DNA of 64,000 bases from an uncultured delta proteobacterium (GCA_963847445.1 CAWJZV010000007.1:1-64000); one strand, 5' to 3'. Shown: positions 1-64,000, counted from the stretch's first letter. A program made the numbers and translations. The notes: a model not told the origin generated them from the letters alone.

Positions 1-173
1 ACCGCCGGTCGCCCCTACAACAAACCCGCATGTTAGCCCTTTGCCGCAGGGCGATGGAATAATGTTTCCGAACTTTGCGTCCTTTGCGGCTCTTATGAAA
101 ATGCCGACTAGAGGCAAAAATCCCCGGTCCTTCGGCCCGCCCCCTTTGGCAAAGGGGGCCACTGGGGGATTTT
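1..173. repeat. REP-like palindromic fragments
   Basis: GGTCGCCCCTAC at about 7-18 is half of a GTAG-type REP. CCCCCTTTGGCAAAGGGGG at about 140-158 is a hairpin followed by GGGGGATTT. Confidence 0.5.
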
Positions 174-275
174 CCGTCGTTGCTTTGAACGTGGCGCAGC
201 TCATTTTCATTTGCTGTGTTGTACCGATTGGTACATGAATTACTTTGCGGGAGAAAAAAATTCCGGACGGTGATT

Positions 276-1271
276 ATGGACACCAAAGGCATCCTCTACC
301 TGTCGAATAACGACGTCAAAAAAGTCCTCGACCTCGGCCGAGCCATCGAGATCACCGAGCAGGCACTGCGCGACCACAGCGAGGGGCGGGTCACCTGGTC
401 CACGCCGGAAGACTTCGCGATCAAACCAGAGCAAGGCTGGCAGTCTTGGGTTACCGGTTGTGCGTTGCAGACATCGCCCGTAGCCGGCTTTCGCATTCGT
501 TCGATCAAAGCGGCCGGCGGCAGCCGCGATGTCTCGCGCCCGCCGCGCGGTCCGAGAAGGATATTGATCTTAAGCGATCTTGAAGGCGGCGAGATCCTGG
601 CCTTCATGGACGAAGACTGGTGCCACGCCGCGCGCACCGCCGCGGCGGCAACCGTGGCCATGCGGCTGCTCGCGCGTAAGGGCGCCAGCACGATGGCGAT
701 GCTCGGCGCCGGCGACACCGCACGCGCCGCCGTGCCGGTAATGGCGCAAGCGTTCAATCTAAAAGAAATCCGCGTCACCTCGCGCACGCCCGAATCGCGG
801 CAAAACTACGCTAGAGAAATCAGCCAGGAATACGGACTAAACGTCGTTCCCGTGGAATCCACGGAAGCAGCGCTCAAAGGCGCGGATGTCGTGATCTCGG
901 CAACCACCACATCGACGCCATTCGTGAAAGACAGCTGGCTCGGCGAAGGAATAACCGTTTATTCCATCGGCAAGAACCAAGAGTTAGACAGCGAAGTTTA
1001 CAAAAATGCCGATAAGTTCATCGTCGACAGTTGGCTCCACTGCAAAAACAAGTCGGACATGCAGCGCATGCTCAAAGAGAATTATTTGAGCGAAAAGGAC
1101 CTCTACGCCGAGCTGCCGGAGCTACTCTCCGGCAAAAAGCCAGGACGGCAAACCGATCAGGAACGCATCTTCATCCGCGCCATCGGCCTGGTCAACCAAG
1201 ACATCGCCATGGCCGATCACATCTATCGCGGCGCTCTGGAAAAAGGCATCGGCACCCGGCTGCCGTATTGA
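276..1271 (+). CDS. Ornithine cyclodeaminase / mu-crystallin family protein
   Basis: Motifs LYLSNNDV, ARTAAAA, Rossmann LGAGDTA, ADVVISATT and SIG, with a C-terminal GLVNQDIAMA. ATG at 276 is preferred over the ORF-track start at 216. Confidence 0.9.
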   Translation: MDTKGILYLSNNDVKKVLDLGRAIEITEQALRDHSEGRVTWSTPEDFAIKPEQGWQSWVTGCALQTSPVAGFRIRSIKAAGGSRDVSRPPRGPRRILILSDLEGGEILAFMDEDWCHAARTAAAATVAMRLLARKGASTMAMLGAGDTARAAVPVMAQAFNLKEIRVTSRTPESRQNYAREISQEYGLNVVPVESTEAALKGADVVISATTTSTPFVKDSWLGEGITVYSIGKNQELDSEVYKNADKFIVDSWLHCKNKSDMQRMLKENYLSEKDLYAELPELLSGKKPGRQTDQERIFIRAIGLVNQDIAMADHIYRGALEKGIGTRLPY

Positions 1272-1490
1272 CGTTGCACCGCTGATTCGGGCGGCCCCGC
1301 TCCCACACCAAGGCGTCATCAGCCAATAGGCAATACCAAGAAGTTTGGAATCACCATTTACAAGCTCGCAGCGATCATTTTGTCCCGAAGACCATCATAG
1401 ACCATACCCATGTCCTCCCTCGGTCGATGTTCTGGTCGGCAATTTTGCATTGGTCAATTTCAATTTTCCATTGGGCGCGCTCCGCGCGCC

Positions 1491-2542
1491 CTACATATCC
1501 ACCTTCACGCCATTCTTAGCGCACTCGTCGGCGAACATTTGGCGCATCCACTCGTCGCCTTCCTCGAACTCGATCTGCTCGACGCCGCGCTCTTCGCCTT
1601 GCACCGCCGTGTTGGCGTGTAGCGCGACAAACTTACAGGGCTGGTTGCCGGTGTTGTAGTGCTGGTGCCAGGAGCCCGCCGGCGGCGAGATCACCGTGCC
1701 TTCATGCCAGTCGTAGCGCTGCGGCTTTGCGCCCTCCTGCCACATCAGCGTGTAGCCGGTGGAGTCGAGCAAAAACACATGGGCGCCGGGGCCATGCCGG
1801 TGCGCTTTCTTGTAACGGCCGACGGGAAATTCGGAAACATGCGCCAGCATCGAGCCGCCGGACATGTGGATGTACATGTTGCGCGTGCCTTTGCCGCGCT
1901 TTTCGCGCGCGACTAAATTGATCTTGCGAATGTCGGGGACGAAATTGGAGTGCAAAATCCCGCCGTAGTACTCGGTGAAATATTTTCCTTCTTTGGAAAA
2001 GAACTCGACGTCGCCGGGATCGAAGCGGTCTTTGAACTGATAGGGGTATTATAGATGAACTCCGGGTCGCGGTAGAGCTCGAACGCCACCGGCTGGCTGG
2101 TCAGCGCGAAATAGCGCGCCGGCTCGCTGCCGCTGGCATTGAAATGCTGGTGCCAGGCGTTCAACGGAATCGCGAAGGTGCTGCCGCGCTCCCATTCGAA
2201 GGTCCGCTTCGCAGTGCCGTCATACCACACCGAAGTCGCGCCGCGCCCGGCGGCGACGGTGATGATCTCTTCGTAGAGTTGGCGCTGCGGTTTGGAGCTT
2301 TTCCCCGCGTCGATCTCGCAAATATAGCCGTCCGCCACCATCTGATCGGAGAAAGTGCAAATCGCCCCTTTGCAGTCCTTGCGCGGCCAGTAGCCCAGAG
2401 GTTCGGTGCGCACGTCCTGAACGAATTCACCGCCGACGATCGGCACGCCCTCGGCTTTGATCCAATTCTTGTACGGACTGTACTTGTCCATCATGAACTG
2501 GACATAGGGATGAACTTCAAACTCTTTCTGCGGCCCGGCCAT
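1491..2542 (-). CDS. Bicupin protein (gentisate 1,2-dioxygenase-like fold), frameshift near 2045
   Basis: ORFs 1913-2542 and 1491-1955 join at an ACCCC run. Two cupin repeats: FAIPLNAWHQHFN, and AHRHGPGAH...PPAGSWHQHYN. Confidence 0.8.
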
Positions 2543-2639
2543 AAACTACCTCCATGAACCTGCGCCGAACTTACTTCCCGCAGTCAAGCAGTGTCAACGC
2601 TTAGGATTATGATGGAACGGATCTCGCCACAAAGTTCAC

Positions 2640-2952
2640 AGCGCCGCAGAGCCGCAACCGAAACTCGGATTATCTCGCGCAAAGCACGCAAAGGGCGCAA
2701 AGGTAAGGGAAACATGTCATTTCGACCAAAGGGAGAAGATCTGTCTTTAGATCTCTCTGCTTCGGCTCGGGACGAAACACACGGGCGTAGGGTCGGCGCA
2801 CCGTTCGGAACCGGATCGTCCCGCGCAGGCGCGAAGGACGAAGGAGGAGGGCGAGGCCCGTCATCCCGGAACGGGGAACAGATTTCTCCCTTTGGTCGAA
2901 TGACAAGAATACGGATTTAGCGTTCTTGGCCTTCGCGGGAGATGTTCCGAAT
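2640..2952. repeat. Composite palindromic intergenic element, copy 1
   Basis: Inverted pair TGTCATTTCGACCAAAGGGAGAA (about 2715) and TTCTCCCTTTGGTCGAATGACA (about 2885-2906), plus CGCAAAG tandem units. Shares GGCGCAAAGGTAAGGGAAACATGTCATTTCGACC with the element at about 18292. Confidence 0.8.
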
Positions 2953-3013
2953 CCTAATGAAATGTTCTTTGCTTGGCGGCGGACAAGGGTGATATACGAC
3001 GGCTTGTGGAGGA

Positions 3014-4022
3014 TTGACCATGAACCGAACTTTGCGTTTCTTCCCAGTCGCTCTATTGCTCATGTTGACGCCGGTCCTGAGCTTCGGCCAAAGCAAAGAA
3101 CTCACGCGGATTCGCGTCAGCTATTCCTCCATCGGCGCCGCGTCGCTTTCGACTTGGGTCGCGGTGGATGCCGGCATCTTCAATAAACATGGCCTCGATG
3201 TCGGATTGATTTACATCGGCGGCGGGCCGCGCGCCATGTCGACCACCATCGCCAACGAAACCCAGATCACTCAAGGCGCCGGTACCGGCAGCATCTTGGC
3301 GAAGGTGGGCGGCGCCGACACCGTCATGTTCGCCACACTGATAAATACCACGCCGCAAAGCCTGATCGTCCATCCGGACCTGCGCTCGCCGCAAGACTTG
3401 AAAGGTAAGAAGCTCGGCGTCACCCGCTTCGGCGCGCTCAGCGATTTCGGCGTGCGCAAATATTTGCAGAAGATCAATCTAGAGCCGGAAAAAGATGTCG
3501 CCCTCCTGCAATTGGGCGGCCTGCCGGAAATCCTCGCCGCCCTGCAGAGCGGCGCCATCCATGGCGGCGCGCTGTCGTCGCCGGCGCTGACTAAAGCGAA
3601 GCACTTAGGCTTCAAAGAATTGATGGATTTGGGCAATCTCGGCATTCAATATCCCGGCCTCTCCTACATGACCACCGAGAGCCTACATCAAAACCCATCG
3701 CTCCATCGTCATTAATTTTCTCAAAGCGATCATCGAGTCGACGCATAGCTTGAAGCGCAACAAAGACTTCACCATCCGCGTGCTGAAAAAATATACCAAG
3801 ATGGACGAGCCGGCCGTGCTCGACGAGACCTATGAATTGTTTACCCAGCGCTATTTCCGTCTGGTGCCGACACCATCGGGTGAAGAAGTAAAAACCGTCC
3901 TCGACCAGATCAAGGACAAAGATCCAAAAGCGCGCACCACCGACTACGACAGCTTCATCCGCACCGATCTGCTGCGCGAGATCGAGCAGAGCGGTTTCAT
4001 TAAGGCATTGGCCAAGGGTTAG
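3014..4022 (+). CDS. ABC transporter substrate-binding protein, NMT1/SsuA/TauA family, frameshift near 3682
   Basis: Signal peptide, then WVAVDAGIFNKHGLDV, DLKGKKLGVTRFGA and ALQSGAIHG. The C-terminus continues in ORF 3750-4022. Confidence 0.9.
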
Positions 4023-4228
4023 CCGCCTAGACCAAAATCCGTGGTGAGTTTCGGGGTTGAGTCCGCAATTGGGTTATCGAAGCCGGCCAAATTCGGGGTA
4101 TTGCTTCACTTTCGCCTCGATTCGGCGCCGCTTCCATTGCGGCTACCCTCATGGACTTTGCCAAGAAAAATGTGATAAGAATTTTGCTTCAATCCTGAAA
4201 TCATTATTCATTACAAGGAGAGAGACGA

Positions 4229-5224
4229 ATGGCGACAAAACTAAAATTTGGATTACTGCTGCCGCATTTTTGCGAGTATGGCTCTACTGAACTATGTATC
4301 GAGGGATCTAAAAAAGCCGAGGCTTATGGCTTCGACTCGGTTTGGGTCAGAGACCATTTGGTTTTCGAGCCCCATGGCATGGAAGGGGAAGACAACACCC
4401 ATATCGAAGGGCTGCTCGTGCTCGCGGCGATTTCCTCAGTCTGCAAGAAGCTCACCCTTGGCACCGGCACCATGATCTCCCATCGCCATCCGATCCATTT
4501 GGCACAGTCCATGGCCGGCCTGAGCACGATGTGCGAGAACATCATCATGGGTCTGGGCCTTGGCACTTTTCCTCATGAATTCGAAGCCGCCGGTCATACC
4601 AAGACGACCTTGCAGGATCGCGCCAATATCGCCAAGGTCAACGCCCAACTTTGCCGCCGCTTCTGGGCCGGTGAAAAGATCAGCTACAAGGACGATTATT
4701 ACGATTTCAAAGACGTCGAGCTCAAACCGACACCAAAAAAACCGATCCCGATTTGGTACGGCGGCGGCACGCCTGCTTCGGCGCGCCGCGCAGCAGACTA
4801 CTGCGACGGCTGGATGCCCGGACGTATTCCCACGGCGACGTTTAATAAAATGGTCAAGTATCTCGAAGAGCAGTGCAAACTCGCCGGCCGCCCAATGGTC
4901 ACCACCGGCGCGATTCCGATCACCAGTATCGATAAGAATCGAGATGTCGCGCTGAGCAAGGTCAACACCAAGGGTCTGATCAACGAAGGCAACGCGCCGA
5001 GCAAAAAGACCTGGGTGAAACCGAAATCCGGCACTTTCTCTACGGTTGAAGACATCGAAGGCTTGCTGATGGCCGGCACCCCGGCGGACATCGCGCGCGA
5101 CACCAAGCGCTATGAAGAGGCCGGCCTCAATCATATTGTCTACGACCTGCGCTTCCGCTACGCCGATTGGTATCAGCAGATCGACTATCTGGGCCAAGAA
5201 GTTCTGCCCGCGGTTCGCGCGTAA
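4229..5224 (+). CDS. LLM-class flavin-dependent oxidoreductase (possibly F420-dependent)
   Basis: KFGLLLP, AEAYGFDSVWVRDH, PIPIWYGGG, RRAADYCDGW and EVLPAV. AGGAG ribosome-binding site upstream. Confidence 0.9.
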   Translation: MATKLKFGLLLPHFCEYGSTELCIEGSKKAEAYGFDSVWVRDHLVFEPHGMEGEDNTHIEGLLVLAAISSVCKKLTLGTGTMISHRHPIHLAQSMAGLSTMCENIIMGLGLGTFPHEFEAAGHTKTTLQDRANIAKVNAQLCRRFWAGEKISYKDDYYDFKDVELKPTPKKPIPIWYGGGTPASARRAADYCDGWMPGRIPTATFNKMVKYLEEQCKLAGRPMVTTGAIPITSIDKNRDVALSKVNTKGLINEGNAPSKKTWVKPKSGTFSTVEDIEGLLMAGTPADIARDTKRYEEAGLNHIVYDLRFRYADWYQQIDYLGQEVLPAVRA

Positions 5225-5230
5225 ACCGCT

Positions 5231-5315
5231 GTTCAAGACGTTCAAACAGTTCAAAACGTCCGATCCGAATCCGCAAAACGGTTTGAACGACTTGAACGGT
5301 TTGAACTTTTTGAAC
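5231..5315. repeat. Tandem-inverted GTTCAA/TTGAAC element
   Basis: Three GTTCAA units at a 9-nt period, a spacer, then four TTGAAC units. Confidence 0.8.
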
Positions 5316-5335
5316 GGAGCTTTTGGAGGTCTATA

Positions 5336-6256
5336 ATGCGTACCGAAAAAGTAAATTTCTACAGCGAAGGCATCAAGCTCGCCGGCGTGCTCTACTTGCC
5401 GGATGGCGAACAAGGCAAGCCGTACCCCGGCATCGTTCAGGGTCCCGGCTTTCTCGGCCTCAAAGACGCCAAGCACTATATCTTGATGTTCGAGAAGCTC
5501 TGCGCCGCCGGATACGCCTGCCTGTGCTTCGATTATCGCGGCTGGGGCGATAGCGAAGGCAACGACCGCGGCTGGGTCATGCCCAAATGGCAGGCGGAAG
5601 ATATCCGCAGCGCGCTCAGCTTCATGGAAACCCGCGCGGATATCGACCCCGACCGGCTCGCCACCTACGGCTCCGGCGGCACCGGCGGCGGCAACGCCGT
5701 CTACGTCGCGGCCATCGATGCCCGGGTGAAATGCTGCGTCAGTTACCTGGGCGTCAGCAGCGGCCGCGAGTGGCTCCACTCCATGCGCCGCGAGTACGAA
5801 TGGGTCGATTACTTGAAAAGCATGGAGGCCGACCGCAAGCAACGCGCGCTAACCGGCAAAGGCGCTATCGTCAGCGCCCGCGAAGGCGGCGTCATGGTGC
5901 AGACCCCAGAGCGCGTGACCACTACGATCAAGAAAGACGTGGCCGATAAAATTCCCGACGCCATGCCGCTCGCCTGCGCCGAGGCGATCCTGGAATATAG
6001 TCCCATCGATTTGGTCCACAAGATTTCGCCCCGCGGGGTGCTCTTCATCGCCGTCGAAGGCGACGCGGTGACGCCGGAACAGCAGTCCTTCGATTTATAC
6101 GAAGCGGCGGGTGAGCCGAAGAAGCTGGTGCTTTATAAGAAAACCACCCACTACGGCATTTACAACGATTATTTCGACGATGTCGCCGCCAATGTGGTCG
6201 ACTGGTATAACCGCCACTTGAAGTACCACAAAGTCGAAATCACCGAGACCAAGTAG
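5336..6256 (+). CDS. Alpha/beta hydrolase (CocE/peptidase S15-like)
   Basis: LAGVLYLP, FDYRGWGDSEG, IDPDRLATYGSGGTGGG, a candidate Asp in EGDAVTP and a candidate His in TTHYGIY. Confidence 0.85.
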   Translation: MRTEKVNFYSEGIKLAGVLYLPDGEQGKPYPGIVQGPGFLGLKDAKHYILMFEKLCAAGYACLCFDYRGWGDSEGNDRGWVMPKWQAEDIRSALSFMETRADIDPDRLATYGSGGTGGGNAVYVAAIDARVKCCVSYLGVSSGREWLHSMRREYEWVDYLKSMEADRKQRALTGKGAIVSAREGGVMVQTPERVTTTIKKDVADKIPDAMPLACAEAILEYSPIDLVHKISPRGVLFIAVEGDAVTPEQQSFDLYEAAGEPKKLVLYKKTTHYGIYNDYFDDVAANVVDWYNRHLKYHKVEITETK

Positions 6257-6265
6257 GAGTAGAAA

Positions 6266-7288
6266 ATGAACAAAATTTCCTTTGGCGTGCGCGTGCCCAA
6301 CTCGGGACCGCTGTCGAGCATCGAGAACATCGTTAAAGCGACCAAGGCGGCCGAAAGCATGGGCTTCGACGCCGTCTGGGTGCATGACCATGTGGTGTGG
6401 AGCTCGGAAATGCACCGCCATCATATTTCCTCCGGCGCCGCCGAAGCGCTGACCGACACCCAGGATGCCAATTTCTTCGAAGCGACGACGATACTGTCCT
6501 ACTTCGCGGCGGAGACCAAAAAAATCGTCCTTGGAGTCGCCTGCTTGGTCATGCCCTGCCGCAATCCGATTTACGCCGCCAAACAATATTCGACCTTAGA
6601 CATTCTTGCTCAAGGCCGTTTGCTGGTCGGCGTCGGTTTGGGTTCCAAAGCGACCCGCGAGTCGGACGAGTTCGGCGTCTTTGGCGTGCCCTACGATCGC
6701 CGCGGCGACCGCACGGACGAATATATCGAAGCGATGAAAGCGATCTGGACCCAACCGCTGGCTTCTTACAAAGGCGATTTCATCCAATTCAACAATGCCG
6801 AGGTATTTCCCAAGCCGTTTCAAAAGCCCCATCCGCCGGTCTGGGTCGGCGGCTGGATGAAGCTCGCCGCCAAGCGCGCCGGTAAATACGGCGAAGGCTG
6901 GATTCCCGGCTGGCTGTCGCCGAAAGAAATGAAAGTCGGCTGCGATATTCTCAACAAGACCGCCGAAGACAATGGCCGCGATCCAAAGAAGATCACCATC
7001 GCCGTCGAAAAGTTAGCCACCATCGCCAAGACCCGCGACGAAGGTTTGAACTTGGCGATGCCGACACTCAAAACCAGCAGCGAGAGCTACGAGCGCGACA
7101 TCGACAGCATGCAGTTCGCCCTCGACCGCCATATCTTCGGTTCGGTGGACGATGTGCGCCGCCGCGTCGATGAGTTTATCGAGAACGGCGTGCAGCATTT
7201 TGAACTCAAGATCATCTATCCGACCATGGATAGCTTGACCGAGCAGATGGAACTGTGGGCCGAGAATATTCTGCCGCGGTATAACTAA
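6266..7288 (+). CDS. LLM-class (probable F420-dependent) oxidoreductase
   Basis: AESMGFDAVWVHDHVV, RNPIYAAKQYSTLDILAQGRLLVGVGLG, PKPFQKPHPPVWVGG. Confidence 0.9.
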   Translation: MNKISFGVRVPNSGPLSSIENIVKATKAAESMGFDAVWVHDHVVWSSEMHRHHISSGAAEALTDTQDANFFEATTILSYFAAETKKIVLGVACLVMPCRNPIYAAKQYSTLDILAQGRLLVGVGLGSKATRESDEFGVFGVPYDRRGDRTDEYIEAMKAIWTQPLASYKGDFIQFNNAEVFPKPFQKPHPPVWVGGWMKLAAKRAGKYGEGWIPGWLSPKEMKVGCDILNKTAEDNGRDPKKITIAVEKLATIAKTRDEGLNLAMPTLKTSSESYERDIDSMQFALDRHIFGSVDDVRRRVDEFIENGVQHFELKIIYPTMDSLTEQMELWAENILPRYN

Positions 7289-7290
7289 AG

Positions 7291-7368
7291 ATTGGAGAGA
7301 TGGAGTGGCGGAGTGATGGAGTATTGGGTCTAAGAAAACCCAGCACTCCAGGACTCCCTTACTCCAAT
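7291..7368. repeat. Tandem-inverted TGGAGT/ACTCCA element
   Basis: TGGAG units at an 8-nt period, a loop, then ACTCC units. Same family as 28708 and 42547. Confidence 0.8.
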
Positions 7369-7379
7369 TGGACTGACTC

Positions 7380-7877
7380 ATGAATCTGCAATTTACCCTA
7401 AACGGCAAGCCCTGGTCGGTGCAGTGCGAGCCGGCGGACACGCTGGCCGAAGTGCTGCGCAATCAGTTGAACTTGAACGGCACGAAAGTGTCCTGCGAGG
7501 TGCAAGTGTGCGGCGCCTGCACGGTGCTGGTCGATAATCTGCCGGTGAGCGCCTGCACCTATCTCGCCTACGAAGCGCGCGGCAAAAACCTCTTGACGGT
7601 CGAAGGCTTGGAAAAGGCCGATGGCACGCTGCATCCGATCCAGCAGGCCTTCATCGACGAGTTCGCCTTTCAGTGCGGCTTCTGCACGCCGGGTATGATC
7701 ATGGCGACCAAAGCTTTATTGGATGAGATTCCCAACCCGACTCGCGAAGAGATCATCCATCACATGGACGGCAATATCTGCCGCTGCACCGGCTATGTGC
7801 CGATCGTCGCCGCCATCCAACGCGCCGCCGGCATGATGTCCAAGGAGATCCCAAGTGAGCGCCGAAAAGCCAACTGA
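7380..7877 (+). CDS. Molybdenum hydroxylase small subunit, 2x[2Fe-2S] (CoxS-like)
   Basis: GTKVSCEVQVCGACTV, FQCGFCTPG and GNICRCTGY. Confidence 0.95.
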   Translation: MNLQFTLNGKPWSVQCEPADTLAEVLRNQLNLNGTKVSCEVQVCGACTVLVDNLPVSACTYLAYEARGKNLLTVEGLEKADGTLHPIQQAFIDEFAFQCGFCTPGMIMATKALLDEIPNPTREEIIHHMDGNICRCTGYVPIVAAIQRAAGMMSKEIPSERRKAN

Positions 7878-10150
7878 TTTTCACATCGTCAATCATTCCA
7901 TTCCGCGGCGCGATGGCCGGGTGAAAGTCACCGGCAAAGCGCAATATGTCGCCGATCTGCGGCTCATCGGCATGGCCTACGCCAAAGTGCTGCGCAGCCC
8001 GCGTCGCCCACGCGAAAATTATTTCCATCGACAAGTCGAAAGCCGAAGCCCACCCCGGCGTCTACTGTGTCGTCACCGGCTACGACCTCGACGGGCTGAA
8101 TCCCTACTTCGGCCACGCCGTCAAAGACCATCCGCTGTTGGCCATCGACAAAGTGCGCTATACCGGCGAACCGGTGGCCGCCGTGGTCGCAGTCGACGAA
8201 CGCACCGCCTTCGAAGCCTTGGAATTCATCGACGTCAAATACGAAGAGCTCAAAGGCATCTTCACGCCGCAACAGGCGCTTGCCAAAGACGCGCCGCTGT
8301 TGCACGACCGGAAATTCGAAGCCGGCGCGCTGCGCGGTTTCGAGGGCGAAGTCACCGCCGGCAAAGGCACCAACATTTGCCAGACGCACAAGATTCAGTG
8401 GGGCGACGTCGACAAGGCTTTCAAGGAAGCGGCTGCGGTGATCGAGGGCGACTATTATTTTCCCATGACCTACGCCTACGCCATGGAACCCTATGTCGCC
8501 ATCGCCGATGTCAGCGATCAGGGCGTAAACGTTTATTCGTCGGCGCAGCACCCGTTCATGGTGCGCCATGATTTGAAAGCGATTTTCAATCTACCGGTCA
8601 GTAAAGTCCGCTTGATCGTGCCCTTCGTCGGCGGCGGTTACGGCAGCAAGTCCTACACCAAAGTCGAACCGCTGGTCGCCGCCTGCTCGTGGAAAGCCAA
8701 GCGGCCGGTGAAATTGCAGCTCACCGTCGAAGAAGCGATGCTGACCACCCGCAGCGACGACGCCTACACCTGGATGCGCACCGCGGTGGATAAGAACGGT
8801 AAAATAATCGCGCGCCAGGCGAAAATCATGATGAACACCGGCGCCTACGCCGAGAACAGCCCGCTGGTGGTCGAGAAATCGACCAACCGCTGCGTCGGTC
8901 CCTATGCGATCGCCAACGTGCTGATCGAGAACATGTCGCTTTATACCAATACCGTGCCGGCAAGTTCATACCGCGGTTTCGGCTGCGCCCAAGTGACACT
9001 GCCCGGCGAGTCGCAGATCGACGAGCTGGCGGCCAAGATCGGCAAAGATCCCTACCAGTTTCGCCTCGAGAATGCGGCCAAACCCGGCGAAGAATTTTTT
9101 CCCGGCATGCGCCCCTTCGACGGCACGCTCAAACAAGATTTAGACACCGCGGCCAAAGCGATCGGCTGGGGCACGCCGTTGGCGAAAGGCCATGGCCGCA
9201 CCGTCGCCGTCTCCGGCAGCGACGCCGGCGCTTATCCGCTGACTTCAACGGCAGTGCGCGTTCATGCCGATGGCTCGGCGACCATCATGACCGGCAGCAC
9301 AGAATTGGGCCAGGGCAGCCACACCGTCCTGCCGCAGATCGCAGCCGAAGAATTGGGCATCGCCTACGACCAGGTCAACGTGGTGTCGTCGGACACCGCG
9401 ATCACGCCCTACGATCGTTCCACCGGCGCCAGCCGGACAACGACGCTGATGGGCAGCGCGGTGATGGAAGCTTGCCAGGAAGCGATTCAGCAGATGGTCG
9501 TCATGGCCGCCGACGTGCTCAAGGTAAAGATCGAAGAGATTGAAAAAGTGCGCGGCGGCGTCCGCTGCGGCGAGGTCGAGCTCAACTGGTCGCAAGTGAT
9601 CAGCAAATTTTACGCGCTTCCCGACGGCGAAGTGATCGGCCGGTCGTACATCAGAAAGGCTGGCAGGTTCGCTGCCCTGCCGGTATTCTGGGAAGCCGCC
9701 GCCACCGGCGTGGAACTCTCCGTCGACGAAGACACCGGCAAGATCACCATGGAGAAGCTCGCCACCGTCGGCGATGTCGGTTTGGCGATCAATCCGGCGC
9801 TGGCCGAAGGCCAAGACATCGGCGCCGCGACCATGGGCATGGGCATCGGCCTGTTCGAAGAGCTAGTTTACGAAGGCTCGCAGTTGATGAACGGCTCGAT
9901 CCTCGACTATCGTTTGCCGCGCTTCTCCGATTTACCGAAACAAGTCGAGCTCCACTTGGTGCAAAACCGCGACGGTGTCGGCCCCTATGGCGCCAAAGGC
10001 GGCGGCGAAGCGTCGCTAAACTCGATGGCCGCCAATATCGCCAACGCCGTCGACAAAGCCGTCGGCGTGCGTATCCGCCAAGCGCCGCTCACACCGGAAC
10101 GAGTCTGGCGCGCGCTCAAAGAGAAAAAGGTTCAAGGTTCAAAAGTTTAA
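7855..10150 (+). CDS. Xanthine dehydrogenase-family molybdopterin subunit (CoxL-like), frameshift near 8000
   Basis: RRDGRVKVTGKAQYVADL, VGGGYGSK, SYRGFG, ELGQGSHT and GAKGGGE. The N-terminus is in the ORF 7855 frame and the rest in ORF 7946. Confidence 0.95.
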
Positions 10151-10215
10151 AAGTTCAACGACTGAAACCTGGAGCCGCCGAACCTTGAACCATTGAACGA
10201 TTGAAACCCTTGAAC
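10130..10215. repeat. Tandem-inverted GTTCAA/TTGAAC element overlapping the coxL-like stop
   Basis: GGTTCAAGGTTCAAAAGTTTAAAAGTTCAA ... TTGAACCATTGAACGATTGAAACCCTTGAAC. Confidence 0.75.
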
Positions 10216-10226
10216 GAGAATTATTT

Positions 10227-11081
10227 ATGATGCCCTTAAGAAAATTTGCCATTCATCAACCCAACACGGTCGCCGAAGCGTCGCAGATGCTCGCCCAGTA
10301 CGGTGAAAAAGGCCGGCTCTACGCCGGCGGCACCGAGCTGCTGCTCGCCATGAAACATGACCTCTTGCGTTATGAGCACTTGGTCGATGTCAAAACCATT
10401 CCCGACTTGAATAAGATCGAGCTGAAAAATGGCGCGCTCATGATCGGCGGCAGCGCCACCCATCGCGCCATCGAACGCTCGCCGTTGGTCAAACAAAGCC
10501 TGCCGGTATTGGCCGAGATGGAAACCAAGGTGGCAAACATCCGCGTGCGCGCCTGCGGCACCCTCGGCGGCAATCTCTGCTTCGCCGAGCCGCACTCCGA
10601 TCCAGCGACGTTATTAACCGCACTCGGCGCCAAGGCCCATGTTCAAGGTAAAGCCGGAGCGCGAACCCTGGCGATGGATAAACTGATCACCGGCGCCTAT
10701 GAAACTTCCCTCGCCAGCGATGAACTGTTGGTCGGCGTCGAGGTTCCAGTGTTGGCAAAAAACCAGCGGGCCGCTTATTTAAAATTCCAGCTCAAAGAAC
10801 GGCCGACGTTGGGACTAGCGCTGTTCTTGGAACTCGACGGCGACAGTATCAAAAAAGCTGCCGCCGTCGTCGGCAGCGTCAGCGTCGCACCGACTCAGTC
10901 CGACAAAGCCAACGGCTTGCTCACCGGCGCGAGATCGCAAGTTGAAAAGCAACTAGGCGACGCCGCCGAAGCCTTAGCCCAGGCCGCCGATCCGGTCGAC
11001 GACATCGAGGGCGGCGCCGACTACAAGCGCCACTTGATCGGTGTGTTTCTCCGCCGCGCTTTCATCAAGGCCCTGTCGTAG
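10227..11081 (+). CDS. Molybdenum hydroxylase FAD subunit (CoxM-like)
   Basis: AGGTELL, RVRACGTLGGNLCFAEPHSD and DDIEGGADYKRHL. Confidence 0.95.
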   Translation: MMPLRKFAIHQPNTVAEASQMLAQYGEKGRLYAGGTELLLAMKHDLLRYEHLVDVKTIPDLNKIELKNGALMIGGSATHRAIERSPLVKQSLPVLAEMETKVANIRVRACGTLGGNLCFAEPHSDPATLLTALGAKAHVQGKAGARTLAMDKLITGAYETSLASDELLVGVEVPVLAKNQRAAYLKFQLKERPTLGLALFLELDGDSIKKAAAVVGSVSVAPTQSDKANGLLTGARSQVEKQLGDAAEALAQAADPVDDIEGGADYKRHLIGVFLRRAFIKALS

Positions 11082-11151
11082 AAACATTTATTCTTGCCGA
11101 GTTGGCGAGAACCGCCAATGACTGCTCAGTGCTCTCGGGCGCTGCCACCCC

Positions 11152-11177
11152 TGGATGCCGGCCTGCGCCGGCATGAC
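11152..11177. repeat. REP-like half element
   Basis: TGGATGCCGGCCTGCGCCGGCATGAC, identical to the right arm at 35756-35781. Confidence 0.8.
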
Positions 11178-11363
11178 AGAGTTTCCCGCCGCTTGACGCC
11201 GGCCATTTGCCTGTTCATGGCGCCGCAGGATTTCAACCATCATCGAGCGGGACATTCACGCGAATGCTGGCCGCGCTTGACCCTACACGCGCTCCTAAGC
11301 TAGTGTCGCCGCCAAAGAGCGTTCGCGCGCTGAATTAGATTTAGCGAGCTTCAGGAGGATCAA

Positions 11364-11810
11364 GTGGCAGGGGAAAAAACCGTCGACGACATTACCTTTC
11401 GCATTCGTCATACGATGATGCTGGTCAGCGATCTCGATCGCAGCATGGATTTTTACACGCGGCTGTTGGGCATGGACGTGCAGCGGCTGCGCCCCTCGCC
11501 TGATAAGAACGAGCGGGTCGGCTACATCGGCTATGGCACTGAAGATGAATATCCTGGGCTAGAGCTGATCGAGACCGGCGGCCCCGGCCATGTCCCGGCG
11601 ATGCCCAAGTGGTACGGCCATGTCGCGATCTATGTTTCCGATCTCTACACGTTAAGCGAAAAACTAAAAGCCGAAGGCGTGAAATTTACCCTCGGCCCTC
11701 AGCCCAACCGTCCCGGCAGCCAGGATAAGGTTGCCTTCATCCAAGATCCCGATGGTTATCTTTTGGAACTGACCGAGCGCCACTCGAAGAGCGGCGCGCC
11801 GTTAAGTTAA
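11364..11810 (+). CDS. VOC family protein (lactoylglutathione lyase-like)
   Basis: HTMMLVSDLDRSMDFYTRLLGM, LELIE, YGHVAI, AFIQDPDGYLLEL. AGGAGG ribosome-binding site before GTG. Confidence 0.9.
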   Translation: MAGEKTVDDITFRIRHTMMLVSDLDRSMDFYTRLLGMDVQRLRPSPDKNERVGYIGYGTEDEYPGLELIETGGPGHVPAMPKWYGHVAIYVSDLYTLSEKLKAEGVKFTLGPQPNRPGSQDKVAFIQDPDGYLLELTERHSKSGAPLS

Positions 11811-12060
11811 GCTGGCGTCGTTCAAACATCCTGAATGCTGAGCGAGGGGCGATCTTTGTGCCTGTGAAGACGAGTCGTAACTGAAATTCCAAAGTCTGCC
11901 TTAAGCCGAGGAATCCTGCGCTTCGTCTTCGCTAAGTCGCCAGAGCAGTACCGAGATCTACTTGCTCCGGCGCGAGAAGACAGAGTCTGGACGACGTTCG
12001 GATTGCGACTCAGGCTCGACGGCGAGAGGAATTTCGGCAACTTGGAAATCCGTAACTGTT

Positions 12061-13070
12061 TCAGCGCACGAACAGGGCGCGATATTGCCGGCTATAATCG
12101 TCGAGCTTCTCAGCCAACTGCACCCGGCTGGGAATCACCTTGAGATGACCGGGGTAGCCCTCCGGTCTTAAGCCGGGCATGGCCGGCTCGCGGCCGCGCT
12201 TGAGAAAAACTCTCTGGCCTTCATCCGATAGCGCGAAGTCGATGAACAAGCGCGCCGCATTGGGGCGCGGTGATCTCTCGACGATGCTGATCGGATGAAG
12301 CGCCAGGATCGCCGGCTCCAATCCCAGCCAATCCACCGGCGCGCCCTGTTTCTTCATCAGATGAGGCCGGTACCAGTAGGCGACGATCTGCAAGTCGAAC
12401 TCGCCGGCACTGAGCAGTTGGGTGATGAGCGAGCGGCCGCTACGAATGGCCACTTCTTGTTTCGCCAACGACTGCATGAACTCCAGCCCCTTTTTCTCGC
12501 CCATGAAGTGGAGCATGTTGGCAAACCAGCGATCTTCATTCTGATCCAACACCATGCGCCCCTTCCAACGTGAATGCAGCAAATCTTCCCAGCGCTTGGG
12601 CAGTTCGTCGCGTTTGACTCTGTTGGTGTTGTACGCCGTGACGATCAGATTGTCGTAAAGGTCGGTCCAATAACCGTTCGGGTCTTTGAATCCCTCGGAA
12701 TAGACCGCGGCGTAGGGTGATTTGTAAGGCGCGAGAAAACCTTTCTTTTGCATGTGGTAGGTTTCAAACTCGCCGACGCTGACCACGTCGGCGACGTAGG
12801 TATTCGTCTGGCGCTCGATGTTCATGCGGCTAAAGATTTTGTCATGGGTCGAGCGAAAAATGTCGGTCTTGATAAATGGATACTTGGCCTCGAAGGCGCC
12901 GGTGAGCGACCGGGCAAACTCGGTCTCCACCGAAGTGTAGAAAATCATCTTGCCTTCTTTACGCGCCGCTTCGACGAGCAGCCGCTGTTGGCGCATCGGC
13001 TTCGGCGCCCTGGCTGATTCCACTCAGACTTAGGAGAAAGAGTCATGACCAAGGCTAGTACTCTCGTCAT
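12061..13070 (-). CDS. Extracellular solute-binding protein (SBP_bac_6, Fe/thiamine-type), frameshift near the N-terminus
   Basis: AARKEGKMIFYTS, AYNTNRV, PKRWEDLLHSRWKG, PRPNAARLFIDFALSDEGQ. GGAGG site and ATG at 13070 begin a signal-peptide-like segment. Confidence 0.85.
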
Positions 13071-13089
13071 GGCTTGATACCTCCCAAAT

Positions 13090-13657
13090 TCACGAAGCGC
13101 TTTTGCCCCATGGTAGTTCGAGCTTGTTAACGATATCGAATTGCGAACGACCGGTATAGTATACGTTCTTGCCGTAGACGTGCAGCGATACGCTTGGTTC
13201 GTCCGTAGTATTCTCGACGCTGTGAATTATCGAGTTCGGCAACACCACAGCCTGGCCAAGCACGCAGTCCATTTCGCCGACCCGTGCGAGTTCCGCATAA
13301 CCGGCGCGGCTGCCGTCGTCGACGCGCCGCCAGAAAATGTTTTTCTCCGCGCCTTCGAGTCCGACGACAATGCCCCAAGTACCATGGTTATGCGGCAGGG
13401 TCGCGCCGCCCGGCAACCAACTCAACAGCGCCACCGCCAACCCATGATCCGGCTCTTCATGGAGCAGATTGAAGCTGAAGCCTTTCTCGACGTTTGAATG
13501 AATCGGCGCTTCGTTCTTCAAGCCCTGGGCTGGCAGCCAAGCGCTCGGCCAGCGGCGCAACTTGGCGGAGGATGTCCCGTTCATCCGCCGTGGCGGCCGT
13601 GATCGACCGCAGGTCGGCGACAAACTGCGACAGTGAATAAGTTGTCTTGCTATCCAT
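13090..13657 (-). CDS. Cysteine/thiol dioxygenase family cupin, frameshift near 13540
   Basis: WLPGGATLPHNHGTWG, IHSVEN and SLHVYG give a 3-His set. The N-terminus YSLSQFVADLRSI is in ORF 13457-13657. Confidence 0.8.
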
Positions 13658-13775
13658 TAAAATTTACCGCGCTTGCGAAAATCTTCTGCCGATCATCTCC
13701 TGCCGCCGATCGCATCGCAGGCAACCACTGGGTTATCCCTTTTTGTGAACTTTGCGTTCTTTGCGGCCAATTCTC

Positions 13776-14390
13776 CTATCTTCTTTCTTCGGCATCTGCG
13801 CCGCGAGCGTCGGCCAATCGGCATAGCGGCCAACATTGGCGTGATCTTCGGCTGACGCGATTCCACGGGCAATCGATCAGCGCCACGGGAAGCTTCATCT
13901 GAGTAGCGAGAAACTGCGCCATCGGCAGGGAGTCTTCCACCGCCCAACAATACTCCCGCTGCGCCAGCTCGTCGAGACGAATCGCCACGGTGTTGTCAGT
14001 GGTAAAGCGCGAATACTTGTCGACCATGCTAAAAGATTGGTGCGGCACGCGATAACGCGCCAACCAAGCCAACGACGGTTCATAGGACTCGGGCGGCCTG
14101 CCGGTCACGATGGCAATCTCGTAACCGTCATTCGCCCACTGCCCCAGTGCGGCGATGGCTGCTCCGATGGGCGCCATGCGCATGAGTTCATCCGGCCGAT
14201 GCACGATGCGGTACAGCTCCTCGGTTTCCTCCGGCCCCAGGCCGCACGACGTCCCGATATCGAAATCAGTTAGCTCTTCATACGCGATCCGTTTGTCGTA
14301 TTCGCGCTCGACGACCGCGAGGAAATGGCGCGCGGTCTCGCATAGCACATCGTCGAGATCGACGTAGATGGTTTTCGAGTTTGCACTCAT
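13776..14390 (-). CDS. HAD-superfamily phosphatase, 5'(3')-deoxyribonucleotidase-like
   Basis: IYVDLDDVL (motif I), IVTGRP (motif II) and AVEDS (motif IV). ATG at 14390 overlaps the upstream stop. The 3' end is uncertain. Confidence 0.8.
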   Translation of the reverse strand: MSANSKTIYVDLDDVLCETARHFLAVVEREYDKRIAYEELTDFDIGTSCGLGPEETEELYRIVHRPDELMRMAPIGAAIAALGQWANDGYEIAIVTGRPPESYEPSLAWLARYRVPHQSFSMVDKYSRFTTDNTVAIRLDELAQREYCWAVEDSLPMAQFLATQMKLPVALIDCPWNRVSRRSRQCWPLCRLADARGADAEERR

Positions 14391-14875
14391 TGATCTTCTA
14401 GAGTTGCTTGTCGCGCGGCGCCAACGATCACCAGTTCGAGTTTTCCCGCCGGATGATCGACTGTGAAGCTGGCGTTGCGCAAGAACATCCGGCCGAGAAT
14501 GCCGATGACATCGGCGCGATGTTCGTAGCTCTTCTCGCGCAGCGACGGCACGCCGACGCATTCGAGCACGGTCGAATACAGCGTTGGCTTACCGTCCACA
14601 TCCACCGCCGGCAGATACACGCGGCCTATGTAAAGTTGTAGAGTGCCATAGCCATGGATGCCATGCACCGCCCGCGTGCCGAGCGGCGACAAGGGTAACA
14701 TCTCGGCGACGGCAAGATCGATCATCGCACCGTAGGCGCCGGTGTCGATGAGAAATTCGCCTCTGATCTCGCGACCCAGTTCGTCATGCTGCCGCGCCCA
14801 GCTTCCTGACACGACCGGCCCAGTCTCGGCTAACCGTTCTGCACTGATGTCCGCTCGGATTACGTGCTTATTCAT
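14387..14875 (-). CDS. Retropepsin-like (clan AA) aspartyl protease
   Basis: FLIDTGA catalytic motif, GIHG flap and C-terminal IGILGRMFL. Confidence 0.75.
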   Translation of the reverse strand: MNKHVIRADISAERLAETGPVVSGSWARQHDELGREIRGEFLIDTGAYGAMIDLAVAEMLPLSPLGTRAVHGIHGYGTLQLYIGRVYLPAVDVDGKPTLYSTVLECVGVPSLREKSYEHRADVIGILGRMFLRNASFTVDHPAGKLELVIVGAARQATLEDQ

Positions 14876-14901
14876 CGAGAATTCCGCCCAACTGAGTGGA
14901 T

Positions 14902-15486
14902 TTAACCTTTCGAGATAAATTCGCTGTCACGAACAATAAAACGTAACGGTTTGTCTTTCCACTTGCCGGCGTAGTCGACGCCGATGCGCGGCGTCGCAGC
15001 GAACTTCGGGCGTCGGTTCACCACGGTCTTCGAGGTAAAGGACTTTGCCGCAAATATCGGCGCCATTGAGCGATCGGTCGATGGCGAACGCCTGGCAAAG
15101 TTTGCCTGGGCCGCTGGCGAGATTGTGCAGCCGTTCGCTCTTGCGGTTTTGCTTCATTTGCTCGATCCCGCGCACTGGCTCCACGGCTCGGATCAACACC
15201 GCGCCGGGTAGTCCTTCGCTTCGGTGACCAAATTCAGCATGTTGTAGAATCCGTAGATAAAGTAAACATAGGCGTGCCCCGCCGCGCCGAACATCACCTC
15301 GGTCCGCTTGGTTCGTCCCTTAGACAGCATGACAGGCCAGATCGTGCGGGCCAAGATAGGCTTCTGTCTCAACGATCCGCCCGACCAGAGTACTCTATCG
15401 TCATGCCGATGCACGAGAAACTTGCCGAGCAATTGTTTGGCGACATCGATGGTCGACTGTTCGTAAAATGAGCGTGGCAGCTTCAA
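14902..15486 (-). CDS. mpg: DNA-3-methyladenine glycosylase (MPG/AAG family), several frameshifts
   Basis: LPRSFYEQSTIDVAKQLLGK, GRTKRTEVMFGAAGHAYVYFIYG, LIRAVEP and LASGPGKLCQA, spread across ORFs 15193-15588 and 14927-15199. Confidence 0.9.
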
Positions 15487-15548
15487 GGGCAGGTTGAATC
15501 GAGGCAACAGATTCTGACTACTGATTGCTGATCGCTGGCTTCCGTTCC

Positions 15549-15935
15549 CTATCCCGACTGCGGCAAACCATCCTTGATTTCGACCCACGGCGCCTTCGAG
15601 CTGACGTGAAGGTGCTTAGAGATTTTCACACCCGGATCGCTGTCCAGACTGCCGGGTCGGAAGCGTAAGCTGCTCGGATCTTTATCTTTCCGCTTCACTA
15701 ATGGCGTGCCGCAGCGTCCGCAAAATACCCGGTGATTCCCCGGCGAAGATTGCCATTCCTTGAGCAGCTCCTGTCCAGCCGTGAAGCGAAATGCCGCAGC
15801 CGGAATCGCCGCCCCGCTGGCAAACGCCGACCCCGACATCTTGCGGCACAAGCTACAGTGACAGTTGGTTAACGCGCTAATTTCGCCGTCGATTTGATAC
15901 TTCACACCGCCGCAAAGGCAAGAACCTGTGAGCAT
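15549..15935 (-). CDS. GFA family (Zn-binding, Mss4-like) protein
   Basis: GSCLCGGV, CHCSLCRK, FCGRCGT and SKAPW. ATG at 15935. Confidence 0.9.
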   Translation of the reverse strand: MLTGSCLCGGVKYQIDGEISALTNCHCSLCRKMSGSAFASGAAIPAAAFRFTAGQELLKEWQSSPGNHRVFCGRCGTPLVKRKDKDPSSLRFRPGSLDSDPGVKISKHLHVSSKAPWVEIKDGLPQSG

Positions 15936-16003
15936 TATAGTATCTCCGATAAAGTGAACTCGTAAAAATGATCTAGGGACGCTTCGCTCAGCTGAAAACA
16001 ATG

Positions 16004-16978
16004 CTACTTGATCTCCCGCACCAAACTCCAATCGACCAGCTGACTCAGCGGAATATCCTTGGTCAGCTTGAGCCGTTCCTTGGTGAGCTGCACGTCGAGG
16101 AGCACGCCTTTGTCGGAGATAATGCCGTCGTCGGTAAACGAATTGATCGACGCGTCGTAGGCGCGGGCGGACTGGGACGGCGTGATGCGCAGATAATCGG
16201 CAAGCATCTGGACTGTCTCGTTGCGATTCTGTTTCATGAAACGCAGGCCGCGCACGCCGGCGCGCACGACTCGCTTGATCTGATCGCGCTGGGTCTGAAG
16301 TTTCTGCTCCATCACGGCGATGCCGGAAAGCGGCAATTCAATGAGGTCGCCCAAATAGACCAGCCGTTTGAACCCCTCGTCCTCGGCTTTGACCGCGAAG
16401 GCGACATCGATGGGCGTCGCGTCGATGGCGCCGGCGCGCAACGCCGCCAGGCGTGTCGGGCTCTCGCCGGTGACGATGATCTTGACATCTTTCTCCGGCT
16501 CGAATCCGAAGTGGCGCACCGCCACGCGCGACAGATAGTCGACCGTGCCGGCAACCGAATCGACACCGATGATTTTGCCTTTCAAATCCTTGGGCGACTT
16601 GATCTCCGGGCGGGCGATCAAGACATGCAGAGGCCGGCCGGCAAAACCGAGCACCGCTTTGATCGGCACGCCGCTTACCGCTGCGCGCAGCGCCGAACCC
16701 CACGCGAGCAGATAATCGACGTCGCCGGACATCAACGCCTTGACACCAATGGCCGGCTGCATTTGAATCTTATCGACCTCGATCCCTTCGTCTCGGTAGA
16801 ATCCTTTGCGCATGGCGACGACGACGGGAAACTCGAACAGTCCGCGGCTTGGGGTCGCGATCGTCACCCGTTCCGCCGCCGACGCGGGATCGTCAGTGGT
16901 AAGAATCGTCAATCCGACGAGTATTGCCAGAACACGCAGCAAAATCTGGCTCTGTAATAAATTCATCATTCCCCCCAC
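16004..16978 (-). CDS. ABC transporter substrate-binding protein, NMT1/SsuA family
   Basis: Signal peptide, KGFYRDEGIEV, DLKGKIIGV and ALRAGAIDA. Confidence 0.9.
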   Translation of the reverse strand: MGGMMNLLQSQILLRVLAILVGLTILTTDDPASAAERVTIATPSRGLFEFPVVVAMRKGFYRDEGIEVDKIQMQPAIGVKALMSGDVDYLLAWGSALRAAVSGVPIKAVLGFAGRPLHVLIARPEIKSPKDLKGKIIGVDSVAGTVDYLSRVAVRHFGFEPEKDVKIIVTGESPTRLAALRAGAIDATPIDVAFAVKAEDEGFKRLVYLGDLIELPLSGIAVMEQKLQTQRDQIKRVVRAGVRGLRFMKQNRNETVQMLADYLRITPSQSARAYDASINSFTDDGIISDKGVLLDVQLTKERLKLTKDIPLSQLVDWSLVREIK

Positions 16979-17805
16979 TATTCCATCCGAACATTTTTCT
17001 TGAAATTGTAGGTCGTCGAGTAATCGCTTTCGTAAGTGCAGAAAATCCGATTCTTATCCCAGCCGCCGGCGAAACACTTCTTGAGAAAAGCCATCATCAG
17101 CTTCCAGGCGTCGTTGGCGGCCTCTTTGCGGTAACGCCCCGGCATGGTGTCGTTGAGCCAACCATGGGGCGCGTCGCGGTAAATGCGGATGTGGCAGCTC
17201 TTTTTCGATTTCTCGAAGCAGTTGCGGAAGCGCGCGACATCGTCGACGGAGATGATATGATCCGCCTCGCCGAAAATCCCCAAAACCGGACAGTTCACCT
17301 GGGCGACCAGCTCGTCAATTGGAGTAGGCCGCAGGTCGTTACCTTGCCACTCACGGCCACCGACCGCGCCGTAGAGCACCACGGCGCCGGCGATGTCGTC
17401 GCGCTTGGCCGCCAGCAGCACCGGTTGACGGCCAGTTTGGCAGACGCCGATGATGCCGATCCGTGAGCCGTCAACTTGTTTCAGTCTTTTGAGATATTCC
17501 ACCGCCGCGTTCAGATCGGCCAGCGCGCCATCATCGGTGAGGTCTACGCGCTGCTCGCCGCGCAATACCGCCTTGCGGTCGCCGGTGAAGCGATGAAACA
17601 GATCCGGTGCCAAGCCGACAAAGCCCGCTTGGGCCAGCTTGGCGGTCAGGTCCTTGGTATGCTGATCGACGCCATAACGCTCGTGGAGAATTATCACCGC
17701 CGGCCGTTTACCTTTAGCCTTGGGCAGCGCCCGCGCGGCGCTAATGCCGCCGCCGAACTTGATCATGGTTGCACTGATGCCGGTCGATTTCTTGGCTGCC
17801 ATCAC
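16978..17805 (-). CDS. Dienelactone hydrolase family protein
   Basis: ILHERYGV, GIIGVCQTG (Cys nucleophile), GEADH and APHGW. Confidence 0.9.
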   Translation of the reverse strand: MMAAKKSTGISATMIKFGGGISAARALPKAKGKRPAVIILHERYGVDQHTKDLTAKLAQAGFVGLAPDLFHRFTGDRKAVLRGEQRVDLTDDGALADLNAAVEYLKRLKQVDGSRIGIIGVCQTGRQPVLLAAKRDDIAGAVVLYGAVGGREWQGNDLRPTPIDELVAQVNCPVLGIFGEADHIISVDDVARFRNCFEKSKKSCHIRIYRDAPHGWLNDTMPGRYRKEAANDAWKLMMAFLKKCFAGGWDKNRIFCTYESDYSTTYNFKKNVRME

Positions 17806-17930
17806 GCCTCCACTCGGATGTCGTTAGGATTTAAACTGTCCAATCGCCGCCAAGCTTATCCCTCGATCCGCGAGGGAGTCAAGGTAGCCAAAGCTTGTGT
17901 CATATCGAAGTTGACCATATATTCCGGCGC

Positions 17931-18248
17931 ATGAACCTCAAGGATGGCTCCACCCTGGTTGCTGATCTCACGACCACCGGCCGCAAGAGCGGCATGCCGC
18001 GCGCCGTTGAGCTACGTTTTCTATTCTTCAATGGAAATTTCTACGCCACCTCGACCAGAGTGCAAGGCAAACATTGGTGTCAGAATATGATCAAAAACGG
18101 CGCCGTCGAGATCACGGTTAAGGGCGAAAAGCTTTCCTGCACAGCCAAGCGAGTGAGCGATGAGGCGCTGCGCAAACAGGTGCTGACGCTGCGCGACTCG
18201 CCGCCGCAGTTGGAGCGCGCGGTTTTTGAAATCACGCCTAATAAATAA
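17931..18248 (+). CDS. Split-barrel deazaflavin-dependent nitroreductase-like protein
   Basis: LTTTGRKSGMPR and HWCQNMIKNGAVEI match the Ddn-like TxGRKSG and W..N pattern. Confidence 0.75.
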   Translation: MNLKDGSTLVADLTTTGRKSGMPRAVELRFLFFNGNFYATSTRVQGKHWCQNMIKNGAVEITVKGEKLSCTAKRVSDEALRKQVLTLRDSPPQLERAVFEITPNK

Positions 18249-18254
18249 CGAATT

Positions 18255-18640
18255 CGGGGATTCGGATATTCCTCGCGCTAAGCATGCAACCGGCGCAAAG
18301 GTAAGGGAAACATGTCATTTCGACCGAAGGGAGAAATCTTTCCGAGATCCCTCGTATTCACTCGGGATGACGGGCCTCGGCCCGTCACTTTGCAACCTTG
18401 GCGTCCTTTGAGCGAGACAATCCGAGATTAACCGGTGCGCGAAGCACGCCCGACGATACCCTACGTGCACTATCCGTGAAAGTTTGCGCGGCTTGCGCGC
18501 AAATTTCTCGATGCGCCAGATCCGAGAAGGCGGGTTTCAAACCCGCCGCACGACTCCCGATTCTTTTTTGCGCCCTTTGCGTTCTTTGCGGCCATTCTTC
18601 TTTTCGGTTGCGGCTGTGCGCGTTAGGCCCTTCGTGGTGA
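18255..18640. repeat. Composite palindromic intergenic element, copy 2
   Basis: Shares a block of about 35 nt with 2694-2727, plus GGGATGACGGGCCTCG, CTTTGCG tandem units and CGGTTGCGGCT. Confidence 0.75.
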
Positions 18641-18646
18641 ACAAAA

Positions 18647-18748
18647 CTATTGACTATACGCACGCTTTAAAAGCAGCGGGCCGATGCCCCAGAGCACACC
18701 GGCGAGCAGCGCGTAGGCGATGCCGGTTTGCAGCTCGGAACTGAACAT
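18647..18748 (-). pseudogene. 33-aa N-terminal stub resembling TM1 of an EamA/DMT transporter
   Basis: Manual translation gives MFSSELQTGIAYALLAGVLWGIGPLLLKRAYSQ*. It ends at the edge of the repeat element. Confidence 0.55.
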
Positions 18749-18761
18749 GGACGAAGTAAGT

Positions 18762-18977
18762 TTACTTTTTCGTCTCCTCCTTCGCCTCGGTCATCTTCTT
18801 TTCGACGGTCTCAACGCCCTTGACCATGCCTTCCATCATCTTCTGTTCTTTCTGCGCGCCTTGTTGGATCGCCTGCTTGGCCGCTTCGTCGCGCGCCGCC
18901 TGATCCTCCTTGTTTCCGCAAGCCGGTAATGCCGCGACTAAGCAGAAAAGAACTATCATTCGAAAAGTTTTATCCAT
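18762..18977 (-). CDS. Small hypothetical lipoprotein
   Basis: MDKTFRMIVLFCLVAALPAC has a lipobox-like end, followed by a charged helical tail. GGAGG ribosome-binding site. Confidence 0.75.
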   Translation of the reverse strand: MDKTFRMIVLFCLVAALPACGNKEDQAARDEAAKQAIQQGAQKEQKMMEGMVKGVETVEKKMTEAKEETKK

Positions 18978-19075
18978 GATATCCTCCAAGATTGATTTGC
19001 CGCTCGTCCAGTTAGCAGGAAGCTCGTTAACGAGAAGCAACTGTGCGATGACTGTTCTTTTGGTGTCGGTTTGTT

Positions 19076-19924
19076 ATGCTTTTACAGACAATGAAGCTTT
19101 TCCCCGTCACATCTGGGCTGATTGTCTTGGCGCTGTTTTTTCAAACTGCACCGGTGCAGGGTCAAACAGCGGGGCGATTCAAGATCAGCGGCACTCTCAG
19201 CGCCACCGATTTAGGTAGCTGGCGAACCATTCAGAAAGGCGTCGAGCAGCGCAAGATCGCCTTCCTGCGCTCCGAACCGAACTACACCCTCGAACTAAAG
19301 CTGCTGCGCTTCGATCCTAAGTTCATCAGCGCGCGGGTGTTATCGAGCGGCGATTTCCACATGACAGGCACTACGGCAAAGAGCGTCGTTGAAAAGAGCG
19401 GCGCCATCGCGGCGATCAATGCCAACTATTTCGACGAGCGCGGCCGGCCGCTGGCTTATCTGAAGACCGGAAACAAAGAGATCAATCGCGCCGTATCCAA
19501 ACACGCACTCTACACCGGCGTTTTCGCGATCGCCGATGGCCATCCAACGGTCATGCACCGGGACGATTTCTCGCCGGCCCAGGCGAGCGAAGCGCTCCAG
19601 TCCGGGCCGCTGTTGTTGAACCGCGGTGCGCCGGTGGAGACCATGCGTAACCTCGGTCGCTACGCCCGCCGAGCCGTGCTCGGCGTGGACAAAGCCGGCC
19701 GCATCGTCATCGCGGTGACCGACGCCGTGCTCGGCGGCTTGAGTTTCGTCGAGCTGCAAGAGCTCTTCGCCAACGGCAAATGGCAACTCGACACCCCTGA
19801 GTTATTGAATCTCGACGGCGGCGGTTCCGCCCAGCTCTATTTCAAATCAGGCAGGTCGGAAGAATCGGTGCCCGGCACCTCCGAAGTGCCGGTGGCTATC
19901 GGCTTCTTCGTCAAAGCGAACTAA
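19076..19924 (+). CDS. Phosphodiester glycosidase (NAGPA) family exported protein
   Basis: AAINANYF, QSGPLLL and LNLDGGGSAQL, with an N-terminal signal peptide. Confidence 0.9.
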   Translation: MLLQTMKLFPVTSGLIVLALFFQTAPVQGQTAGRFKISGTLSATDLGSWRTIQKGVEQRKIAFLRSEPNYTLELKLLRFDPKFISARVLSSGDFHMTGTTAKSVVEKSGAIAAINANYFDERGRPLAYLKTGNKEINRAVSKHALYTGVFAIADGHPTVMHRDDFSPAQASEALQSGPLLLNRGAPVETMRNLGRYARRAVLGVDKAGRIVIAVTDAVLGGLSFVELQELFANGKWQLDTPELLNLDGGGSAQLYFKSGRSEESVPGTSEVPVAIGFFVKAN

Positions 19925-20025
19925 CCGGTTTCTAACGCAGAGATTATTTTCACCACGAAGTGTATCTTAGGCTCGTCTAAGAATATGAAAATGGTGGGAT
20001 TCCCCATAGGCGGTCTGCTTGACGC

Positions 20026-20255
20026 GTCATTCCCGCGCCGCGGGAATCCAGGTGACGGACAGAGTCCGTCATACCGTTGAAAAACGGTATCCAGGTGGAT
20101 GATGGGTCTGGCTGCCGGCCTGCGCGGCATGACGGAGCCCGGAGCTCTTCATTGTGGTGCAATCATCGCCTCACAGGTATTTCAAGGGGCACGAAGGCGG
20201 AAGGGTTCGGATGTTTACGTTCCGAACTTCGTGTTCTTCGTGCCTTCGTGGTGAA
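20026..20255. repeat. Degenerate REP-like elements downstream of nuoN
   Basis: GTCATTCCCGCGCCGCGGGAATCCA ... GCCGGCCTGCGCGGCATGAC, then a TTCGGA/TCCGAA hairpin with CTTCGTG tandem units. Confidence 0.65.
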
Positions 20256-20261
20256 TGAGTA

Positions 20262-21707
20262 TTATTCCAACGAGCTGAATGCCCGGCGGCTCCAGTCGAG
20301 AGCATCGGCTGGCAGAATACCCAAATAGATGGTGCCGAACAGCGCGATGGCGATGGCGATGTAAACAAACGGCGCTTGGCGAAAAGATTTTCCCTCAGCG
20401 CCGCCCTCTTCCATGTACATCGCGACAATGACTCGCAGATAAAAAATCACCGACAGCAGGCTATTGAGCACGCCGATGATGGCGAGGTTCAAATGGCCGG
20501 ATAAAACCGCCGAACGGAAAACGTAGAATTTGCCGGTGAAGCCGGCGAGCGGCGGGAAACCGGCGAGCGATAGCATGAACACCGCCATGGCCAGCGCCAA
20601 GAACGGCCGTTTGAAGCCCAAGCCGGCAAAGTCGCTATAATTATCACGAGGCTCGTCAACTTCCGCCATGCTGCTGAGCACGGCGAAGGCGCCGATCGTC
20701 ATGAATGAATAGGTGAGCAGATAGAACAACAGCGGCAGCCCGCCCCATTCGACGCCCACGACAATGGGAATCAGCAGATATCCCGCATGGGCGATGCTGG
20801 AATATGCCAGCATGCGTTTGATGCTATGTTGGGTGATCGCCAGCAGATTACCCAGGGTCATGGTGCCGATGGCGATGATCCAGAGGGGGAAAACCCAGTC
20901 GCTGTCCAACGGTGAGAGCTTGTAGAGCAGAATGCGCGCCCAGGCGGCGAAAGCGGCGGCTTTGACCGCCACCGACATGAAACCCGTCACCGGCGTCGGC
21001 GCGCCTTCGTAGACATCCGGCACCCAGAAATGAAACGGCACCGCGCCGACTTTGAAGGCGAAGCCGATCAGCAGCAAGAATCCGCCGCCGATCAGATAGA
21101 CCGGCCACTCGGTGGGCTGGTCGAGCAGATAAGCGGAGATTTGGGTTAAATTAGTCGAACCCGTGGCGCCGTAAATCAAGGCGATGCCATAGAGCAAGAA
21201 ACCGGTGGCGAACGCACCCATGATGAAATATTTCATCGACGCTTCGCTGGAGCGGCCGTTGGCGCGCCACATGCCGGTGAGCACGTAGACCGCGATCGAC
21301 ATGGTCTCCAGACCAAGAAAGAAAACCATCAAATCGTTGGCCGCCGCCATGACGATCATTCCCATGGTAGCGAACAGGATCAGGGCGTAAAATTCACCCT
21401 CGCGGATGCCAGCCTGGCGCACATAATGAATCGAGGTGAGAATGGTCAGCGCTGCGGCGATGATAAAGATCATCGTGAAAAACAATGCGAAGCGGTCGAG
21501 CATGTAGCTGTCGTTGAAGGCGCTTTCCTGCCCGCCGCCGAGCAACAATAGGACCTCAGCCGCGGCCAGAGCGAGACCGATGAGGCTGTAGAACGCCAAT
21601 ATCCCGCGCGGCTCGCCGTCCTTGATGAATAGATCGCGCACAGTCACCACCAGTGCGGCGACCAGCACTTGCAGCGCCGGGAGCAGGGGTAGGAGATTAA
21701 CGTCCAT
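20262..21707 (-). CDS. nuoN: NADH-quinone oxidoreductase subunit N
   Basis: [30 protein letters not shown] and [11 protein letters not shown]. Confidence 0.97.
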
Positions 21708-23251
21708 CGGTCTTGTGCTCCGCGCTGACGCCTGATTGAGTGGCCACCGGTATGACTGGCATGGTGAGGATTCGTTTCAAATTAACTTCCACCGCCGGCT
21801 GCATGCGGCTCAAGAACGGCTGCGGATAGACACCCATGTAGAGGATCAAGAAAATGATCGGCGCTAAAATGACCCATTCTCGGCAATTCAGATCTTGCAG
21901 CTTTTGATTCTCCGGGTTGTTGAGCGGCCCGAAGATCACCCGGCGAAACATCCACAGCATATAGACCGCGCCAAGAATCACGCCGGTGGCGGCCACTGCG
22001 GTCCAGCGCGGCGTCACGCTAAACGACCCGAGCAAGATCAAAAATTCGCCGACGAAACCGTTGAGGCCAGGCAGCCCGATGGACGAAAAGGTCACGACCA
22101 GAAGCACAGCTGAAAACACCGGCATCTGTTTCCACAGCCCGCCAAACTCCGCGATCATCCGCGTATGGCGGCGGTCGTAGATCATGCCGACCATGAGAAA
22201 CAGCGCGCCGGTGGACAGTCCGTGACTGAGCATTTGATAGATGCTGCCCTGCACGCCCTGCATGTTGAGGGCGCAGAGCCCGAGCATGACGAAGCCCAAA
22301 TGGCTGACCGACGAATAGGCGACGAGCTTTTTTATGTCGCTCTGCATCATCGCCACCACCGCGCCGTAGACGATGCCGATGACCGATAGGGCGACCAGGT
22401 AGGGCATCAGCGCGATCGCCGCGTCGGGAAAGAGCGGCATGGCGAAGCGCAGAAAGCCGTAGGTGCCGAGCTTCAACAGCACGCCGGCGAGAATCACCGA
22501 TCCAGCAGTCGGCGCCTCCACATGGGCGTCAGGCAGCCAGGTATGAAACGGGAACAGCGGTATCTTGATAGCGAACGACAACGCGAAAGCAAGGAACAAC
22601 CAAGTTTGCTGCTCAACCGGCAGATGCAGGTCATAGAGTTGCAAGACATTGAAGGTCAGAACTTGGCTGACCTGGGCGTGACGTGTGGCCAGATAAATAA
22701 TCGCCACCAGCATGAGCAAACTGCCGGCCATGGTGAACAGGACGAATTTCACCGCCGCATAGATGCGCCGCGTGCCGCCCCACACACCGATCAAAAAATA
22801 CATCGGCACCAGCATCACTTCCCAGAAGACATAGAACAGCACCAGATCGAGAGCTAAGAACGCGCCAAGCATGCCGGTTTCCAAGAGCAGCATAAAAATC
22901 AAATACTCTTTGACCTTGTCGCGCACCGACCAGGAAGCCAACAGCGCCAGCGGCATGAGAAAAGTCGTGAGCAAAACCAGAAAAATGCTGATGCCGTCGA
23001 TGCCGAGAATATATTGAATGCCAAAGGCCGGCATCCACGCCACCCGCTCGACCAGTCTGCATCTCGCCATTCGTGCCGTCGAAGCGAACGAGTATTTTTA
23101 GCGACCAGAGAAACGCCGCCGCGCCGGCGAGCAACGCGACGGAGAACAGCCCGGCCGACTGGCGCCGTGGCAAAAACACTAACAACGCCGCGCCGATCAC
23201 CGGGATGGCGAGTAGCAGAGTCAAATCTCCGAAACCCTGAGCTGAGATCAT
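21697..23251 (-). CDS. nuoM: NADH-quinone oxidoreductase subunit M, frameshift near 23057
   Basis: [28 protein letters not shown] and [11 protein letters not shown]. The N-terminus is in ORF 22631-23251. Confidence 0.96.
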
Positions 23252-25173
23252 GACAGTTGTCCGAGGTAGTAGGCGAGTAGAGCCAGGGCTCCGACCAAAA
23301 ACATCGCCGCGTAGTGCTGCACGTTGCCGGTCTGCAAGCCGCGCCAGACGGTACTAAAACCGCGCACCGTGGCCGCCAGGCCATTGACGGCGCCATCGAT
23401 CACCCAAGGATCGACGATGCTGGCGAAAAATTTGGCTAGCGCGGTGAACGGACGGACAAAAACAAAATCGTAAATCTCGTCGACGTAATATTTGTTAAGC
23501 GAAATGTCGTAGAAAATGCCGTTGGCTGTCTGTTGCGCAGTCCGCGCCCCGGGCCTTCCGTACATGAGGTAAGCCAGATAAATTCCCGCGGTCACCACGG
23601 CCAAAGTCAGGGCGGTCACCAATAATTCGGTGCTGACGGAATCATGATGTTCCGCGGCGGGGCCAAAAATCGGCGCCAGCCAATGGTCCCAACGGCTGCC
23701 CCAGAGATATTCCGGCGCGCCCAACCAGCCGGTGAAGATCGAACCGACGGCAAGAATCATCAGCGGCCAAGTCATCACCGCTGGCGATTCATGAAGATGC
23801 GCCTTGGCATGGTCACCGGCGCGGCACTCGCCGTGAAAGACCATGAATAGTTGACGAAACATGTAAAACGCTGTCATGCCAGCGGTGAGTAGCCCGACGC
23901 CCCATAAGATTCCTGCGCCGTGGCTGAAGGTCTGCCAGAGAATCAAATCTTTGGAGAAAAAACCGGCGGTGAACGGCACCCCTGCAATGGCTAATGTCGC
24001 GACGACGTAGGTCCAGTAGGTCTTGGGCATATGCGCCTTGAGCCCACCCATCTTGCGCATATCCTGCTCGCCGCCGAGGGCGTGGATCACGCTGCCCGAA
24101 CCCAAGAACAGGCAAGCTTTGAAAAATGCATGGGTGAAGACATGAAAGATCGCCGCGCCAAAGGCGCCCATGCCGACGGCGAGAAACATGTAGCCCAATT
24201 GGCTCACCGTCGAGTAGGCCAGGACTTTCTTAATATCGTTCTGGGTCAGCGCGATGGTGGCGGCGAAAAATGCCGTCGCCGCGCCGATCACGGCGATCAC
24301 CGCCAAGGTCGCCGGCGCCAAGGCGAAGAGAAAATGCAGCCGCGCCGTCATATAGACGCCGGCGGTGACCATGGTGGCGGCGTGAATCAACGCGCTCACC
24401 GGCGTCGGCCCAGCCATGGCATCGGGCAGCCAGACGAACAGCGGCAGTTGCGCCGACTTGCCGGTGGCGCCGATAAAAAGCAGGAAGGTAATCAACGTGA
24501 TCGTGCCGGGTGAGAGCATTTTCACATGCTTCTGCAACTCGCCGAAGTCCAAGGTCCAGATGCCCTGGCGGCCCAACTCCGCCACCAAAACGAAAATGCC
24601 GATGATGAAACCCAAGTCGCCGATGCGGTTGACGATAAAAGCCTTGTTGCCGGCGATGGTGTTATTGTGATCGTGATACCAGAAGCCGATCAAGAGATAA
24701 GAACACAGGCCGACGCCCTCCCAGCCGACAAACAGCAAGAGCAGATTGTCGCCCATGACCAGCACCAGCATGAAAAAGATAAACAGGTTGAGATAGATAA
24801 AAAAGCGCACCATGTCTGGGTCATGGCCCATGTAGCCCAAAGAATAAATATGGATCAGCAAACCGATGCCGGTGACGACGAGCAGCATCACCGCGGTCAG
24901 CGCATCGACTTGAAACGCGAAATTGACCTGAAACGAGCCCGACTGAATCCAGGTATAGACCAGGTCGCGAAAAATTCCCGTTGCCGGCAGTTGCCAAAAT
25001 ATATAGAAAGCCAGCGCGAACGATGCACCCACCGCCGCCGAGGCCAGGGCACCGGCACGTTGGTTGCCCATGGCGCGGCCAAAGAACAAATTGATCACGC
25101 TGCCCAACAGCGGAATCAGCGGAATCCAGCGCAGCAGATCGGTGCTCACCAGGTTTTGACTCGTCTCTACCAT
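23248..25173 (-). CDS. nuoL: NADH-quinone oxidoreductase subunit L
   Basis: [10 protein letters not shown] and [32 protein letters not shown]. Confidence 0.97.
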
Positions 25174-25478
25174 TTGAGCAGCTGCATCTCCTGGGGATCC
25201 AAAGATTGGCGATGGCGATAGACGGATATGACGATGGCCAGGCCGATCACAGCTTCAGCGGCGGCCACCGCCATGACGAAAAACACCACCACCTGGCCGT
25301 CGGTCGAGCCCAGATAGCGTGAAAACGCGATGAAAGTCAGGTTGACGGCGTTGAGCATGAGCTCGATGGACATGAGGATGACGATCAGATTGCGCCGGAT
25401 GAGCACACCGATGACGCCGATGGCGAAGATCACCGCGCTTAGAATCAGATAGTTATGCAGCGCAATCATGGAACTCAA
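25167..25478 (-). CDS. nuoK: NADH-quinone oxidoreductase subunit K
   Basis: [16 protein letters not shown] and [11 protein letters not shown]. Confidence 0.97.
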
Positions 25479-25969
25479 TTTTCTCGCTTGGCCAATACCA
25501 CCGCGCCGATGATCGCCACCAGTAACAACACCGAGGCGATTTCGAAGGGCAGAACAAAATCACTGAACAAACTTTTAGCCAACATTTCCGGACTGCCGAA
25601 TAACTCGGTGGCGGCTACCGGATCGGCGGGCAAATCGTTGGTCATCACCAAAGGCACCAACACACCGGCCAACATCAGCCCCAGGATTGTCCCGAAGCCC
25701 CACCATAGACCGCGCTGCCGCTCCAGCGCGGCCGGGTTGAGAAGCATGATGACGAAAAGAAACAAGACCATGATAGCGCCGGCATAGACCATCACCTGCA
25801 ACACTCCGACCATGGGCGCCTGCAATGTGACGAACAACACCGCGATCAAGAGCAGCGCCGAAACCAGCGCCATGGCGCAGTGGACGACGTTGCGCAAAAA
25901 CACCACCAACAGCGACGCGATCACCAGCAAGGTAGCCAACAGGTAGAAAATCAGACTCGCGGTATCCAT
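25475..25969 (-). CDS. nuoJ: NADH-quinone oxidoreductase subunit J
   Basis: [20 protein letters not shown] and [17 protein letters not shown]. Confidence 0.97.
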
Positions 25970-25981
25970 GGATTCAATCGT

Positions 25982-27113
25982 TCACTGTGCCGCCAGGATC
26001 CAAATCGCCGTGGCGACGACGTTAAGCAGTGCCAGCGGCAAGAGCATTTTCCAACCCAAGCGCATGACCTGGTCGTAGCGAAAGCGCGGCACGCTCCAGC
26101 GCAAGAAGAATCTGCAGCCAGCAGAAAAACACCACTTTGACTGTGAATGCCGTTACTTGCAGCAAGACGATTAGGATATGCGGCAGCAGCCAGGTGCCGC
26201 CCCAGGGGAAATGGAAACCGTCGCGCAAAAGATAGGGCACCTGCCAGCCGCCGAAGAACAGCGTCGTCACCAAGCCGGCGACGGTGACGATCTCGGCGAA
26301 CTCACCGGCAAAAAACATCAAGAACTTGCCGCCGGAATATTCGACATGATAGCCGGCGACCAGCTCCGACTCCCCTTCCGGCAAGTCGAACGGGATGCGT
26401 TTGGTCTCCGCCACCGCGGCGGTAAAAAAAAGCAAAAAGGCCAGAGGCTGGAGAAATATTCCCCAAGCGGGCAACCAACCGACCAGCGGACTTAAAAAAC
26501 TCAGCCAGCTGGGCATGAGGTCGCGGATCAGCATGCCCTGGCCGCGGGCGATATCTTGCAGCTCTAACGTCCCGTAAACCATCAAAACGCCAATGACGGA
26601 TAAGCCCATGGCGATTTCATAGGAGATCATCTGCGCCGAGCCGCGCACGCCGCCGAGCATGGAAAACTTATTGTTCGATGCCCAGGCGCCGATGACGATG
26701 CCATAGACACCGAGCGAGCCCATGGCGAAGACGTAGAGTATGCCGATATTGAGATTAGCCACTTGCAGGTTGATCGAGCGCTCGCCGATGTTGAGGACAT
26801 CGCCAAACGGAATGACCGCAAAGGTGACCAGTGCGGGGAACAGCGCCATGCACGGCGCCAAGGTATGCAAGAAGCGGTCGCCCTTGGGCGGAATGAAGTC
26901 TTCTTTAAAAAGAAACTTGAGCGGATCGGCGATCAACGTGTTGACAAGACCCATGCCGGCGAAGCCAAAAATCGACGCCCGGTTGGCACCGATGCGGTCT
27001 TGGATCAGCGCGCTGCCCTTGCGCTCGATCCAGCCAAGAACGCCGGCGAGGTTGAGTACCATACCGACAACCAGCACGGCTTTAAGGGTGATAATCGCGA
27101 GATCGACGATCAT
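25982..27113 (-). CDS. nuoH: NADH-quinone oxidoreductase subunit H, frameshift near 26105
   Basis: ERK...QDRIG, AQMISYE and [15 protein letters not shown]. The C-terminus [18 protein letters not shown] is in a shifted frame that stops at 25982. Confidence 0.96.
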
Positions 27114-28699
27114 GACGCTGCGCCACCGCCACTTCCCAATGCATACCCTTGATCGCCGATCGAGTCGTAGGTTAGTCCATTGTAGGCGATCACTTCTCTG
27201 GTCAACGCCGTGAAAATGTCGCTCGGCGTCGCATAATCGAGCTTTTGCCCCGCGCCATCGAGTAAGCGTAAAAAAATCTCGCTGTCTTGGCGCGCCCCTT
27301 CGGGGCAGATCACCGCGGCATTGAGCTTTTGCACGCGGCCCTGGCGATTGGTGTAGGTGCCCTCTTTCTCGCCAAAATGCGCCGCCGGTAAAACCACCTG
27401 GGCCAACTTGGCGCTCTCTGTCAGCTTGGTATCTTGCACCACCAGGAAACTAAGTCTCTCTAAAGCGCGGCGAATCTGCGCGCTGTCGCCATTGGCTCCG
27501 AGCAAATCCTCGCCGACGATGAAGGCGCTGGAAAAGTTGTTGCCGGCCAATGCTTGCATCAGCCCGGCGAAACCGCCGCTGCTACTAACTCCCATATCGC
27601 GGGCGCCACGGAAATTCGGCGACCGGTCCGGGCTCATCAGAATCTTTTGAACTTCGGTGAGTTGGCGTTCCTGATAGAAAACTTCCATGGAACAATTCTT
27701 GGCGAGCTCGGGCATTAGCTTGGCGAACAAGTACGCCTCTTCGTTGGTACTGCGCCCGGAAAGAATTCCCGCCAGCGGCTGCGCGCCACGCAGACCATTG
27801 ATCACGGCTTGCAACGCCACCTCCCAAGTCGTCGGCACCAGTCCGCCTTCCTGGCGAATCAGCGGCGTGGTCAGCCGCTCGCCGCCGGCGAGATCGTGAA
27901 AACAGTAACGCCCCTCGTCGCAGATCCAGTGGCTGTTGACCGCTTCGTTCACGCGCGGTTTGAAACGCGCGATTTTGTTTTGATAGGCCTCGACGCTGAT
28001 GTTGCAGCCGGTGCTGCAGCCCGGACAGATGGACGGGGTCTTGTCCAAATACCAGACCCGCACCTTGAAACGAAAATCCCGGTCGGTGAGCGCGCCCACC
28101 GGGCAAATGTCGACGACGTTGGCGGATAACGGGTTGTCGAGCACGGCATCGTCGAATAGTGAAATCGTCGAGTGATCACCGCGGTTGACCACCGCCAGCT
28201 CATGGGTCTTGGTGATCTCTTGGCAAAAGCGCACGCAGCGGGTGCACTTGATGCAGCGCTCGCCGTCGAATACCACGTTGGGGCCGAATATGGTCTTCTT
28301 ACGGTCGTGGATCTTGCCGACTTCGAGGCGGCTCTCCTCGCGGTTATGCTCCATATAGTAATTCTGCAACTGGCACTCGCCGGCCTGGTCGCAGATCGGG
28401 CAATCCACCGGGTGATTGATCAGCAGAAATTCCAACACCGCTTTGCGCACCGCGACCACCTTAGCACTCTGGGTCAGGATCGACATGCCCTCGGTCACCT
28501 GGGTATTGCAGGCAATCTGCAGCTTGGGCATTTTTTCGATCTCGACCATGCACATGCGGCAGTTGCCGGCGATGGACAGCTTCGGGTGATAGCAGTAATG
28601 CGGGATCGACACCCCGGCCTCGGCCGCCGCCTGAATCACGGTCTTGCCTTTGCTGGTGACGACTTCTTGGCCGTCAACAATGATTTTTACTGGATCCAT
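27110..28699 (-). CDS. nuoG: NADH-quinone oxidoreductase subunit G (short, 529 aa)
   Basis: YCYHP..GNCRMC, NHPVDCPICDQAGEC, CIKCTRC...CPVGAL, and an extra CPGCSTGC...WICD (N7-type cluster). Confidence 0.95.
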   Translation of the reverse strand: MDPVKIIVDGQEVVTSKGKTVIQAAAEAGVSIPHYCYHPKLSIAGNCRMCMVEIEKMPKLQIACNTQVTEGMSILTQSAKVVAVRKAVLEFLLINHPVDCPICDQAGECQLQNYYMEHNREESRLEVGKIHDRKKTIFGPNVVFDGERCIKCTRCVRFCQEITKTHELAVVNRGDHSTISLFDDAVLDNPLSANVVDICPVGALTDRDFRFKVRVWYLDKTPSICPGCSTGCNISVEAYQNKIARFKPRVNEAVNSHWICDEGRYCFHDLAGGERLTTPLIRQEGGLVPTTWEVALQAVINGLRGAQPLAGILSGRSTNEEAYLFAKLMPELAKNCSMEVFYQERQLTEVQKILMSPDRSPNFRGARDMGVSSSGGFAGLMQALAGNNFSSAFIVGEDLLGANGDSAQIRRALERLSFLVVQDTKLTESAKLAQVVLPAAHFGEKEGTYTNRQGRVQKLNAAVICPEGARQDSEIFLRLLDGAGQKLDYATPSDIFTALTREVIAYNGLTYDSIGDQGYALGSGGGAAS

Positions 28700-28707
28700 A
28701 ATGAAGA

Positions 28708-28787
28708 TTGGAGTGATGGAGTACTGGAGTGTTGGAGTATGGGTCCGGCCCCATCACTCCATTGCACCGATACTCCAGTACTCCATT
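28708..28787. repeat. Tandem-inverted TGGAGT/ACTCCA element between nuoF and nuoG
   Basis: Four TGGAGT units at an 8-nt period, a loop, then inverted ACTCCA units. Confidence 0.85.
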
Positions 28788-28788
28788 C

Positions 28789-30057
28789 CTAACCTCTCAC
28801 CGTGCATTTCCCCGCCGCGATATGCGCTTCGAACTCGTCGCGGTATTTTCTGATAAACGCTCCCGCCGGCATCGCCGCGGCGTCGCCGAACGGACAGATC
28901 GTATTGCCGGCGATGTTGCCGGCAATGTTGAGAATCAGATCTAAATCGTTCTTTTGTGCGCCGCCATGTTCGACGCGGTAAAAAATCTTTTCCATCCAGT
29001 GGCAGCCTTCGCGGCAGGGACTGCATTGGCCGCACGACTCATGGGCGTAAAAGCGCGCAATGTTCCATGCCGCCCGCACCATGCAGACAGTCTCATCCAT
29101 GACGATAACGCCGCCCGAGCCGAGCAGGCTGCCCGCTGCCGCCACCGACTCGTAATCGAGATTTACTTTTTCGATCTCATCGGGCTTCAACACCGGCATC
29201 GAGCCGCCGCCGGGAATGACGCCTTTTAATTTCTTGCCGTTGGGCACGCCGCCGCAATCTTCTTCGAGAAATTTCTTGAATGGATAACCCATCTCGACTT
29301 CGTAGACCCCCGGCCTGGCGATATGGCCGCTGACGCTGAACAGCTTCGTGCCCTTGCTCTTTTCCGTGCCCATGGCGCTATAAGCCGCGGCGCCGCGCTC
29401 GATAATCCATGGCAAGGCGGCTAAGGTCTCGACGTTGTTCACCACCGTCGGACAGCCGAACAGACCATGGGTAGCCGGGAATGGCGGTTTGACTTTAGGC
29501 CAGCCGCGGCCGCCTTCGAGAGAAGACAGCAATGCGGTCTCTTCGCCGCAGATATAAGCCCCGGCGCCACGGTGCACGATGACATCCAAGTCGTAGCCGG
29601 TACCAAAGAGATTTTTGCCGATCAAGCCGGCCTGATAGGCTTCGGCAACCGCCTGCTCCAACCGGGTCGCGCCAAACACCATCTCGCCGCGGATATAAAT
29701 AAACGCCGTATGCGATTGAATCGCGAAGGCGGCGATCATCGTGCCCTCGATAAGCGCGTGCGGATCCTGCTCGATCAGCAAGCGATCTTTAAAGGTTCCC
29801 GGTTCGCTCTCGTCGGCGTTGCAGACCAAATATTTCGGCTTGGGACTGTCTTTGGGAACGAAACTCCACTTCATGCCGGTAGGAAAACCCGCGCCGCCGC
29901 GGCCGCGCAGACCGGAGGCTTTGACTTCTTCGATCAGCTGCTCCGGCTTCATGCCCTCAACTACCTTGCGCCAAGAGCCGTAGCCGCCACGAGACTGATA
30001 AGTTGCCAGCGTGTGCGAGCCAGGAACGCCGATATTGCGGAGGAGAAGTTTTTCCAT
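28789..30057 (-). CDS. nuoF: NADH-quinone oxidoreductase subunit F
   Basis: GLRGRGGAGFPTGMKW, NADESEPGTFKDR, GAGAYICGEET and ESCGQCSPCREG. Confidence 0.98.
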   Translation of the reverse strand: MEKLLLRNIGVPGSHTLATYQSRGGYGSWRKVVEGMKPEQLIEEVKASGLRGRGGAGFPTGMKWSFVPKDSPKPKYLVCNADESEPGTFKDRLLIEQDPHALIEGTMIAAFAIQSHTAFIYIRGEMVFGATRLEQAVAEAYQAGLIGKNLFGTGYDLDVIVHRGAGAYICGEETALLSSLEGGRGWPKVKPPFPATHGLFGCPTVVNNVETLAALPWIIERGAAAYSAMGTEKSKGTKLFSVSGHIARPGVYEVEMGYPFKKFLEEDCGGVPNGKKLKGVIPGGGSMPVLKPDEIEKVNLDYESVAAAGSLLGSGGVIVMDETVCMVRAAWNIARFYAHESCGQCSPCREGCHWMEKIFYRVEHGGAQKNDLDLILNIAGNIAGNTICPFGDAAAMPAGAFIRKYRDEFEAHIAAGKCTVRG

Positions 30058-30073
30058 GAACTCTTAAGTCGAA

Positions 30074-30150
30074 ATTGATAATTAAAAATGGCGAATGGAG
30101 AATGTTCCGGATTCTGTCATTTTCAATTTTCCATTCTCCATTATTAATTG
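30074..30150. repeat. Tandem-inverted 7-mer (AATGGAG/CTCCATT-like) element between nuoE and nuoF
   Basis: AAAATGGCGAATGGAGAATG ... CATTTTCAATTTTCCATTCTCCATT. Confidence 0.7.
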
Positions 30151-30625
30151 TTATTTCATGCCGTCGAGAATTTGCGTCGATCTTCTCTTCGGTCAAGTCT
30201 TCATAATAGTCGTCGTTCACTTGCATCATCGGCGCGCTGCCGCAAGAGGCCAAACACTCCACTTCCGCCAGCGTAAACCTGCCATCCGCGGTGGTCTGCC
30301 CGCATTCGATGCCAAGTTTCTTCTTGAGAAACGCCGTCACTTCCTCGGCGCCACGCAAGGCGCAGGAAAGCGTACGGCAAACCTGAATATGGTGGCGCCC
30401 GATCGGCTTCATGTTGTACATGGAGTAAAAACTCACCACGCCATAGACGCGCGCCGGCGCCTGGCCCATCAGCTTGGCGACATATTCGATCGCCTCCGGC
30501 CCGAGATGGCCGAATTCACGCTGTGCCAAATAAAGCACCGGCAGCATCGCCGCTTCCTTCTGCGGATAGCGCGCGACCGTCGCTTCGAATGTTTTCAGCG
30601 TCTCAGGTGAAAATTCTAATGCCAT
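30151..30625 (-). CDS. nuoE: NADH-quinone oxidoreductase subunit E, frameshift near 30172
   Basis: VVSFYSMY, VCRTLSC and VECLASCGSAP. The corrected end is ILDGMK*. Confidence 0.96.
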
Positions 30626-30637
30626 GTTGTTACGGGC

Positions 30638-30727
30638 CGAGGATGGAAGATCGAGGATGGAAGATTGAAAGAAAGACCTCCAAACCTCGTATTTCGTCTA
30701 TCGTCTATCCTTCATCCTCTATCCTCG
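30638..30727. repeat. Tandem-inverted 7-mer (GAGGATG/ATCCTC) element between nuoD and nuoE
   Basis: CGAGGATGGAAGATCGAGGATGGAAGAT ... TCTATCGTCTATCCTTCATCCTCTATCCTCG. Confidence 0.8.
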
Positions 30728-30738
30728 ACTATCCTAAT

Positions 30739-31929
30739 TTACCGATCACATTCTCCGCCGATCATATTAATCATGCCGAAGGTCGGCACGATATCCGCGA
30801 CCATGTAACCTTTGATCATTGCGGCAAACGCGCCCATGGCGATGAAACAAGGCGGCCGGACGCGTAAGCGATAGGGCTTGCCGCCGCCGTCGCTGACGAT
30901 GTAAAAACCCAACTCGCCGTTGCCGCCTTCCACCGCGCTATAGGTCTCCCCCGCCGGCACCTGAATGCCTTCCATGATGATTTTGAAATGATGCATCAAG
31001 CCTTCGATGCTGCCGTAAACTTTTTCCTTTTCCGGCAGGACGAATCGCGCATCCTCGATCCACACCGGACCGACAGGCAATTGCCGCAGCGCCTGCTCGA
31101 CGATCTTCATGCTCTGCTGGATCTCACCGAGCCGGCACAGGAAGCGATCGTAGTTATCGCCGCGGCTGCCCACCGGGATTTCGAAATCTAATTTATCGTA
31201 AACCAAATAAGGGAACGCCTTGCGGACATCGTAGTCGACGCCGGTGGCGCGCAGGATCGGCCCGGTCAGGCTGTGATCGAGCGCCGATTCCTTCGAGATC
31301 ACTCCGACGTTGGCCATGCGGTCGAGAAAAATCCGGTTGCGCGACAGTAAGCGGTCGCAATCGTCGAGTAGCTTGCGGATCGTTGTGAATGCCGCAGTGA
31401 CGCGCTCGGCGAAATCCTCCGGCAGGTCATGCTTGAGCCCGCCGATGCGCACATAGGTCACCGTCAGCCGGGCGCCGGTGAGATTTTCGATGATGCGGGT
31501 GATCAATTCGCGGGCTTCGATCATATAGAAACCGGCGGTGATCGCGCCCAACTCCGAAGCGGCCATGCCGCAGCAGGTTAAATGATCGAAGAGTCGCGCC
31601 AGCTCGCTGATAATCACGCGAATATACTGGCAGCGCGGCGGGGTTTCCGCGCCGATGAGCTTTTCCACGGCGAGGGCGTAGCCGACGTTGTTGATCAACG
31701 ACGAGGCATAATTGAGCCGGTCGGTGTAGGGAATGACTTGGGTCCAGGTCGCCTGTTCGCAGCTCTTGTCGAAGCCACGGTGAAGAAAACCCAACTCGAC
31801 ATCGCAGTCGAGAACTTTTTCGCCTTCGAGCTTGAGATTGAACTTGATGGTCCCATGGGTCGCCGGATGGGACGGTCCCATCTGTAACTCCATGATCTCA
31901 TGCGGCAGCTCTGGGTTATCGGCTTTCAT
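30739..31929 (-). CDS. nuoD: NADH-quinone oxidoreductase subunit D
   Basis: MGPSHPATHG, LHRGFDK, YTDRLNY, GELGFY and a C-terminal GECDR. Confidence 0.97.
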   Translation of the reverse strand: MKADNPELPHEIMELQMGPSHPATHGTIKFNLKLEGEKVLDCDVELGFLHRGFDKSCEQATWTQVIPYTDRLNYASSLINNVGYALAVEKLIGAETPPRCQYIRVIISELARLFDHLTCCGMAASELGAITAGFYMIEARELITRIIENLTGARLTVTYVRIGGLKHDLPEDFAERVTAAFTTIRKLLDDCDRLLSRNRIFLDRMANVGVISKESALDHSLTGPILRATGVDYDVRKAFPYLVYDKLDFEIPVGSRGDNYDRFLCRLGEIQQSMKIVEQALRQLPVGPVWIEDARFVLPEKEKVYGSIEGLMHHFKIIMEGIQVPAGETYSAVEGGNGELGFYIVSDGGGKPYRLRVRPPCFIAMGAFAAMIKGYMVADIVPTFGMINMIGGECDR

Positions 31930-31950
31930 CGAGTTGTTCGGGCAGAGATG

Positions 31951-32514
31951 CTAGTTCTTTTTCGCCAAAGTTTTCTGCAAGCGCAGCAGCTTGTTACGGG
32001 AGCGCTCGTCGACGAAAGTGCCGTCGACATGGCGTTCGGGCACGCGCGGCTGGCACTGGTTAACCGGATAGTCCTTGCGCAACGGATGGCCGATGAATTC
32101 GTCGTAGAGCAAAATTCGCCGCAAATCTGGATGATCGCTAAAGCGAATGCCATAGAGATCCCAAACTTCGCGCTCGAGATAGTTGGCGCCGCGCCACAGT
32201 GGCGTCAGCGAATCGACCACCGCGTCGCTTTCCGGCACACCGACGCGCACGCGCAGGCGGCGGCGTTGCTGGAGCGAGACCAATTGATAGACCACCTCGA
32301 AGCGCGGCTCCTGCTTTTGCCAATAATCAACCGCCGTGATGTCGGAGAGAAAATTGAAACTGAGAGCAGGATCTTCCTTGAGCAAGCGAAAGCTCTCTCG
32401 CAAACCGGCACGATCCAAGGCGACGACCTGGTCTCCCTGGGGTTCGGTCAGGCTGAGTACTTTGGCGCCAAGCCGATCTTGGATATGTTGAAGTTGGGGG
32501 CTCGCTTCAGCCAT
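31951..32514 (-). CDS. nuoC: NADH-quinone oxidoreductase subunit C
   Basis: ITAVDY, RFEVVY, EREVWDLYGI..HPDLRRIL and GHPLRKDYP. Confidence 0.97.
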   Translation of the reverse strand: MAEASPQLQHIQDRLGAKVLSLTEPQGDQVVALDRAGLRESFRLLKEDPALSFNFLSDITAVDYWQKQEPRFEVVYQLVSLQQRRRLRVRVGVPESDAVVDSLTPLWRGANYLEREVWDLYGIRFSDHPDLRRILLYDEFIGHPLRKDYPVNQCQPRVPERHVDGTFVDERSRNKLLRLQKTLAKKN

Positions 32515-32520
32515 GAACGA

Positions 32521-32904
32521 TCAATCCCACTCAAGGGCGCCTTTTTTCCAGACATAAACATAACCGATGGTCAGAATGACCAGGAAGATGCCCATCTGCA
32601 CCAGACCGAAGACCCCCAACTGGCGAAAATAGATCGCCCAGGGATAAAGAAACACGACTTCCAGGTCGAAAATCAGAAACAACATGGCGACCAGGTAGAA
32701 GCGCACCGAGAAACGAATGCGCGCGTCGCCTCGGGGGGGGTTGCCGGATTCGAAGGGTTCGGCTTTGGCGGCATTGGTCGACTTTGGACCGAACAGCGAA
32801 GCAACCGTCAGCAATGCGAGGACAATCACGCTCGCAACCGCGAACATCACCAGCAAGGGCAAAAAAGGATGATTCATGTCATGGGTGCTATTAAAAAAAA
32901 CCAT
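32521..32904 (-). CDS. nuoA: NADH-quinone oxidoreductase subunit A
   Basis: PFESG, FYLVAMLFLIFDLE and WKKGALEW. The true start may be about 32877-32883. Confidence 0.97.
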   Translation of the reverse strand: MVFFNSTHDMNHPFLPLLVMFAVASVIVLALLTVASLFGPKSTNAAKAEPFESGNPPRGDARIRFSVRFYLVAMLFLIFDLEVVFLYPWAIYFRQLGVFGLVQMGIFLVILTIGYVYVWKKGALEWD

Positions 32905-32964
32905 ACCTCCCCGGACCGAAAAGGTATGGATTCTTGCGCGCTATGATCCTTCAATCTAGTGAAT

Positions 32965-32993
32965 TTTGTATTGGAAATGCGCGGAGTTGTCAA
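32965..32993 (-). promoter_or_regulatory. Putative sigma70 promoter of the nuo operon
   Basis: TTGACA, a 17-nt spacer, then TACAAA on the minus strand. Confidence 0.55.
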
Positions 32994-33127
32994 GGTAAAG
33001 TCGGCCTCTGGGGGTTTCAACAAGCGGCGTATTTCGCGCTTGGCGAGAAAACCATTGGCGATTGACGCTAGCCGAGATTCGATGCTAATCATCACAACCG
33101 AATCGCGGTTCAATCTGGAGGTTCTGA

Positions 33128-34138
33128 ATGGCCTATAGATTTTCGGCTAGACTGTGGTTCTGCCTCTTTTGGGTTCTGCTCGTGAACTCGCCGGCGGGGG
33201 CGCAAGCGCTTATCGACGGCGCCAAGAAGGAGGGCCAGGTGGTCTTCTACGCTTCTATGGAAGCTCCATCGGCGCAAAGACTCAGTGGCGCTTTCGAACG
33301 AAAATATCCTTTTCTCAAGGTCGAGGCCACGCGTATCGGCTCGGAGCGCATGGCGACCCGGCTGATCGCCGAAGCCCAAGCGCGCAAGGTCCGCGCCGAC
33401 GTTGTCCATCAGTCGGCATTCGATTTCTACGGAGTTTTACAGAAGGGGCTCTTCGATAGCTACCTTTCCGCCGAGCGCGCCGCGATTCCCGCCGAGTACC
33501 GCGACGACAAGGGGCTGTGGGTGATGGCGTCCGCGACCCTCAATGTCATCGCCTATAACAAGAAAATGGTCAGCGCCGCCGATGCCCCGAAAAGCTTCTG
33601 GGATCTGACTGCCGCCAAGTGGAAAGGCCAGCTGCTCATGGACGACAACGAAAGCAAATGGATGGCCGGAATGATGCAGTACTATGGCGAGGCGAAAACC
33701 GTCGAGCTGTTAAAAATGCTCGCGGCGCAAGATATCCAGTTCCGCACCGGTCATTCTTCGATCCAAACCCTGCTCGCCGCCGGCGAGCGCGCCGCGGTGG
33801 TCGTGGCCTTCGCCAATGGCGTCGACCGTTTGAAAAAGGAGGGCGCACCGATCGAGTGGATCGCGCCCGAACCGGTGATCGGTTTGACCTTCGGCACCGC
33901 CGTCGTCAAGGACGCGCCCCACCCCAACGCCGCGCGGCTGTTCAATGATTTTCTCCTGTCGCGTGAAGGCCAAGAGATCACCGCCGCCGCCGGCTACTTC
34001 GTGCCGCGCACCGATGTGGCTTCGCCAATTCTCAAAGAAACGCCGGCAAAAACCAAAGTCGTGCCTCTCCCCATGACCTTGGCATCACGCTACAACGAAT
34101 ATTTCCAGACCTACCGTAAAATCATGGGGCTAAAATAA
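33128..34138 (+). CDS. Extracellular solute-binding protein (SBP_bac_6)
   Basis: GAKKEGQVVFYAS, IAYNKK and APHPNAARLFNDFLLSREGQ. Paralogous to 12061-13070. Confidence 0.9.
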   Translation: MAYRFSARLWFCLFWVLLVNSPAGAQALIDGAKKEGQVVFYASMEAPSAQRLSGAFERKYPFLKVEATRIGSERMATRLIAEAQARKVRADVVHQSAFDFYGVLQKGLFDSYLSAERAAIPAEYRDDKGLWVMASATLNVIAYNKKMVSAADAPKSFWDLTAAKWKGQLLMDDNESKWMAGMMQYYGEAKTVELLKMLAAQDIQFRTGHSSIQTLLAAGERAAVVVAFANGVDRLKKEGAPIEWIAPEPVIGLTFGTAVVKDAPHPNAARLFNDFLLSREGQEITAAAGYFVPRTDVASPILKETPAKTKVVPLPMTLASRYNEYFQTYRKIMGLK

Positions 34139-34234
34139 AGCGACTACGTATCGAGATGTCATCCTGAGCGAAGCCGAAGGGCCTCGGTATGACAACTGCC
34201 GGCAAGAACATAATCGACACTTTAGGAGACCGAG

Positions 34235-35598
34235 ATGGCTTACCAATCTGAACAAGGCAACTTCACCATCGCCCTCGCCGGCGATACCATGCTCACGCGC
34301 AAATTAACGCCCTTCACCGAGGAGCGTTTTCTCAGACTGCGCGAGATCCTGCGCGGCGCCGACGCCCGCTTCGCCAATCTCGAAGGCACGGTGCACACCT
34401 GGGACGAAGGGACACCGGGGATCACCCAGGGCACGTTCATGACCACGGACCCCAAGCTCCTCGAAGACTTGCAATGGCTCGGCATCAATCTGGTGTCCTG
34501 CGCCAACAACCACGCCTTCGACTACGGCGAAGACGGCGTGCTCGCCAACCTCAAGCATCTCGATGTCGCCGGCATGGTTCACGCCGGCACCGGGAAAAAT
34601 CTCGCCGAAGCGCGCGCGCCCGGTTATCTCGACACGCCCAACGGCCGAGTCGCCTTGGTCGCCACCACCGCGACCTTCAGACCCTGGAACCAAGCCGGCG
34701 AACAGCGCCCTGACTTGCGCGGCCGGCCCGGTATCAATCCGCTTGGGCTTCCAGACCGTCTACTACGTCGACGCCGCGGCCTTCGAACAATTGCAAGCGC
34801 ATCAGCCGCGAACTCGGCTTTGAAAAAAGCACCGAGCGGGCGCGCAAACATTTTTATAGCGACAAGGAACTCGCCAACGCCAACGCCGCCGAGTTGAGTC
34901 TGCTCGGCAATCGTTATGTCTTCGGCGAAGGTTTCTCCATCGCCACCGAAGCCAACCCGCGCGACCTGCAAGATAACTTACGCTGGATCCGCGAAGCGCG
35001 CCGCCAAGCCGACTGGCTCGTCGTCAGCGCTCATTGTCATGAATTTGGCGGCAGCAGTCTGCTGACGGCAAGCACGCGGGCGGAGCTGGAAGAGACCGCC
35101 GACTTCGTCACCAAGTTCGCTCACCAGGCGATCGACGAAGGCGCCGACATTTTCGTCGGCCACGGCTCGCACTTCCCGATGGGTGTGGAAATTTATAAGG
35201 GCAAACCGATCTTTTACAGCGTCGGCAATTTCGTCTTTCAAAACGAAACCGTCGGCTTCTTTCCCGCCGACGCCTACGAGCGCTTCGATCTCGATCTCAA
35301 GGCCACGCCGTCCGACTTCCTCGACGCCCGCACCAACGGCGGCAAAAAAGGCCATCCCAGCGATCCTGCCTATTGGGAAAACATGTTCCCGGTCTGCGAG
35401 TTCAGCAAGCAGAAATTGACCAGCATAAAAATCTACCCCATCGACCAAGGCTTCGGCCGGCCAAGGCCGCAACGCGGCCGCCCCGTGCTCGCCGAAGGCG
35501 AAGTGGCCAATCGGGTGATCGAGCGAGTGGTGCGCCTCTCGAAACGTTATGGGACCAAGGTGATGAATCAAGGCGGTGTTGGCGTGATCGAACCGTAG
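34235..35598 (+). CDS. CapA/PgsA family metallophosphoesterase, frameshifts at about 34750-34800
   Basis: LAGD, ANLEG, ANNHAFDYG, SAHCHE, GHGSH and FYSVGNF, across ORFs 34235 and 34894. Confidence 0.9.
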
Positions 35599-35698
35599 CG
35601 TTGACCGCGGGCATCACGGCGATTCCGCAAACTGAATGCCTGTGGGAAAAAAACCGAGGAAGTTTGCATACGTCGACTAGCAGCAGATTCTTAAATCC

Positions 35699-35781
35699 GT
35701 CATTCCGGCGCAGGCCGGAATCCAGGCTTTCTTAGACTTGCAGCACAAGCGAAGATGGATGCCGGCCTGCGCCGGCATGAC
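35699..35781. repeat. REP-like inverted pair between convergent genes
   Basis: GTCATTCCGGCGCAGGCCGGAATCCA ... TGGATGCCGGCCTGCGCCGGCATGAC. Confidence 0.85.
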
Positions 35782-35838
35782 AAGTCTTCAAATACCCTTA
35801 ACGCGAGGGATTCCAACCAGCCGCAGCAGTGGAGTTTC

Positions 35839-36856
35839 CTATTCCGCCATGATTTCCTTCACCCGTTTGACGACATCGGCGGGTTGAGTGACGGTGGCAA
35901 TGATTTTTTTTTGCAGTTGGTCGCCGCTCAGGAACGTCGTGCCGTCCCAGTCGAGCAGTTTTTTCGCCTCGGCGGCAAACTCGCTATCCTTCAACATCCG
36001 CTCGAAGCTGTCGCGCAGAATCTGCACGCGCTCCTTGGGCACACCCGGCGGTGCCGCGAAGGGGCGGTCGAACTCGGTGTAAGCGAGCATGACATTCATT
36101 AAGTTTAAATAAGGCTTAGCCTCGGGGCGCGCGAGTTCCGCCACGCGTGGGCACCGGCGGCAATAACGGGCTTTTCTCCGGCCCTTGCTGGACGATAAAA
36201 GTGACATAGTTTTCTTTTATCCAACGATTCCACGGCGCGCGAATCACCGTGACATCGGAAGTCGCCCGGCAATCTATCTCGCCCCGTTCCAAGCCGAGAT
36301 CGGTGTCGCGGCCGCCCTGAAATCCGGTGACGTTTTTCAACTTGATATCGAGCAGCCGCTCCATCAAGTTGGCGAATATATAGCTGATGCTGCCGGTGCC
36401 CGATTGGCCGAAGCGCGGTGGGGTTTTCGCCGCGCGGATCGCCGCGATGCTTTTGTATTCCGTGTCCGAACGGCAAGCCGCCATCATCGGCGCTTTGTTG
36501 AAGCTGCCGATCCAATTGAATTTTCGAAAGTCCGCCTTAGCCTCGGGCCGGCCGATGATTTGCTCCATGTAGTTGGCCCGGCTCACCGCCAATATCGTCA
36601 AGCCATCCGGCTTGGCGACATTGTAGAGATAGTTGGCCGCGATCAACCCGCCGGCGCCCGACATATTGCGCACGACGACGCCGGGATTTCCCGGCATATG
36701 TTTTCCCAGATAACGGCCCACCAAACGGGCACCGAAGTCGGTGGTCGCGCCGGGTCCGCTCGCCACCAGCAATTGAATCGTTTTGCCCTCATAGAATTGT
36801 TCCGCTGAATGAACGTCACCGGGGCAGGTCATCAGCAGAACTCCCCAAAACATCAA
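35839..36856 (-). CDS. Tripartite tricarboxylate transporter substrate-binding protein (TctC/Bug-like), frameshift near 36150
   Basis: FYEGKTIQLLV, GKHMPGNP, GAGGLIAANY, KPDGL and RPFAAPPGVP. Confidence 0.85.
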
Positions 36857-37016
36857 TCTCAGCAGGAAATTCTTTATGCAGGACGAGGAGAGCGAATGCG
36901 ATACCCATCGTCCGCTCAGCCACGCGTAAGTCTGTCCGCATAGGCAATCACAGAATCAATCTCCTCACGCATTCAATCGGCAATTTGAAATCTGAAATAC
37001 GCCGCGTCCCGCGGCG

Positions 37017-38485
37017 TCACAGCCCCTGGGCCGCGGCATTTCTTCCAGCCAGCCGCGAGAAAACCACATTGCGCGTCTGACCGGTGCAGGACGGATAGTT
37101 GTGAAAAAACAAACCGACGATGTCGCCGGAAGCGAATAGGCCGCGGATCGGATTGTTCGAGGTGTTGAGCACCTGGGCCTGGGTGTTGATCTGCAAGCCG
37201 CCGAAGGTGAACGTCACGCCGCCGGTAATCGCGTAGGCGAAGTAGGGCGGCTTGTCGAGGGTATCGGCCCAGTGGGATTTTTTCGGCGTGATGCCCTCGG
37301 TGCAGCGGCCGTCCAGTTTGGTCGCGTCGAACGGGATGTCTTTGCGGATCGCGCCGTTGAACTCGTCGATGGTCCGCTTGAGAATCATCGGCTCGATGCT
37401 GATTTTCTGCGCCAACTCTTCGATCGTGTGCGCTTCGATGGGATGGGAAAATTCGTAGTAGCGCTGGTTCAAAAGCCCCAACGCCTTCTGATCGTAGATT
37501 TGGTAGGCGATGGCACCCGGCTGCCCAAGCACCGCCCAACCGGTCTTGGCGTAGGTGTAGGAATGGCGCGCTTCGCCCTCGTCGAAAAAGCGCTGGCCGA
37601 GAGAATTGACGGTGATGCCGTAGGTGTAGCCGTAGCGATTGGCCTTGTTGCTGATTTCGACATCGGGAAAGGTCGCGTCGATCGGCGTCGCATGGGCGCC
37701 CTGCCAATGGCCCGCGGTTTTGGCGCCCATGTCGATCGCCATCATCAGCACTTCGCCGGTATCATGCTTGCTGCCGCGCACCTTCATCAGGTCGGCGTTG
37801 GGGCCGAGATAGCGCGCCCGCTTCTCCGCGCTCGCCTGAAATCCGCCGGCGCACAGAATCACCGAGTTGGCGCGAATTTCATACTCTTCATTGGGATCGG
37901 AGACACGCACACCCTCGATTCGCCGGTCGTTGCCGAGCAGCGCCGCAACCCGCGACTCGTAGCGCAGCTCGATGCCCATCTTGGTGGCGATCTCGCGCCA
38001 CTGCATGAGTTGATCCAGTCCGCCCTCAACGCCGCCGCGCGGATGGATCACCATCCCCGGTTCGAAGTAATATTTCCCGTCGATGATCACATAGCTGTCG
38101 ATGTCCCATTTGATGCCGACTTCGCGCATCCAATGGATCGCCGCGGTGGACTGTGTCACCAAGACCTCGGACAGTTCTTTGCTGATCCGTCCCTTGGTCA
38201 CCCGCTGCAGGTCGGCGTGAAACTGTTCCGCGGTGTAGGCTGGGATATGCAGCTTGGCGAAGAGCTCGTCGTCCATGTCCGGCAGGAACTTGCGTATCTC
38301 TTCGGGGCCGGAAAACACCCAGCGAAAACCGGTGTGCGAATAGCGCGCGTTGCCGCCAAACTCCGGCTCCGGCGCTTTCTCCAGCATCACGACTTGCGGC
38401 GCGCCGGCTTGCTTGGCCGCCACCGCCGCCTCAAAGGCGGCGCTGCCGCCGCCGACAACTACAACGGGATATTTTCAGTTCTCAC
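37017..38485 (-). CDS. FAD-dependent oxidoreductase, tricarballylate dehydrogenase TcuA-like, copy B
   Basis: VVVVGGGSAAFEAA, GGNARYS, ILCAGGFQA, GQRFFDEG, TFTFGGL and GLFFHNYP. GGAGG site and GTG at 38485, with an indel after codon 6. Confidence 0.85.
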
Positions 38486-38595
38486 GATTGCACCTCCATT
38501 CGGTGGAGCGCAGCGACACCCATCAAACCAACGCTCCCGAGAATTCTGGAATTTGGAATCTGTAATATGGAATTCGTGACGCCGCCCCCGCGGCG

Positions 38596-40064
38596 TCACA
38601 GCCCCTGCGCCGCCGCATTTCTGCCCGCCAAACGCGAGAACACCACGTTGCGCGTCTGTCCCGGTGCACGACGGATAATTGTGAAAGAACAAGCCGACGA
38701 TATCGCCGGAGGCGAACAGGCCGCGGATCGGATTACTCGAAGTATTTAACACCTGCGCCTGCGTATTGATCTGCAAGCCGCCGAAGGTAAAGGTCACCCC
38801 GCCGGTTATCGAAAACGCCCAGTAGGGCGGCTTGTCGATTGGACTAGCCCAGTTGGATTTTTTCGGCGTGATGCCTTCGGTGCATTTGCCGTCCAGTTTA
38901 GTCGCGTCGAAGACGACATCCTTGCGCGCCGCGTTGTTGAATTCCGTAACCGTGTGCTTGAGCACGGTGGGCTCGATGCCGATTTTGCCGGCCAGCTCGT
39001 CAATTGATTTCGCTTCTATGGGCGTGGAGAACTCGTAACGGTTGCCAAGCAGCGGAATCGTCTTCTGATCGTAGATTTGATACGCCAACGCGCCGGGTTG
39101 GCCGAGCACGGCCCAACCGGTCTTAGCGTAAGTATATGAATGGCGCGCTTCGCCTTCGTCGAAAAAGCGCTGTCCCAAAGTATTGACGGTGATGCTGTAC
39201 GGATAACCGTAACGATTGGCTTTGCTGCCGATCTCCACGTCGGGATAGGTCGAATCGATCGGCGTCGCGTGGGCGCCTTGCCAATGGCCGGCCGCCTTGG
39301 CGCCCATGGCCAAGGTCATCATCAGCACTTCGCCGGTGTCGTGCCGGCTGCCGCGCACCTTCATCAGATCGGCGTTGGGCGCCAAGATAGCGCGCGCGCA
39401 TTTCCGCATTCGCCTGAAAGCCGCCGGCGCAAAGAACGATTGACCCGCTTTTGATTTCGTATTCTTCGTTGGGATCGGAGACCACGACGCCTTCGATATG
39501 CCGGTCGTTGCCGAGTAACGCTTTGACCCGCGACTCGTAGCGCAGCTCGACGCCCATGCCCAGGGCGATCTCGCGCCATTGCCTAATTGGCCCAGTCCGC
39601 CGCCGACGCCGCCGACCGGATGGATCACCAATCCCGGCTCGAAATAATAACGGCCGTCGATCACCACGTGACTATCGATCTCCCACTTGATGCCCAACTC
39701 GCGCATCCAATGAATCGCCGCGTTGGACTGGCTCACCAGCACGTCGGCTAAAGTTCCTGATCGATGCGGCCGCGCGTGACCCGCTGCAAATCGGCGTGAA
39801 ACAGTTCCGCGGAATAGGCCGGCAAGTTGAGTTTCGCAAACATCGCGTCGTCGACATCCGGCAGAAACTGGCGGATCTCATCGGCGCCGGAAAACACCCA
39901 GCGAAAGCCGGTGTGCGAATAGCGCGCGTTGCCGCCGAACTCCGGCTCCGGCGCTTTTTCCAACATCACGACTTTCGGCGCGCCGGCTTGCTTGGCCGCC
40001 ACCGCCGCTTCAAAGGCGGCGCTGCCGCCGCCGACAACTACCACGGGATGTTTTCCGTTCTCAC
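38596..40064 (-). CDS. FAD-dependent oxidoreductase, TcuA-like, copy A, several frameshifts
   Basis: Same motifs as copy B, spread over ORFs 39748-40071, 39123-39557 and 38459-39742. The corrected end is ...AAAQGL* at 38596. Confidence 0.85.
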
Positions 40065-40113
40065 GGTGCAAAATTCTCCATCTTCGATGTCAATTATTAT
40101 AGCGAGTGAATGA

Positions 40114-41129
40114 TCAATTCTTTTTATACAAGCCCTGAATGAACCCGGAACTTTCGAGCTTGTTCATGAACGAGTTGTCGATGAGCGTCTCGACGCGCAC
40201 GTCGGCGATCTTTGGGTTGAGCTGGATTAAGAGCTTTTGCAGCCGCTTCATTCCCTCGACGCTGGTGTGCGGCGCGCGCTCATAGTTGGTGATCACGGCT
40301 TGATAGGATTCCTCGACATCGGCCGGATTGCTCAAACGCAGGTTAGTTGCCAAGAGCCGGTTCACGAGTTCCTTGTTCGCCGGATCGTTGATCATCGCGA
40401 TCGCCTCGATCGTGGCTTTCAAATGGCCTTCGATCACCTGCGGCTTTGTCGCCGCCGCGCGCCGCGTCGTCACCATCATGTTCTGCGGCAGGGTCACGCC
40501 GGCGGACTTCAAGTTATAAAGCAAGGTATAACCTTTGTTGGCGTAGACCTCGCCCATCGCGCCTCTTAGCGTGGTGGCATCGACACTGCCGCTCTCGAGG
40601 GCCAAGCGCCGGTTCATTTCGGTCCCCGGTATCGTCAGAAAAGAAATCTTCGCTTGAACCGGATCGAGTTGAGTCCTTGAAGCGCCAACATCGACACCAG
40701 ATGCGACGTTGATCCTGGACCGCTGACCGCGATCCGTTTGCCACGAAGGTCCTCCGGCTTCTTGATGTCGGGGCGCGTGTTAAGGCGAAAATCCAGTTTC
40801 TGATTGAAGTTGGCGATGCCGGCGAGCTCCGCGCCGCTCAGACCGGCGTTGACGAGATGGCCGGGACCGATGATCGCCGCGTCAATTTCACCCGCAAGCA
40901 AAGCTGCGATGGCCAAGGGATTGCGCGGCATGAGTATGAACTGCATGTCGACGCCATATTTTTTGAACAAGCCGCGTTCGCGCGCCACCCAGACATGAGT
41001 CATGCTTTCGCTGGTCACGCTGGAGGACAGATATGATTTAGGTCTGACCGGTCGAAGGACTCGGCAGGCAAAGGACCAGCGAGAGGATAACGAACATAGC
41101 ACACGCGCCATACAACCTTCGGCGGCCAT
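40114..41129 (-). CDS. ABC transporter substrate-binding protein, NMT1/SsuA family, frameshifted
   Basis: WVARERGLFKKYGVD, DLRGKRIAVSGPGS, ALESGSVDAT and KLESSGFI. Confidence 0.85.
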
Positions 41130-41246
41130 GAGGCAAAGTGATTCTCGTCATCGCGCTGACCCCGTTTGTTTCGCCCTTGGGTCGGCGAGAGTATCGTCCT
41201 CGCCGGCCCAATCAAGGATACGAGAAGCGGCTATCGTTTCGGCTAA

Positions 41247-41639
41247 CTAGTCGCTCTTTTTCTCGCCCAGCGGCACGACATTTTGAAAGCCATGCTCGGA
41301 GATGTCGAAATAATTGCCATCGGGATCGGAGCCGCGGGTCTCGGCATAGGGACGGCCGTTGGGACGGCCTTTCGGCAATTTGTTGGGATTGACCTTTTTC
41401 ATTCGGTCGACGATCTTCTCGCCGCTCTCCACTTCGAAGCCGAAATGGTACAGGCCGTTGGGCGCGTTCTGTTCATGGTTGGGCAGGATCGCTAGATTGA
41501 AATACCCGTCGGTCAGGAAAATCGCGCCGCCTTCGTTTTTTTCCTTGTGCAGCATCTGCATCTCGAAGACGTCCATGTAAAACGTCGCGAGCTTGCCGGT
41601 ATCTTCCGTGCGAATGGCCAAATGTTTGATCTTAGGCAT
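41247..41639 (-). CDS. VOC family protein, copy B
   Basis: KHLAI, GLYHFGFEV and DPDGNYFDISEHG. Confidence 0.9.
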   Translation of the reverse strand: MPKIKHLAIRTEDTGKLATFYMDVFEMQMLHKEKNEGGAIFLTDGYFNLAILPNHEQNAPNGLYHFGFEVESGEKIVDRMKKVNPNKLPKGRPNGRPYAETRGSDPDGNYFDISEHGFQNVVPLGEKKSD

Positions 41640-41675
41640 ATTGTCCTCCTTGGATTGAAAATTCTGGGACGACAG

Positions 41676-42068
41676 TTAATTATCTTCCTTGCCGCCCACC
41701 GGTTGGACGACTTGAAAGCCATGCTCGGAAATATCGAAATAGTTGCCGTCAATATCCGAAGTGCGTGTTTCGGCATAGGGCCGGCCATTGGGGCGCTGTT
41801 TAGGCATCTTGTTGGGATTGAACTTTTTTAGCCGTTCGACGATCTTCTCGCCGTTCTCCACTTCGAAACCGAAATGGTACAGCCCGTTGGGCGACTGTTG
41901 CTCGTTGTTCGGCAGGATCGCGAGATTGAAATAGCCGTCGGTCAAGTAAACCGCGCCGCCTTCTTGTTTGTCTTTGTGCAGAACCTCCATCTCGAAAACG
42001 TCCATGTAAAACGTTGCGAGCTTGCCGGTATCTTCGGTTCGAATCGCCAGATGACGTAGTTTTGGCAT
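41676..42068 (-). CDS. VOC family protein, copy A
   Basis: Same 130-aa length as copy B and about 80% identical by manual count (26 differences). Confidence 0.9.
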   Translation of the reverse strand: MPKLRHLAIRTEDTGKLATFYMDVFEMEVLHKDKQEGGAVYLTDGYFNLAILPNNEQQSPNGLYHFGFEVENGEKIVERLKKFNPNKMPKQRPNGRPYAETRTSDIDGNYFDISEHGFQVVQPVGGKEDN

Positions 42069-42104
42069 TTATTACTCCTAGGAAAAGTTTGTAAACGTAG
42101 AGAT

Positions 42105-42460
42105 TTATTTTGCGGCTTCGGCACGAGTGATGCCAATGCCGAACGGTTCGGAACGATTGCCGAACAACACCAACGGTTCGGTCCCCTTATTGATTAATTG
42201 GTAATATTCTTTGGCTGGGAAAAAGACGATGTCATCCTTCTTCGCCACCCGCTCGCCGCCCTTGATATCTTTAATCGAGCACTCCCCCTGCACCACCAGA
42301 AACGTCTCCGGATTCTGATGGAAATGCATCGGCGTGTCGTCGCCCGGCTCGAAGTAAAGCATCCACGAGCGAAAATTATCCGTGCCAAAAAAATGGTTAT
42401 TTTTGATCTTGCCTGCGCGCGCGGCTCGTCGATCTTCTGCCCCAGATTAATGCATTCCAT
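42105..42460 (-). CDS. Cupin_2 domain protein, frameshifted
   Basis: FEPGDDTPMHFHQNPETFLVVQG. ATG at 42460 with an AGGAGG site. Confidence 0.8.
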
Positions 42461-42546
42461 AGCGCCCTCCTGAACCCGATTTTTCAGGTGGACCGAACCT
42501 ATCGCGGCGCGGGTTCGCTTGTCAATTGGCGAGGTAAGAATGGCAG

Positions 42547-42614
42547 CGGAGTAATGGAGTGCTGGAGTATTGGAGGTCCGGATTACCCACCACTCCATCA
42601 CTCCAATACTCCAA
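42547..42614. repeat. Tandem-inverted TGGAGT/ACTCCA element
   Basis: GGAGTAATGGAGTGCTGGAGTATTGGA ... CACTCCATCACTCCAATACTCCAA. Confidence 0.85.
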
Positions 42615-42623
42615 CGAATCCGT

Positions 42624-44030
42624 TTATCGCAACTCCAGCTCGATTTGATCGCGGTCGACGATCAGCGGCAGCATCGCTTCGCGAATGACTTTCTCGCTGA
42701 CTTCGCCGAAGCGCTCTTTGAAACGGTCGAGGGGAACCACGGCTTTGGCCATGGCACGGTGGCCGCCGGCGCTGCCGATATCGTCGTAGAGTTTTTTCAT
42801 GATCTCGCCGGCGCTCTTGACGTAGCCAACATTGCGCACCGAGATGACGACGCGATTGTTTACTAAACCGGACACTACGCTCCAGTCAACGCCTTCGATT
42901 TGCAAGCAAAACTCCGCCATCTGCGGAATCACGTCTTCGCGGTTGACTTCGCCCAAATGGATCACCGCGACGGCGTTGTCGACTTGCAGGTGGCTCAACG
43001 CCCGGCCCATCGCTTCAAGATCTTCCCGCGGCAAGGCTGGTCGCTCGATGCGCGCGATGATCGCCTTGTTGGCGATCGGATAAAGGTAGTTGAAGGCGCT
43101 CAAGTCGGCGAGACTGCTGCCACGCTCGAGAAACAGCGTATCGGTCTTGATGCCGTAGAGCAGCGCGGTGGCTAAGCGCTGCGACGGCTCCATGCCGGCG
43201 GCACGTAGATATTCTGTGAAGATCGTCGCCGTCGAGCCGTAGGCAGTGCGCAAATCGGCGAAGCGCGCCTTGAAGTTGCTCCGCTTCGGATGGTGGTCGA
43301 CGACCAGGTCGACCCGTCCGAGGGTCTGCTCAAAGTAAGGCGGCTGGACGTCGACCATGGCTAGGCGCGCGCCGTCTTTGTATAAGTCATCGGGGGTGAT
43401 CTGATCGATGTGAATTTCCAACAGCTCGATCATCGCCAAATTCTCCGGGCGGGTGATCGAGCCAAACGTCACGATCGGCGTGGTCGTACGGTTGCGCCCG
43501 AGCAACTCGCGCAGCGCCAAAGCGCTGCCGATGGCGTCGGGATCGGGATCATGTTGCAACAGGATGTGGATCTTCTTGCCTTCGTCGAACAACGAGCGGA
43601 TGCGCTCGACTTTCTTGATATTGAGAGTGTCGAGCAGTTGAGTTGCGCAAAACTCGGCGAAAATATCGGCGAGCTGCAAGTGGCGCAACAACGGATCGTC
43701 GGGTTCTTTCGTCGTCTTTTTGCCGTTTTTTTCCGAGGTCAAGGAAACGATCGGGATATTTTTGTCGAGGGCGCGCAACAAGCGGCACACCCGATCCTGT
43801 TCGTCACCGTCACGGACAAAAACCACCGCCTGATCGACATGGTGCAGTTTGATTTTTTTGTAGGTCTCTTCTTTTAGCAGATCGCCATGCCAAACCTTAC
43901 CCCGTTGCCGTTTGATACGCTGGGCGATATTTGCATTGGGCACGAGGTAGCGCACGTCGCCCTGCTCGGTGGCGACATTGCGCATGAACTGAAATAACAG
44001 ATCGTCTTCGCAGATGGCCAGATATTGCAT
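42624..44030 (-). CDS. DHH/DHHA1 phosphoesterase (NrnA-like) with an N-terminal TrkA_N/RCK-like domain
   Basis: QHDPDPDAIGS, VVDHHP, YGIKTDT, SVR and AGGH. The N-terminal ~130 aa contain VWHGDLLKEET, which is RCK-like. Confidence 0.85.
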   Translation of the reverse strand: MQYLAICEDDLLFQFMRNVATEQGDVRYLVPNANIAQRIKRQRGKVWHGDLLKEETYKKIKLHHVDQAVVFVRDGDEQDRVCRLLRALDKNIPIVSLTSEKNGKKTTKEPDDPLLRHLQLADIFAEFCATQLLDTLNIKKVERIRSLFDEGKKIHILLQHDPDPDAIGSALALRELLGRNRTTTPIVTFGSITRPENLAMIELLEIHIDQITPDDLYKDGARLAMVDVQPPYFEQTLGRVDLVVDHHPKRSNFKARFADLRTAYGSTATIFTEYLRAAGMEPSQRLATALLYGIKTDTLFLERGSSLADLSAFNYLYPIANKAIIARIERPALPREDLEAMGRALSHLQVDNAVAVIHLGEVNREDVIPQMAEFCLQIEGVDWSVVSGLVNNRVVISVRNVGYVKSAGEIMKKLYDDIGSAGGHRAMAKAVVPLDRFKERFGEVSEKVIREAMLPLIVDRDQIELELR

Positions 44031-44200
44031 AGGGATATCCCGTGAGCGGGATTTAAATGCCGCGGACTTGCACGGCGCAATCGGCAGCTTGGCGTGTGAT
44101 CCGCACGGCCGGACTCTAGCACCTAGATTCGGTCAAAGCTAGGCAAACCATTGATCCATGGCTGCCGATTCCTTATAAGACAACGAATTATCGAAAGAAA

Positions 44201-45445
44201 GTGAGTACAAAAGGCATGATAAACAGCGGCGAAAGAGGCTTTGGCCTAGGAAAATTCAGCGCCGTGGAACGTGAGCGGCGCTGGGCACGGGTGCGCGAGC
44301 TGATGGCTAGGGAGCAGCTCGATGCCATCATTGGATTTCCCAACCAGAGCCACTGGGATCAGTTCCAAGCCGACATTCGCTATCTCACTCACATCGGCGG
44401 CCACCAGACCGAAGTTGCCGTGGTCTTTCCGCTGGCCGGTGAGCCCACCGCTTTTGTCCGCGGCAGCAACGAAATCGCATGGTGGCGCATCGCCCAGGAC
44501 TGGGTCACCGACATTCGCCCGTCACGACGCGAATGGAGCCCGCCGATGATCGCGCGCATGAAGGAGTTGCAGTTGGACCAAGGGCGCATCGGCGTCAGCG
44601 GCTTGAGCGGCCTGTTGCGTGCGCCCGAGGGAACTGTCGTCAGCGGCATGCTCGACGGCGTGCGCCGAGCGTTTCCCGAAGCCAAGTTTGAAAATGCCAC
44701 CGAGCTGTTGCAAGACGCGCGCTCGATCAAAGGCGCGGAAGAAGTCGCCTGGATGGAACGCGCCGCCGAGATCCTCGACCAAGTCGTCGCCGCGATCCTC
44801 GCCAAAGCGCGTCCCGGCGTGATGGAGAACGACATGGTCGCGACTATTTGGCAGACGATCATCGCCAATGGCGGCGATTATCCATCGATGACCCACTGGG
44901 GCGCAGGCGCCGGCGTGCCTTGGGCCTGCCGCATCGCGCCCCATCGGCCACTGCAAGCCGGCGACTTTATCAACACGGAACTCGAAGCCAAATACGGCGG
45001 CTATATTTCCCAGACCGTGCAGGCCGCTTGTCTCGGCAAGATTCCCGAGGAACTGAAAGGCGCCTTCGATACTAGCGTAAATGTCTTCAACGAACTGGTG
45101 AAGTTCATGAAGCCCGGCATCTCTTATCGCGCCGTGATCGAGTTCTATCAGAAACTGGTTCGTGAAGCCGGCTTCATTCCCAAAGGCATGCTGCTGCACG
45201 GCCGCGGCATCGGCGAAGACCGGCCGCAAATCACCGGCGAGGTTGCCGGCGATATGTACACCAGCGCTACCTACACCCAACATCTCGATCTGCCGCTGCG
45301 CGAAGGCAACGTCTTCGTGCTCAAGCCCGGCGCCATGCCGGGCGACGCGCCCGATTCGATCCGCTGCGGCGACACCGTGGTTATTGAGAAAACAGGCGCC
45401 CGGCGGCTGGGCAAAAGACAGTTTACTTTTCCCGAAATTATGTAA
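44201..45445 (+). CDS. M24 (pita-bread fold) Xaa-Pro peptidase/creatinase-like protein
   Basis: ERERRWARVRELM, ARSIKGAEEV, RPG, YGGY, HGRG and DTVVI. Confidence 0.85.
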   Translation: MSTKGMINSGERGFGLGKFSAVERERRWARVRELMAREQLDAIIGFPNQSHWDQFQADIRYLTHIGGHQTEVAVVFPLAGEPTAFVRGSNEIAWWRIAQDWVTDIRPSRREWSPPMIARMKELQLDQGRIGVSGLSGLLRAPEGTVVSGMLDGVRRAFPEAKFENATELLQDARSIKGAEEVAWMERAAEILDQVVAAILAKARPGVMENDMVATIWQTIIANGGDYPSMTHWGAGAGVPWACRIAPHRPLQAGDFINTELEAKYGGYISQTVQAACLGKIPEELKGAFDTSVNVFNELVKFMKPGISYRAVIEFYQKLVREAGFIPKGMLLHGRGIGEDRPQITGEVAGDMYTSATYTQHLDLPLREGNVFVLKPGAMPGDAPDSIRCGDTVVIEKTGARRLGKRQFTFPEIM

Positions 45446-45535
45446 AAAGTAATTGTCGGCTGGGTCGTTGACGCTGCGCCGCGATTTTAGATACGGTTAC
45501 CGTGGGCAGCAGGCTCAATGGTTGGAGGGAATTGA

Positions 45536-46444
45536 ATGGCTGCAGAAATTCGTTACGGCGTCGAAACCATCGATCATATCGCGATCCCGGTGCGCGATCT
45601 GGCATTGAACCAGGCGTTCTACGTCGAAACTCTTGGGCTTAAATTCAAAACCACCAGGCGCAATCCCGACGGCAGCCCGCGCCAAACCTACGTGCTCGCC
45701 GGCGACAATATCATCGGCCTACATTTACCCGGCGTTAGCGCCGGCATTGCGCCGAGCGGCGCGCCGAGAATCGGTGTCAGCGTCAGCAGCGAGCGTTTCG
45801 CGCAGGTTGAAAACAATTTGCGCTTGGCCAAGTACCCGTTCACAGGTCCCGTCGAACATGCAACCGATGCGCCGCTCACCCGCTCGATTTATTTCGACGA
45901 TCCCGATGGCAACCATCTGGAATTCTGTCTGCGCCGCGCCGAACCGCGGACGGAATGTATCAGCCACACGGTCTTCGAAACCTGCAATAGGAAAAAGGCC
46001 GTGACATTTTACTCGGAAGTGCTCGGCACAGGCGCGCCCATCCGATGCGGCGAGGAAACCATGATGGCGACGCAAAACGGCCAAATGATCGGTCTCGTGG
46101 AAGTCGCGGAACTATCTGAGCGCAGCAAGAAACATGGCCGCGGCTGTCACATGGCCATGGACGTGCAGCAGGAAGATTTCGATTCCATGGTCGCTCTGGT
46201 CGAGCGCCATGGCGGCAAGAGTCAAGGCGACAAACGCGCCGACGATGGCCTGAGACCGGCAGGAGAGCGCAGCATTTATCTCTTCGATCCCGACAACAAT
46301 CGGCTGCAAATCACCGCCCACGCGCCCAATCAGAAAGCAGAACTACTCGACGACGAAGAAAAATGGCGCCGCATCGTCGCCAGCCGCAAAGAGCAAGGCA
46401 AAGGCCTCACCCGCTGGGAAAGCGGCGGGAAGAAACTCGTTTAG
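45536..46444 (+). CDS. Two-domain VOC family protein
   Basis: IDHIAIPVRDL and SIYFDDPDGNHLE, then CHMAM and SIYLFDPDNNRLQ. Confidence 0.85.
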   Translation: MAAEIRYGVETIDHIAIPVRDLALNQAFYVETLGLKFKTTRRNPDGSPRQTYVLAGDNIIGLHLPGVSAGIAPSGAPRIGVSVSSERFAQVENNLRLAKYPFTGPVEHATDAPLTRSIYFDDPDGNHLEFCLRRAEPRTECISHTVFETCNRKKAVTFYSEVLGTGAPIRCGEETMMATQNGQMIGLVEVAELSERSKKHGRGCHMAMDVQQEDFDSMVALVERHGGKSQGDKRADDGLRPAGERSIYLFDPDNNRLQITAHAPNQKAELLDDEEKWRRIVASRKEQGKGLTRWESGGKKLV

Positions 46445-46470
46445 GAAATTCTTACGCAATCCGGCCATCC

Positions 46471-46563
46471 CGTAGGATGGGTGGAGCGAAGCGATACCCA
46501 TCTCAATCAACTCCGCGTGTGACATCAACCGATGGGTTTCGTCGGAACTCAGCCCATCCTACG
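46471..46563. repeat. GTAG-type REP inverted pair
   Basis: CGTAGGATGGGTGGAGCGAAGCGATACCCATC ... GATGGGTTTCG...CCCATCCTACG. Partial copies at about 36895 and 38501. Confidence 0.85.
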
Positions 46564-46666
46564 AGGCTGCTTGGTAGTCATCATCGCGCTTAGCAAAAAA
46601 CGGCGTAGCTAGCTACGTCCTTCGGAAATTCTTCTTTGTGTTCTTTGCGGTGGAATCATCCGATTC

Positions 46667-47692
46667 CTAAGTCTTCGTCGCCAAGATCAGCGTCGTCCCC
46701 GGCAGAGTGTTGGCAATGTCGCCGTGGGTCGCAATTGAATTGAATCCCGCCATTTTCATCCAGTCGGAATATTGCGCCAGCGTCCAGCACTCGCCTTCCG
46801 GCGTATGCGTCAGCGTGTAAACCGAGAAACGCAACGCGAAAGTCGGTTCCGTGCGCTCTTCGTTGGGCACGAAGTCGTTGACGACGAAGATTCCGCCGGG
46901 TTTCAAGGCCGAAAAAGCTTTAGCAAATAATTCCTGATTGCCCTTGGGCGATTCGAAGCGGCAGAAGTTGCTGGCGAGAACGAGGTCGTAGTAGTTCGCT
47001 TCGATATTCGCGGTATGATGTTCGCCGTCGATATAACGAATCTTGCCTTCCAAGCCGCGCTCTCTATTAGCCTTCTGCGCCACCGCGTTGACGTTGGGCC
47101 AATCGAGTTGCGTGACCTGGGCGGTCGGATCGCGCGTGACGATGGTCATGCCGAATATGCTCGAACCGCCGGCCACATCGAGCACGCGCAAACCTTTGCG
47201 CTCGCTGCCGATTTTTAGAATATCGCACAGCGCTTTGGCCGCCGGTTCGGCGATGACGATGATGCCGAGCACGAGTTTTTCCCAAACTTGCAGCTCGGTG
47301 TTGGTATCCATTCGGCTGAGCGGCTTGCCGGTTTTGAGCGATTCTTTAAGATGGGCCATGCCATCCCACAATGCCAAGGCGACATGACGGAAATCACCGC
47401 AATAGGAAGATTTGCCCTTGACCAGAAACGCCTGCGCCGATGGTGTGAGAAAATACTTACCGTCGCGCTTTTCGATCAATGACAACGCCGGCAAGCTGTC
47501 GAGCACGATGCGCGTCGCGCGCGCGTCCGTGCCGGCTTCGCGGGCCACCGCTTCCGCGCTATCGAAACCTTTGTTGATCAGCGTGAAAAAATCGTACTCC
47601 AGCGCGGCGTCCAAGATTTGGCTGTTGGCAAAGTCGCCGAGTATCCGCATCAACGGACGGGGTGAGATTTCCTCTTGATTAGACTCGGCCAT
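46667..47692 (-). CDS. SAM-dependent methyltransferase, O-methyltransferase family with a dimerization domain
   Basis: N-terminal wHTH (AALEYDFFT...YFLTP), VLDVAGGS, LDWP and ALKPGG. ATG at 47692, 2 nt after the upstream stop. Confidence 0.9.
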   Translation of the reverse strand: MAESNQEEISPRPLMRILGDFANSQILDAALEYDFFTLINKGFDSAEAVAREAGTDARATRIVLDSLPALSLIEKRDGKYFLTPSAQAFLVKGKSSYCGDFRHVALALWDGMAHLKESLKTGKPLSRMDTNTELQVWEKLVLGIIVIAEPAAKALCDILKIGSERKGLRVLDVAGGSSIFGMTIVTRDPTAQVTQLDWPNVNAVAQKANRERGLEGKIRYIDGEHHTANIEANYYDLVLASNFCRFESPKGNQELFAKAFSALKPGGIFVVNDFVPNEERTEPTFALRFSVYTLTHTPEGECWTLAQYSDWMKMAGFNSIATHGDIANTLPGTTLILATKT

Positions 47693-47694
47693 GT

Positions 47695-48489
47695 TTATTC
47701 TTTGTACAGCCCTTCCTTCTTGATCTGCTGATACACACCCTCGAAGAACCAGGCGAAGTAGGACGTGCCCATGCGCATGCAATACTCCAGGTTGAAGCCC
47801 GGACGGGTCTCGGCCTTGCCTTCGATGAGCATGTTCTTCAAAACCATCCAGTCAAGATCGGCATGCGCCATGATGCCGTCATGTTCTTCCAAATCGGCCT
47901 TGGCGTGGACACGAAAATAGACGATCTTTTCTTCGGGGAAATTATAAACCTTGCGCAGCGTCGTACCGAAGAAGCGCGCCCAATGACCGACGGCTTCCTC
48001 GACGCAAAACGACGCCCACCACTCGACCATGGTGCCCTCGTAGAGCACACCGCGGTAGTACTCCAGGAACGCGCGGCACTCGGCGAGCATTTCGTATTCG
48101 ACCATCTCATCGTCGCTGAGTCCGAAGTTGCGTCCCTGTTCGAGGACGATCTGAATGTGGCCGGGCGGCTTGGGATGAATCATCTCATCGGCCACATGGG
48201 CGGCGAAATGCTTTTGCAGCTCCGGATGGCGCTTAAAAAAAGGCAAATGGCGTTGGTAAGCGACACCGTGGAAATTATTGATCTCGGCGACAAAGCCGTG
48301 CCAGTTCTGCCAAAAGATTTTGATCGCCTCCATCGGCAGCGTGCCGTTGCCCATGTCGGTGTGGAAACGACCTTTGATCAGCCAGCGGTCGGCTATGTCG
48401 AGTAAATATTTCTTTAAGTCCGCGATCACTGCGTCGGCTTCCTGCGGCGAAAGTTTTTTTCCGGAAAAATCCTGTCTGCCTAGTCCCAT
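47695..48489 (-). CDS. Heme-oxygenase-like diiron (PqqC/CADD/TenA superfamily) redox enzyme
   Basis: Helical protein with ADEM...PPGH, CVEE and YFRVHAKADLEEH, fitting the E/H..E..H-xxx-D..H ligand pattern. Confidence 0.75.
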   Translation of the reverse strand: MGLGRQDFSGKKLSPQEADAVIADLKKYLLDIADRWLIKGRFHTDMGNGTLPMEAIKIFWQNWHGFVAEINNFHGVAYQRHLPFFKRHPELQKHFAAHVADEMIHPKPPGHIQIVLEQGRNFGLSDDEMVEYEMLAECRAFLEYYRGVLYEGTMVEWWASFCVEEAVGHWARFFGTTLRKVYNFPEEKIVYFRVHAKADLEEHDGIMAHADLDWMVLKNMLIEGKAETRPGFNLEYCMRMGTSYFAWFFEGVYQQIKKEGLYKE

Positions 48490-48546
48490 AATTCCCTCCT
48501 TACTTTAGCTCTGCCGATACCAATCTTTCCCGATTTCTGTTTCCGA

Positions 48547-48616
48547 CGTTGAAGCTTTGAACGCTTGCCTTCGATAAACTCAGGCCCTGAGCTTGCCGAA
48601 GGGAACCTTGAACGGA
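48547..48616. repeat. TTGAAC units flanking a CCTTCG..CTCAGG/CCTGAG..CGAAGG palindrome
   Basis: CCTTCGATAAACTCAGGCCCTGAGCTTGCCGAAGG. Confidence 0.7.
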
Positions 48617-48617
48617 C

Positions 48618-50102
48618 CTAATAGAGCGCCCCCGGATTGAGAATATTATTCGGATCGACCAATTGTTTGATCTCTTTGACGACATCGTAAAGATTGCCGA
48701 GTCGGTTATAGGGCATCGGCCCCTTGGTGCTCAGAGTCGGGGCGGTCCAAACCACGCCGCGTTCGTTACTGAACTGTGCCACCATGCCCATCCACTTGCG
48801 CAGCCGGCCGACATCTTCGTCGTCGTAGGGATTGTAGAAAGTGAAATATTCTTCTTTGATCGCCAGGTCACGGGTGACGTAGCTATCATGCTGCGGCGAG
48901 TGCTCGGCGTCCCAGATGCCGCACTCGCGCTTGGCGGCTTCGTCGAGATCGTACATTTCTTTGAGGAATCGCAGCGGATACATCTTCGAGGTTACCGCGA
49001 ACATGCCGGTGTGGCGCACCACCGTACCACACCAACCGTCCGGTCCCATGACATGCCAGTCGGGCCAGCCATGCAGACCCAGCTCCTGCGCCTTCGCCCC
49101 CATCGCTTTGTCGGCGATCTCCGGCACGTCGACGCCGCCGGCGCTCTCATAAATGCGCCGCATGCGCTTTTCTTTGAACGCCAGCTCGTCCGCGTCACGC
49201 GCCATGACAACGGTTTTTAGGAAAAACCAGCCGTCGTCGGGAATGTTGTTTTTGTCGTACAGCCCCTCTGCCATCGGCCAGTGATACTGCCAGCGGTCGG
49301 TGAAGTGGATGTCGTAGACAACTTCGCCTCGGACTAATTCAACCAGGGAATCCTGCACCTGTTGCAGCTGATCGCGGCGAAACACGTAGCAGTAATCATG
49401 CAGCCATTCGCGCTGGCATTGAATCGCGCGTAGACAAACTTTGCTGATGATCCCCATGGAGCCGGCGGCGAGGGTAAACAGACCCAACAGATCCGGCAGG
49501 TGAATCCATTTTTGAAACGGCCCGAAGGTCGTGCCTTGATTGGCCAGCGCACCCAAGCGAATGGTTTCACCGTTGGCGAGAATGACTTCCAAGCCGAGCA
49601 CCATATCGGCGATCCAGCCGTAGCGTGTCATGCCATAGCCGATACCGCCTTTGTTGATCATCGCACCGATAACCACCGCCGGCCCGTAGGTGCCAAAGTT
49701 GGGCAGCATCAATCCATCCTGGCGCAGCGCATGATGAATCGCGTACACACTGGCACCGCCCTCGGCAATCACGTACTGCATCGGCGAATTTACTTCGAGG
49801 ATTTTGTCCATGCCCAGCATGTCGAGCAAGACGCCGCCCTTGAGCGGCGAGCTGATGCCCATGCCGACGCCGCCCTTGGCGACTATGGGAATCTTATGCT
49901 CGTTGGCGAATTTCAAAATGTCGGCAACCTTGTGATTGCCTTGGGCGTCGGACTCTATACGCACGATCACGTCCGGCAACGCCCGATAGGCGCCGTAAGC
50001 CAGAGTATGCTGATAGTTGATCTTGTCTATCGGGTTCGTCGAAATCCGCCGCGGGCCGACGATGTCGGTCAGCTTGGCGATGATCTCGTCGAGGGAAAGC
50101 AT
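48618..50102 (-). CDS. FAD-binding oxidoreductase, VAO/PCMH (GlcD-like) family
   Basis: PDVIVR, IPIVAKGG, GGVLLD, LGLEVILANG, GSMGIISK and C-terminal KQLVDPNNILNPG. Confidence 0.9.
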   Translation of the reverse strand: MLSLDEIIAKLTDIVGPRRISTNPIDKINYQHTLAYGAYRALPDVIVRIESDAQGNHKVADILKFANEHKIPIVAKGGVGMGISSPLKGGVLLDMLGMDKILEVNSPMQYVIAEGGASVYAIHHALRQDGLMLPNFGTYGPAVVIGAMINKGGIGYGMTRYGWIADMVLGLEVILANGETIRLGALANQGTTFGPFQKWIHLPDLLGLFTLAAGSMGIISKVCLRAIQCQREWLHDYCYVFRRDQLQQVQDSLVELVRGEVVYDIHFTDRWQYHWPMAEGLYDKNNIPDDGWFFLKTVVMARDADELAFKEKRMRRIYESAGGVDVPEIADKAMGAKAQELGLHGWPDWHVMGPDGWCGTVVRHTGMFAVTSKMYPLRFLKEMYDLDEAAKRECGIWDAEHSPQHDSYVTRDLAIKEEYFTFYNPYDDEDVGRLRKWMGMVAQFSNERGVVWTAPTLSTKGPMPYNRLGNLYDVVKEIKQLVDPNNILNPGALY

Positions 50103-50110
50103 GGGGAATC

Positions 50111-50225
50111 AATTGCAAAATGGAAAATGGTAAAATGGAAAATTTAGGATTCGGATATAGATTACGCAGAGTTTTCCCTGAGAAATTGTTATCCGGCATT
50201 TTCAATTCTCAATTACCATTTTCAA
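50111..50225. repeat. Tandem-inverted AAAATGG/CCATTTT-type element
   Basis: AAAATGGAAAATGGTAAAATGGAAAAT ... ATTTTCAATTCTCAATTACCATTTTCAA. Confidence 0.75.
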
Positions 50226-51006
50226 CTTATTCAGAGTCTGCAGATGACTGCCGCCGGTAATGAGAATATGGCTGCCGGTCAGCATGCTCGCCTCATCGCC
50301 GGCGAGAAATGCGATCGCCCCGGCGACATCTTCCGGATAGAGATGCTTTTTCAGCGGCCGGGTTTCTTTGACTCGCTCGCGAAACGCCTCCGGCATGATC
50401 ATCGAAGCATCGGTCAGCGTGAACGCTGGAGTTACCACATTGACGGCGATCCCCAGCGGGCCGAGCTCAATCGCCATCGTATTGGCCATCGATTCCAAGC
50501 GCCGACTTGGCCGCCGCGTAGGCGCCCATGCGCGGCAGCGGTTGCTGCGCCAAGCGGGTGCTGACAACGATGATCTTGCCGGCCTTTCTCTCTTTCATAT
50601 CCGGCAAGCAGGCTTGCACACAGTGATAAAACGCCGACAGTTCATGGTCGATCGCCTGATGAAACTTTTCCCAGGCGATTTCATGGAGCGGGCTAACTTG
50701 AAATGGAAAGTAAGCATTATTGACCAGCACGTCGATGGCGCCGAGTTTATCTTTGACGGCGTTGACCATCGAATCGATCTGCACCCGCTGCGTGACATCG
50801 GCCTGAAAGATCATGCCGCGGGCGCCGGCGGCTTCCACTTGGCCAAGAACCTTTTGCGCCGCTTCCTGGTTTTGATGGTAATTGACGACCACCGCCGCGC
50901 CGCCCTGGGCTAGTCGAATCGCCGCCGCTGCGCCGATGCCCCGGCTCGCGCCGGTAACCAGAGCGATTTTGCCATGAAGTGTGGGGAGCTTTTTCTCTTC
51001 TGCCAT
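50202..51006 (-). CDS. SDR family (FabG-like) oxidoreductase, frameshift near 50500
   Basis: TGASRGIG, VLVNNA and YAAAKS. The C-terminus is ELGPLGIAVN...PEDVAGAI. Confidence 0.9.
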
Positions 51007-51019
51007 GGCTCGGCCAGCA

Positions 51020-52502
51020 CTAGATCGCGACCTTATCTTCCGCCGCGCCCTTTTCGTATTTAGCGGCGTTGTTTTTAAACGATTCGAACTTCATCCGCAC
51101 GTAAGGCGAGGTGTAGCCATTCAAGATGCGCTCAATGCGGCCCGGCTTGCTGTAAAAAGACTGAAAGGCCCAGCCCGTCAACTCACCCAACTGCTGGCGC
51201 GTCAGGTGCTTAGTCGGCATGACGCTATGCTCCAAGTCATAGAGACTCAGATTGTCGACTTCGATGATGTTGTTCTTCACCGCCGCTTTATAGATCGGCG
51301 AGCCGGGGATCGGATTGAGCACCTGGATCATGACGATGTCTGGATCGATCTCGTCGACCGCCTTGGCGCGCTGGCGGATTTTGGCTTCGTCGTCTTCCCA
51401 GAAGCCGTTGAGATAGGTCGAAATTGTCGAAATATCGTTCTTGCGCAGGAACTGAATTAGTTCTTTCAATTCCTTGACACCGACTTTCATCGTTCCCTTG
51501 CGCGCTTCGGCGATCTCTTCGTCCGTGCCGCCGTCGATGCCGATCAACACTTGATACAAGCCGACTTTGCGCAGCCGCGGCACCAGGTCCATGTCGCGAA
51601 TCAAGTTCTGCGCCCGGCTGAGCATGAACCAGCTCATGTCCAGCTTTTTTTGCTCCAGCGCTTCGACCAAGTCAACCATCTTCTGCCGGTCGGAGTTGAA
51701 GTCGTCGTCCATGAAAGTCAGAGCGCTTAACACCGTAAGTCTTGTTGAGCAGTTCCATTTCATCAGCGACTCGCTTGCCGCCTTTAGTGCGGTGCGAACT
51801 GAAATCCCGTGGATTGCGCTGGTCGACCAACCACCACTCGTAGCAAAAATGACAAGCCCCCTCGCATCCCCGAGAAGTCACCGATTCGTTGTAATTGGGT
51901 ATCACCGAATAGCCATAATACTTGTCCATCGGAAACAGATCGTAGGCTGGCAGGGGAAGTTCATCGAGATTGGCAATGACTGGCCGCGCCGGGGTCAGCA
52001 CGACCTCGCCATTCTTCCGGTAGGCCAAGCCCTTGATGCCGCTGAAATCAGGCGCAGGTTTTTTCAGTTCCTCCAACAACTCCCCAACCGCATGTTCATT
52101 GTCGGCAAACACCCCGACAATCGCGAAGTCGAGTTGCGGATTTTCGGTCATAATCTTGTGCGGCACCGCGGTGTACATCAAACCGCCGCCGATGGTGACG
52201 GTTTGGGGAGCGAATTCTTTGATCTTTTGCATCGCCGCATGAAAGCGGTTGAGCGTCGCCGCGCCGCCCGCCGCCGCGATCATGGCGCCAAAGAACACCG
52301 CATCCGGCCGTTGCCGCTTCACCTCATCGATCATCTGGTCGTCGTTCAACCCCAGCGCGCGGCAGTCGAGGACCGCCACCTCCGCGGCTTTTTTCTCGCG
52401 AATAAAAGCCGCGACCTGAGCGTGCAATGAGTTGACGGCCAAATGACGGTCGCCCCACGGCGCCCAATTGCCCATGGGTGGGGTAATAAAGAGAAGTTTC
52501 AT
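51020..52502 (-). CDS. Cobalamin-dependent (class B) radical SAM enzyme, frameshift near 51725
   Basis: N-terminal B12-binding domain (LFITPP, VLDC, TIGGG), LDELPLPAYDL, SRGCEGACHFC (CxxxCxxC), FMDDDF and PIPGSPIY. Confidence 0.92.
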
Positions 52503-52537
52503 GCTATCTCCTGGTACCGGCGGGATTAGTTTCAATT

Positions 52538-52566
52538 AAAGTATTTAATAGGTTAATGATTGTCAA
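52538..52566 (-). promoter_or_regulatory. Putative sigma70 promoter of the radical SAM operon
   Basis: TTGACA, a 17-nt spacer, then TACTTT on the minus strand. AGGAG site before ATG 52502. Confidence 0.65.
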
Positions 52567-52643
52567 GGTGAGCCGCAGAGAGTATCGGCGACGAACGGTT
52601 AAAACTCGATAGAAATATTAGCTAACCGGAGCTCACTTATCAG

Positions 52644-52672
52644 TTGACAACATCCGACCCTTTTGGTACTGC
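52644..52672 (+). promoter_or_regulatory. Putative sigma70 promoter of the ABC permease gene
   Basis: TTGACA, a 17-nt spacer, then TACTGC. Confidence 0.45.
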
Positions 52673-52730
52673 TGCCGACACTAAGCGTCGGTAACAAGAA
52701 CTTAATAGAAACCCCACAAAGGAGACCCTT

Positions 52731-53573
52731 ATGGCTCAAGGTGCGCAAGAAGAACAATTAATGGATATACGCGTCGCCGAAGCGTCGTCTGCGTATAAGT
52801 TTTATCTCAATCAGGAAAAAAAGATCCTCGGCGGTACCGCGGTGATTCTCTTCCTGTTGACTTGGGAGACCATCGGCAACTGGGCGGGGCTGATTAACCC
52901 GATGTTCATGAGCGCGCCGTCGCTGGTGGGAAAGGCGGCCTGGCAGATGTTTGCCTCGGGGGAGATTTACAACGATCTCTATGTTAGCGGCATTGAGTTC
53001 TTCTGGGGCTACCTGCTGTCGGTCATTTTTGCGATCCCATTCGGCATCGCCATCGGCTGGTACAAGCGTTTCGCGTACGTTTGCGATCCCTTTGTCAACG
53101 CCATGAATGCCACACCTCGCGTTGCCTTGTTACCACTGGTCATCATCTGGCTCGGCATCGGCATCTTGTCCAAGGTCGGCATCATCTTTTTGGGCGCGGT
53201 GTTTCCGCTGCTGATCAACACCCGTGACGGCGTCAAAACCACTCCGGCCAACTTGCTCACTGCCGCCAGAAGCTTTGGCGCATCGGAATGGCAGATCTTC
53301 AAATCCGTCGTATTGCCGTCCACCGTGCCGTTCATTCTGACCGGCTTACGCCTTGCCGTCGGCCGCGCACTCATCGGTGTCATGGTCGGCGAGCTTTACG
53401 CCGCAACCGCCGGTATCGGCTTTATGATTACGGTCGCCGGCGCGACCTTCCAAACCGATAAGGTGTTCGTCGGCGTCTTGATTTTCGCCATCAGTGGTAT
53501 GACCCTGACCGAAGTCATCGACCGTTACGAGCGTCGGTTCGACAAGTGGCGTCCCAAAGTTGGTGCTGAATAA
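52731..53573 (+). CDS. ABC transporter permease, NitT/TauT (SsuC-like)
   Basis: PRVALLPL, EAA-like loop TAARSFGASEWQIFKSVVLP and GELYAATAGIG. Confidence 0.92.
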   Translation: MAQGAQEEQLMDIRVAEASSAYKFYLNQEKKILGGTAVILFLLTWETIGNWAGLINPMFMSAPSLVGKAAWQMFASGEIYNDLYVSGIEFFWGYLLSVIFAIPFGIAIGWYKRFAYVCDPFVNAMNATPRVALLPLVIIWLGIGILSKVGIIFLGAVFPLLINTRDGVKTTPANLLTAARSFGASEWQIFKSVVLPSTVPFILTGLRLAVGRALIGVMVGELYAATAGIGFMITVAGATFQTDKVFVGVLIFAISGMTLTEVIDRYERRFDKWRPKVGAE

Positions 53574-53601
53574 GCGATCCGACATTAACCCGCTTTAAAT
53601 T

Positions 53602-53638
53602 AAAATGGCGCTTGGCACTACCAAGCGCCATTTTTTTT
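53602..53638 (+). terminator. Rho-independent terminator
   Basis: AAAATGGCGCTTGG, a CACTA loop, CCAAGCGCCA, then T8. Confidence 0.85.
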
Positions 53639-53753
53639 ACTCGACTGGTTTCTGAGATATTAGAGATACCTCACCAACGGCATTGCCTCGCCGCCGTAAT
53701 TTCTATACGATCCCCGCACTTCTACCAGCTCAGTCAAAATCGATGGAGGCCCG

Positions 53754-56461
53754 ATGCGCAGACTCGGCGGCGTGACAATATTAGTATTCGTTCTTGTTGT
53801 AATGTTCTTTCGCCAGGCGATCGGGCTTTATGTCGACTGGCTGTGGTTCCAGGACGTTGGTTACAGCCCGCTCTTTGGAACGATCTTGACTTATAAGTTC
53901 GCACTTGGCGCCGTTGCCGGCACTCTTCTGGCGTTGCTCATTTATGTCAATCTGAAGATCGCCTCCTCGACATCGGGCGGATTTCGCTACTCCAGCGCGG
54001 AAAACATTATCGAGCTGCCGCCACCGGAGCTGATCGATCCAATTCTCAAGCGGCTGCTTCTCCCCGGCGCCCTGCTGGTCGGCCTGATGGCTGCACCCCA
54101 AGGGGCGGCCCATTGGGAACAATTCTCGCTGTTTGTCAATTCGGTATCGTTCAATTTGCAAGATCCCCAGTTCGGCCGCGATGTTGGTTTTTATGTGTTT
54201 GTTTTGCCCTGGCTGCGCATTGTCTATCACTGGGCGATTTTCGCCATCGGTGTCACCGCCGTTGCCAGCGCCGCTGTCTACCTGGTCTATCGTGGCATTG
54301 AGTACACTGCACGCGGCCTTTTTCTCGGCGAACGCGCGCGCAGCCATCTGCTGATCCTGTTGGGCGTGTTTCTGTTGATCAAAGCCTGCGGCTACTATCT
54401 CGAGGCTTTCGATCTGTTGCATTCGCCGCGCGGCGTTTCCTTCGGCGCGAGCTATGCAGACATCTATGGCACTCTCCCGGCGCTCCGCGTGCTGACGTTT
54501 CTGGCGCTCATTGCCGCGGCGCTCTGCTTTGCGCAGATCGCCCGCACCGGTTATAAGTTCGTCTTCCTCGGCGTCGGCGCCTTGGTGGCGGTCCACTTAT
54601 TGGGTCTCAATGCCTATCCGGCGCTGCTGCAGCGCTTCCGTGTCACGCCCAATGAAATCGAGGCGGAACGTTCGTTTATCGAGCGCACCATCAAATTCAC
54701 CCGGCTCGCCTTCGGCCTGGATAAAATTGAAACCAAGGAGTTTCCCGCTGAGGAGCAGTTAACCGCCGCCGACCTGAAGCGCAATGAATCGACCATCAAT
54801 AATATCCGCCTCTGGGATCATCGGCCGCTCCTGACCAGCTACGCCCAGCTCCAGGAGATCCGGCCTTATTACAAGTTCATCGATGTCGACAATGACCGCT
54901 ATATCATCGACGGCACCTACCGCCAGGTGATGTTGTCCGCCCGCGAGCTGTCACATCGCCATTTGCAAAGTCAAAACTGGATCAACGAGCATCTGACATT
55001 CACCCATGGCCATGGCGTGGTCTTTGGACCGGTGAATCAGGTGACCTCCAGTGGTCAGCCCGAGTTTTTCATCAAAGATATTCCGCCGCTGACGACCACT
55101 TCGCTGCAAGATCACCCGCCCCGAGATCTACTACGGCGAGCTCGCCAATGAATATGTTTTAGTGCGGACCAAGTCGCAGGAATTGGACTATCCTGCCGGC
55201 GATCAGAATATTTACACGACCTATCAAGGCAAGGGCGGCGTGCCGATCGGCAGCTTCTGGCGCAAGTTGGTTTTCGCGGCGCACCACGCGTCGATGCGAA
55301 TCTTGTTATCGCAGGATCTCACCAGCGAAAGCCGGATACTTTTCCATCAGAAGATTCAGGAGCGGGTAAAGAAAATCGCGCCGTTTATTACCTTCGACCC
55401 TGACGCCTATATCGTCATCGCCCAAGGCGGCAGGTTATTCTGGATCATTGACGGCTATACCAATTCGGCCCGTTTTCCCTATTCCGCACCGCTGAGCCGG
55501 CAAGGGATGAATTATATTCGCAACTCGGTCAAGGCGGTGGTCGACGCTTACAACGGCACGGTGGAATTTTATCTGAGCGATCCAGCGGATCCGATCATTC
55601 AGTCCTTCGCCAAGATCTTTCCGCAAGTGTTTAAACCCCTCGAAACCATGCCCGAGGATCTGCGCGCCCATGTGCGTTATCCCCAGGATCTCTTCACGAT
55701 CCAGGCCCATGTCTACGCCACCTACCATATGCAGGACCCTCAGGTGTTTTTTAACAAGGAGGATCTCCTGAGCATCCCGCGGCGCACCATGGAGGGCCGC
55801 GAGCGCGAAATGGAGCCCTACTACACGATCATGCGCCTGCCGGGGGAGGAGAAGGAAGAATTCATCCTGCTCTTACCGTTCACGCCGAATAAACGCGACA
55901 ACATGCGCTCCTGGCTGGCGGCGCGCAGCGATGGCAAAAATTACGGCAAGTTAACCGCGCTGGAATTTCCCAAAGCGAAATTGGTCTATGGCCCCAAACA
56001 GATCGATGCGCGCATCGACCAAGATACCATCATCTCCCAACAACTGACGCTGTGGAGCCAGCGCGGCTCGCAGGTGCTCCGCGGCAGCCTTGCTCGCCAT
56101 CCCCATCGAAAAGTCGTTGCTCTACGTGCAGCCGCTCTATCTGGCCGCGGAGCAAGGCTCATTGCCGGAATTGAAGCGGGTGATTGGTCGCCTTCGGCAA
56201 CCGCATCGCCATGGAAGAAACGCTCGACCAAGCCCTGCAGCGCATCTTTGGCGCCAAGCCGGCGGCGGACGCCAGCGCACCAGCCCGCCAGTGCCGCGGC
56301 AGTGGCCACGCCCGTCAAAGGCGATCACATCGTTGGCCCGCCAGGCGTTGGATCATTTCCAGCGCTCCCAGGAACTACTCAAGCAAGGCAACTGGGCCGG
56401 CTACGGCGAAGAGCTGAAAAAAGTCGAGGACCTGCTCAAGGAAATGCAAAAGAGCCGTTAG
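53754..56461 (+). CDS. UPF0182 family membrane protein, frameshifts at about 55115 and 56090-56330
   Basis: DWLWFQDVGY, DPQFGRDVGFY, NIRLWD, NYIRNSVKAVVDAYNG and GNWAGYGEE. Confidence 0.92.
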
Positions 56462-58491
56462 AACGCGGCAACATGCGAGCAACGACCAGCGCAGCGTTCA
56501 CCGATTGTGCGGATTAGCATGATAGCGGCCACTGACGAGCAGTCTTCGGCGCTGCGCAGGATCGCTAAGCCGTCGTCGGATTCGCTGCTGCCTGCGTCGG
56601 CGCTCATCGCTATCTCTGCCCATGGCTTGCCATGGCCAGCGCGCTCATACGCCAGCCGGTCGCCGGATTCGCGCAGGACAATCAGCTCTCGGTCCGTGAC
56701 GATGCCGTAGCGCTTCTTGTTGTAAATCACCATGGCGACTGGATCTTCGGCTTGCGGCTTGAGCACATCGCGGCCGAAAAATGCGCTGCGATATGCGCCG
56801 CCGACGATGCCCATGATGGTCGGCGGTAAATCCATCTGACTGGTTACGCGGCAATACGCGCCGGCAGCGACATGTTTCGGCGCGAGGAACAGCGCCGGGA
56901 CGATGTACTCGTCGATGGGAATAAGTTCGTTGCCGCGCAAGTGCACGCCGTGATCGCCGACAAAGACAAATAACGTATCGTCGAAGTACGGCGCCTGGCG
57001 CGCCGCGCGAATGAATTGACCGATGCAGTAGTCGGCGTAGAGAAAGTTATTGAGCTCATTGAGCTCAAAGCCGGGCGGCAGCTTGGTATCGGCGGCCAGT
57101 GGGTTGATTTTCCCCGCCGGGAATTGCCAGGGCGAGTGCAGCGATACTGTCAGTAGGGTGGCAAAAAACGGTTGGCGCGCTTCGTGGTAGCGACGAAATT
57201 CGCTATCGGCTCGGGCAAATAAATCTTCATCCGACACACCCCAGGGACTTTTGTAGAGCGGCGCAGAGAAATCTTTTTCTTCGATGAAACGGTCAAAGCC
57301 GTTACCGAGAAAGAATGCCAGCATGTGATCGAAAATCCCCTGGCCGCCGTAGAGAAAACTCGTCGCATAACCGCGCCCACGCAGCACACTCGCCAAGGTA
57401 AAAAAGTTTTGCCGTGCCTGCGGCCGCTTGACCACCCCTTCGCCAGGAAGCGGCGGGAACGAACAGACCGCGGCTTCCAGTCCTTGGATGGTTCGCTCTC
57501 CAGTGGCGTAGCAGCGTTCCAGCAATAAGCCCTCTCGCGCAAGCTTGTCGAGTTCCGGCGAAAGCGCCGGCACTCCGCCAAGACATCCGGTCAACCGTCC
57601 GGTAAAACTCTCCATCACGACTAACACCACGTTGAGCGGCGCGTCCTTCGCCGCATTGGTAATTCGCCGCACCAGAGGATTAGGCCCATCGTCGGCGAAT
57701 TGACCGTCCTGGGCTAAAACTCTGCGCGAACGCGCTATCGCTTCATCGGCCGCTGGCAGTTGGGTCACGCTCTTGAGCGTGGCAAATTCATTTTTAGCGC
57801 GCTGACTCCATTCGTAGAGCAGATTGAAAATCCCGCAACAGGCGATCTCGTTGGCGATCCGATTGGTCGTAAACGACGCCAGACTCGGATTGAGCGGCCG
57901 GTGGTCGAAGGTGCCGCGGCTGGCGAAACCGACGAATAGCAGCCAGAACAATGTCATTGCGCGATCCGACAACCACAGGTAATCGCTTCTGACTGGGTTG
58001 CCCGGCGCCAGTGGAGCGATAAACTGCACCGCAATCACGGCCAACCAAGCGCCGATCACGCTTAGCAAGAAAATGCGAACGAGCGGATAGGCTTTGGCGA
58101 CGGTCTTGAGCACCTCGCGATCGGCGCCATGTTCGAATACCAGATAGTTGGGCCGGAAATCATAGAAGCGAAAGAAGAAAATACCGGCGATCTCGGCAAA
58201 AAATATCGTGAAGTAAAGAACGCTGAGGTAGAGCCCAAAGAAAAACTGACTTGAAATGAGGAAATCACCAGGCAACGTCAGCGCGGCAACCACCAGCGGC
58301 AGGCAGCCTCGGCTGACGATCACGGCGTCCAAACGGAAACCGATCCAAAATAGTTTTAACTTTTGCCGGCCGGTCAGCTCTTTCACGTCGGCGCGCCGTT
58401 CCCAATAGAGCCACAGGCGAAACCCCGTCAAAATGAGCGCGGCAACAAGGCAAATGGCGACGGCTAACGTCGTGCGCGGCAGTTCAAACAT
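56458..58491 (-). CDS. LTA synthase (LtaS/MdoB-like) family membrane phosphotransferase, alkaline-phosphatase fold
   Basis: About 5 N-terminal TM segments, NVVLVVMESF, GERTIQG (candidate Thr nucleophile), WGVSD, SLHSPW, YAD and GDHG. The 3' end may be frameshifted. Confidence 0.9.
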   Translation of the reverse strand: MFELPRTTLAVAICLVAALILTGFRLWLYWERRADVKELTGRQKLKLFWIGFRLDAVIVSRGCLPLVVAALTLPGDFLISSQFFFGLYLSVLYFTIFFAEIAGIFFFRFYDFRPNYLVFEHGADREVLKTVAKAYPLVRIFLLSVIGAWLAVIAVQFIAPLAPGNPVRSDYLWLSDRAMTLFWLLFVGFASRGTFDHRPLNPSLASFTTNRIANEIACCGIFNLLYEWSQRAKNEFATLKSVTQLPAADEAIARSRRVLAQDGQFADDGPNPLVRRITNAAKDAPLNVVLVVMESFTGRLTGCLGGVPALSPELDKLAREGLLLERCYATGERTIQGLEAAVCSFPPLPGEGVVKRPQARQNFFTLASVLRGRGYATSFLYGGQGIFDHMLAFFLGNGFDRFIEEKDFSAPLYKSPWGVSDEDLFARADSEFRRYHEARQPFFATLLTVSLHSPWQFPAGKINPLAADTKLPPGFELNELNNFLYADYCIGQFIRAARQAPYFDDTLFVFVGDHGVHLRGNELIPIDEYIVPALFLAPKHVAAGAYCRVTSQMDLPPTIMGIVGGAYRSAFFGRDVLKPQAEDPVAMVIYNKKRYGIVTDRELIVLRESGDRLAYERAGHGKPWAEIAMSADAGSSESDDGLAILRSAEDCSSVAAIMLIRTIGERCAGRCSHVAAF

Positions 58492-58515
58492 TGGCTGGTG
58501 CGGGCTCCGAGCTAA

Positions 58516-59916
58516 TTACAGTCCAAACAGCGAGAAAAACAATCGCGCCCGCTCGGCGATCGTAGAGAGGCGCGATGACATTCCAAAAATTGATGACGGC
58601 GAAAAATGTCCAGACGCAGGCGATGCGGCGCAGAATGCATAACTGACTCGCTGGGTCCGATTATGCGCCGCTGGCGGCCGGCTGCGTTGGCGCTGCTGGC
58701 GCAGCATGGAGATCGCGATGCCGGCGGTAAGCAACGCGCAATAGATCAATCGCGCACCGAGCAGCGACCAGAGTCCATTCCAGTCGCCGACAACCAACTG
58801 CTCTTTGTGCTGCAACAGGTGATAGTACATGTTGCCGACGAAGGCCGCGGCAAAAATCGCGGCGACTAGCCGCAACATCGGCAAGTTATGAAAGTAGCGC
58901 GCGTAGGTCGGCAGAAAGAAGCACTCCATCATCAACTCTTTGAAATAGTAATAATAGCGGTTCCAGAACTCTACGACAGTTTGCGCCAGCAGCGGCTTGT
59001 AGGTATTGCGAAAAATATTGAAGCCAAACAGCCGGATCACGCCGACCCAGACATGCCCCTTGGCCGCCAGCGAAAGCGTCTCCCAGACCAGCTCCAGATA
59101 AAGGCTGAGCCATATTTGCACCAGCGGGAACGCCATTTGCCGGCCGAGGATTTGCTTCACCCGCGGCAAACCGAAAGTGTAATCATGAAACAGCGCGCTA
59201 AAAGGACTTTTCGGATCGCCGTATATCAGAGCCGCGATCAGTTCCAAAACTAGCTTCCAGAGTGCCACCAGGAACAAGAGTTTAAAGCCACCGAGTATGG
59301 TCCGCGCATAGCTGTCCGGCGTTTGCGCCACGGCGCGCGACAAATAATCATGGCCCTTTCCAGGCGGCGTATTAGTGCCATCCCAAATGGGCCAAATATA
59401 AAATAAGTGATCGCGAAACCGGCTGTTTTGCGCCTTGCCGCGCTGACCCGACAAAAGCATATAGCCCGCACGCCAGATCAAGTAGGGAAACGACAACAAA
59501 ATTACCGATAGAACCGCGACGACAAATCCATCACTGGGCAGGAAAAACCACAGCAACGCCAGCAGCAGCCAGAAAATTAAATGAAAACAGATCTGCGGCC
59601 GGCGGCGCACCATCGGCGGCAACTGCTTGAAACGAACCGTGGCGCGGTAAAGTACGAAAAGAAGTCCAAGCAGGATAAGAAACGCCAGGCCATGCTCCAA
59701 CCACGGCGTCAGTGCGCGATAATCGCGCCACTTCGCGTTGCGGCTGAAGACCCCAACCGCCCCGGCGATTATCGCGCCGTAAAAAAGCACCGACTTGCGC
59801 CGTTCCGGCGTCAGCCAAATCACCCAGGGTTGGCCGCTCAGCCAGGCGATCAACCGGTCGTTTTCATGGAACTGCGAAACACTTCGGTAAGCCTTACTCA
59901 GGGTGATGAGATTCAT
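58516..59916 (-). CDS. Divergent MBOAT-like membrane acyltransferase
   Basis: Polytopic membrane protein. LFGFNIFRNTYKPLLAQTVVEFWNRY resembles the MBOAT G...NF..P.....EFW.RW motif. Candidate catalytic His in GNMYYH. Confidence 0.7.
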   Translation of the reverse strand: MNLITLSKAYRSVSQFHENDRLIAWLSGQPWVIWLTPERRKSVLFYGAIIAGAVGVFSRNAKWRDYRALTPWLEHGLAFLILLGLLFVLYRATVRFKQLPPMVRRRPQICFHLIFWLLLALLWFFLPSDGFVVAVLSVILLSFPYLIWRAGYMLLSGQRGKAQNSRFRDHLFYIWPIWDGTNTPPGKGHDYLSRAVAQTPDSYARTILGGFKLLFLVALWKLVLELIAALIYGDPKSPFSALFHDYTFGLPRVKQILGRQMAFPLVQIWLSLYLELVWETLSLAAKGHVWVGVIRLFGFNIFRNTYKPLLAQTVVEFWNRYYYYFKELMMECFFLPTYARYFHNLPMLRLVAAIFAAAFVGNMYYHLLQHKEQLVVGDWNGLWSLLGARLIYCALLTAGIAISMLRQQRQRSRPPAAHNRTQRVSYAFCAASPASGHFSPSSIFGMSSRLSTIAERARLFFSLFGL

Positions 59917-60173
59917 GACGCCGCTTCGCGGGCAATTAAATCGAGGATGGAATTGACCGAGCGCAAATCCTCCGGGTCGATGCCGCGCTCGCTGAAGTCG
60001 ATGCCATGGACCTGCTCTAAGTAGGTGACGATCTGCAGCAACGCCAACGAATCGATCAAACCAGACTCGACCAAGCCGGACTCTTCGTCAATGGCCGCGT
60101 GCGAGTAATCTGGTCTTTGGATCGTCCGTAAAAAGTCGATCAGCTCCTGTCGGCTTCGTTCGCGGTCCGTCAT
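59913..60173 (-). CDS. Acyl/aminoacyl carrier protein (DltC-like)
   Basis: 86-aa acidic protein with the LVESGLIDSLA phosphopantetheine Ser motif. Its stop overlaps the MBOAT start (ATGA). Confidence 0.9.
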   Translation of the reverse strand: MTDRERSRQELIDFLRTIQRPDYSHAAIDEESGLVESGLIDSLALLQIVTYLEQVHGIDFSERGIDPEDLRSVNSILDLIAREAAS

Positions 60174-60224
60174 CGTAAACTTCCAAGTATTAGTTTTGTT
60201 AAAACAGCGGCGTCGCTGCCGGCG

Positions 60225-61760
60225 TCACGACCCTCGCCGTAACAGTCCGACCAAGTCCACAGGTTTCAATGTCGCACACAGTTCCTGCACCCTCGCACGG
60301 CTCACCTTGCCGCGCGAGTTTTGCGGCAGCTCGTCGACGACATACCAGCGCTGGGGGATTTTAAATTCCGCCAAATGCTCTTTGAGCCAGCCATGGAGCT
60401 GGCGCAGCGTCGCGTCATCCTGACGGCTCAATACCACCGCCATGGCGACATTCTGACCGTAGGCCGGATCGGCGATGGCAAAAGTACATACCGCAGTGGC
60501 GGGCTCGAACCGTTCGACCACCGCGTCGACATCGGCGGGATAGACTTTGGCGCCGCCTTTATTGATTTCGTCCCGCTCGCGCCCCTTGAGATAGAATCTG
60601 CCGCGATCGTCGATGAGCCCCATGTCCCCGGTGACGAACCAGCCGCCCGAAATCACCTGATCGGTGAGTTCGGGCTGGCCGTAATAGCCTTGCATCAGCG
60701 CCGGCGTGTTGATCCAGACATAGCCCGTCTCAGCGACTTTGCACTCGGCGCCGGCGGCAAACGGAGTCTGCGGTTCGGCGTTTTTGAGAATCTTGATCAC
60801 CGCACCCCAAGGCACACCGACTAGGCCATCTTCCGGTTCGAAGTCTTCAATGCTTGTGCCGGCCACCCAACTGCCGGTTTCAGTAATGCCGTAGGCGTTA
60901 TACACCGCGCGAATTCCCGACCATTGTTGAATCTGACCCCATAGGTGCGCTGACAAGGGCGCCGAGCCGCAATGAATACGCTGGAGGGTTTTGCCCTGCG
61001 GCGGCTTACTGCCCTTCAAGCTCAACCCCCACATGGATGGCACGGAGGAGAGAAACGTAATCTTCTGCTCATCGACGATCGGGCCAAGGCGCATTAACAA
61101 ATAAGGGCTGAATGGCGGCGCGATGATCAAATCCTGGCCGAAGAGCCAGGGAAATAAACTGTTGCAGATCAAGCCATGACCGAAATGGGTCGGCAACAAG
61201 CATAGCGTGCGGCGAAAGCAATCAATACCGAGACTCTGGCGCAAAGATAGCCAACGCGCGCGCAATGAGCGATGGGTGTGAACCACGCCTTTGGGCACTC
61301 CGGTGGTGCCGGAGGTAAACAGAATCAAGGCTTCATCGTCGAGACGCGCGGCGCAAAATGCCCTGGCCGACGGTACCGATGGTACCGCGTCCGCCGCCAA
61401 GTCGCTGGAGCCGAGCAGCTCAACTCCAAGCGCAACCAGCACGTCACCAAGAGCCGTGGGCACCGTCGCATCGGTGAGCGCGATCTTTGGCGTCACCGTC
61501 CGCGCTAGGTTTTCGACTTCAAAGGGCGTCAACCGGTTGTCCACCGGCACAACGCTCGCGCCGACATTCCACGCGGCCAGCAGGTCGACAAAGAATTCGA
61601 GATTATTGCCGTAAAGTATGAACAGGCGATCGCCACGCTGTAACCCATGGGCGCGCAGCCCGGCGGCGCCGGCCGCCACGCGCATGGCGATCTCCCGGCT
61701 GCTCCAGCTGCGGCCCGACTCCAGCTCGCTCAGAGCACCGCATGTCAAATCGGCAAACAT
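60225..61760 (-). CDS. Class I adenylate-forming enzyme (acyl-AMP/ACP ligase)
   Basis: LFTSGTTGVPKGV, YGITET, TGDMG, KGR, INKGG and PQNSRGKV. Confidence 0.92.
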   Translation of the reverse strand: MFADLTCGALSELESGRSWSSREIAMRVAAGAAGLRAHGLQRGDRLFILYGNNLEFFVDLLAAWNVGASVVPVDNRLTPFEVENLARTVTPKIALTDATVPTALGDVLVALGVELLGSSDLAADAVPSVPSARAFCAARLDDEALILFTSGTTGVPKGVVHTHRSLRARWLSLRQSLGIDCFRRTLCLLPTHFGHGLICNSLFPWLFGQDLIIAPPFSPYLLMRLGPIVDEQKITFLSSVPSMWGLSLKGSKPPQGKTLQRIHCGSAPLSAHLWGQIQQWSGIRAVYNAYGITETGSWVAGTSIEDFEPEDGLVGVPWGAVIKILKNAEPQTPFAAGAECKVAETGYVWINTPALMQGYYGQPELTDQVISGGWFVTGDMGLIDDRGRFYLKGRERDEINKGGAKVYPADVDAVVERFEPATAVCTFAIADPAYGQNVAMAVVLSRQDDATLRQLHGWLKEHLAEFKIPQRWYVVDELPQNSRGKVSRARVQELCATLKPVDLVGLLRRGS

Positions 61761-61899
61761 GAAGAATAAATATTTCTGAATACTAAACTATTTAGTAGCA
61801 ACCCCGTCCAAACCAAGCAAGGCGAATCGCTCCGATAATGGCATGCTCGGCGCAATGCGGCTCTCGTCTTTGCAATCAATAGTTGCTATAAAGCGCCGG

Positions 61900-62632
61900 A
61901 TGATGGATCAGCGCCGCCGGCTCGTCATACGCGGGGCCATCTTCATCGGCCTCATGTTGCTGCTGTTTTTTTTCAGCCGCTACATTCCGCGGCCGTTTAG
62001 CGCCTTCGCGCCTCCCGGCGCCGAGCTCGACGATTTCGAAGGCATCTATTCCAGCAGCGATAAGCTCGGCAAGTTTCTCCAACAGCTTGGGCCCCTATTC
62101 GCCGGCGGTCTTCGTGGTGTTTCAGATTCTCCAAGTGATCGCCGCGCCCTTTCCCGGCGAGCTTACCGGCGTCGCCGGCGGTTTTGTCTACGGCGAGACC
62201 ATCGGATTTATTCTCTCCACCCTCGGCCTGTCCATCGGCTCTTGGGTGGCCTTTGAGCTCGCGAGTATCCTCGGCCGGCCCTTCGTCGAACGCTTCGTCA
62301 AGCGCGAGGTCTTGGAAAAATTCAATTTCCTCACCACCAAGACCGGCGTGGCGATCTGTTTCGTGCTGTTTCTGTTTCCCGGCTTTCCCAAAGATTACCT
62401 TTGCTACGTGCTCGGCTTGAGCCGTATGAGCGTCACTACCTTCCTATTGGTATCCGTCATCGGCCGCATACCCGGCACGTATCTTCTCACCATGCAGGGC
62501 GCAACGATTCGCAATCAGGAGTATCGCACTTTCGCGATCTTTATGGCGGTCACCTTGCTCGCCCTCGTGGTCGGTTATATCTATCGCAATCAAATCTTCG
62601 CTTGGATCAAGCACCGCCACGATCATGACTAG
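61900..62632 (+). CDS. TVP38/TMEM64 (VTT/DedA superfamily) membrane protein, frameshift near 62090
   Basis: LQVIAAPFPGE, GFVYG, GRPFV, FPGFPKDYLCY and GRIPG. Confidence 0.88.
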
Positions 62633-62679
62633 AGACCGGCTAGTCATGGCGCTCGCACTTCGCGCTGAATAGCGAATGC

Positions 62680-63507
62680 TTACAGCCCCGAGCCGCGCGT
62701 GAGGTAATAGAAGATCGGCGCAACGACAATGCGGTACCAGGCGAACGGCGCAAGTTTGCCGTGGCTTAGGTAGCTGACAAATCCTTTGATCGCCAGTAAC
62801 GCCACGGCGAATGAAACCACCAAGCCGATCATCAGGGTGACGGCATCGTCGAGTACAAATTGGTCGCGCATTTTGAGCAGCTCGTAGCCGGACGCCGCGC
62901 ACAATACCGGGACTGCGATCAAAAACGAGAATTCCGCCGCCGCCTTGCGCTCGAGTCCGAGTATCATACCGCCGACGATGGTCGCCGCCGCTCGTGATGT
63001 GCCGGGCCAGAGCGCCAAGATTTGAAATAACCCGACGCCCAACGCCTGCACCACCGTCACCGCGTCCAAAGCGTTGGCACGGCGGCGCGCGGCGAACCGC
63101 TCGACGAGTAGAATCGCCACACCACCCACCGCCAACGCCAGCGGTGACGGCTTCCGGATTGAAAAGTTTTTCCTTGATCCCATGGCGCGCCAGGTAGCCG
63201 ATCGCCAACGCCGGCAGCGTCGCCAGAGCGATACGCCAGAGACCCGGCCAACCATTTAAGCTCGATGCAGCCGTCGCTGTGAATTGCCTCGTACCAGGCA
63301 CCAATCCCACAAATCGCCGCCAGTAGAGCCAAATCACGGATAGGATCGCACCCAACTGAATCGCCACTTCGAAGCTCGCGGCCTTGTCGCCGACGAAGCC
63401 GAGCAAATGATCCGACGATGATCAGATGGCCGGTGGAGGACACGGGTAAGAACTCGGTGAGGCCCTCGACGACCCCCAACACGGCGGCGATGACGAAAAC
63501 TATTCAT
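62680..63507 (-). CDS. uppP: Undecaprenyl-diphosphate phosphatase, frameshifted
   Basis: [43 protein letters not shown] and FAWYR, across three frames. Confidence 0.95.
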
Positions 63508-63597
63508 GCAGTTCCTTCCGATTGAAAGTCATGCTGCGTCGCCGCCGGTACCGCCCGATCGGCGCGCGCCAGAGCGCAAAGATTCAGCGAATTAGCG

Positions 63598-64000
63598 TCA
63601 GCCTACGGTCGGGCGACGATTAAATATTCGTCGTGCGCCGCAAGCTCTTTTGGGAACCCCGCCGACGAGCCGTTCCAAAGGGCGCAGATTCTTCTCTTTT
63701 ACCAGGATCACAAATGGCGTGTCGGAGCTCTTCCAACGATCGGCGAACTCGTCGAAAGTTAACAGAGATTTCCCCCAGCGGGTGATCGGTTCGGGTTGCT
63801 CGGTAAGCGCGTAAAAATTGCCCAAGAACGTGCGCTTCTTGTTGCTGTGGGTCACCACCCACAGCGGCTTGTCGGTTTTGAGGTAAAATGGCAACGCTTC
63901 GGCATAGGTATCGTAGGAGACCATCTGTGTCGTTGGGGTGATGTACGGCAGCGCCTTTACGGCGATTTCCTGGGACGATCTGACCGGCGCTATCAAGACC
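63598..64000 (-). CDS. C-terminal part of a probable ArnT/GT39-type lipid glycosyltransferase (truncated by the window edge)
   Basis: RSSQEIA...SYDTYAEALPFYL...FADRW resembles ArnT C-terminal domains. The position just upstream of uppP fits. Confidence 0.5.
   Translation of the reverse strand, partial: VLIAPVRSSQEIAVKALPYITPTTQMVSYDTYAEALPFYLKTDKPLWVVTHSNKKRTFLGNFYALTEQPEPITRWGKSLLTFDEFADRWKSSDTPFVILVKEKNLRPLERLVGGVPKRACGARRIFNRRPTVG

Follow-up and report, generated by a model that had tools for sequence, protein, structure and literature searches.

A conserved five-gene operon encoding a B12-binding radical SAM protein and a heme-oxygenase-like two-metal enzyme in one family of uncultured Binatia

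Introduction

What would a bacterium make, or break down, with a B12-binding radical SAM protein, a short-chain dehydrogenase/reductase (SDR), an FAD-linked oxidase, a heme-oxygenase-like two-metal enzyme (HDO), and a methyltransferase encoded one after another? The question is raised by a locus in an uncultured Binatia bacterium, where we confirmed a set of five enzyme genes, all on the minus strand, at 52502..46667 of the window (i.e. the whole 64-kb stretch of DNA analysed here). A preliminary description of this DNA had called the operon an orphan and had not recognised the combination, and we likewise find no match to a characterised pathway: all five proteins score below cut-off against the curated equivalog families of NCBIfam, and a literature search returned no paper on the five-gene operon. 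With no curated cut-off attained, homology does not assign any of the steps. The gene families, their conservation and order, the promoter, and the taxonomic range of two of the genes are established below; every chemical step, the substrate class, and the biosynthetic direction are what we infer.

Organization of the locus

In operon order, the genes are separated by gaps of 13, 99, 128, and 2 nt, the first and last of which had been given in the preliminary description and were read from the sequence with the same values. Upstream of the first gene lies a promoter block (52531..52570, minus strand) composed of the -35 hexamer TTGACA (52566..52561), a spacer of 17 nt, and the -10 hexamer TACTTT (52543..52538). 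This promoter had been called near-consensus; its TTGACA-17-TACTTT arrangement is indeed present, but the -35 hexamer alone is consensus, the -10 agreeing with TATAAT at only 3/6 positions, and a generic consensus promoter scan made no call at the site because the -10 is too divergent. The block is nonetheless kept in 49/49 related loci whose sequence extends to this position, with TTGACA equidistant and the spacer conserved, a degree of conservation that chance would not yield. When the 7.2-Mb genome was scanned with a weight matrix derived from 48 loci, the operon promoter was the sole hit scoring more than 18 bits.

The two longer gaps had been described as filled with repeats, which holds only in part. 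The 128-nt gap between the oxidase and HDO genes contains a 44-nt REP-like hairpin element (48563..48606, minus strand), recognized by its genome copies and stem-loop fold, of which ten further copies exist in the genome at 91-100% identity and at which, in contig comparison, all four runs show a summed depth that is very high, together with loose ends. The 99-nt spacer between the SDR and oxidase genes (50103..50201, minus strand) has no second copy anywhere in the genome and contains only a 3.7-copy heptamer (50117-50143; TRF); it also varies between strains, with contigs from one study (X4) skipping 86-136 nt there. Beyond the last gene, a scan and fold identified a terminator-like hairpin with a T run (46595..46617, minus strand) approximately 50 nt past the last stop codon, which is a plausible operon end only, such sites being no commoner in the region than in shuffles. 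The scan of ORFs throughout the window revealed no NRPS or PKS, as stated previously, and no peptide-maturation family either.

Integrity of the radical SAM and SDR genes

In the deposited sequence the reading frame is broken in two genes, which the preliminary description had not listed among its observations. The radical SAM gene (51020..52502, minus strand; Pfam PF02310 and PF04055) is split into ORFs at 51672..52535 and 51020..51763 by a 1-nt insertion near 51725, as judged against the long-read MAG L064, and the classical SDR gene (50202..51006, minus strand; adh_short/adh_short_C2) into ORFs at 50467..51006 and 50202..50567 by a 1-nt insertion near 50495-50498. Were both frameshifts genuine mutations, the operon in this genome would be a decaying pseudogene cluster, which we consider distinctly unlikely. 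Among relatives, the radical SAM gene is in frame in 51/51 cases and the SDR halves in 61/61. The extra base at 51725 is absent from the contigs of three other studies (X1, X4, and X5), and that at 50495/50498 from the contigs of two (X1 and X4), though these contigs represent related strains that are not provably of the same population. What speaks against decay is the pattern of damage: at least four other genes within the same 64 kb are likewise split (Pur_DNA_glyco, PGA_cap, FAD_binding_2, and UPF0182), a third 1-nt insertion sits in the 13-nt spacer, L064 carries a different set of indels, which affect its HDO and oxidase genes, and the split genes display no other substitution damage, their halves being 94% identical to intact orthologues. 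The two frameshifts are thus probably assembly errors and the operon only apparently broken, and because of this the operon repair urged in the preliminary description is probably needless.

Conservation and taxonomic range

The five genes, previously grouped from this one sequence, keep their order in most related loci, and the lack of co-occurrence that the preliminary description had named as a refutation is therefore not what we observe. Co-occurrence in genome loci was found for the radical SAM gene in 50/53, the SDR gene in 59/59, the oxidase gene in 61/61, and the methyltransferase gene in 48/50, with all five together in 40 of the 44 fully assessable loci. Independent metagenome loci give corresponding values, in gene order, of 47/47 (radical SAM), 69/69 (SDR), 68/68 (HDO), and 52/57 (methyltransferase), and all five genes together in 32/37. 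The operon is single copy and its synteny is conserved.

Taxonomic range was defined by the two genes searched genome-wide, those for the oxidase and the radical SAM protein. The oxidase is present in 56 of the 63 genomes of one GTDB family (f1, class Binatia) and in 0 of 337 genomes from 19 other Binatia families, and the radical SAM protein occurs in 58/63 genomes of f1 as well as in 3/4 genomes of a sister family (f113). Among the matches listed, the latter protein forms 120 clusters that are 81-94% identical to the query orthologue. However, 7 of the 53 f1 genomes holding both genes have the radical SAM gene away from the other operon genes, so that the five proteins do not necessarily function together. 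In one variant locus (G790), the radical SAM and methyltransferase genes travel together. A weak hint of operon expression comes from a metatranscriptome run (X16) in which 16 contigs map to the operon; such RNA contigs may stem from library-carried DNA.

To these observations we attach a reading with roughly even chances of being correct: a single functional, vertically inherited operon, with the same gene order and promoter throughout, belongs to one family of uncultured soil Binatia and builds or remodels a small carboxylate-bearing molecule.

The radical SAM protein

The intact orthologue of the radical SAM protein has 493 amino acids and an invariant CX3CX2C motif, with C213, C217, and C220 found in 11/11 aligned sequences. 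Its best curated model is that of the non-methylating enzyme BchE (TIGR02026), with which it shares an N-terminal B12-binding domain and a radical SAM core with CX3CX2C, at a score (163.9 bits) far under the cut-off of 481.35. Unlike bchE, the operon gene has no chlorophyll-gene neighbours, and its partners are instead an SDR, a flavoprotein, an HDO, and a methyltransferase. Two further systems are similar in logic only. The pairing of enzyme types resembles BzaC and BzaD, the O-methyltransferase and B12 radical SAM methylase of anaerobic benzimidazole synthesis, and the position of the radical SAM and SDR genes 13 nt apart resembles AprD4/AprD3, a radical SAM dehydratase with its reductase; scores against BzaD (80.2 bits, cut-off 450) and AprD4 (49.1 bits, cut-off 500) both fall short.

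The rank of BchE among the NCBIfam models could suggest a remnant or variant of bacteriochlorophyll or tetrapyrrole tailoring, in which a BchE-like cyclase is paired with a BchU/CrtF-like methyltransferase. JGI names 24 of the 120 orthologue clusters among the matches listed as anaerobic Mg-protoporphyrin IX monomethyl ester cyclase and Murphy et al. 2021 (PMC8262859) report bchE and bchU homologues in Binatota. The same paper, however, gives bchM and later steps as missing, and further results oppose this origin: no protein of the genome matches BchE at its cut-off (the top score is 110 bits), the operon methyltransferase scores 26 bits against a BchU/CrtF cut-off of 276, the best BchU-like match of the genome maps elsewhere and is likewise below cut-off, and the scanned ORFs of the window include no other bch family. 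We regard this origin as extremely improbable.

The SDR and the FAD-linked oxidase

The intact SDR orthologue (257 aa) has a best NCBIfam match of 200 bits, for which the cut-off is 215. The oxidase or dehydrogenase (48618..50102, minus strand; FAD_binding_4, PF01565, 99 bits) belongs to the VAO/GlcD superfamily and shares, with both PCMH/vanillyl-alcohol oxidase and GlcD/D-lactate dehydrogenase, the FAD_binding_4 domain and a C-terminal tail of the DPNNILNPG type. Its PDB matches are confined to the FAD domain (PCMH, 68.9 bits; LctD, 63.5; glycolate oxidase, 61.7). VAO/PCMH flavoproteins that oxidise 4-substituted phenols carry a cap domain with a phenolate-binding Tyr/Tyr/Arg triad; the cap domain of the operon oxidase is divergent and fails to align with PCMH, and the structure model of the oxidase is poor (pLDDT 54). 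Only 36 representatives were retrieved at E<=1e-30 among 1.84 billion. Unlike D-lactate dehydrogenase, the operon oxidase apparently lacks a GEHG-type stretch, as read from the alignment, and, unlike GlcD, whose curated score it misses (84.3 bits, cut-off 567.9), it has no GlcF-like partner, no CCG iron-sulfur protein being encoded in the window operon. Such a partner is present in a variant locus (L059) and alongside oxidase homologues of approximately 30% identity.

In that variant locus, the oxidase and iron-sulfur genes are followed by genes for a PlsC-type acyltransferase and an alpha/beta hydrolase, which would suit an operon that tailors a lipid (ether lipid, hopanoid, or branched alkyl chain). 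The HpnJ, HpnR, and "ladderane" B12 radical SAM models match the operon protein weakly (77-120 bits), and the fatty-acid enzyme UndA is among the fold matches of the HDO. Those three scores, however, are all far below cut-off, AGPS is absent from the PDB matches of the oxidase, no lipid-synthesis gene is found at the locus in the window, and the five proteins appear soluble from their family assignments. A lipid product is accordingly very unlikely in our estimation.

The methyltransferase and the HDO

The last gene (46667..47692, minus strand) encodes a SAM methyltransferase of the COMT/DsyB fold whose matches to Methyltransf_2 (PF00891, 41.3 bits) and the dimerisation domain (PF08100, 38.7 bits) both exceed the gathering scores. 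It aligns over its full length, dimerisation domain and Rossmann fold included, with the MTHB S-methyltransferase DsyB (93.6 bits) and with MfnG (76.5 bits), the top PDB match being 2r3s (127 bits), yet these scores are low and a key residue differs. In hydroxyl O-methyltransferases of the COMT fold, the general base is a His within an LH(D/N)W-type motif, whereas 47 of 48 operon orthologues have Arg at this position, in the motif NFCRF; the same alignment column holds His in 2r3s, MfnG, and 3mcz, and Ser in DsyB.

The HDO (47695..48489, minus strand; PF14518/PF03070) was modelled with high confidence (AF2, pLDDT 93.7), and its best Foldseek match is CADD (1rcw; TM 0.71/0.86). It shares with CADD/CT610, the 4-aminobenzoate synthase of Chlamydia (1rcw, 8va9), the seven-helix heme-oxygenase-like fold and the six ligands of the two-metal site, which align to the invariant residues E102, H111, E164, H195, D199, and H203. 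The two proteins are nevertheless only 15% identical, and the HDO has His43 and Phe174 in place of CADD Tyr27 and Lys152, which we take to be the sacrificial residue and the amine donor, respectively. A CADD-type 4-aminobenzoate synthase was rejected on the grounds that these substrate residues are absent and that the family score is missed (TIGR04305, 25.1 bits, cut-off 200). PqqC, the name JGI assigns to some orthologues, was also rejected: the NCBIfam scan lists only TIGR04305, the locus has no pqq genes, and the fold search places PqqC behind CADD. A further difference from CADD is an extra invariant Glu69, located 33 residues N-terminal to the first core ligand in what the AF2 model predicts to be an unbroken helix (residues 53-80). 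The N-oxygenating HDOs of the SznF type, with which Glu69 was compared, have an additional carboxylate as their seventh ligand, which lies on auxiliary helix 2 and is accompanied by a beta-turn insertion (PMC7848743).

Proposed function and substrate

We propose the following chemistry. The HDO would use O2 at its two-metal site for substrate hydroxylation, or for side-chain cleavage or decarboxylation, as in other HDOs; the flavoprotein and SDR would interconvert alcohol and carbonyl groups; the radical SAM protein would attack an unactivated carbon, acting by C-methylation or by a BchE-like oxidation; and the methyltransferase would cap a nucleophile while its active-site Arg binds an anionic group. 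As substrate, an aromatic acid or a 2-hydroxy or 2-oxo acid (aromatic or aliphatic) is probable. This is suggested by UbiD and carboxylate-transporter neighbours of orthologues and paralogues: the f113 radical SAM orthologue has a UbiD decarboxylase gene 9 nt downstream, a paralogue of 45% identity adjoins a TRAP transporter and an Amidohydro_2 protein, a second HDO clade (clade B) has UbiD genes in 7/17 loci in addition to NMT1 binding proteins, DHDPS-family proteins, and bicupins, and two UbiD ORFs occur at a distance of 3-6 kb in the variant locus L059. Further hints of a carboxylate or aromatic substrate come from the GlcF-like partner of L059 and of distant oxidase homologues, and from the Arg that replaces His in the methyltransferase.

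The UbiD and transporter genes belong to these other loci and not to the window operon.

Such neighbours could also indicate a catabolic or detoxifying role, in which the HDO, flavoprotein, and SDR oxidise an imported aromatic or hydroxy acid (e.g. lignin- or humic-derived) that the radical SAM protein and methyltransferase modify before it enters central pathways. Relatives of the radical SAM protein and clade B HDOs adjoin UbiD, Amidohydro_2, TRAP/TTT transporters, and NMT1 binding proteins, and other genomic features are in keeping with this role: the genome holds approximately 25 HDO paralogues, a divergent ABC permease upstream is conserved in 33 loci, and genes of the glyoxalase/dioxygenase, cupin, and dienelactone hydrolase types abound in the window. 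However, SAM-consuming methyl transfer is rare in catabolism, the scan of window ORFs revealed neither a regulator nor a binding protein nor an ATPase at the locus, and a substrate-specific catabolic island would not usually be so highly conserved, single copy, and equipped with a promoter fixed across the family. We therefore consider catabolism a real but doubtful possibility. Points in favour of biosynthesis are that two of the enzymes consume SAM, that the operon lacks a regulator and a full transporter, and that it occurs once per genome with its synteny conserved.

The preliminary description had pointed to a typically O2-sensitive radical enzyme being paired with a typically O2-using diiron enzyme; this paradox is a weak argument because aerobic actinomycetes also employ B12 radical SAM enzymes. 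As a bolder extension of the biosynthetic reading, and one that we rate as fairly unlikely, the operon might convert an aromatic or hydroxy acid into a small cofactor, redox mediator, or signal specific to the lineage, with a new subfamily in each of three enzyme classes. By analogy with BchE and AcsF in chlorophyll synthesis, the radical SAM protein on one side, and the HDO and flavoprotein on the other, might then serve as O2-independent and O2-dependent routes to one oxidised intermediate. Under this hypothesis, "bchE" calls based on the operon radical SAM protein would be misannotations.

Conservation and range of the operon

The five-gene operon at 46667-52566 on the minus strand is real, conserved and uncharacterised, and is made of new subfamilies within known enzyme classes; a full-text literature search returned no paper on this gene set. 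The operon encodes, all on the minus strand, a B12-binding radical SAM enzyme (52502..51020; PF02310, PF04055), a classical SDR (51006..50202; adh_short), a FAD_binding_4 flavoprotein, here also called the oxidase (50102..48618; PF01565), a heme-oxygenase-like "iron-containing redox enzyme" or HDO (48489..47695; PF14518/PF03070) and a methyltransferase with a dimerisation domain (47692..46667; PF00891, PF08100). The preliminary description was accurate in giving two intergenic gaps as 13 and 2 nt and the other two as longer; in order, the four measure 13, 99, 128 and 2 nt. ORFs scanned across the window yielded no NRPS or PKS family, in line with that description, and no peptide-maturation family. 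A promoter, TTGACA-17 nt-TACTTT, lies 36 nt upstream of the first start codon, and a hairpin with a T run follows the last stop codon by ~50 nt. An Rfam scan of 46300-52900 at E<=0.1 found no RNA family, and thus no cobalamin or SAM riboswitch.

HDO relatives numbered 358 among species-representative genomes, and the best 80 of these 358 loci were fetched. At 63 of the 80, mostly titled as "Candidatus Binatia" or "delta proteobacterium" MAGs, the HDO is 67-99% identical to that of the window; the other 17 form a second HDO clade (43-55% identity) in which the remaining four genes are missing. The five genes, which the preliminary description had taken as one set, do co-occur elsewhere: counting only loci whose contig extends far enough, among the 63 genome loci and 80 independent metagenome loci, all five stand in order at 40/44 and 32/37, respectively. 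Taken singly, the radical SAM gene is present at 50/53 genome and 47/47 metagenome loci, the SDR gene at 59/59 and 69/69, and the methyltransferase gene at 48/50 and 52/57; the oxidase gene, the search anchor for metagenome loci, was found at 61/61 genome loci, and the HDO gene, the anchor for genome loci, at 68/68 metagenome loci. The promoter block, including its spacer, is kept in 49/49 loci that extend upstream, and the DNA beyond it is unrelated. When the 7.2-Mb genome was searched for a regulon with a matrix built from this block, no further site emerged.

Whole-genome searches across 401 genomes of class Binatia placed the oxidase in 56/63 genomes of the window's GTDB family and in 0/337 genomes of 19 other families, and the radical SAM orthologue in 58/63 genomes of the family and 3/4 of a sister family. 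These family tallies include three genomes flagged as unpublished (G728, G738 and G780), without which they become 53/60 for the oxidase and 56/60 for the radical SAM enzyme. Both genes occur in 53 family genomes, adjacent in 46 and unlinked in 7 by hand count. Sampling the phylum more widely added nothing but distant homologues of the oxidase (~30% identity), in 5 genomes.

In three genomes the radical SAM gene is not adjacent to the others, and a 75-76% identical orthologue lies elsewhere. In one of them, G790, this gene is accompanied by the methyltransferase gene (locus L115), and the other locus of that genome (L059) encodes, in order, HDO, SDR, oxidase, GlcF-like CCG/4Fe-4S protein, alpha/beta hydrolase and PlsC-type acyltransferase; in the remaining two, an EamA-type transporter gene precedes the radical SAM gene. 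Given these split arrangements, the operon looks like a fusion of two putative modules, one of radical SAM enzyme and methyltransferase and the other of HDO, SDR and flavoprotein.

Small peptide genes within the spacers were ruled out, since spacer length ranges from ~15 to >300 nt among loci. A 44-nt hairpin-forming dispersed repeat (REP-like) lies at window position 48563-48606; it recurs at 10 other places in the genome (e.g. C44:34737, C12:13833 and C23:70234) and is far commoner than the flanking genes in public metagenome contigs.

Frameshifts in the window copy

The radical SAM and SDR genes are each cut into two ORFs in the window. Compared with the closest relative, L064, another long-read MAG, each gene carries one inserted base, and a third inserted base lies inside the 13-nt spacer. 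Four lines of evidence make it very probable that the inserted bases are assembly errors. The two halves share one frame in related loci (51/51 for radical SAM, 61/61 for SDR). Logan contigs from runs of three studies (X1, X4 and X5) are all one base shorter at 51725, and those covering the SDR site (X1 and X4) have one base fewer at 50495 or 50498. Other genes of the window are likewise split, each into two adjacent ORFs matching consecutive parts of a single Pfam profile, and in L064 the HDO and oxidase genes contain indels that differ from those of the window. The Logan contigs come from near-identical strains and not provably from the source sample, so the frameshifts may instead be real mutations. 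More broadly, many 1-nt indels seem to be present in the window assembly, and such indels in long-read MAGs of this group imitate pseudogenes, which serves as a data-quality warning. The four other split genes are located at 14927-15588 (Pur_DNA_glyco), 34235-35598 (PGA_cap), 38459-40071 (FAD_binding_2) and 53754-56517 (UPF0182).

The radical SAM enzyme and the BchE label

The CX3CX2C motif of the radical SAM enzyme is invariant. Its best curated model is BchE, the anaerobic Mg-protoporphyrin IX monomethyl ester cyclase, at 163.9 bits against a cut-off of 481; a P-methyltransferase family (126 bits), HpnJ (120), BzaD (80) and AprD4 (49) follow, and no curated model comes close to its own cut-off. 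AprD4 is also the best solved relative, at 38.6 bits. A tetrapyrrole pathway is very unlikely. JGI names this cyclase for 24/120 radical SAM orthologue clusters among the matches listed. For Binatota, Murphy et al. (2021; PMC8262859) describe homologues of bchE, bchQ/R and bchU but a pathway that lacks bchM and the steps after it. In view of the JGI naming, the operon is a likely source of such bchE calls, although other B12 radical SAM genes in the genome reach comparable sub-threshold scores. That pipelines call this gene BchE warrants an annotation warning.

A second pairing of radical SAM and HDO genes in the window's own genome (G000, C24:55635-60749; loci L083 and L105) was set aside as unrelated, being divergent and having other partners (MR_MLE and bicupin). 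There, a frameshift-split B12 radical SAM gene is divergent from three genes, which encode an enolase-superfamily protein, another HDO and a bicupin.

The HDO, methyltransferase, flavoprotein and SDR

The HDO model is confident (pLDDT 93.7), and its best fold match is the Chlamydia HDO, CADD (TM 0.71/0.86), followed by PqqC, TenA, UndA and BesC. In a profile search, the six metal ligands of CADD align with the invariant E102, H111, E164, H195, D199 and H203, whereas the positions of CADD Tyr27 and Lys152 are occupied by His and Phe. An additional invariant residue, Glu69, might be a seventh metal ligand by analogy with the N-oxygenases described in PMC7848743. A Protein Atlas look-up with the HDO returned its own family only. 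The genome shows a large HDO expansion, with ~25 PF14518 and 21 PF03070 matches (e.g. C18:84474, C16:59047, C24:58921 and C46:202456), several of which adjoin cupins, UbiD or NMT1 binding proteins.

Among solved proteins, the methyltransferase is closest to 2r3s (127 bits), which is an uncharacterised protein from Nostoc, then to DsyB (93.6) and MfnG (76.5). It has Arg at the column that holds His in 2r3s, MfnG and 3mcz and Ser in DsyB; in hydroxyl O-methyltransferases, this His serves as the general base. The Arg is found in 47/48 orthologues, the exception being a frameshifted MAG. As the second-best solved relative, DsyB brought DMSP synthesis into consideration; the scheme leaves the radical SAM enzyme and HDO without explanation and was retained only as an improbable idea.

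The flavoprotein aligns to solved proteins over the FAD domain and last 17 residues only, with p-cresol methylhydroxylase, LctD, glycolate oxidase and D-lactate dehydrogenase each at 59-69 bits. It belongs to a small family, with just 36 representatives out of 1.84 billion at E<=1e-30. P0203, P0204 and P0206 are relatives that share 43-47% identity with it; a metagenome scan with P0203 gave no matches, one with an alignment (A3) retrieved the same operon only, and a Protein Atlas look-up returned only its own family. A structure model from 22 close orthologues reached pLDDT 54 and was left out. In other Desulfobacterota-type genomes, genes for a CCG iron-sulfur protein and SDRs come after the ~30% identical homologues, an arrangement known from GlcD/GlcF-type 2-hydroxy-acid dehydrogenases. 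At one locus (L111; G045:C17:30000-48000), a distant homologue with a CCG partner and two SDRs adjoins a corrinoid protein and a URO-D-like methyltransferase, which recalls O-demethylase systems. The operon's own SDR is generic; its best model scores 200 bits, below the cut-off of 215.

Substrate and pathway

Hints at the substrate come from relatives of the operon genes. A UbiD-family decarboxylase gene follows the sister-family radical SAM orthologue at a distance of 9 nt (L198). A 45% identical radical SAM paralogue has as neighbours a TRAP transporter and a protein of Amidohydro_2, a family that includes non-oxidative aromatic-acid decarboxylases. UbiD genes also occur at 7/17 loci of the second HDO clade, whose neighbours further include NMT1 binding proteins, DHDPS-family proteins, a second HDO and bicupins, and at L059 two UbiD ORFs lie at a distance of 3-6 kb. 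Characterised HDOs, according to published abstracts, act mostly on amino or fatty acids. Together, the UbiD, TRAP and NMT1 contexts, the GlcD-like ancestry of the flavoprotein, the methyltransferase Arg and these HDO substrates point to a substrate carrying a carboxylate, an aromatic or 2-hydroxy/2-oxo acid, as judged from relatives rather than from this operon.

The mechanism that we favour, at about even odds, is a functional pathway in which the HDO would use O2 to hydroxylate the substrate or cleave its side chain, the flavoprotein and SDR would act on an alcohol/carbonyl pair, an unactivated carbon would be altered by the radical SAM enzyme and the product would be capped by the methyltransferase. 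A catabolic role is quite possible, given the ~25 HDO paralogues in the genome, the catabolic-looking neighbourhood in the window and a conserved divergent ABC permease; against it stand two SAM-using enzymes, the lack of a regulator, a copy number of one, a promoter that does not vary and very strong conservation, for which reasons we lean towards biosynthesis. With five soluble-looking enzymes, a single promoter and many intact natural variants, the operon is a tractable orphan pathway, in a widespread soil bacterial group of which we know no cultured member. It would add subfamilies to the class B radical SAM enzymes, the heme-oxygenase-like two-metal oxidases and the VAO-type flavoproteins, all three under active study by enzymologists.

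Runs with matching contigs derive from biofilter, soil and sediment. One of these, the metatranscriptome X16, has short contigs over 15/30 bins of the operon, at most a hint of expression. Elsewhere in the window, what looks like a complete set of NADH:quinone oxidoreductase (complex I) genes stands in a row at 20262-31929 on the minus strand, and a tandem FAD_binding_2 gene pair at 37017-40071, with ~80-85% DNA identity across ~1.5 kb, is a recent tandem duplication.
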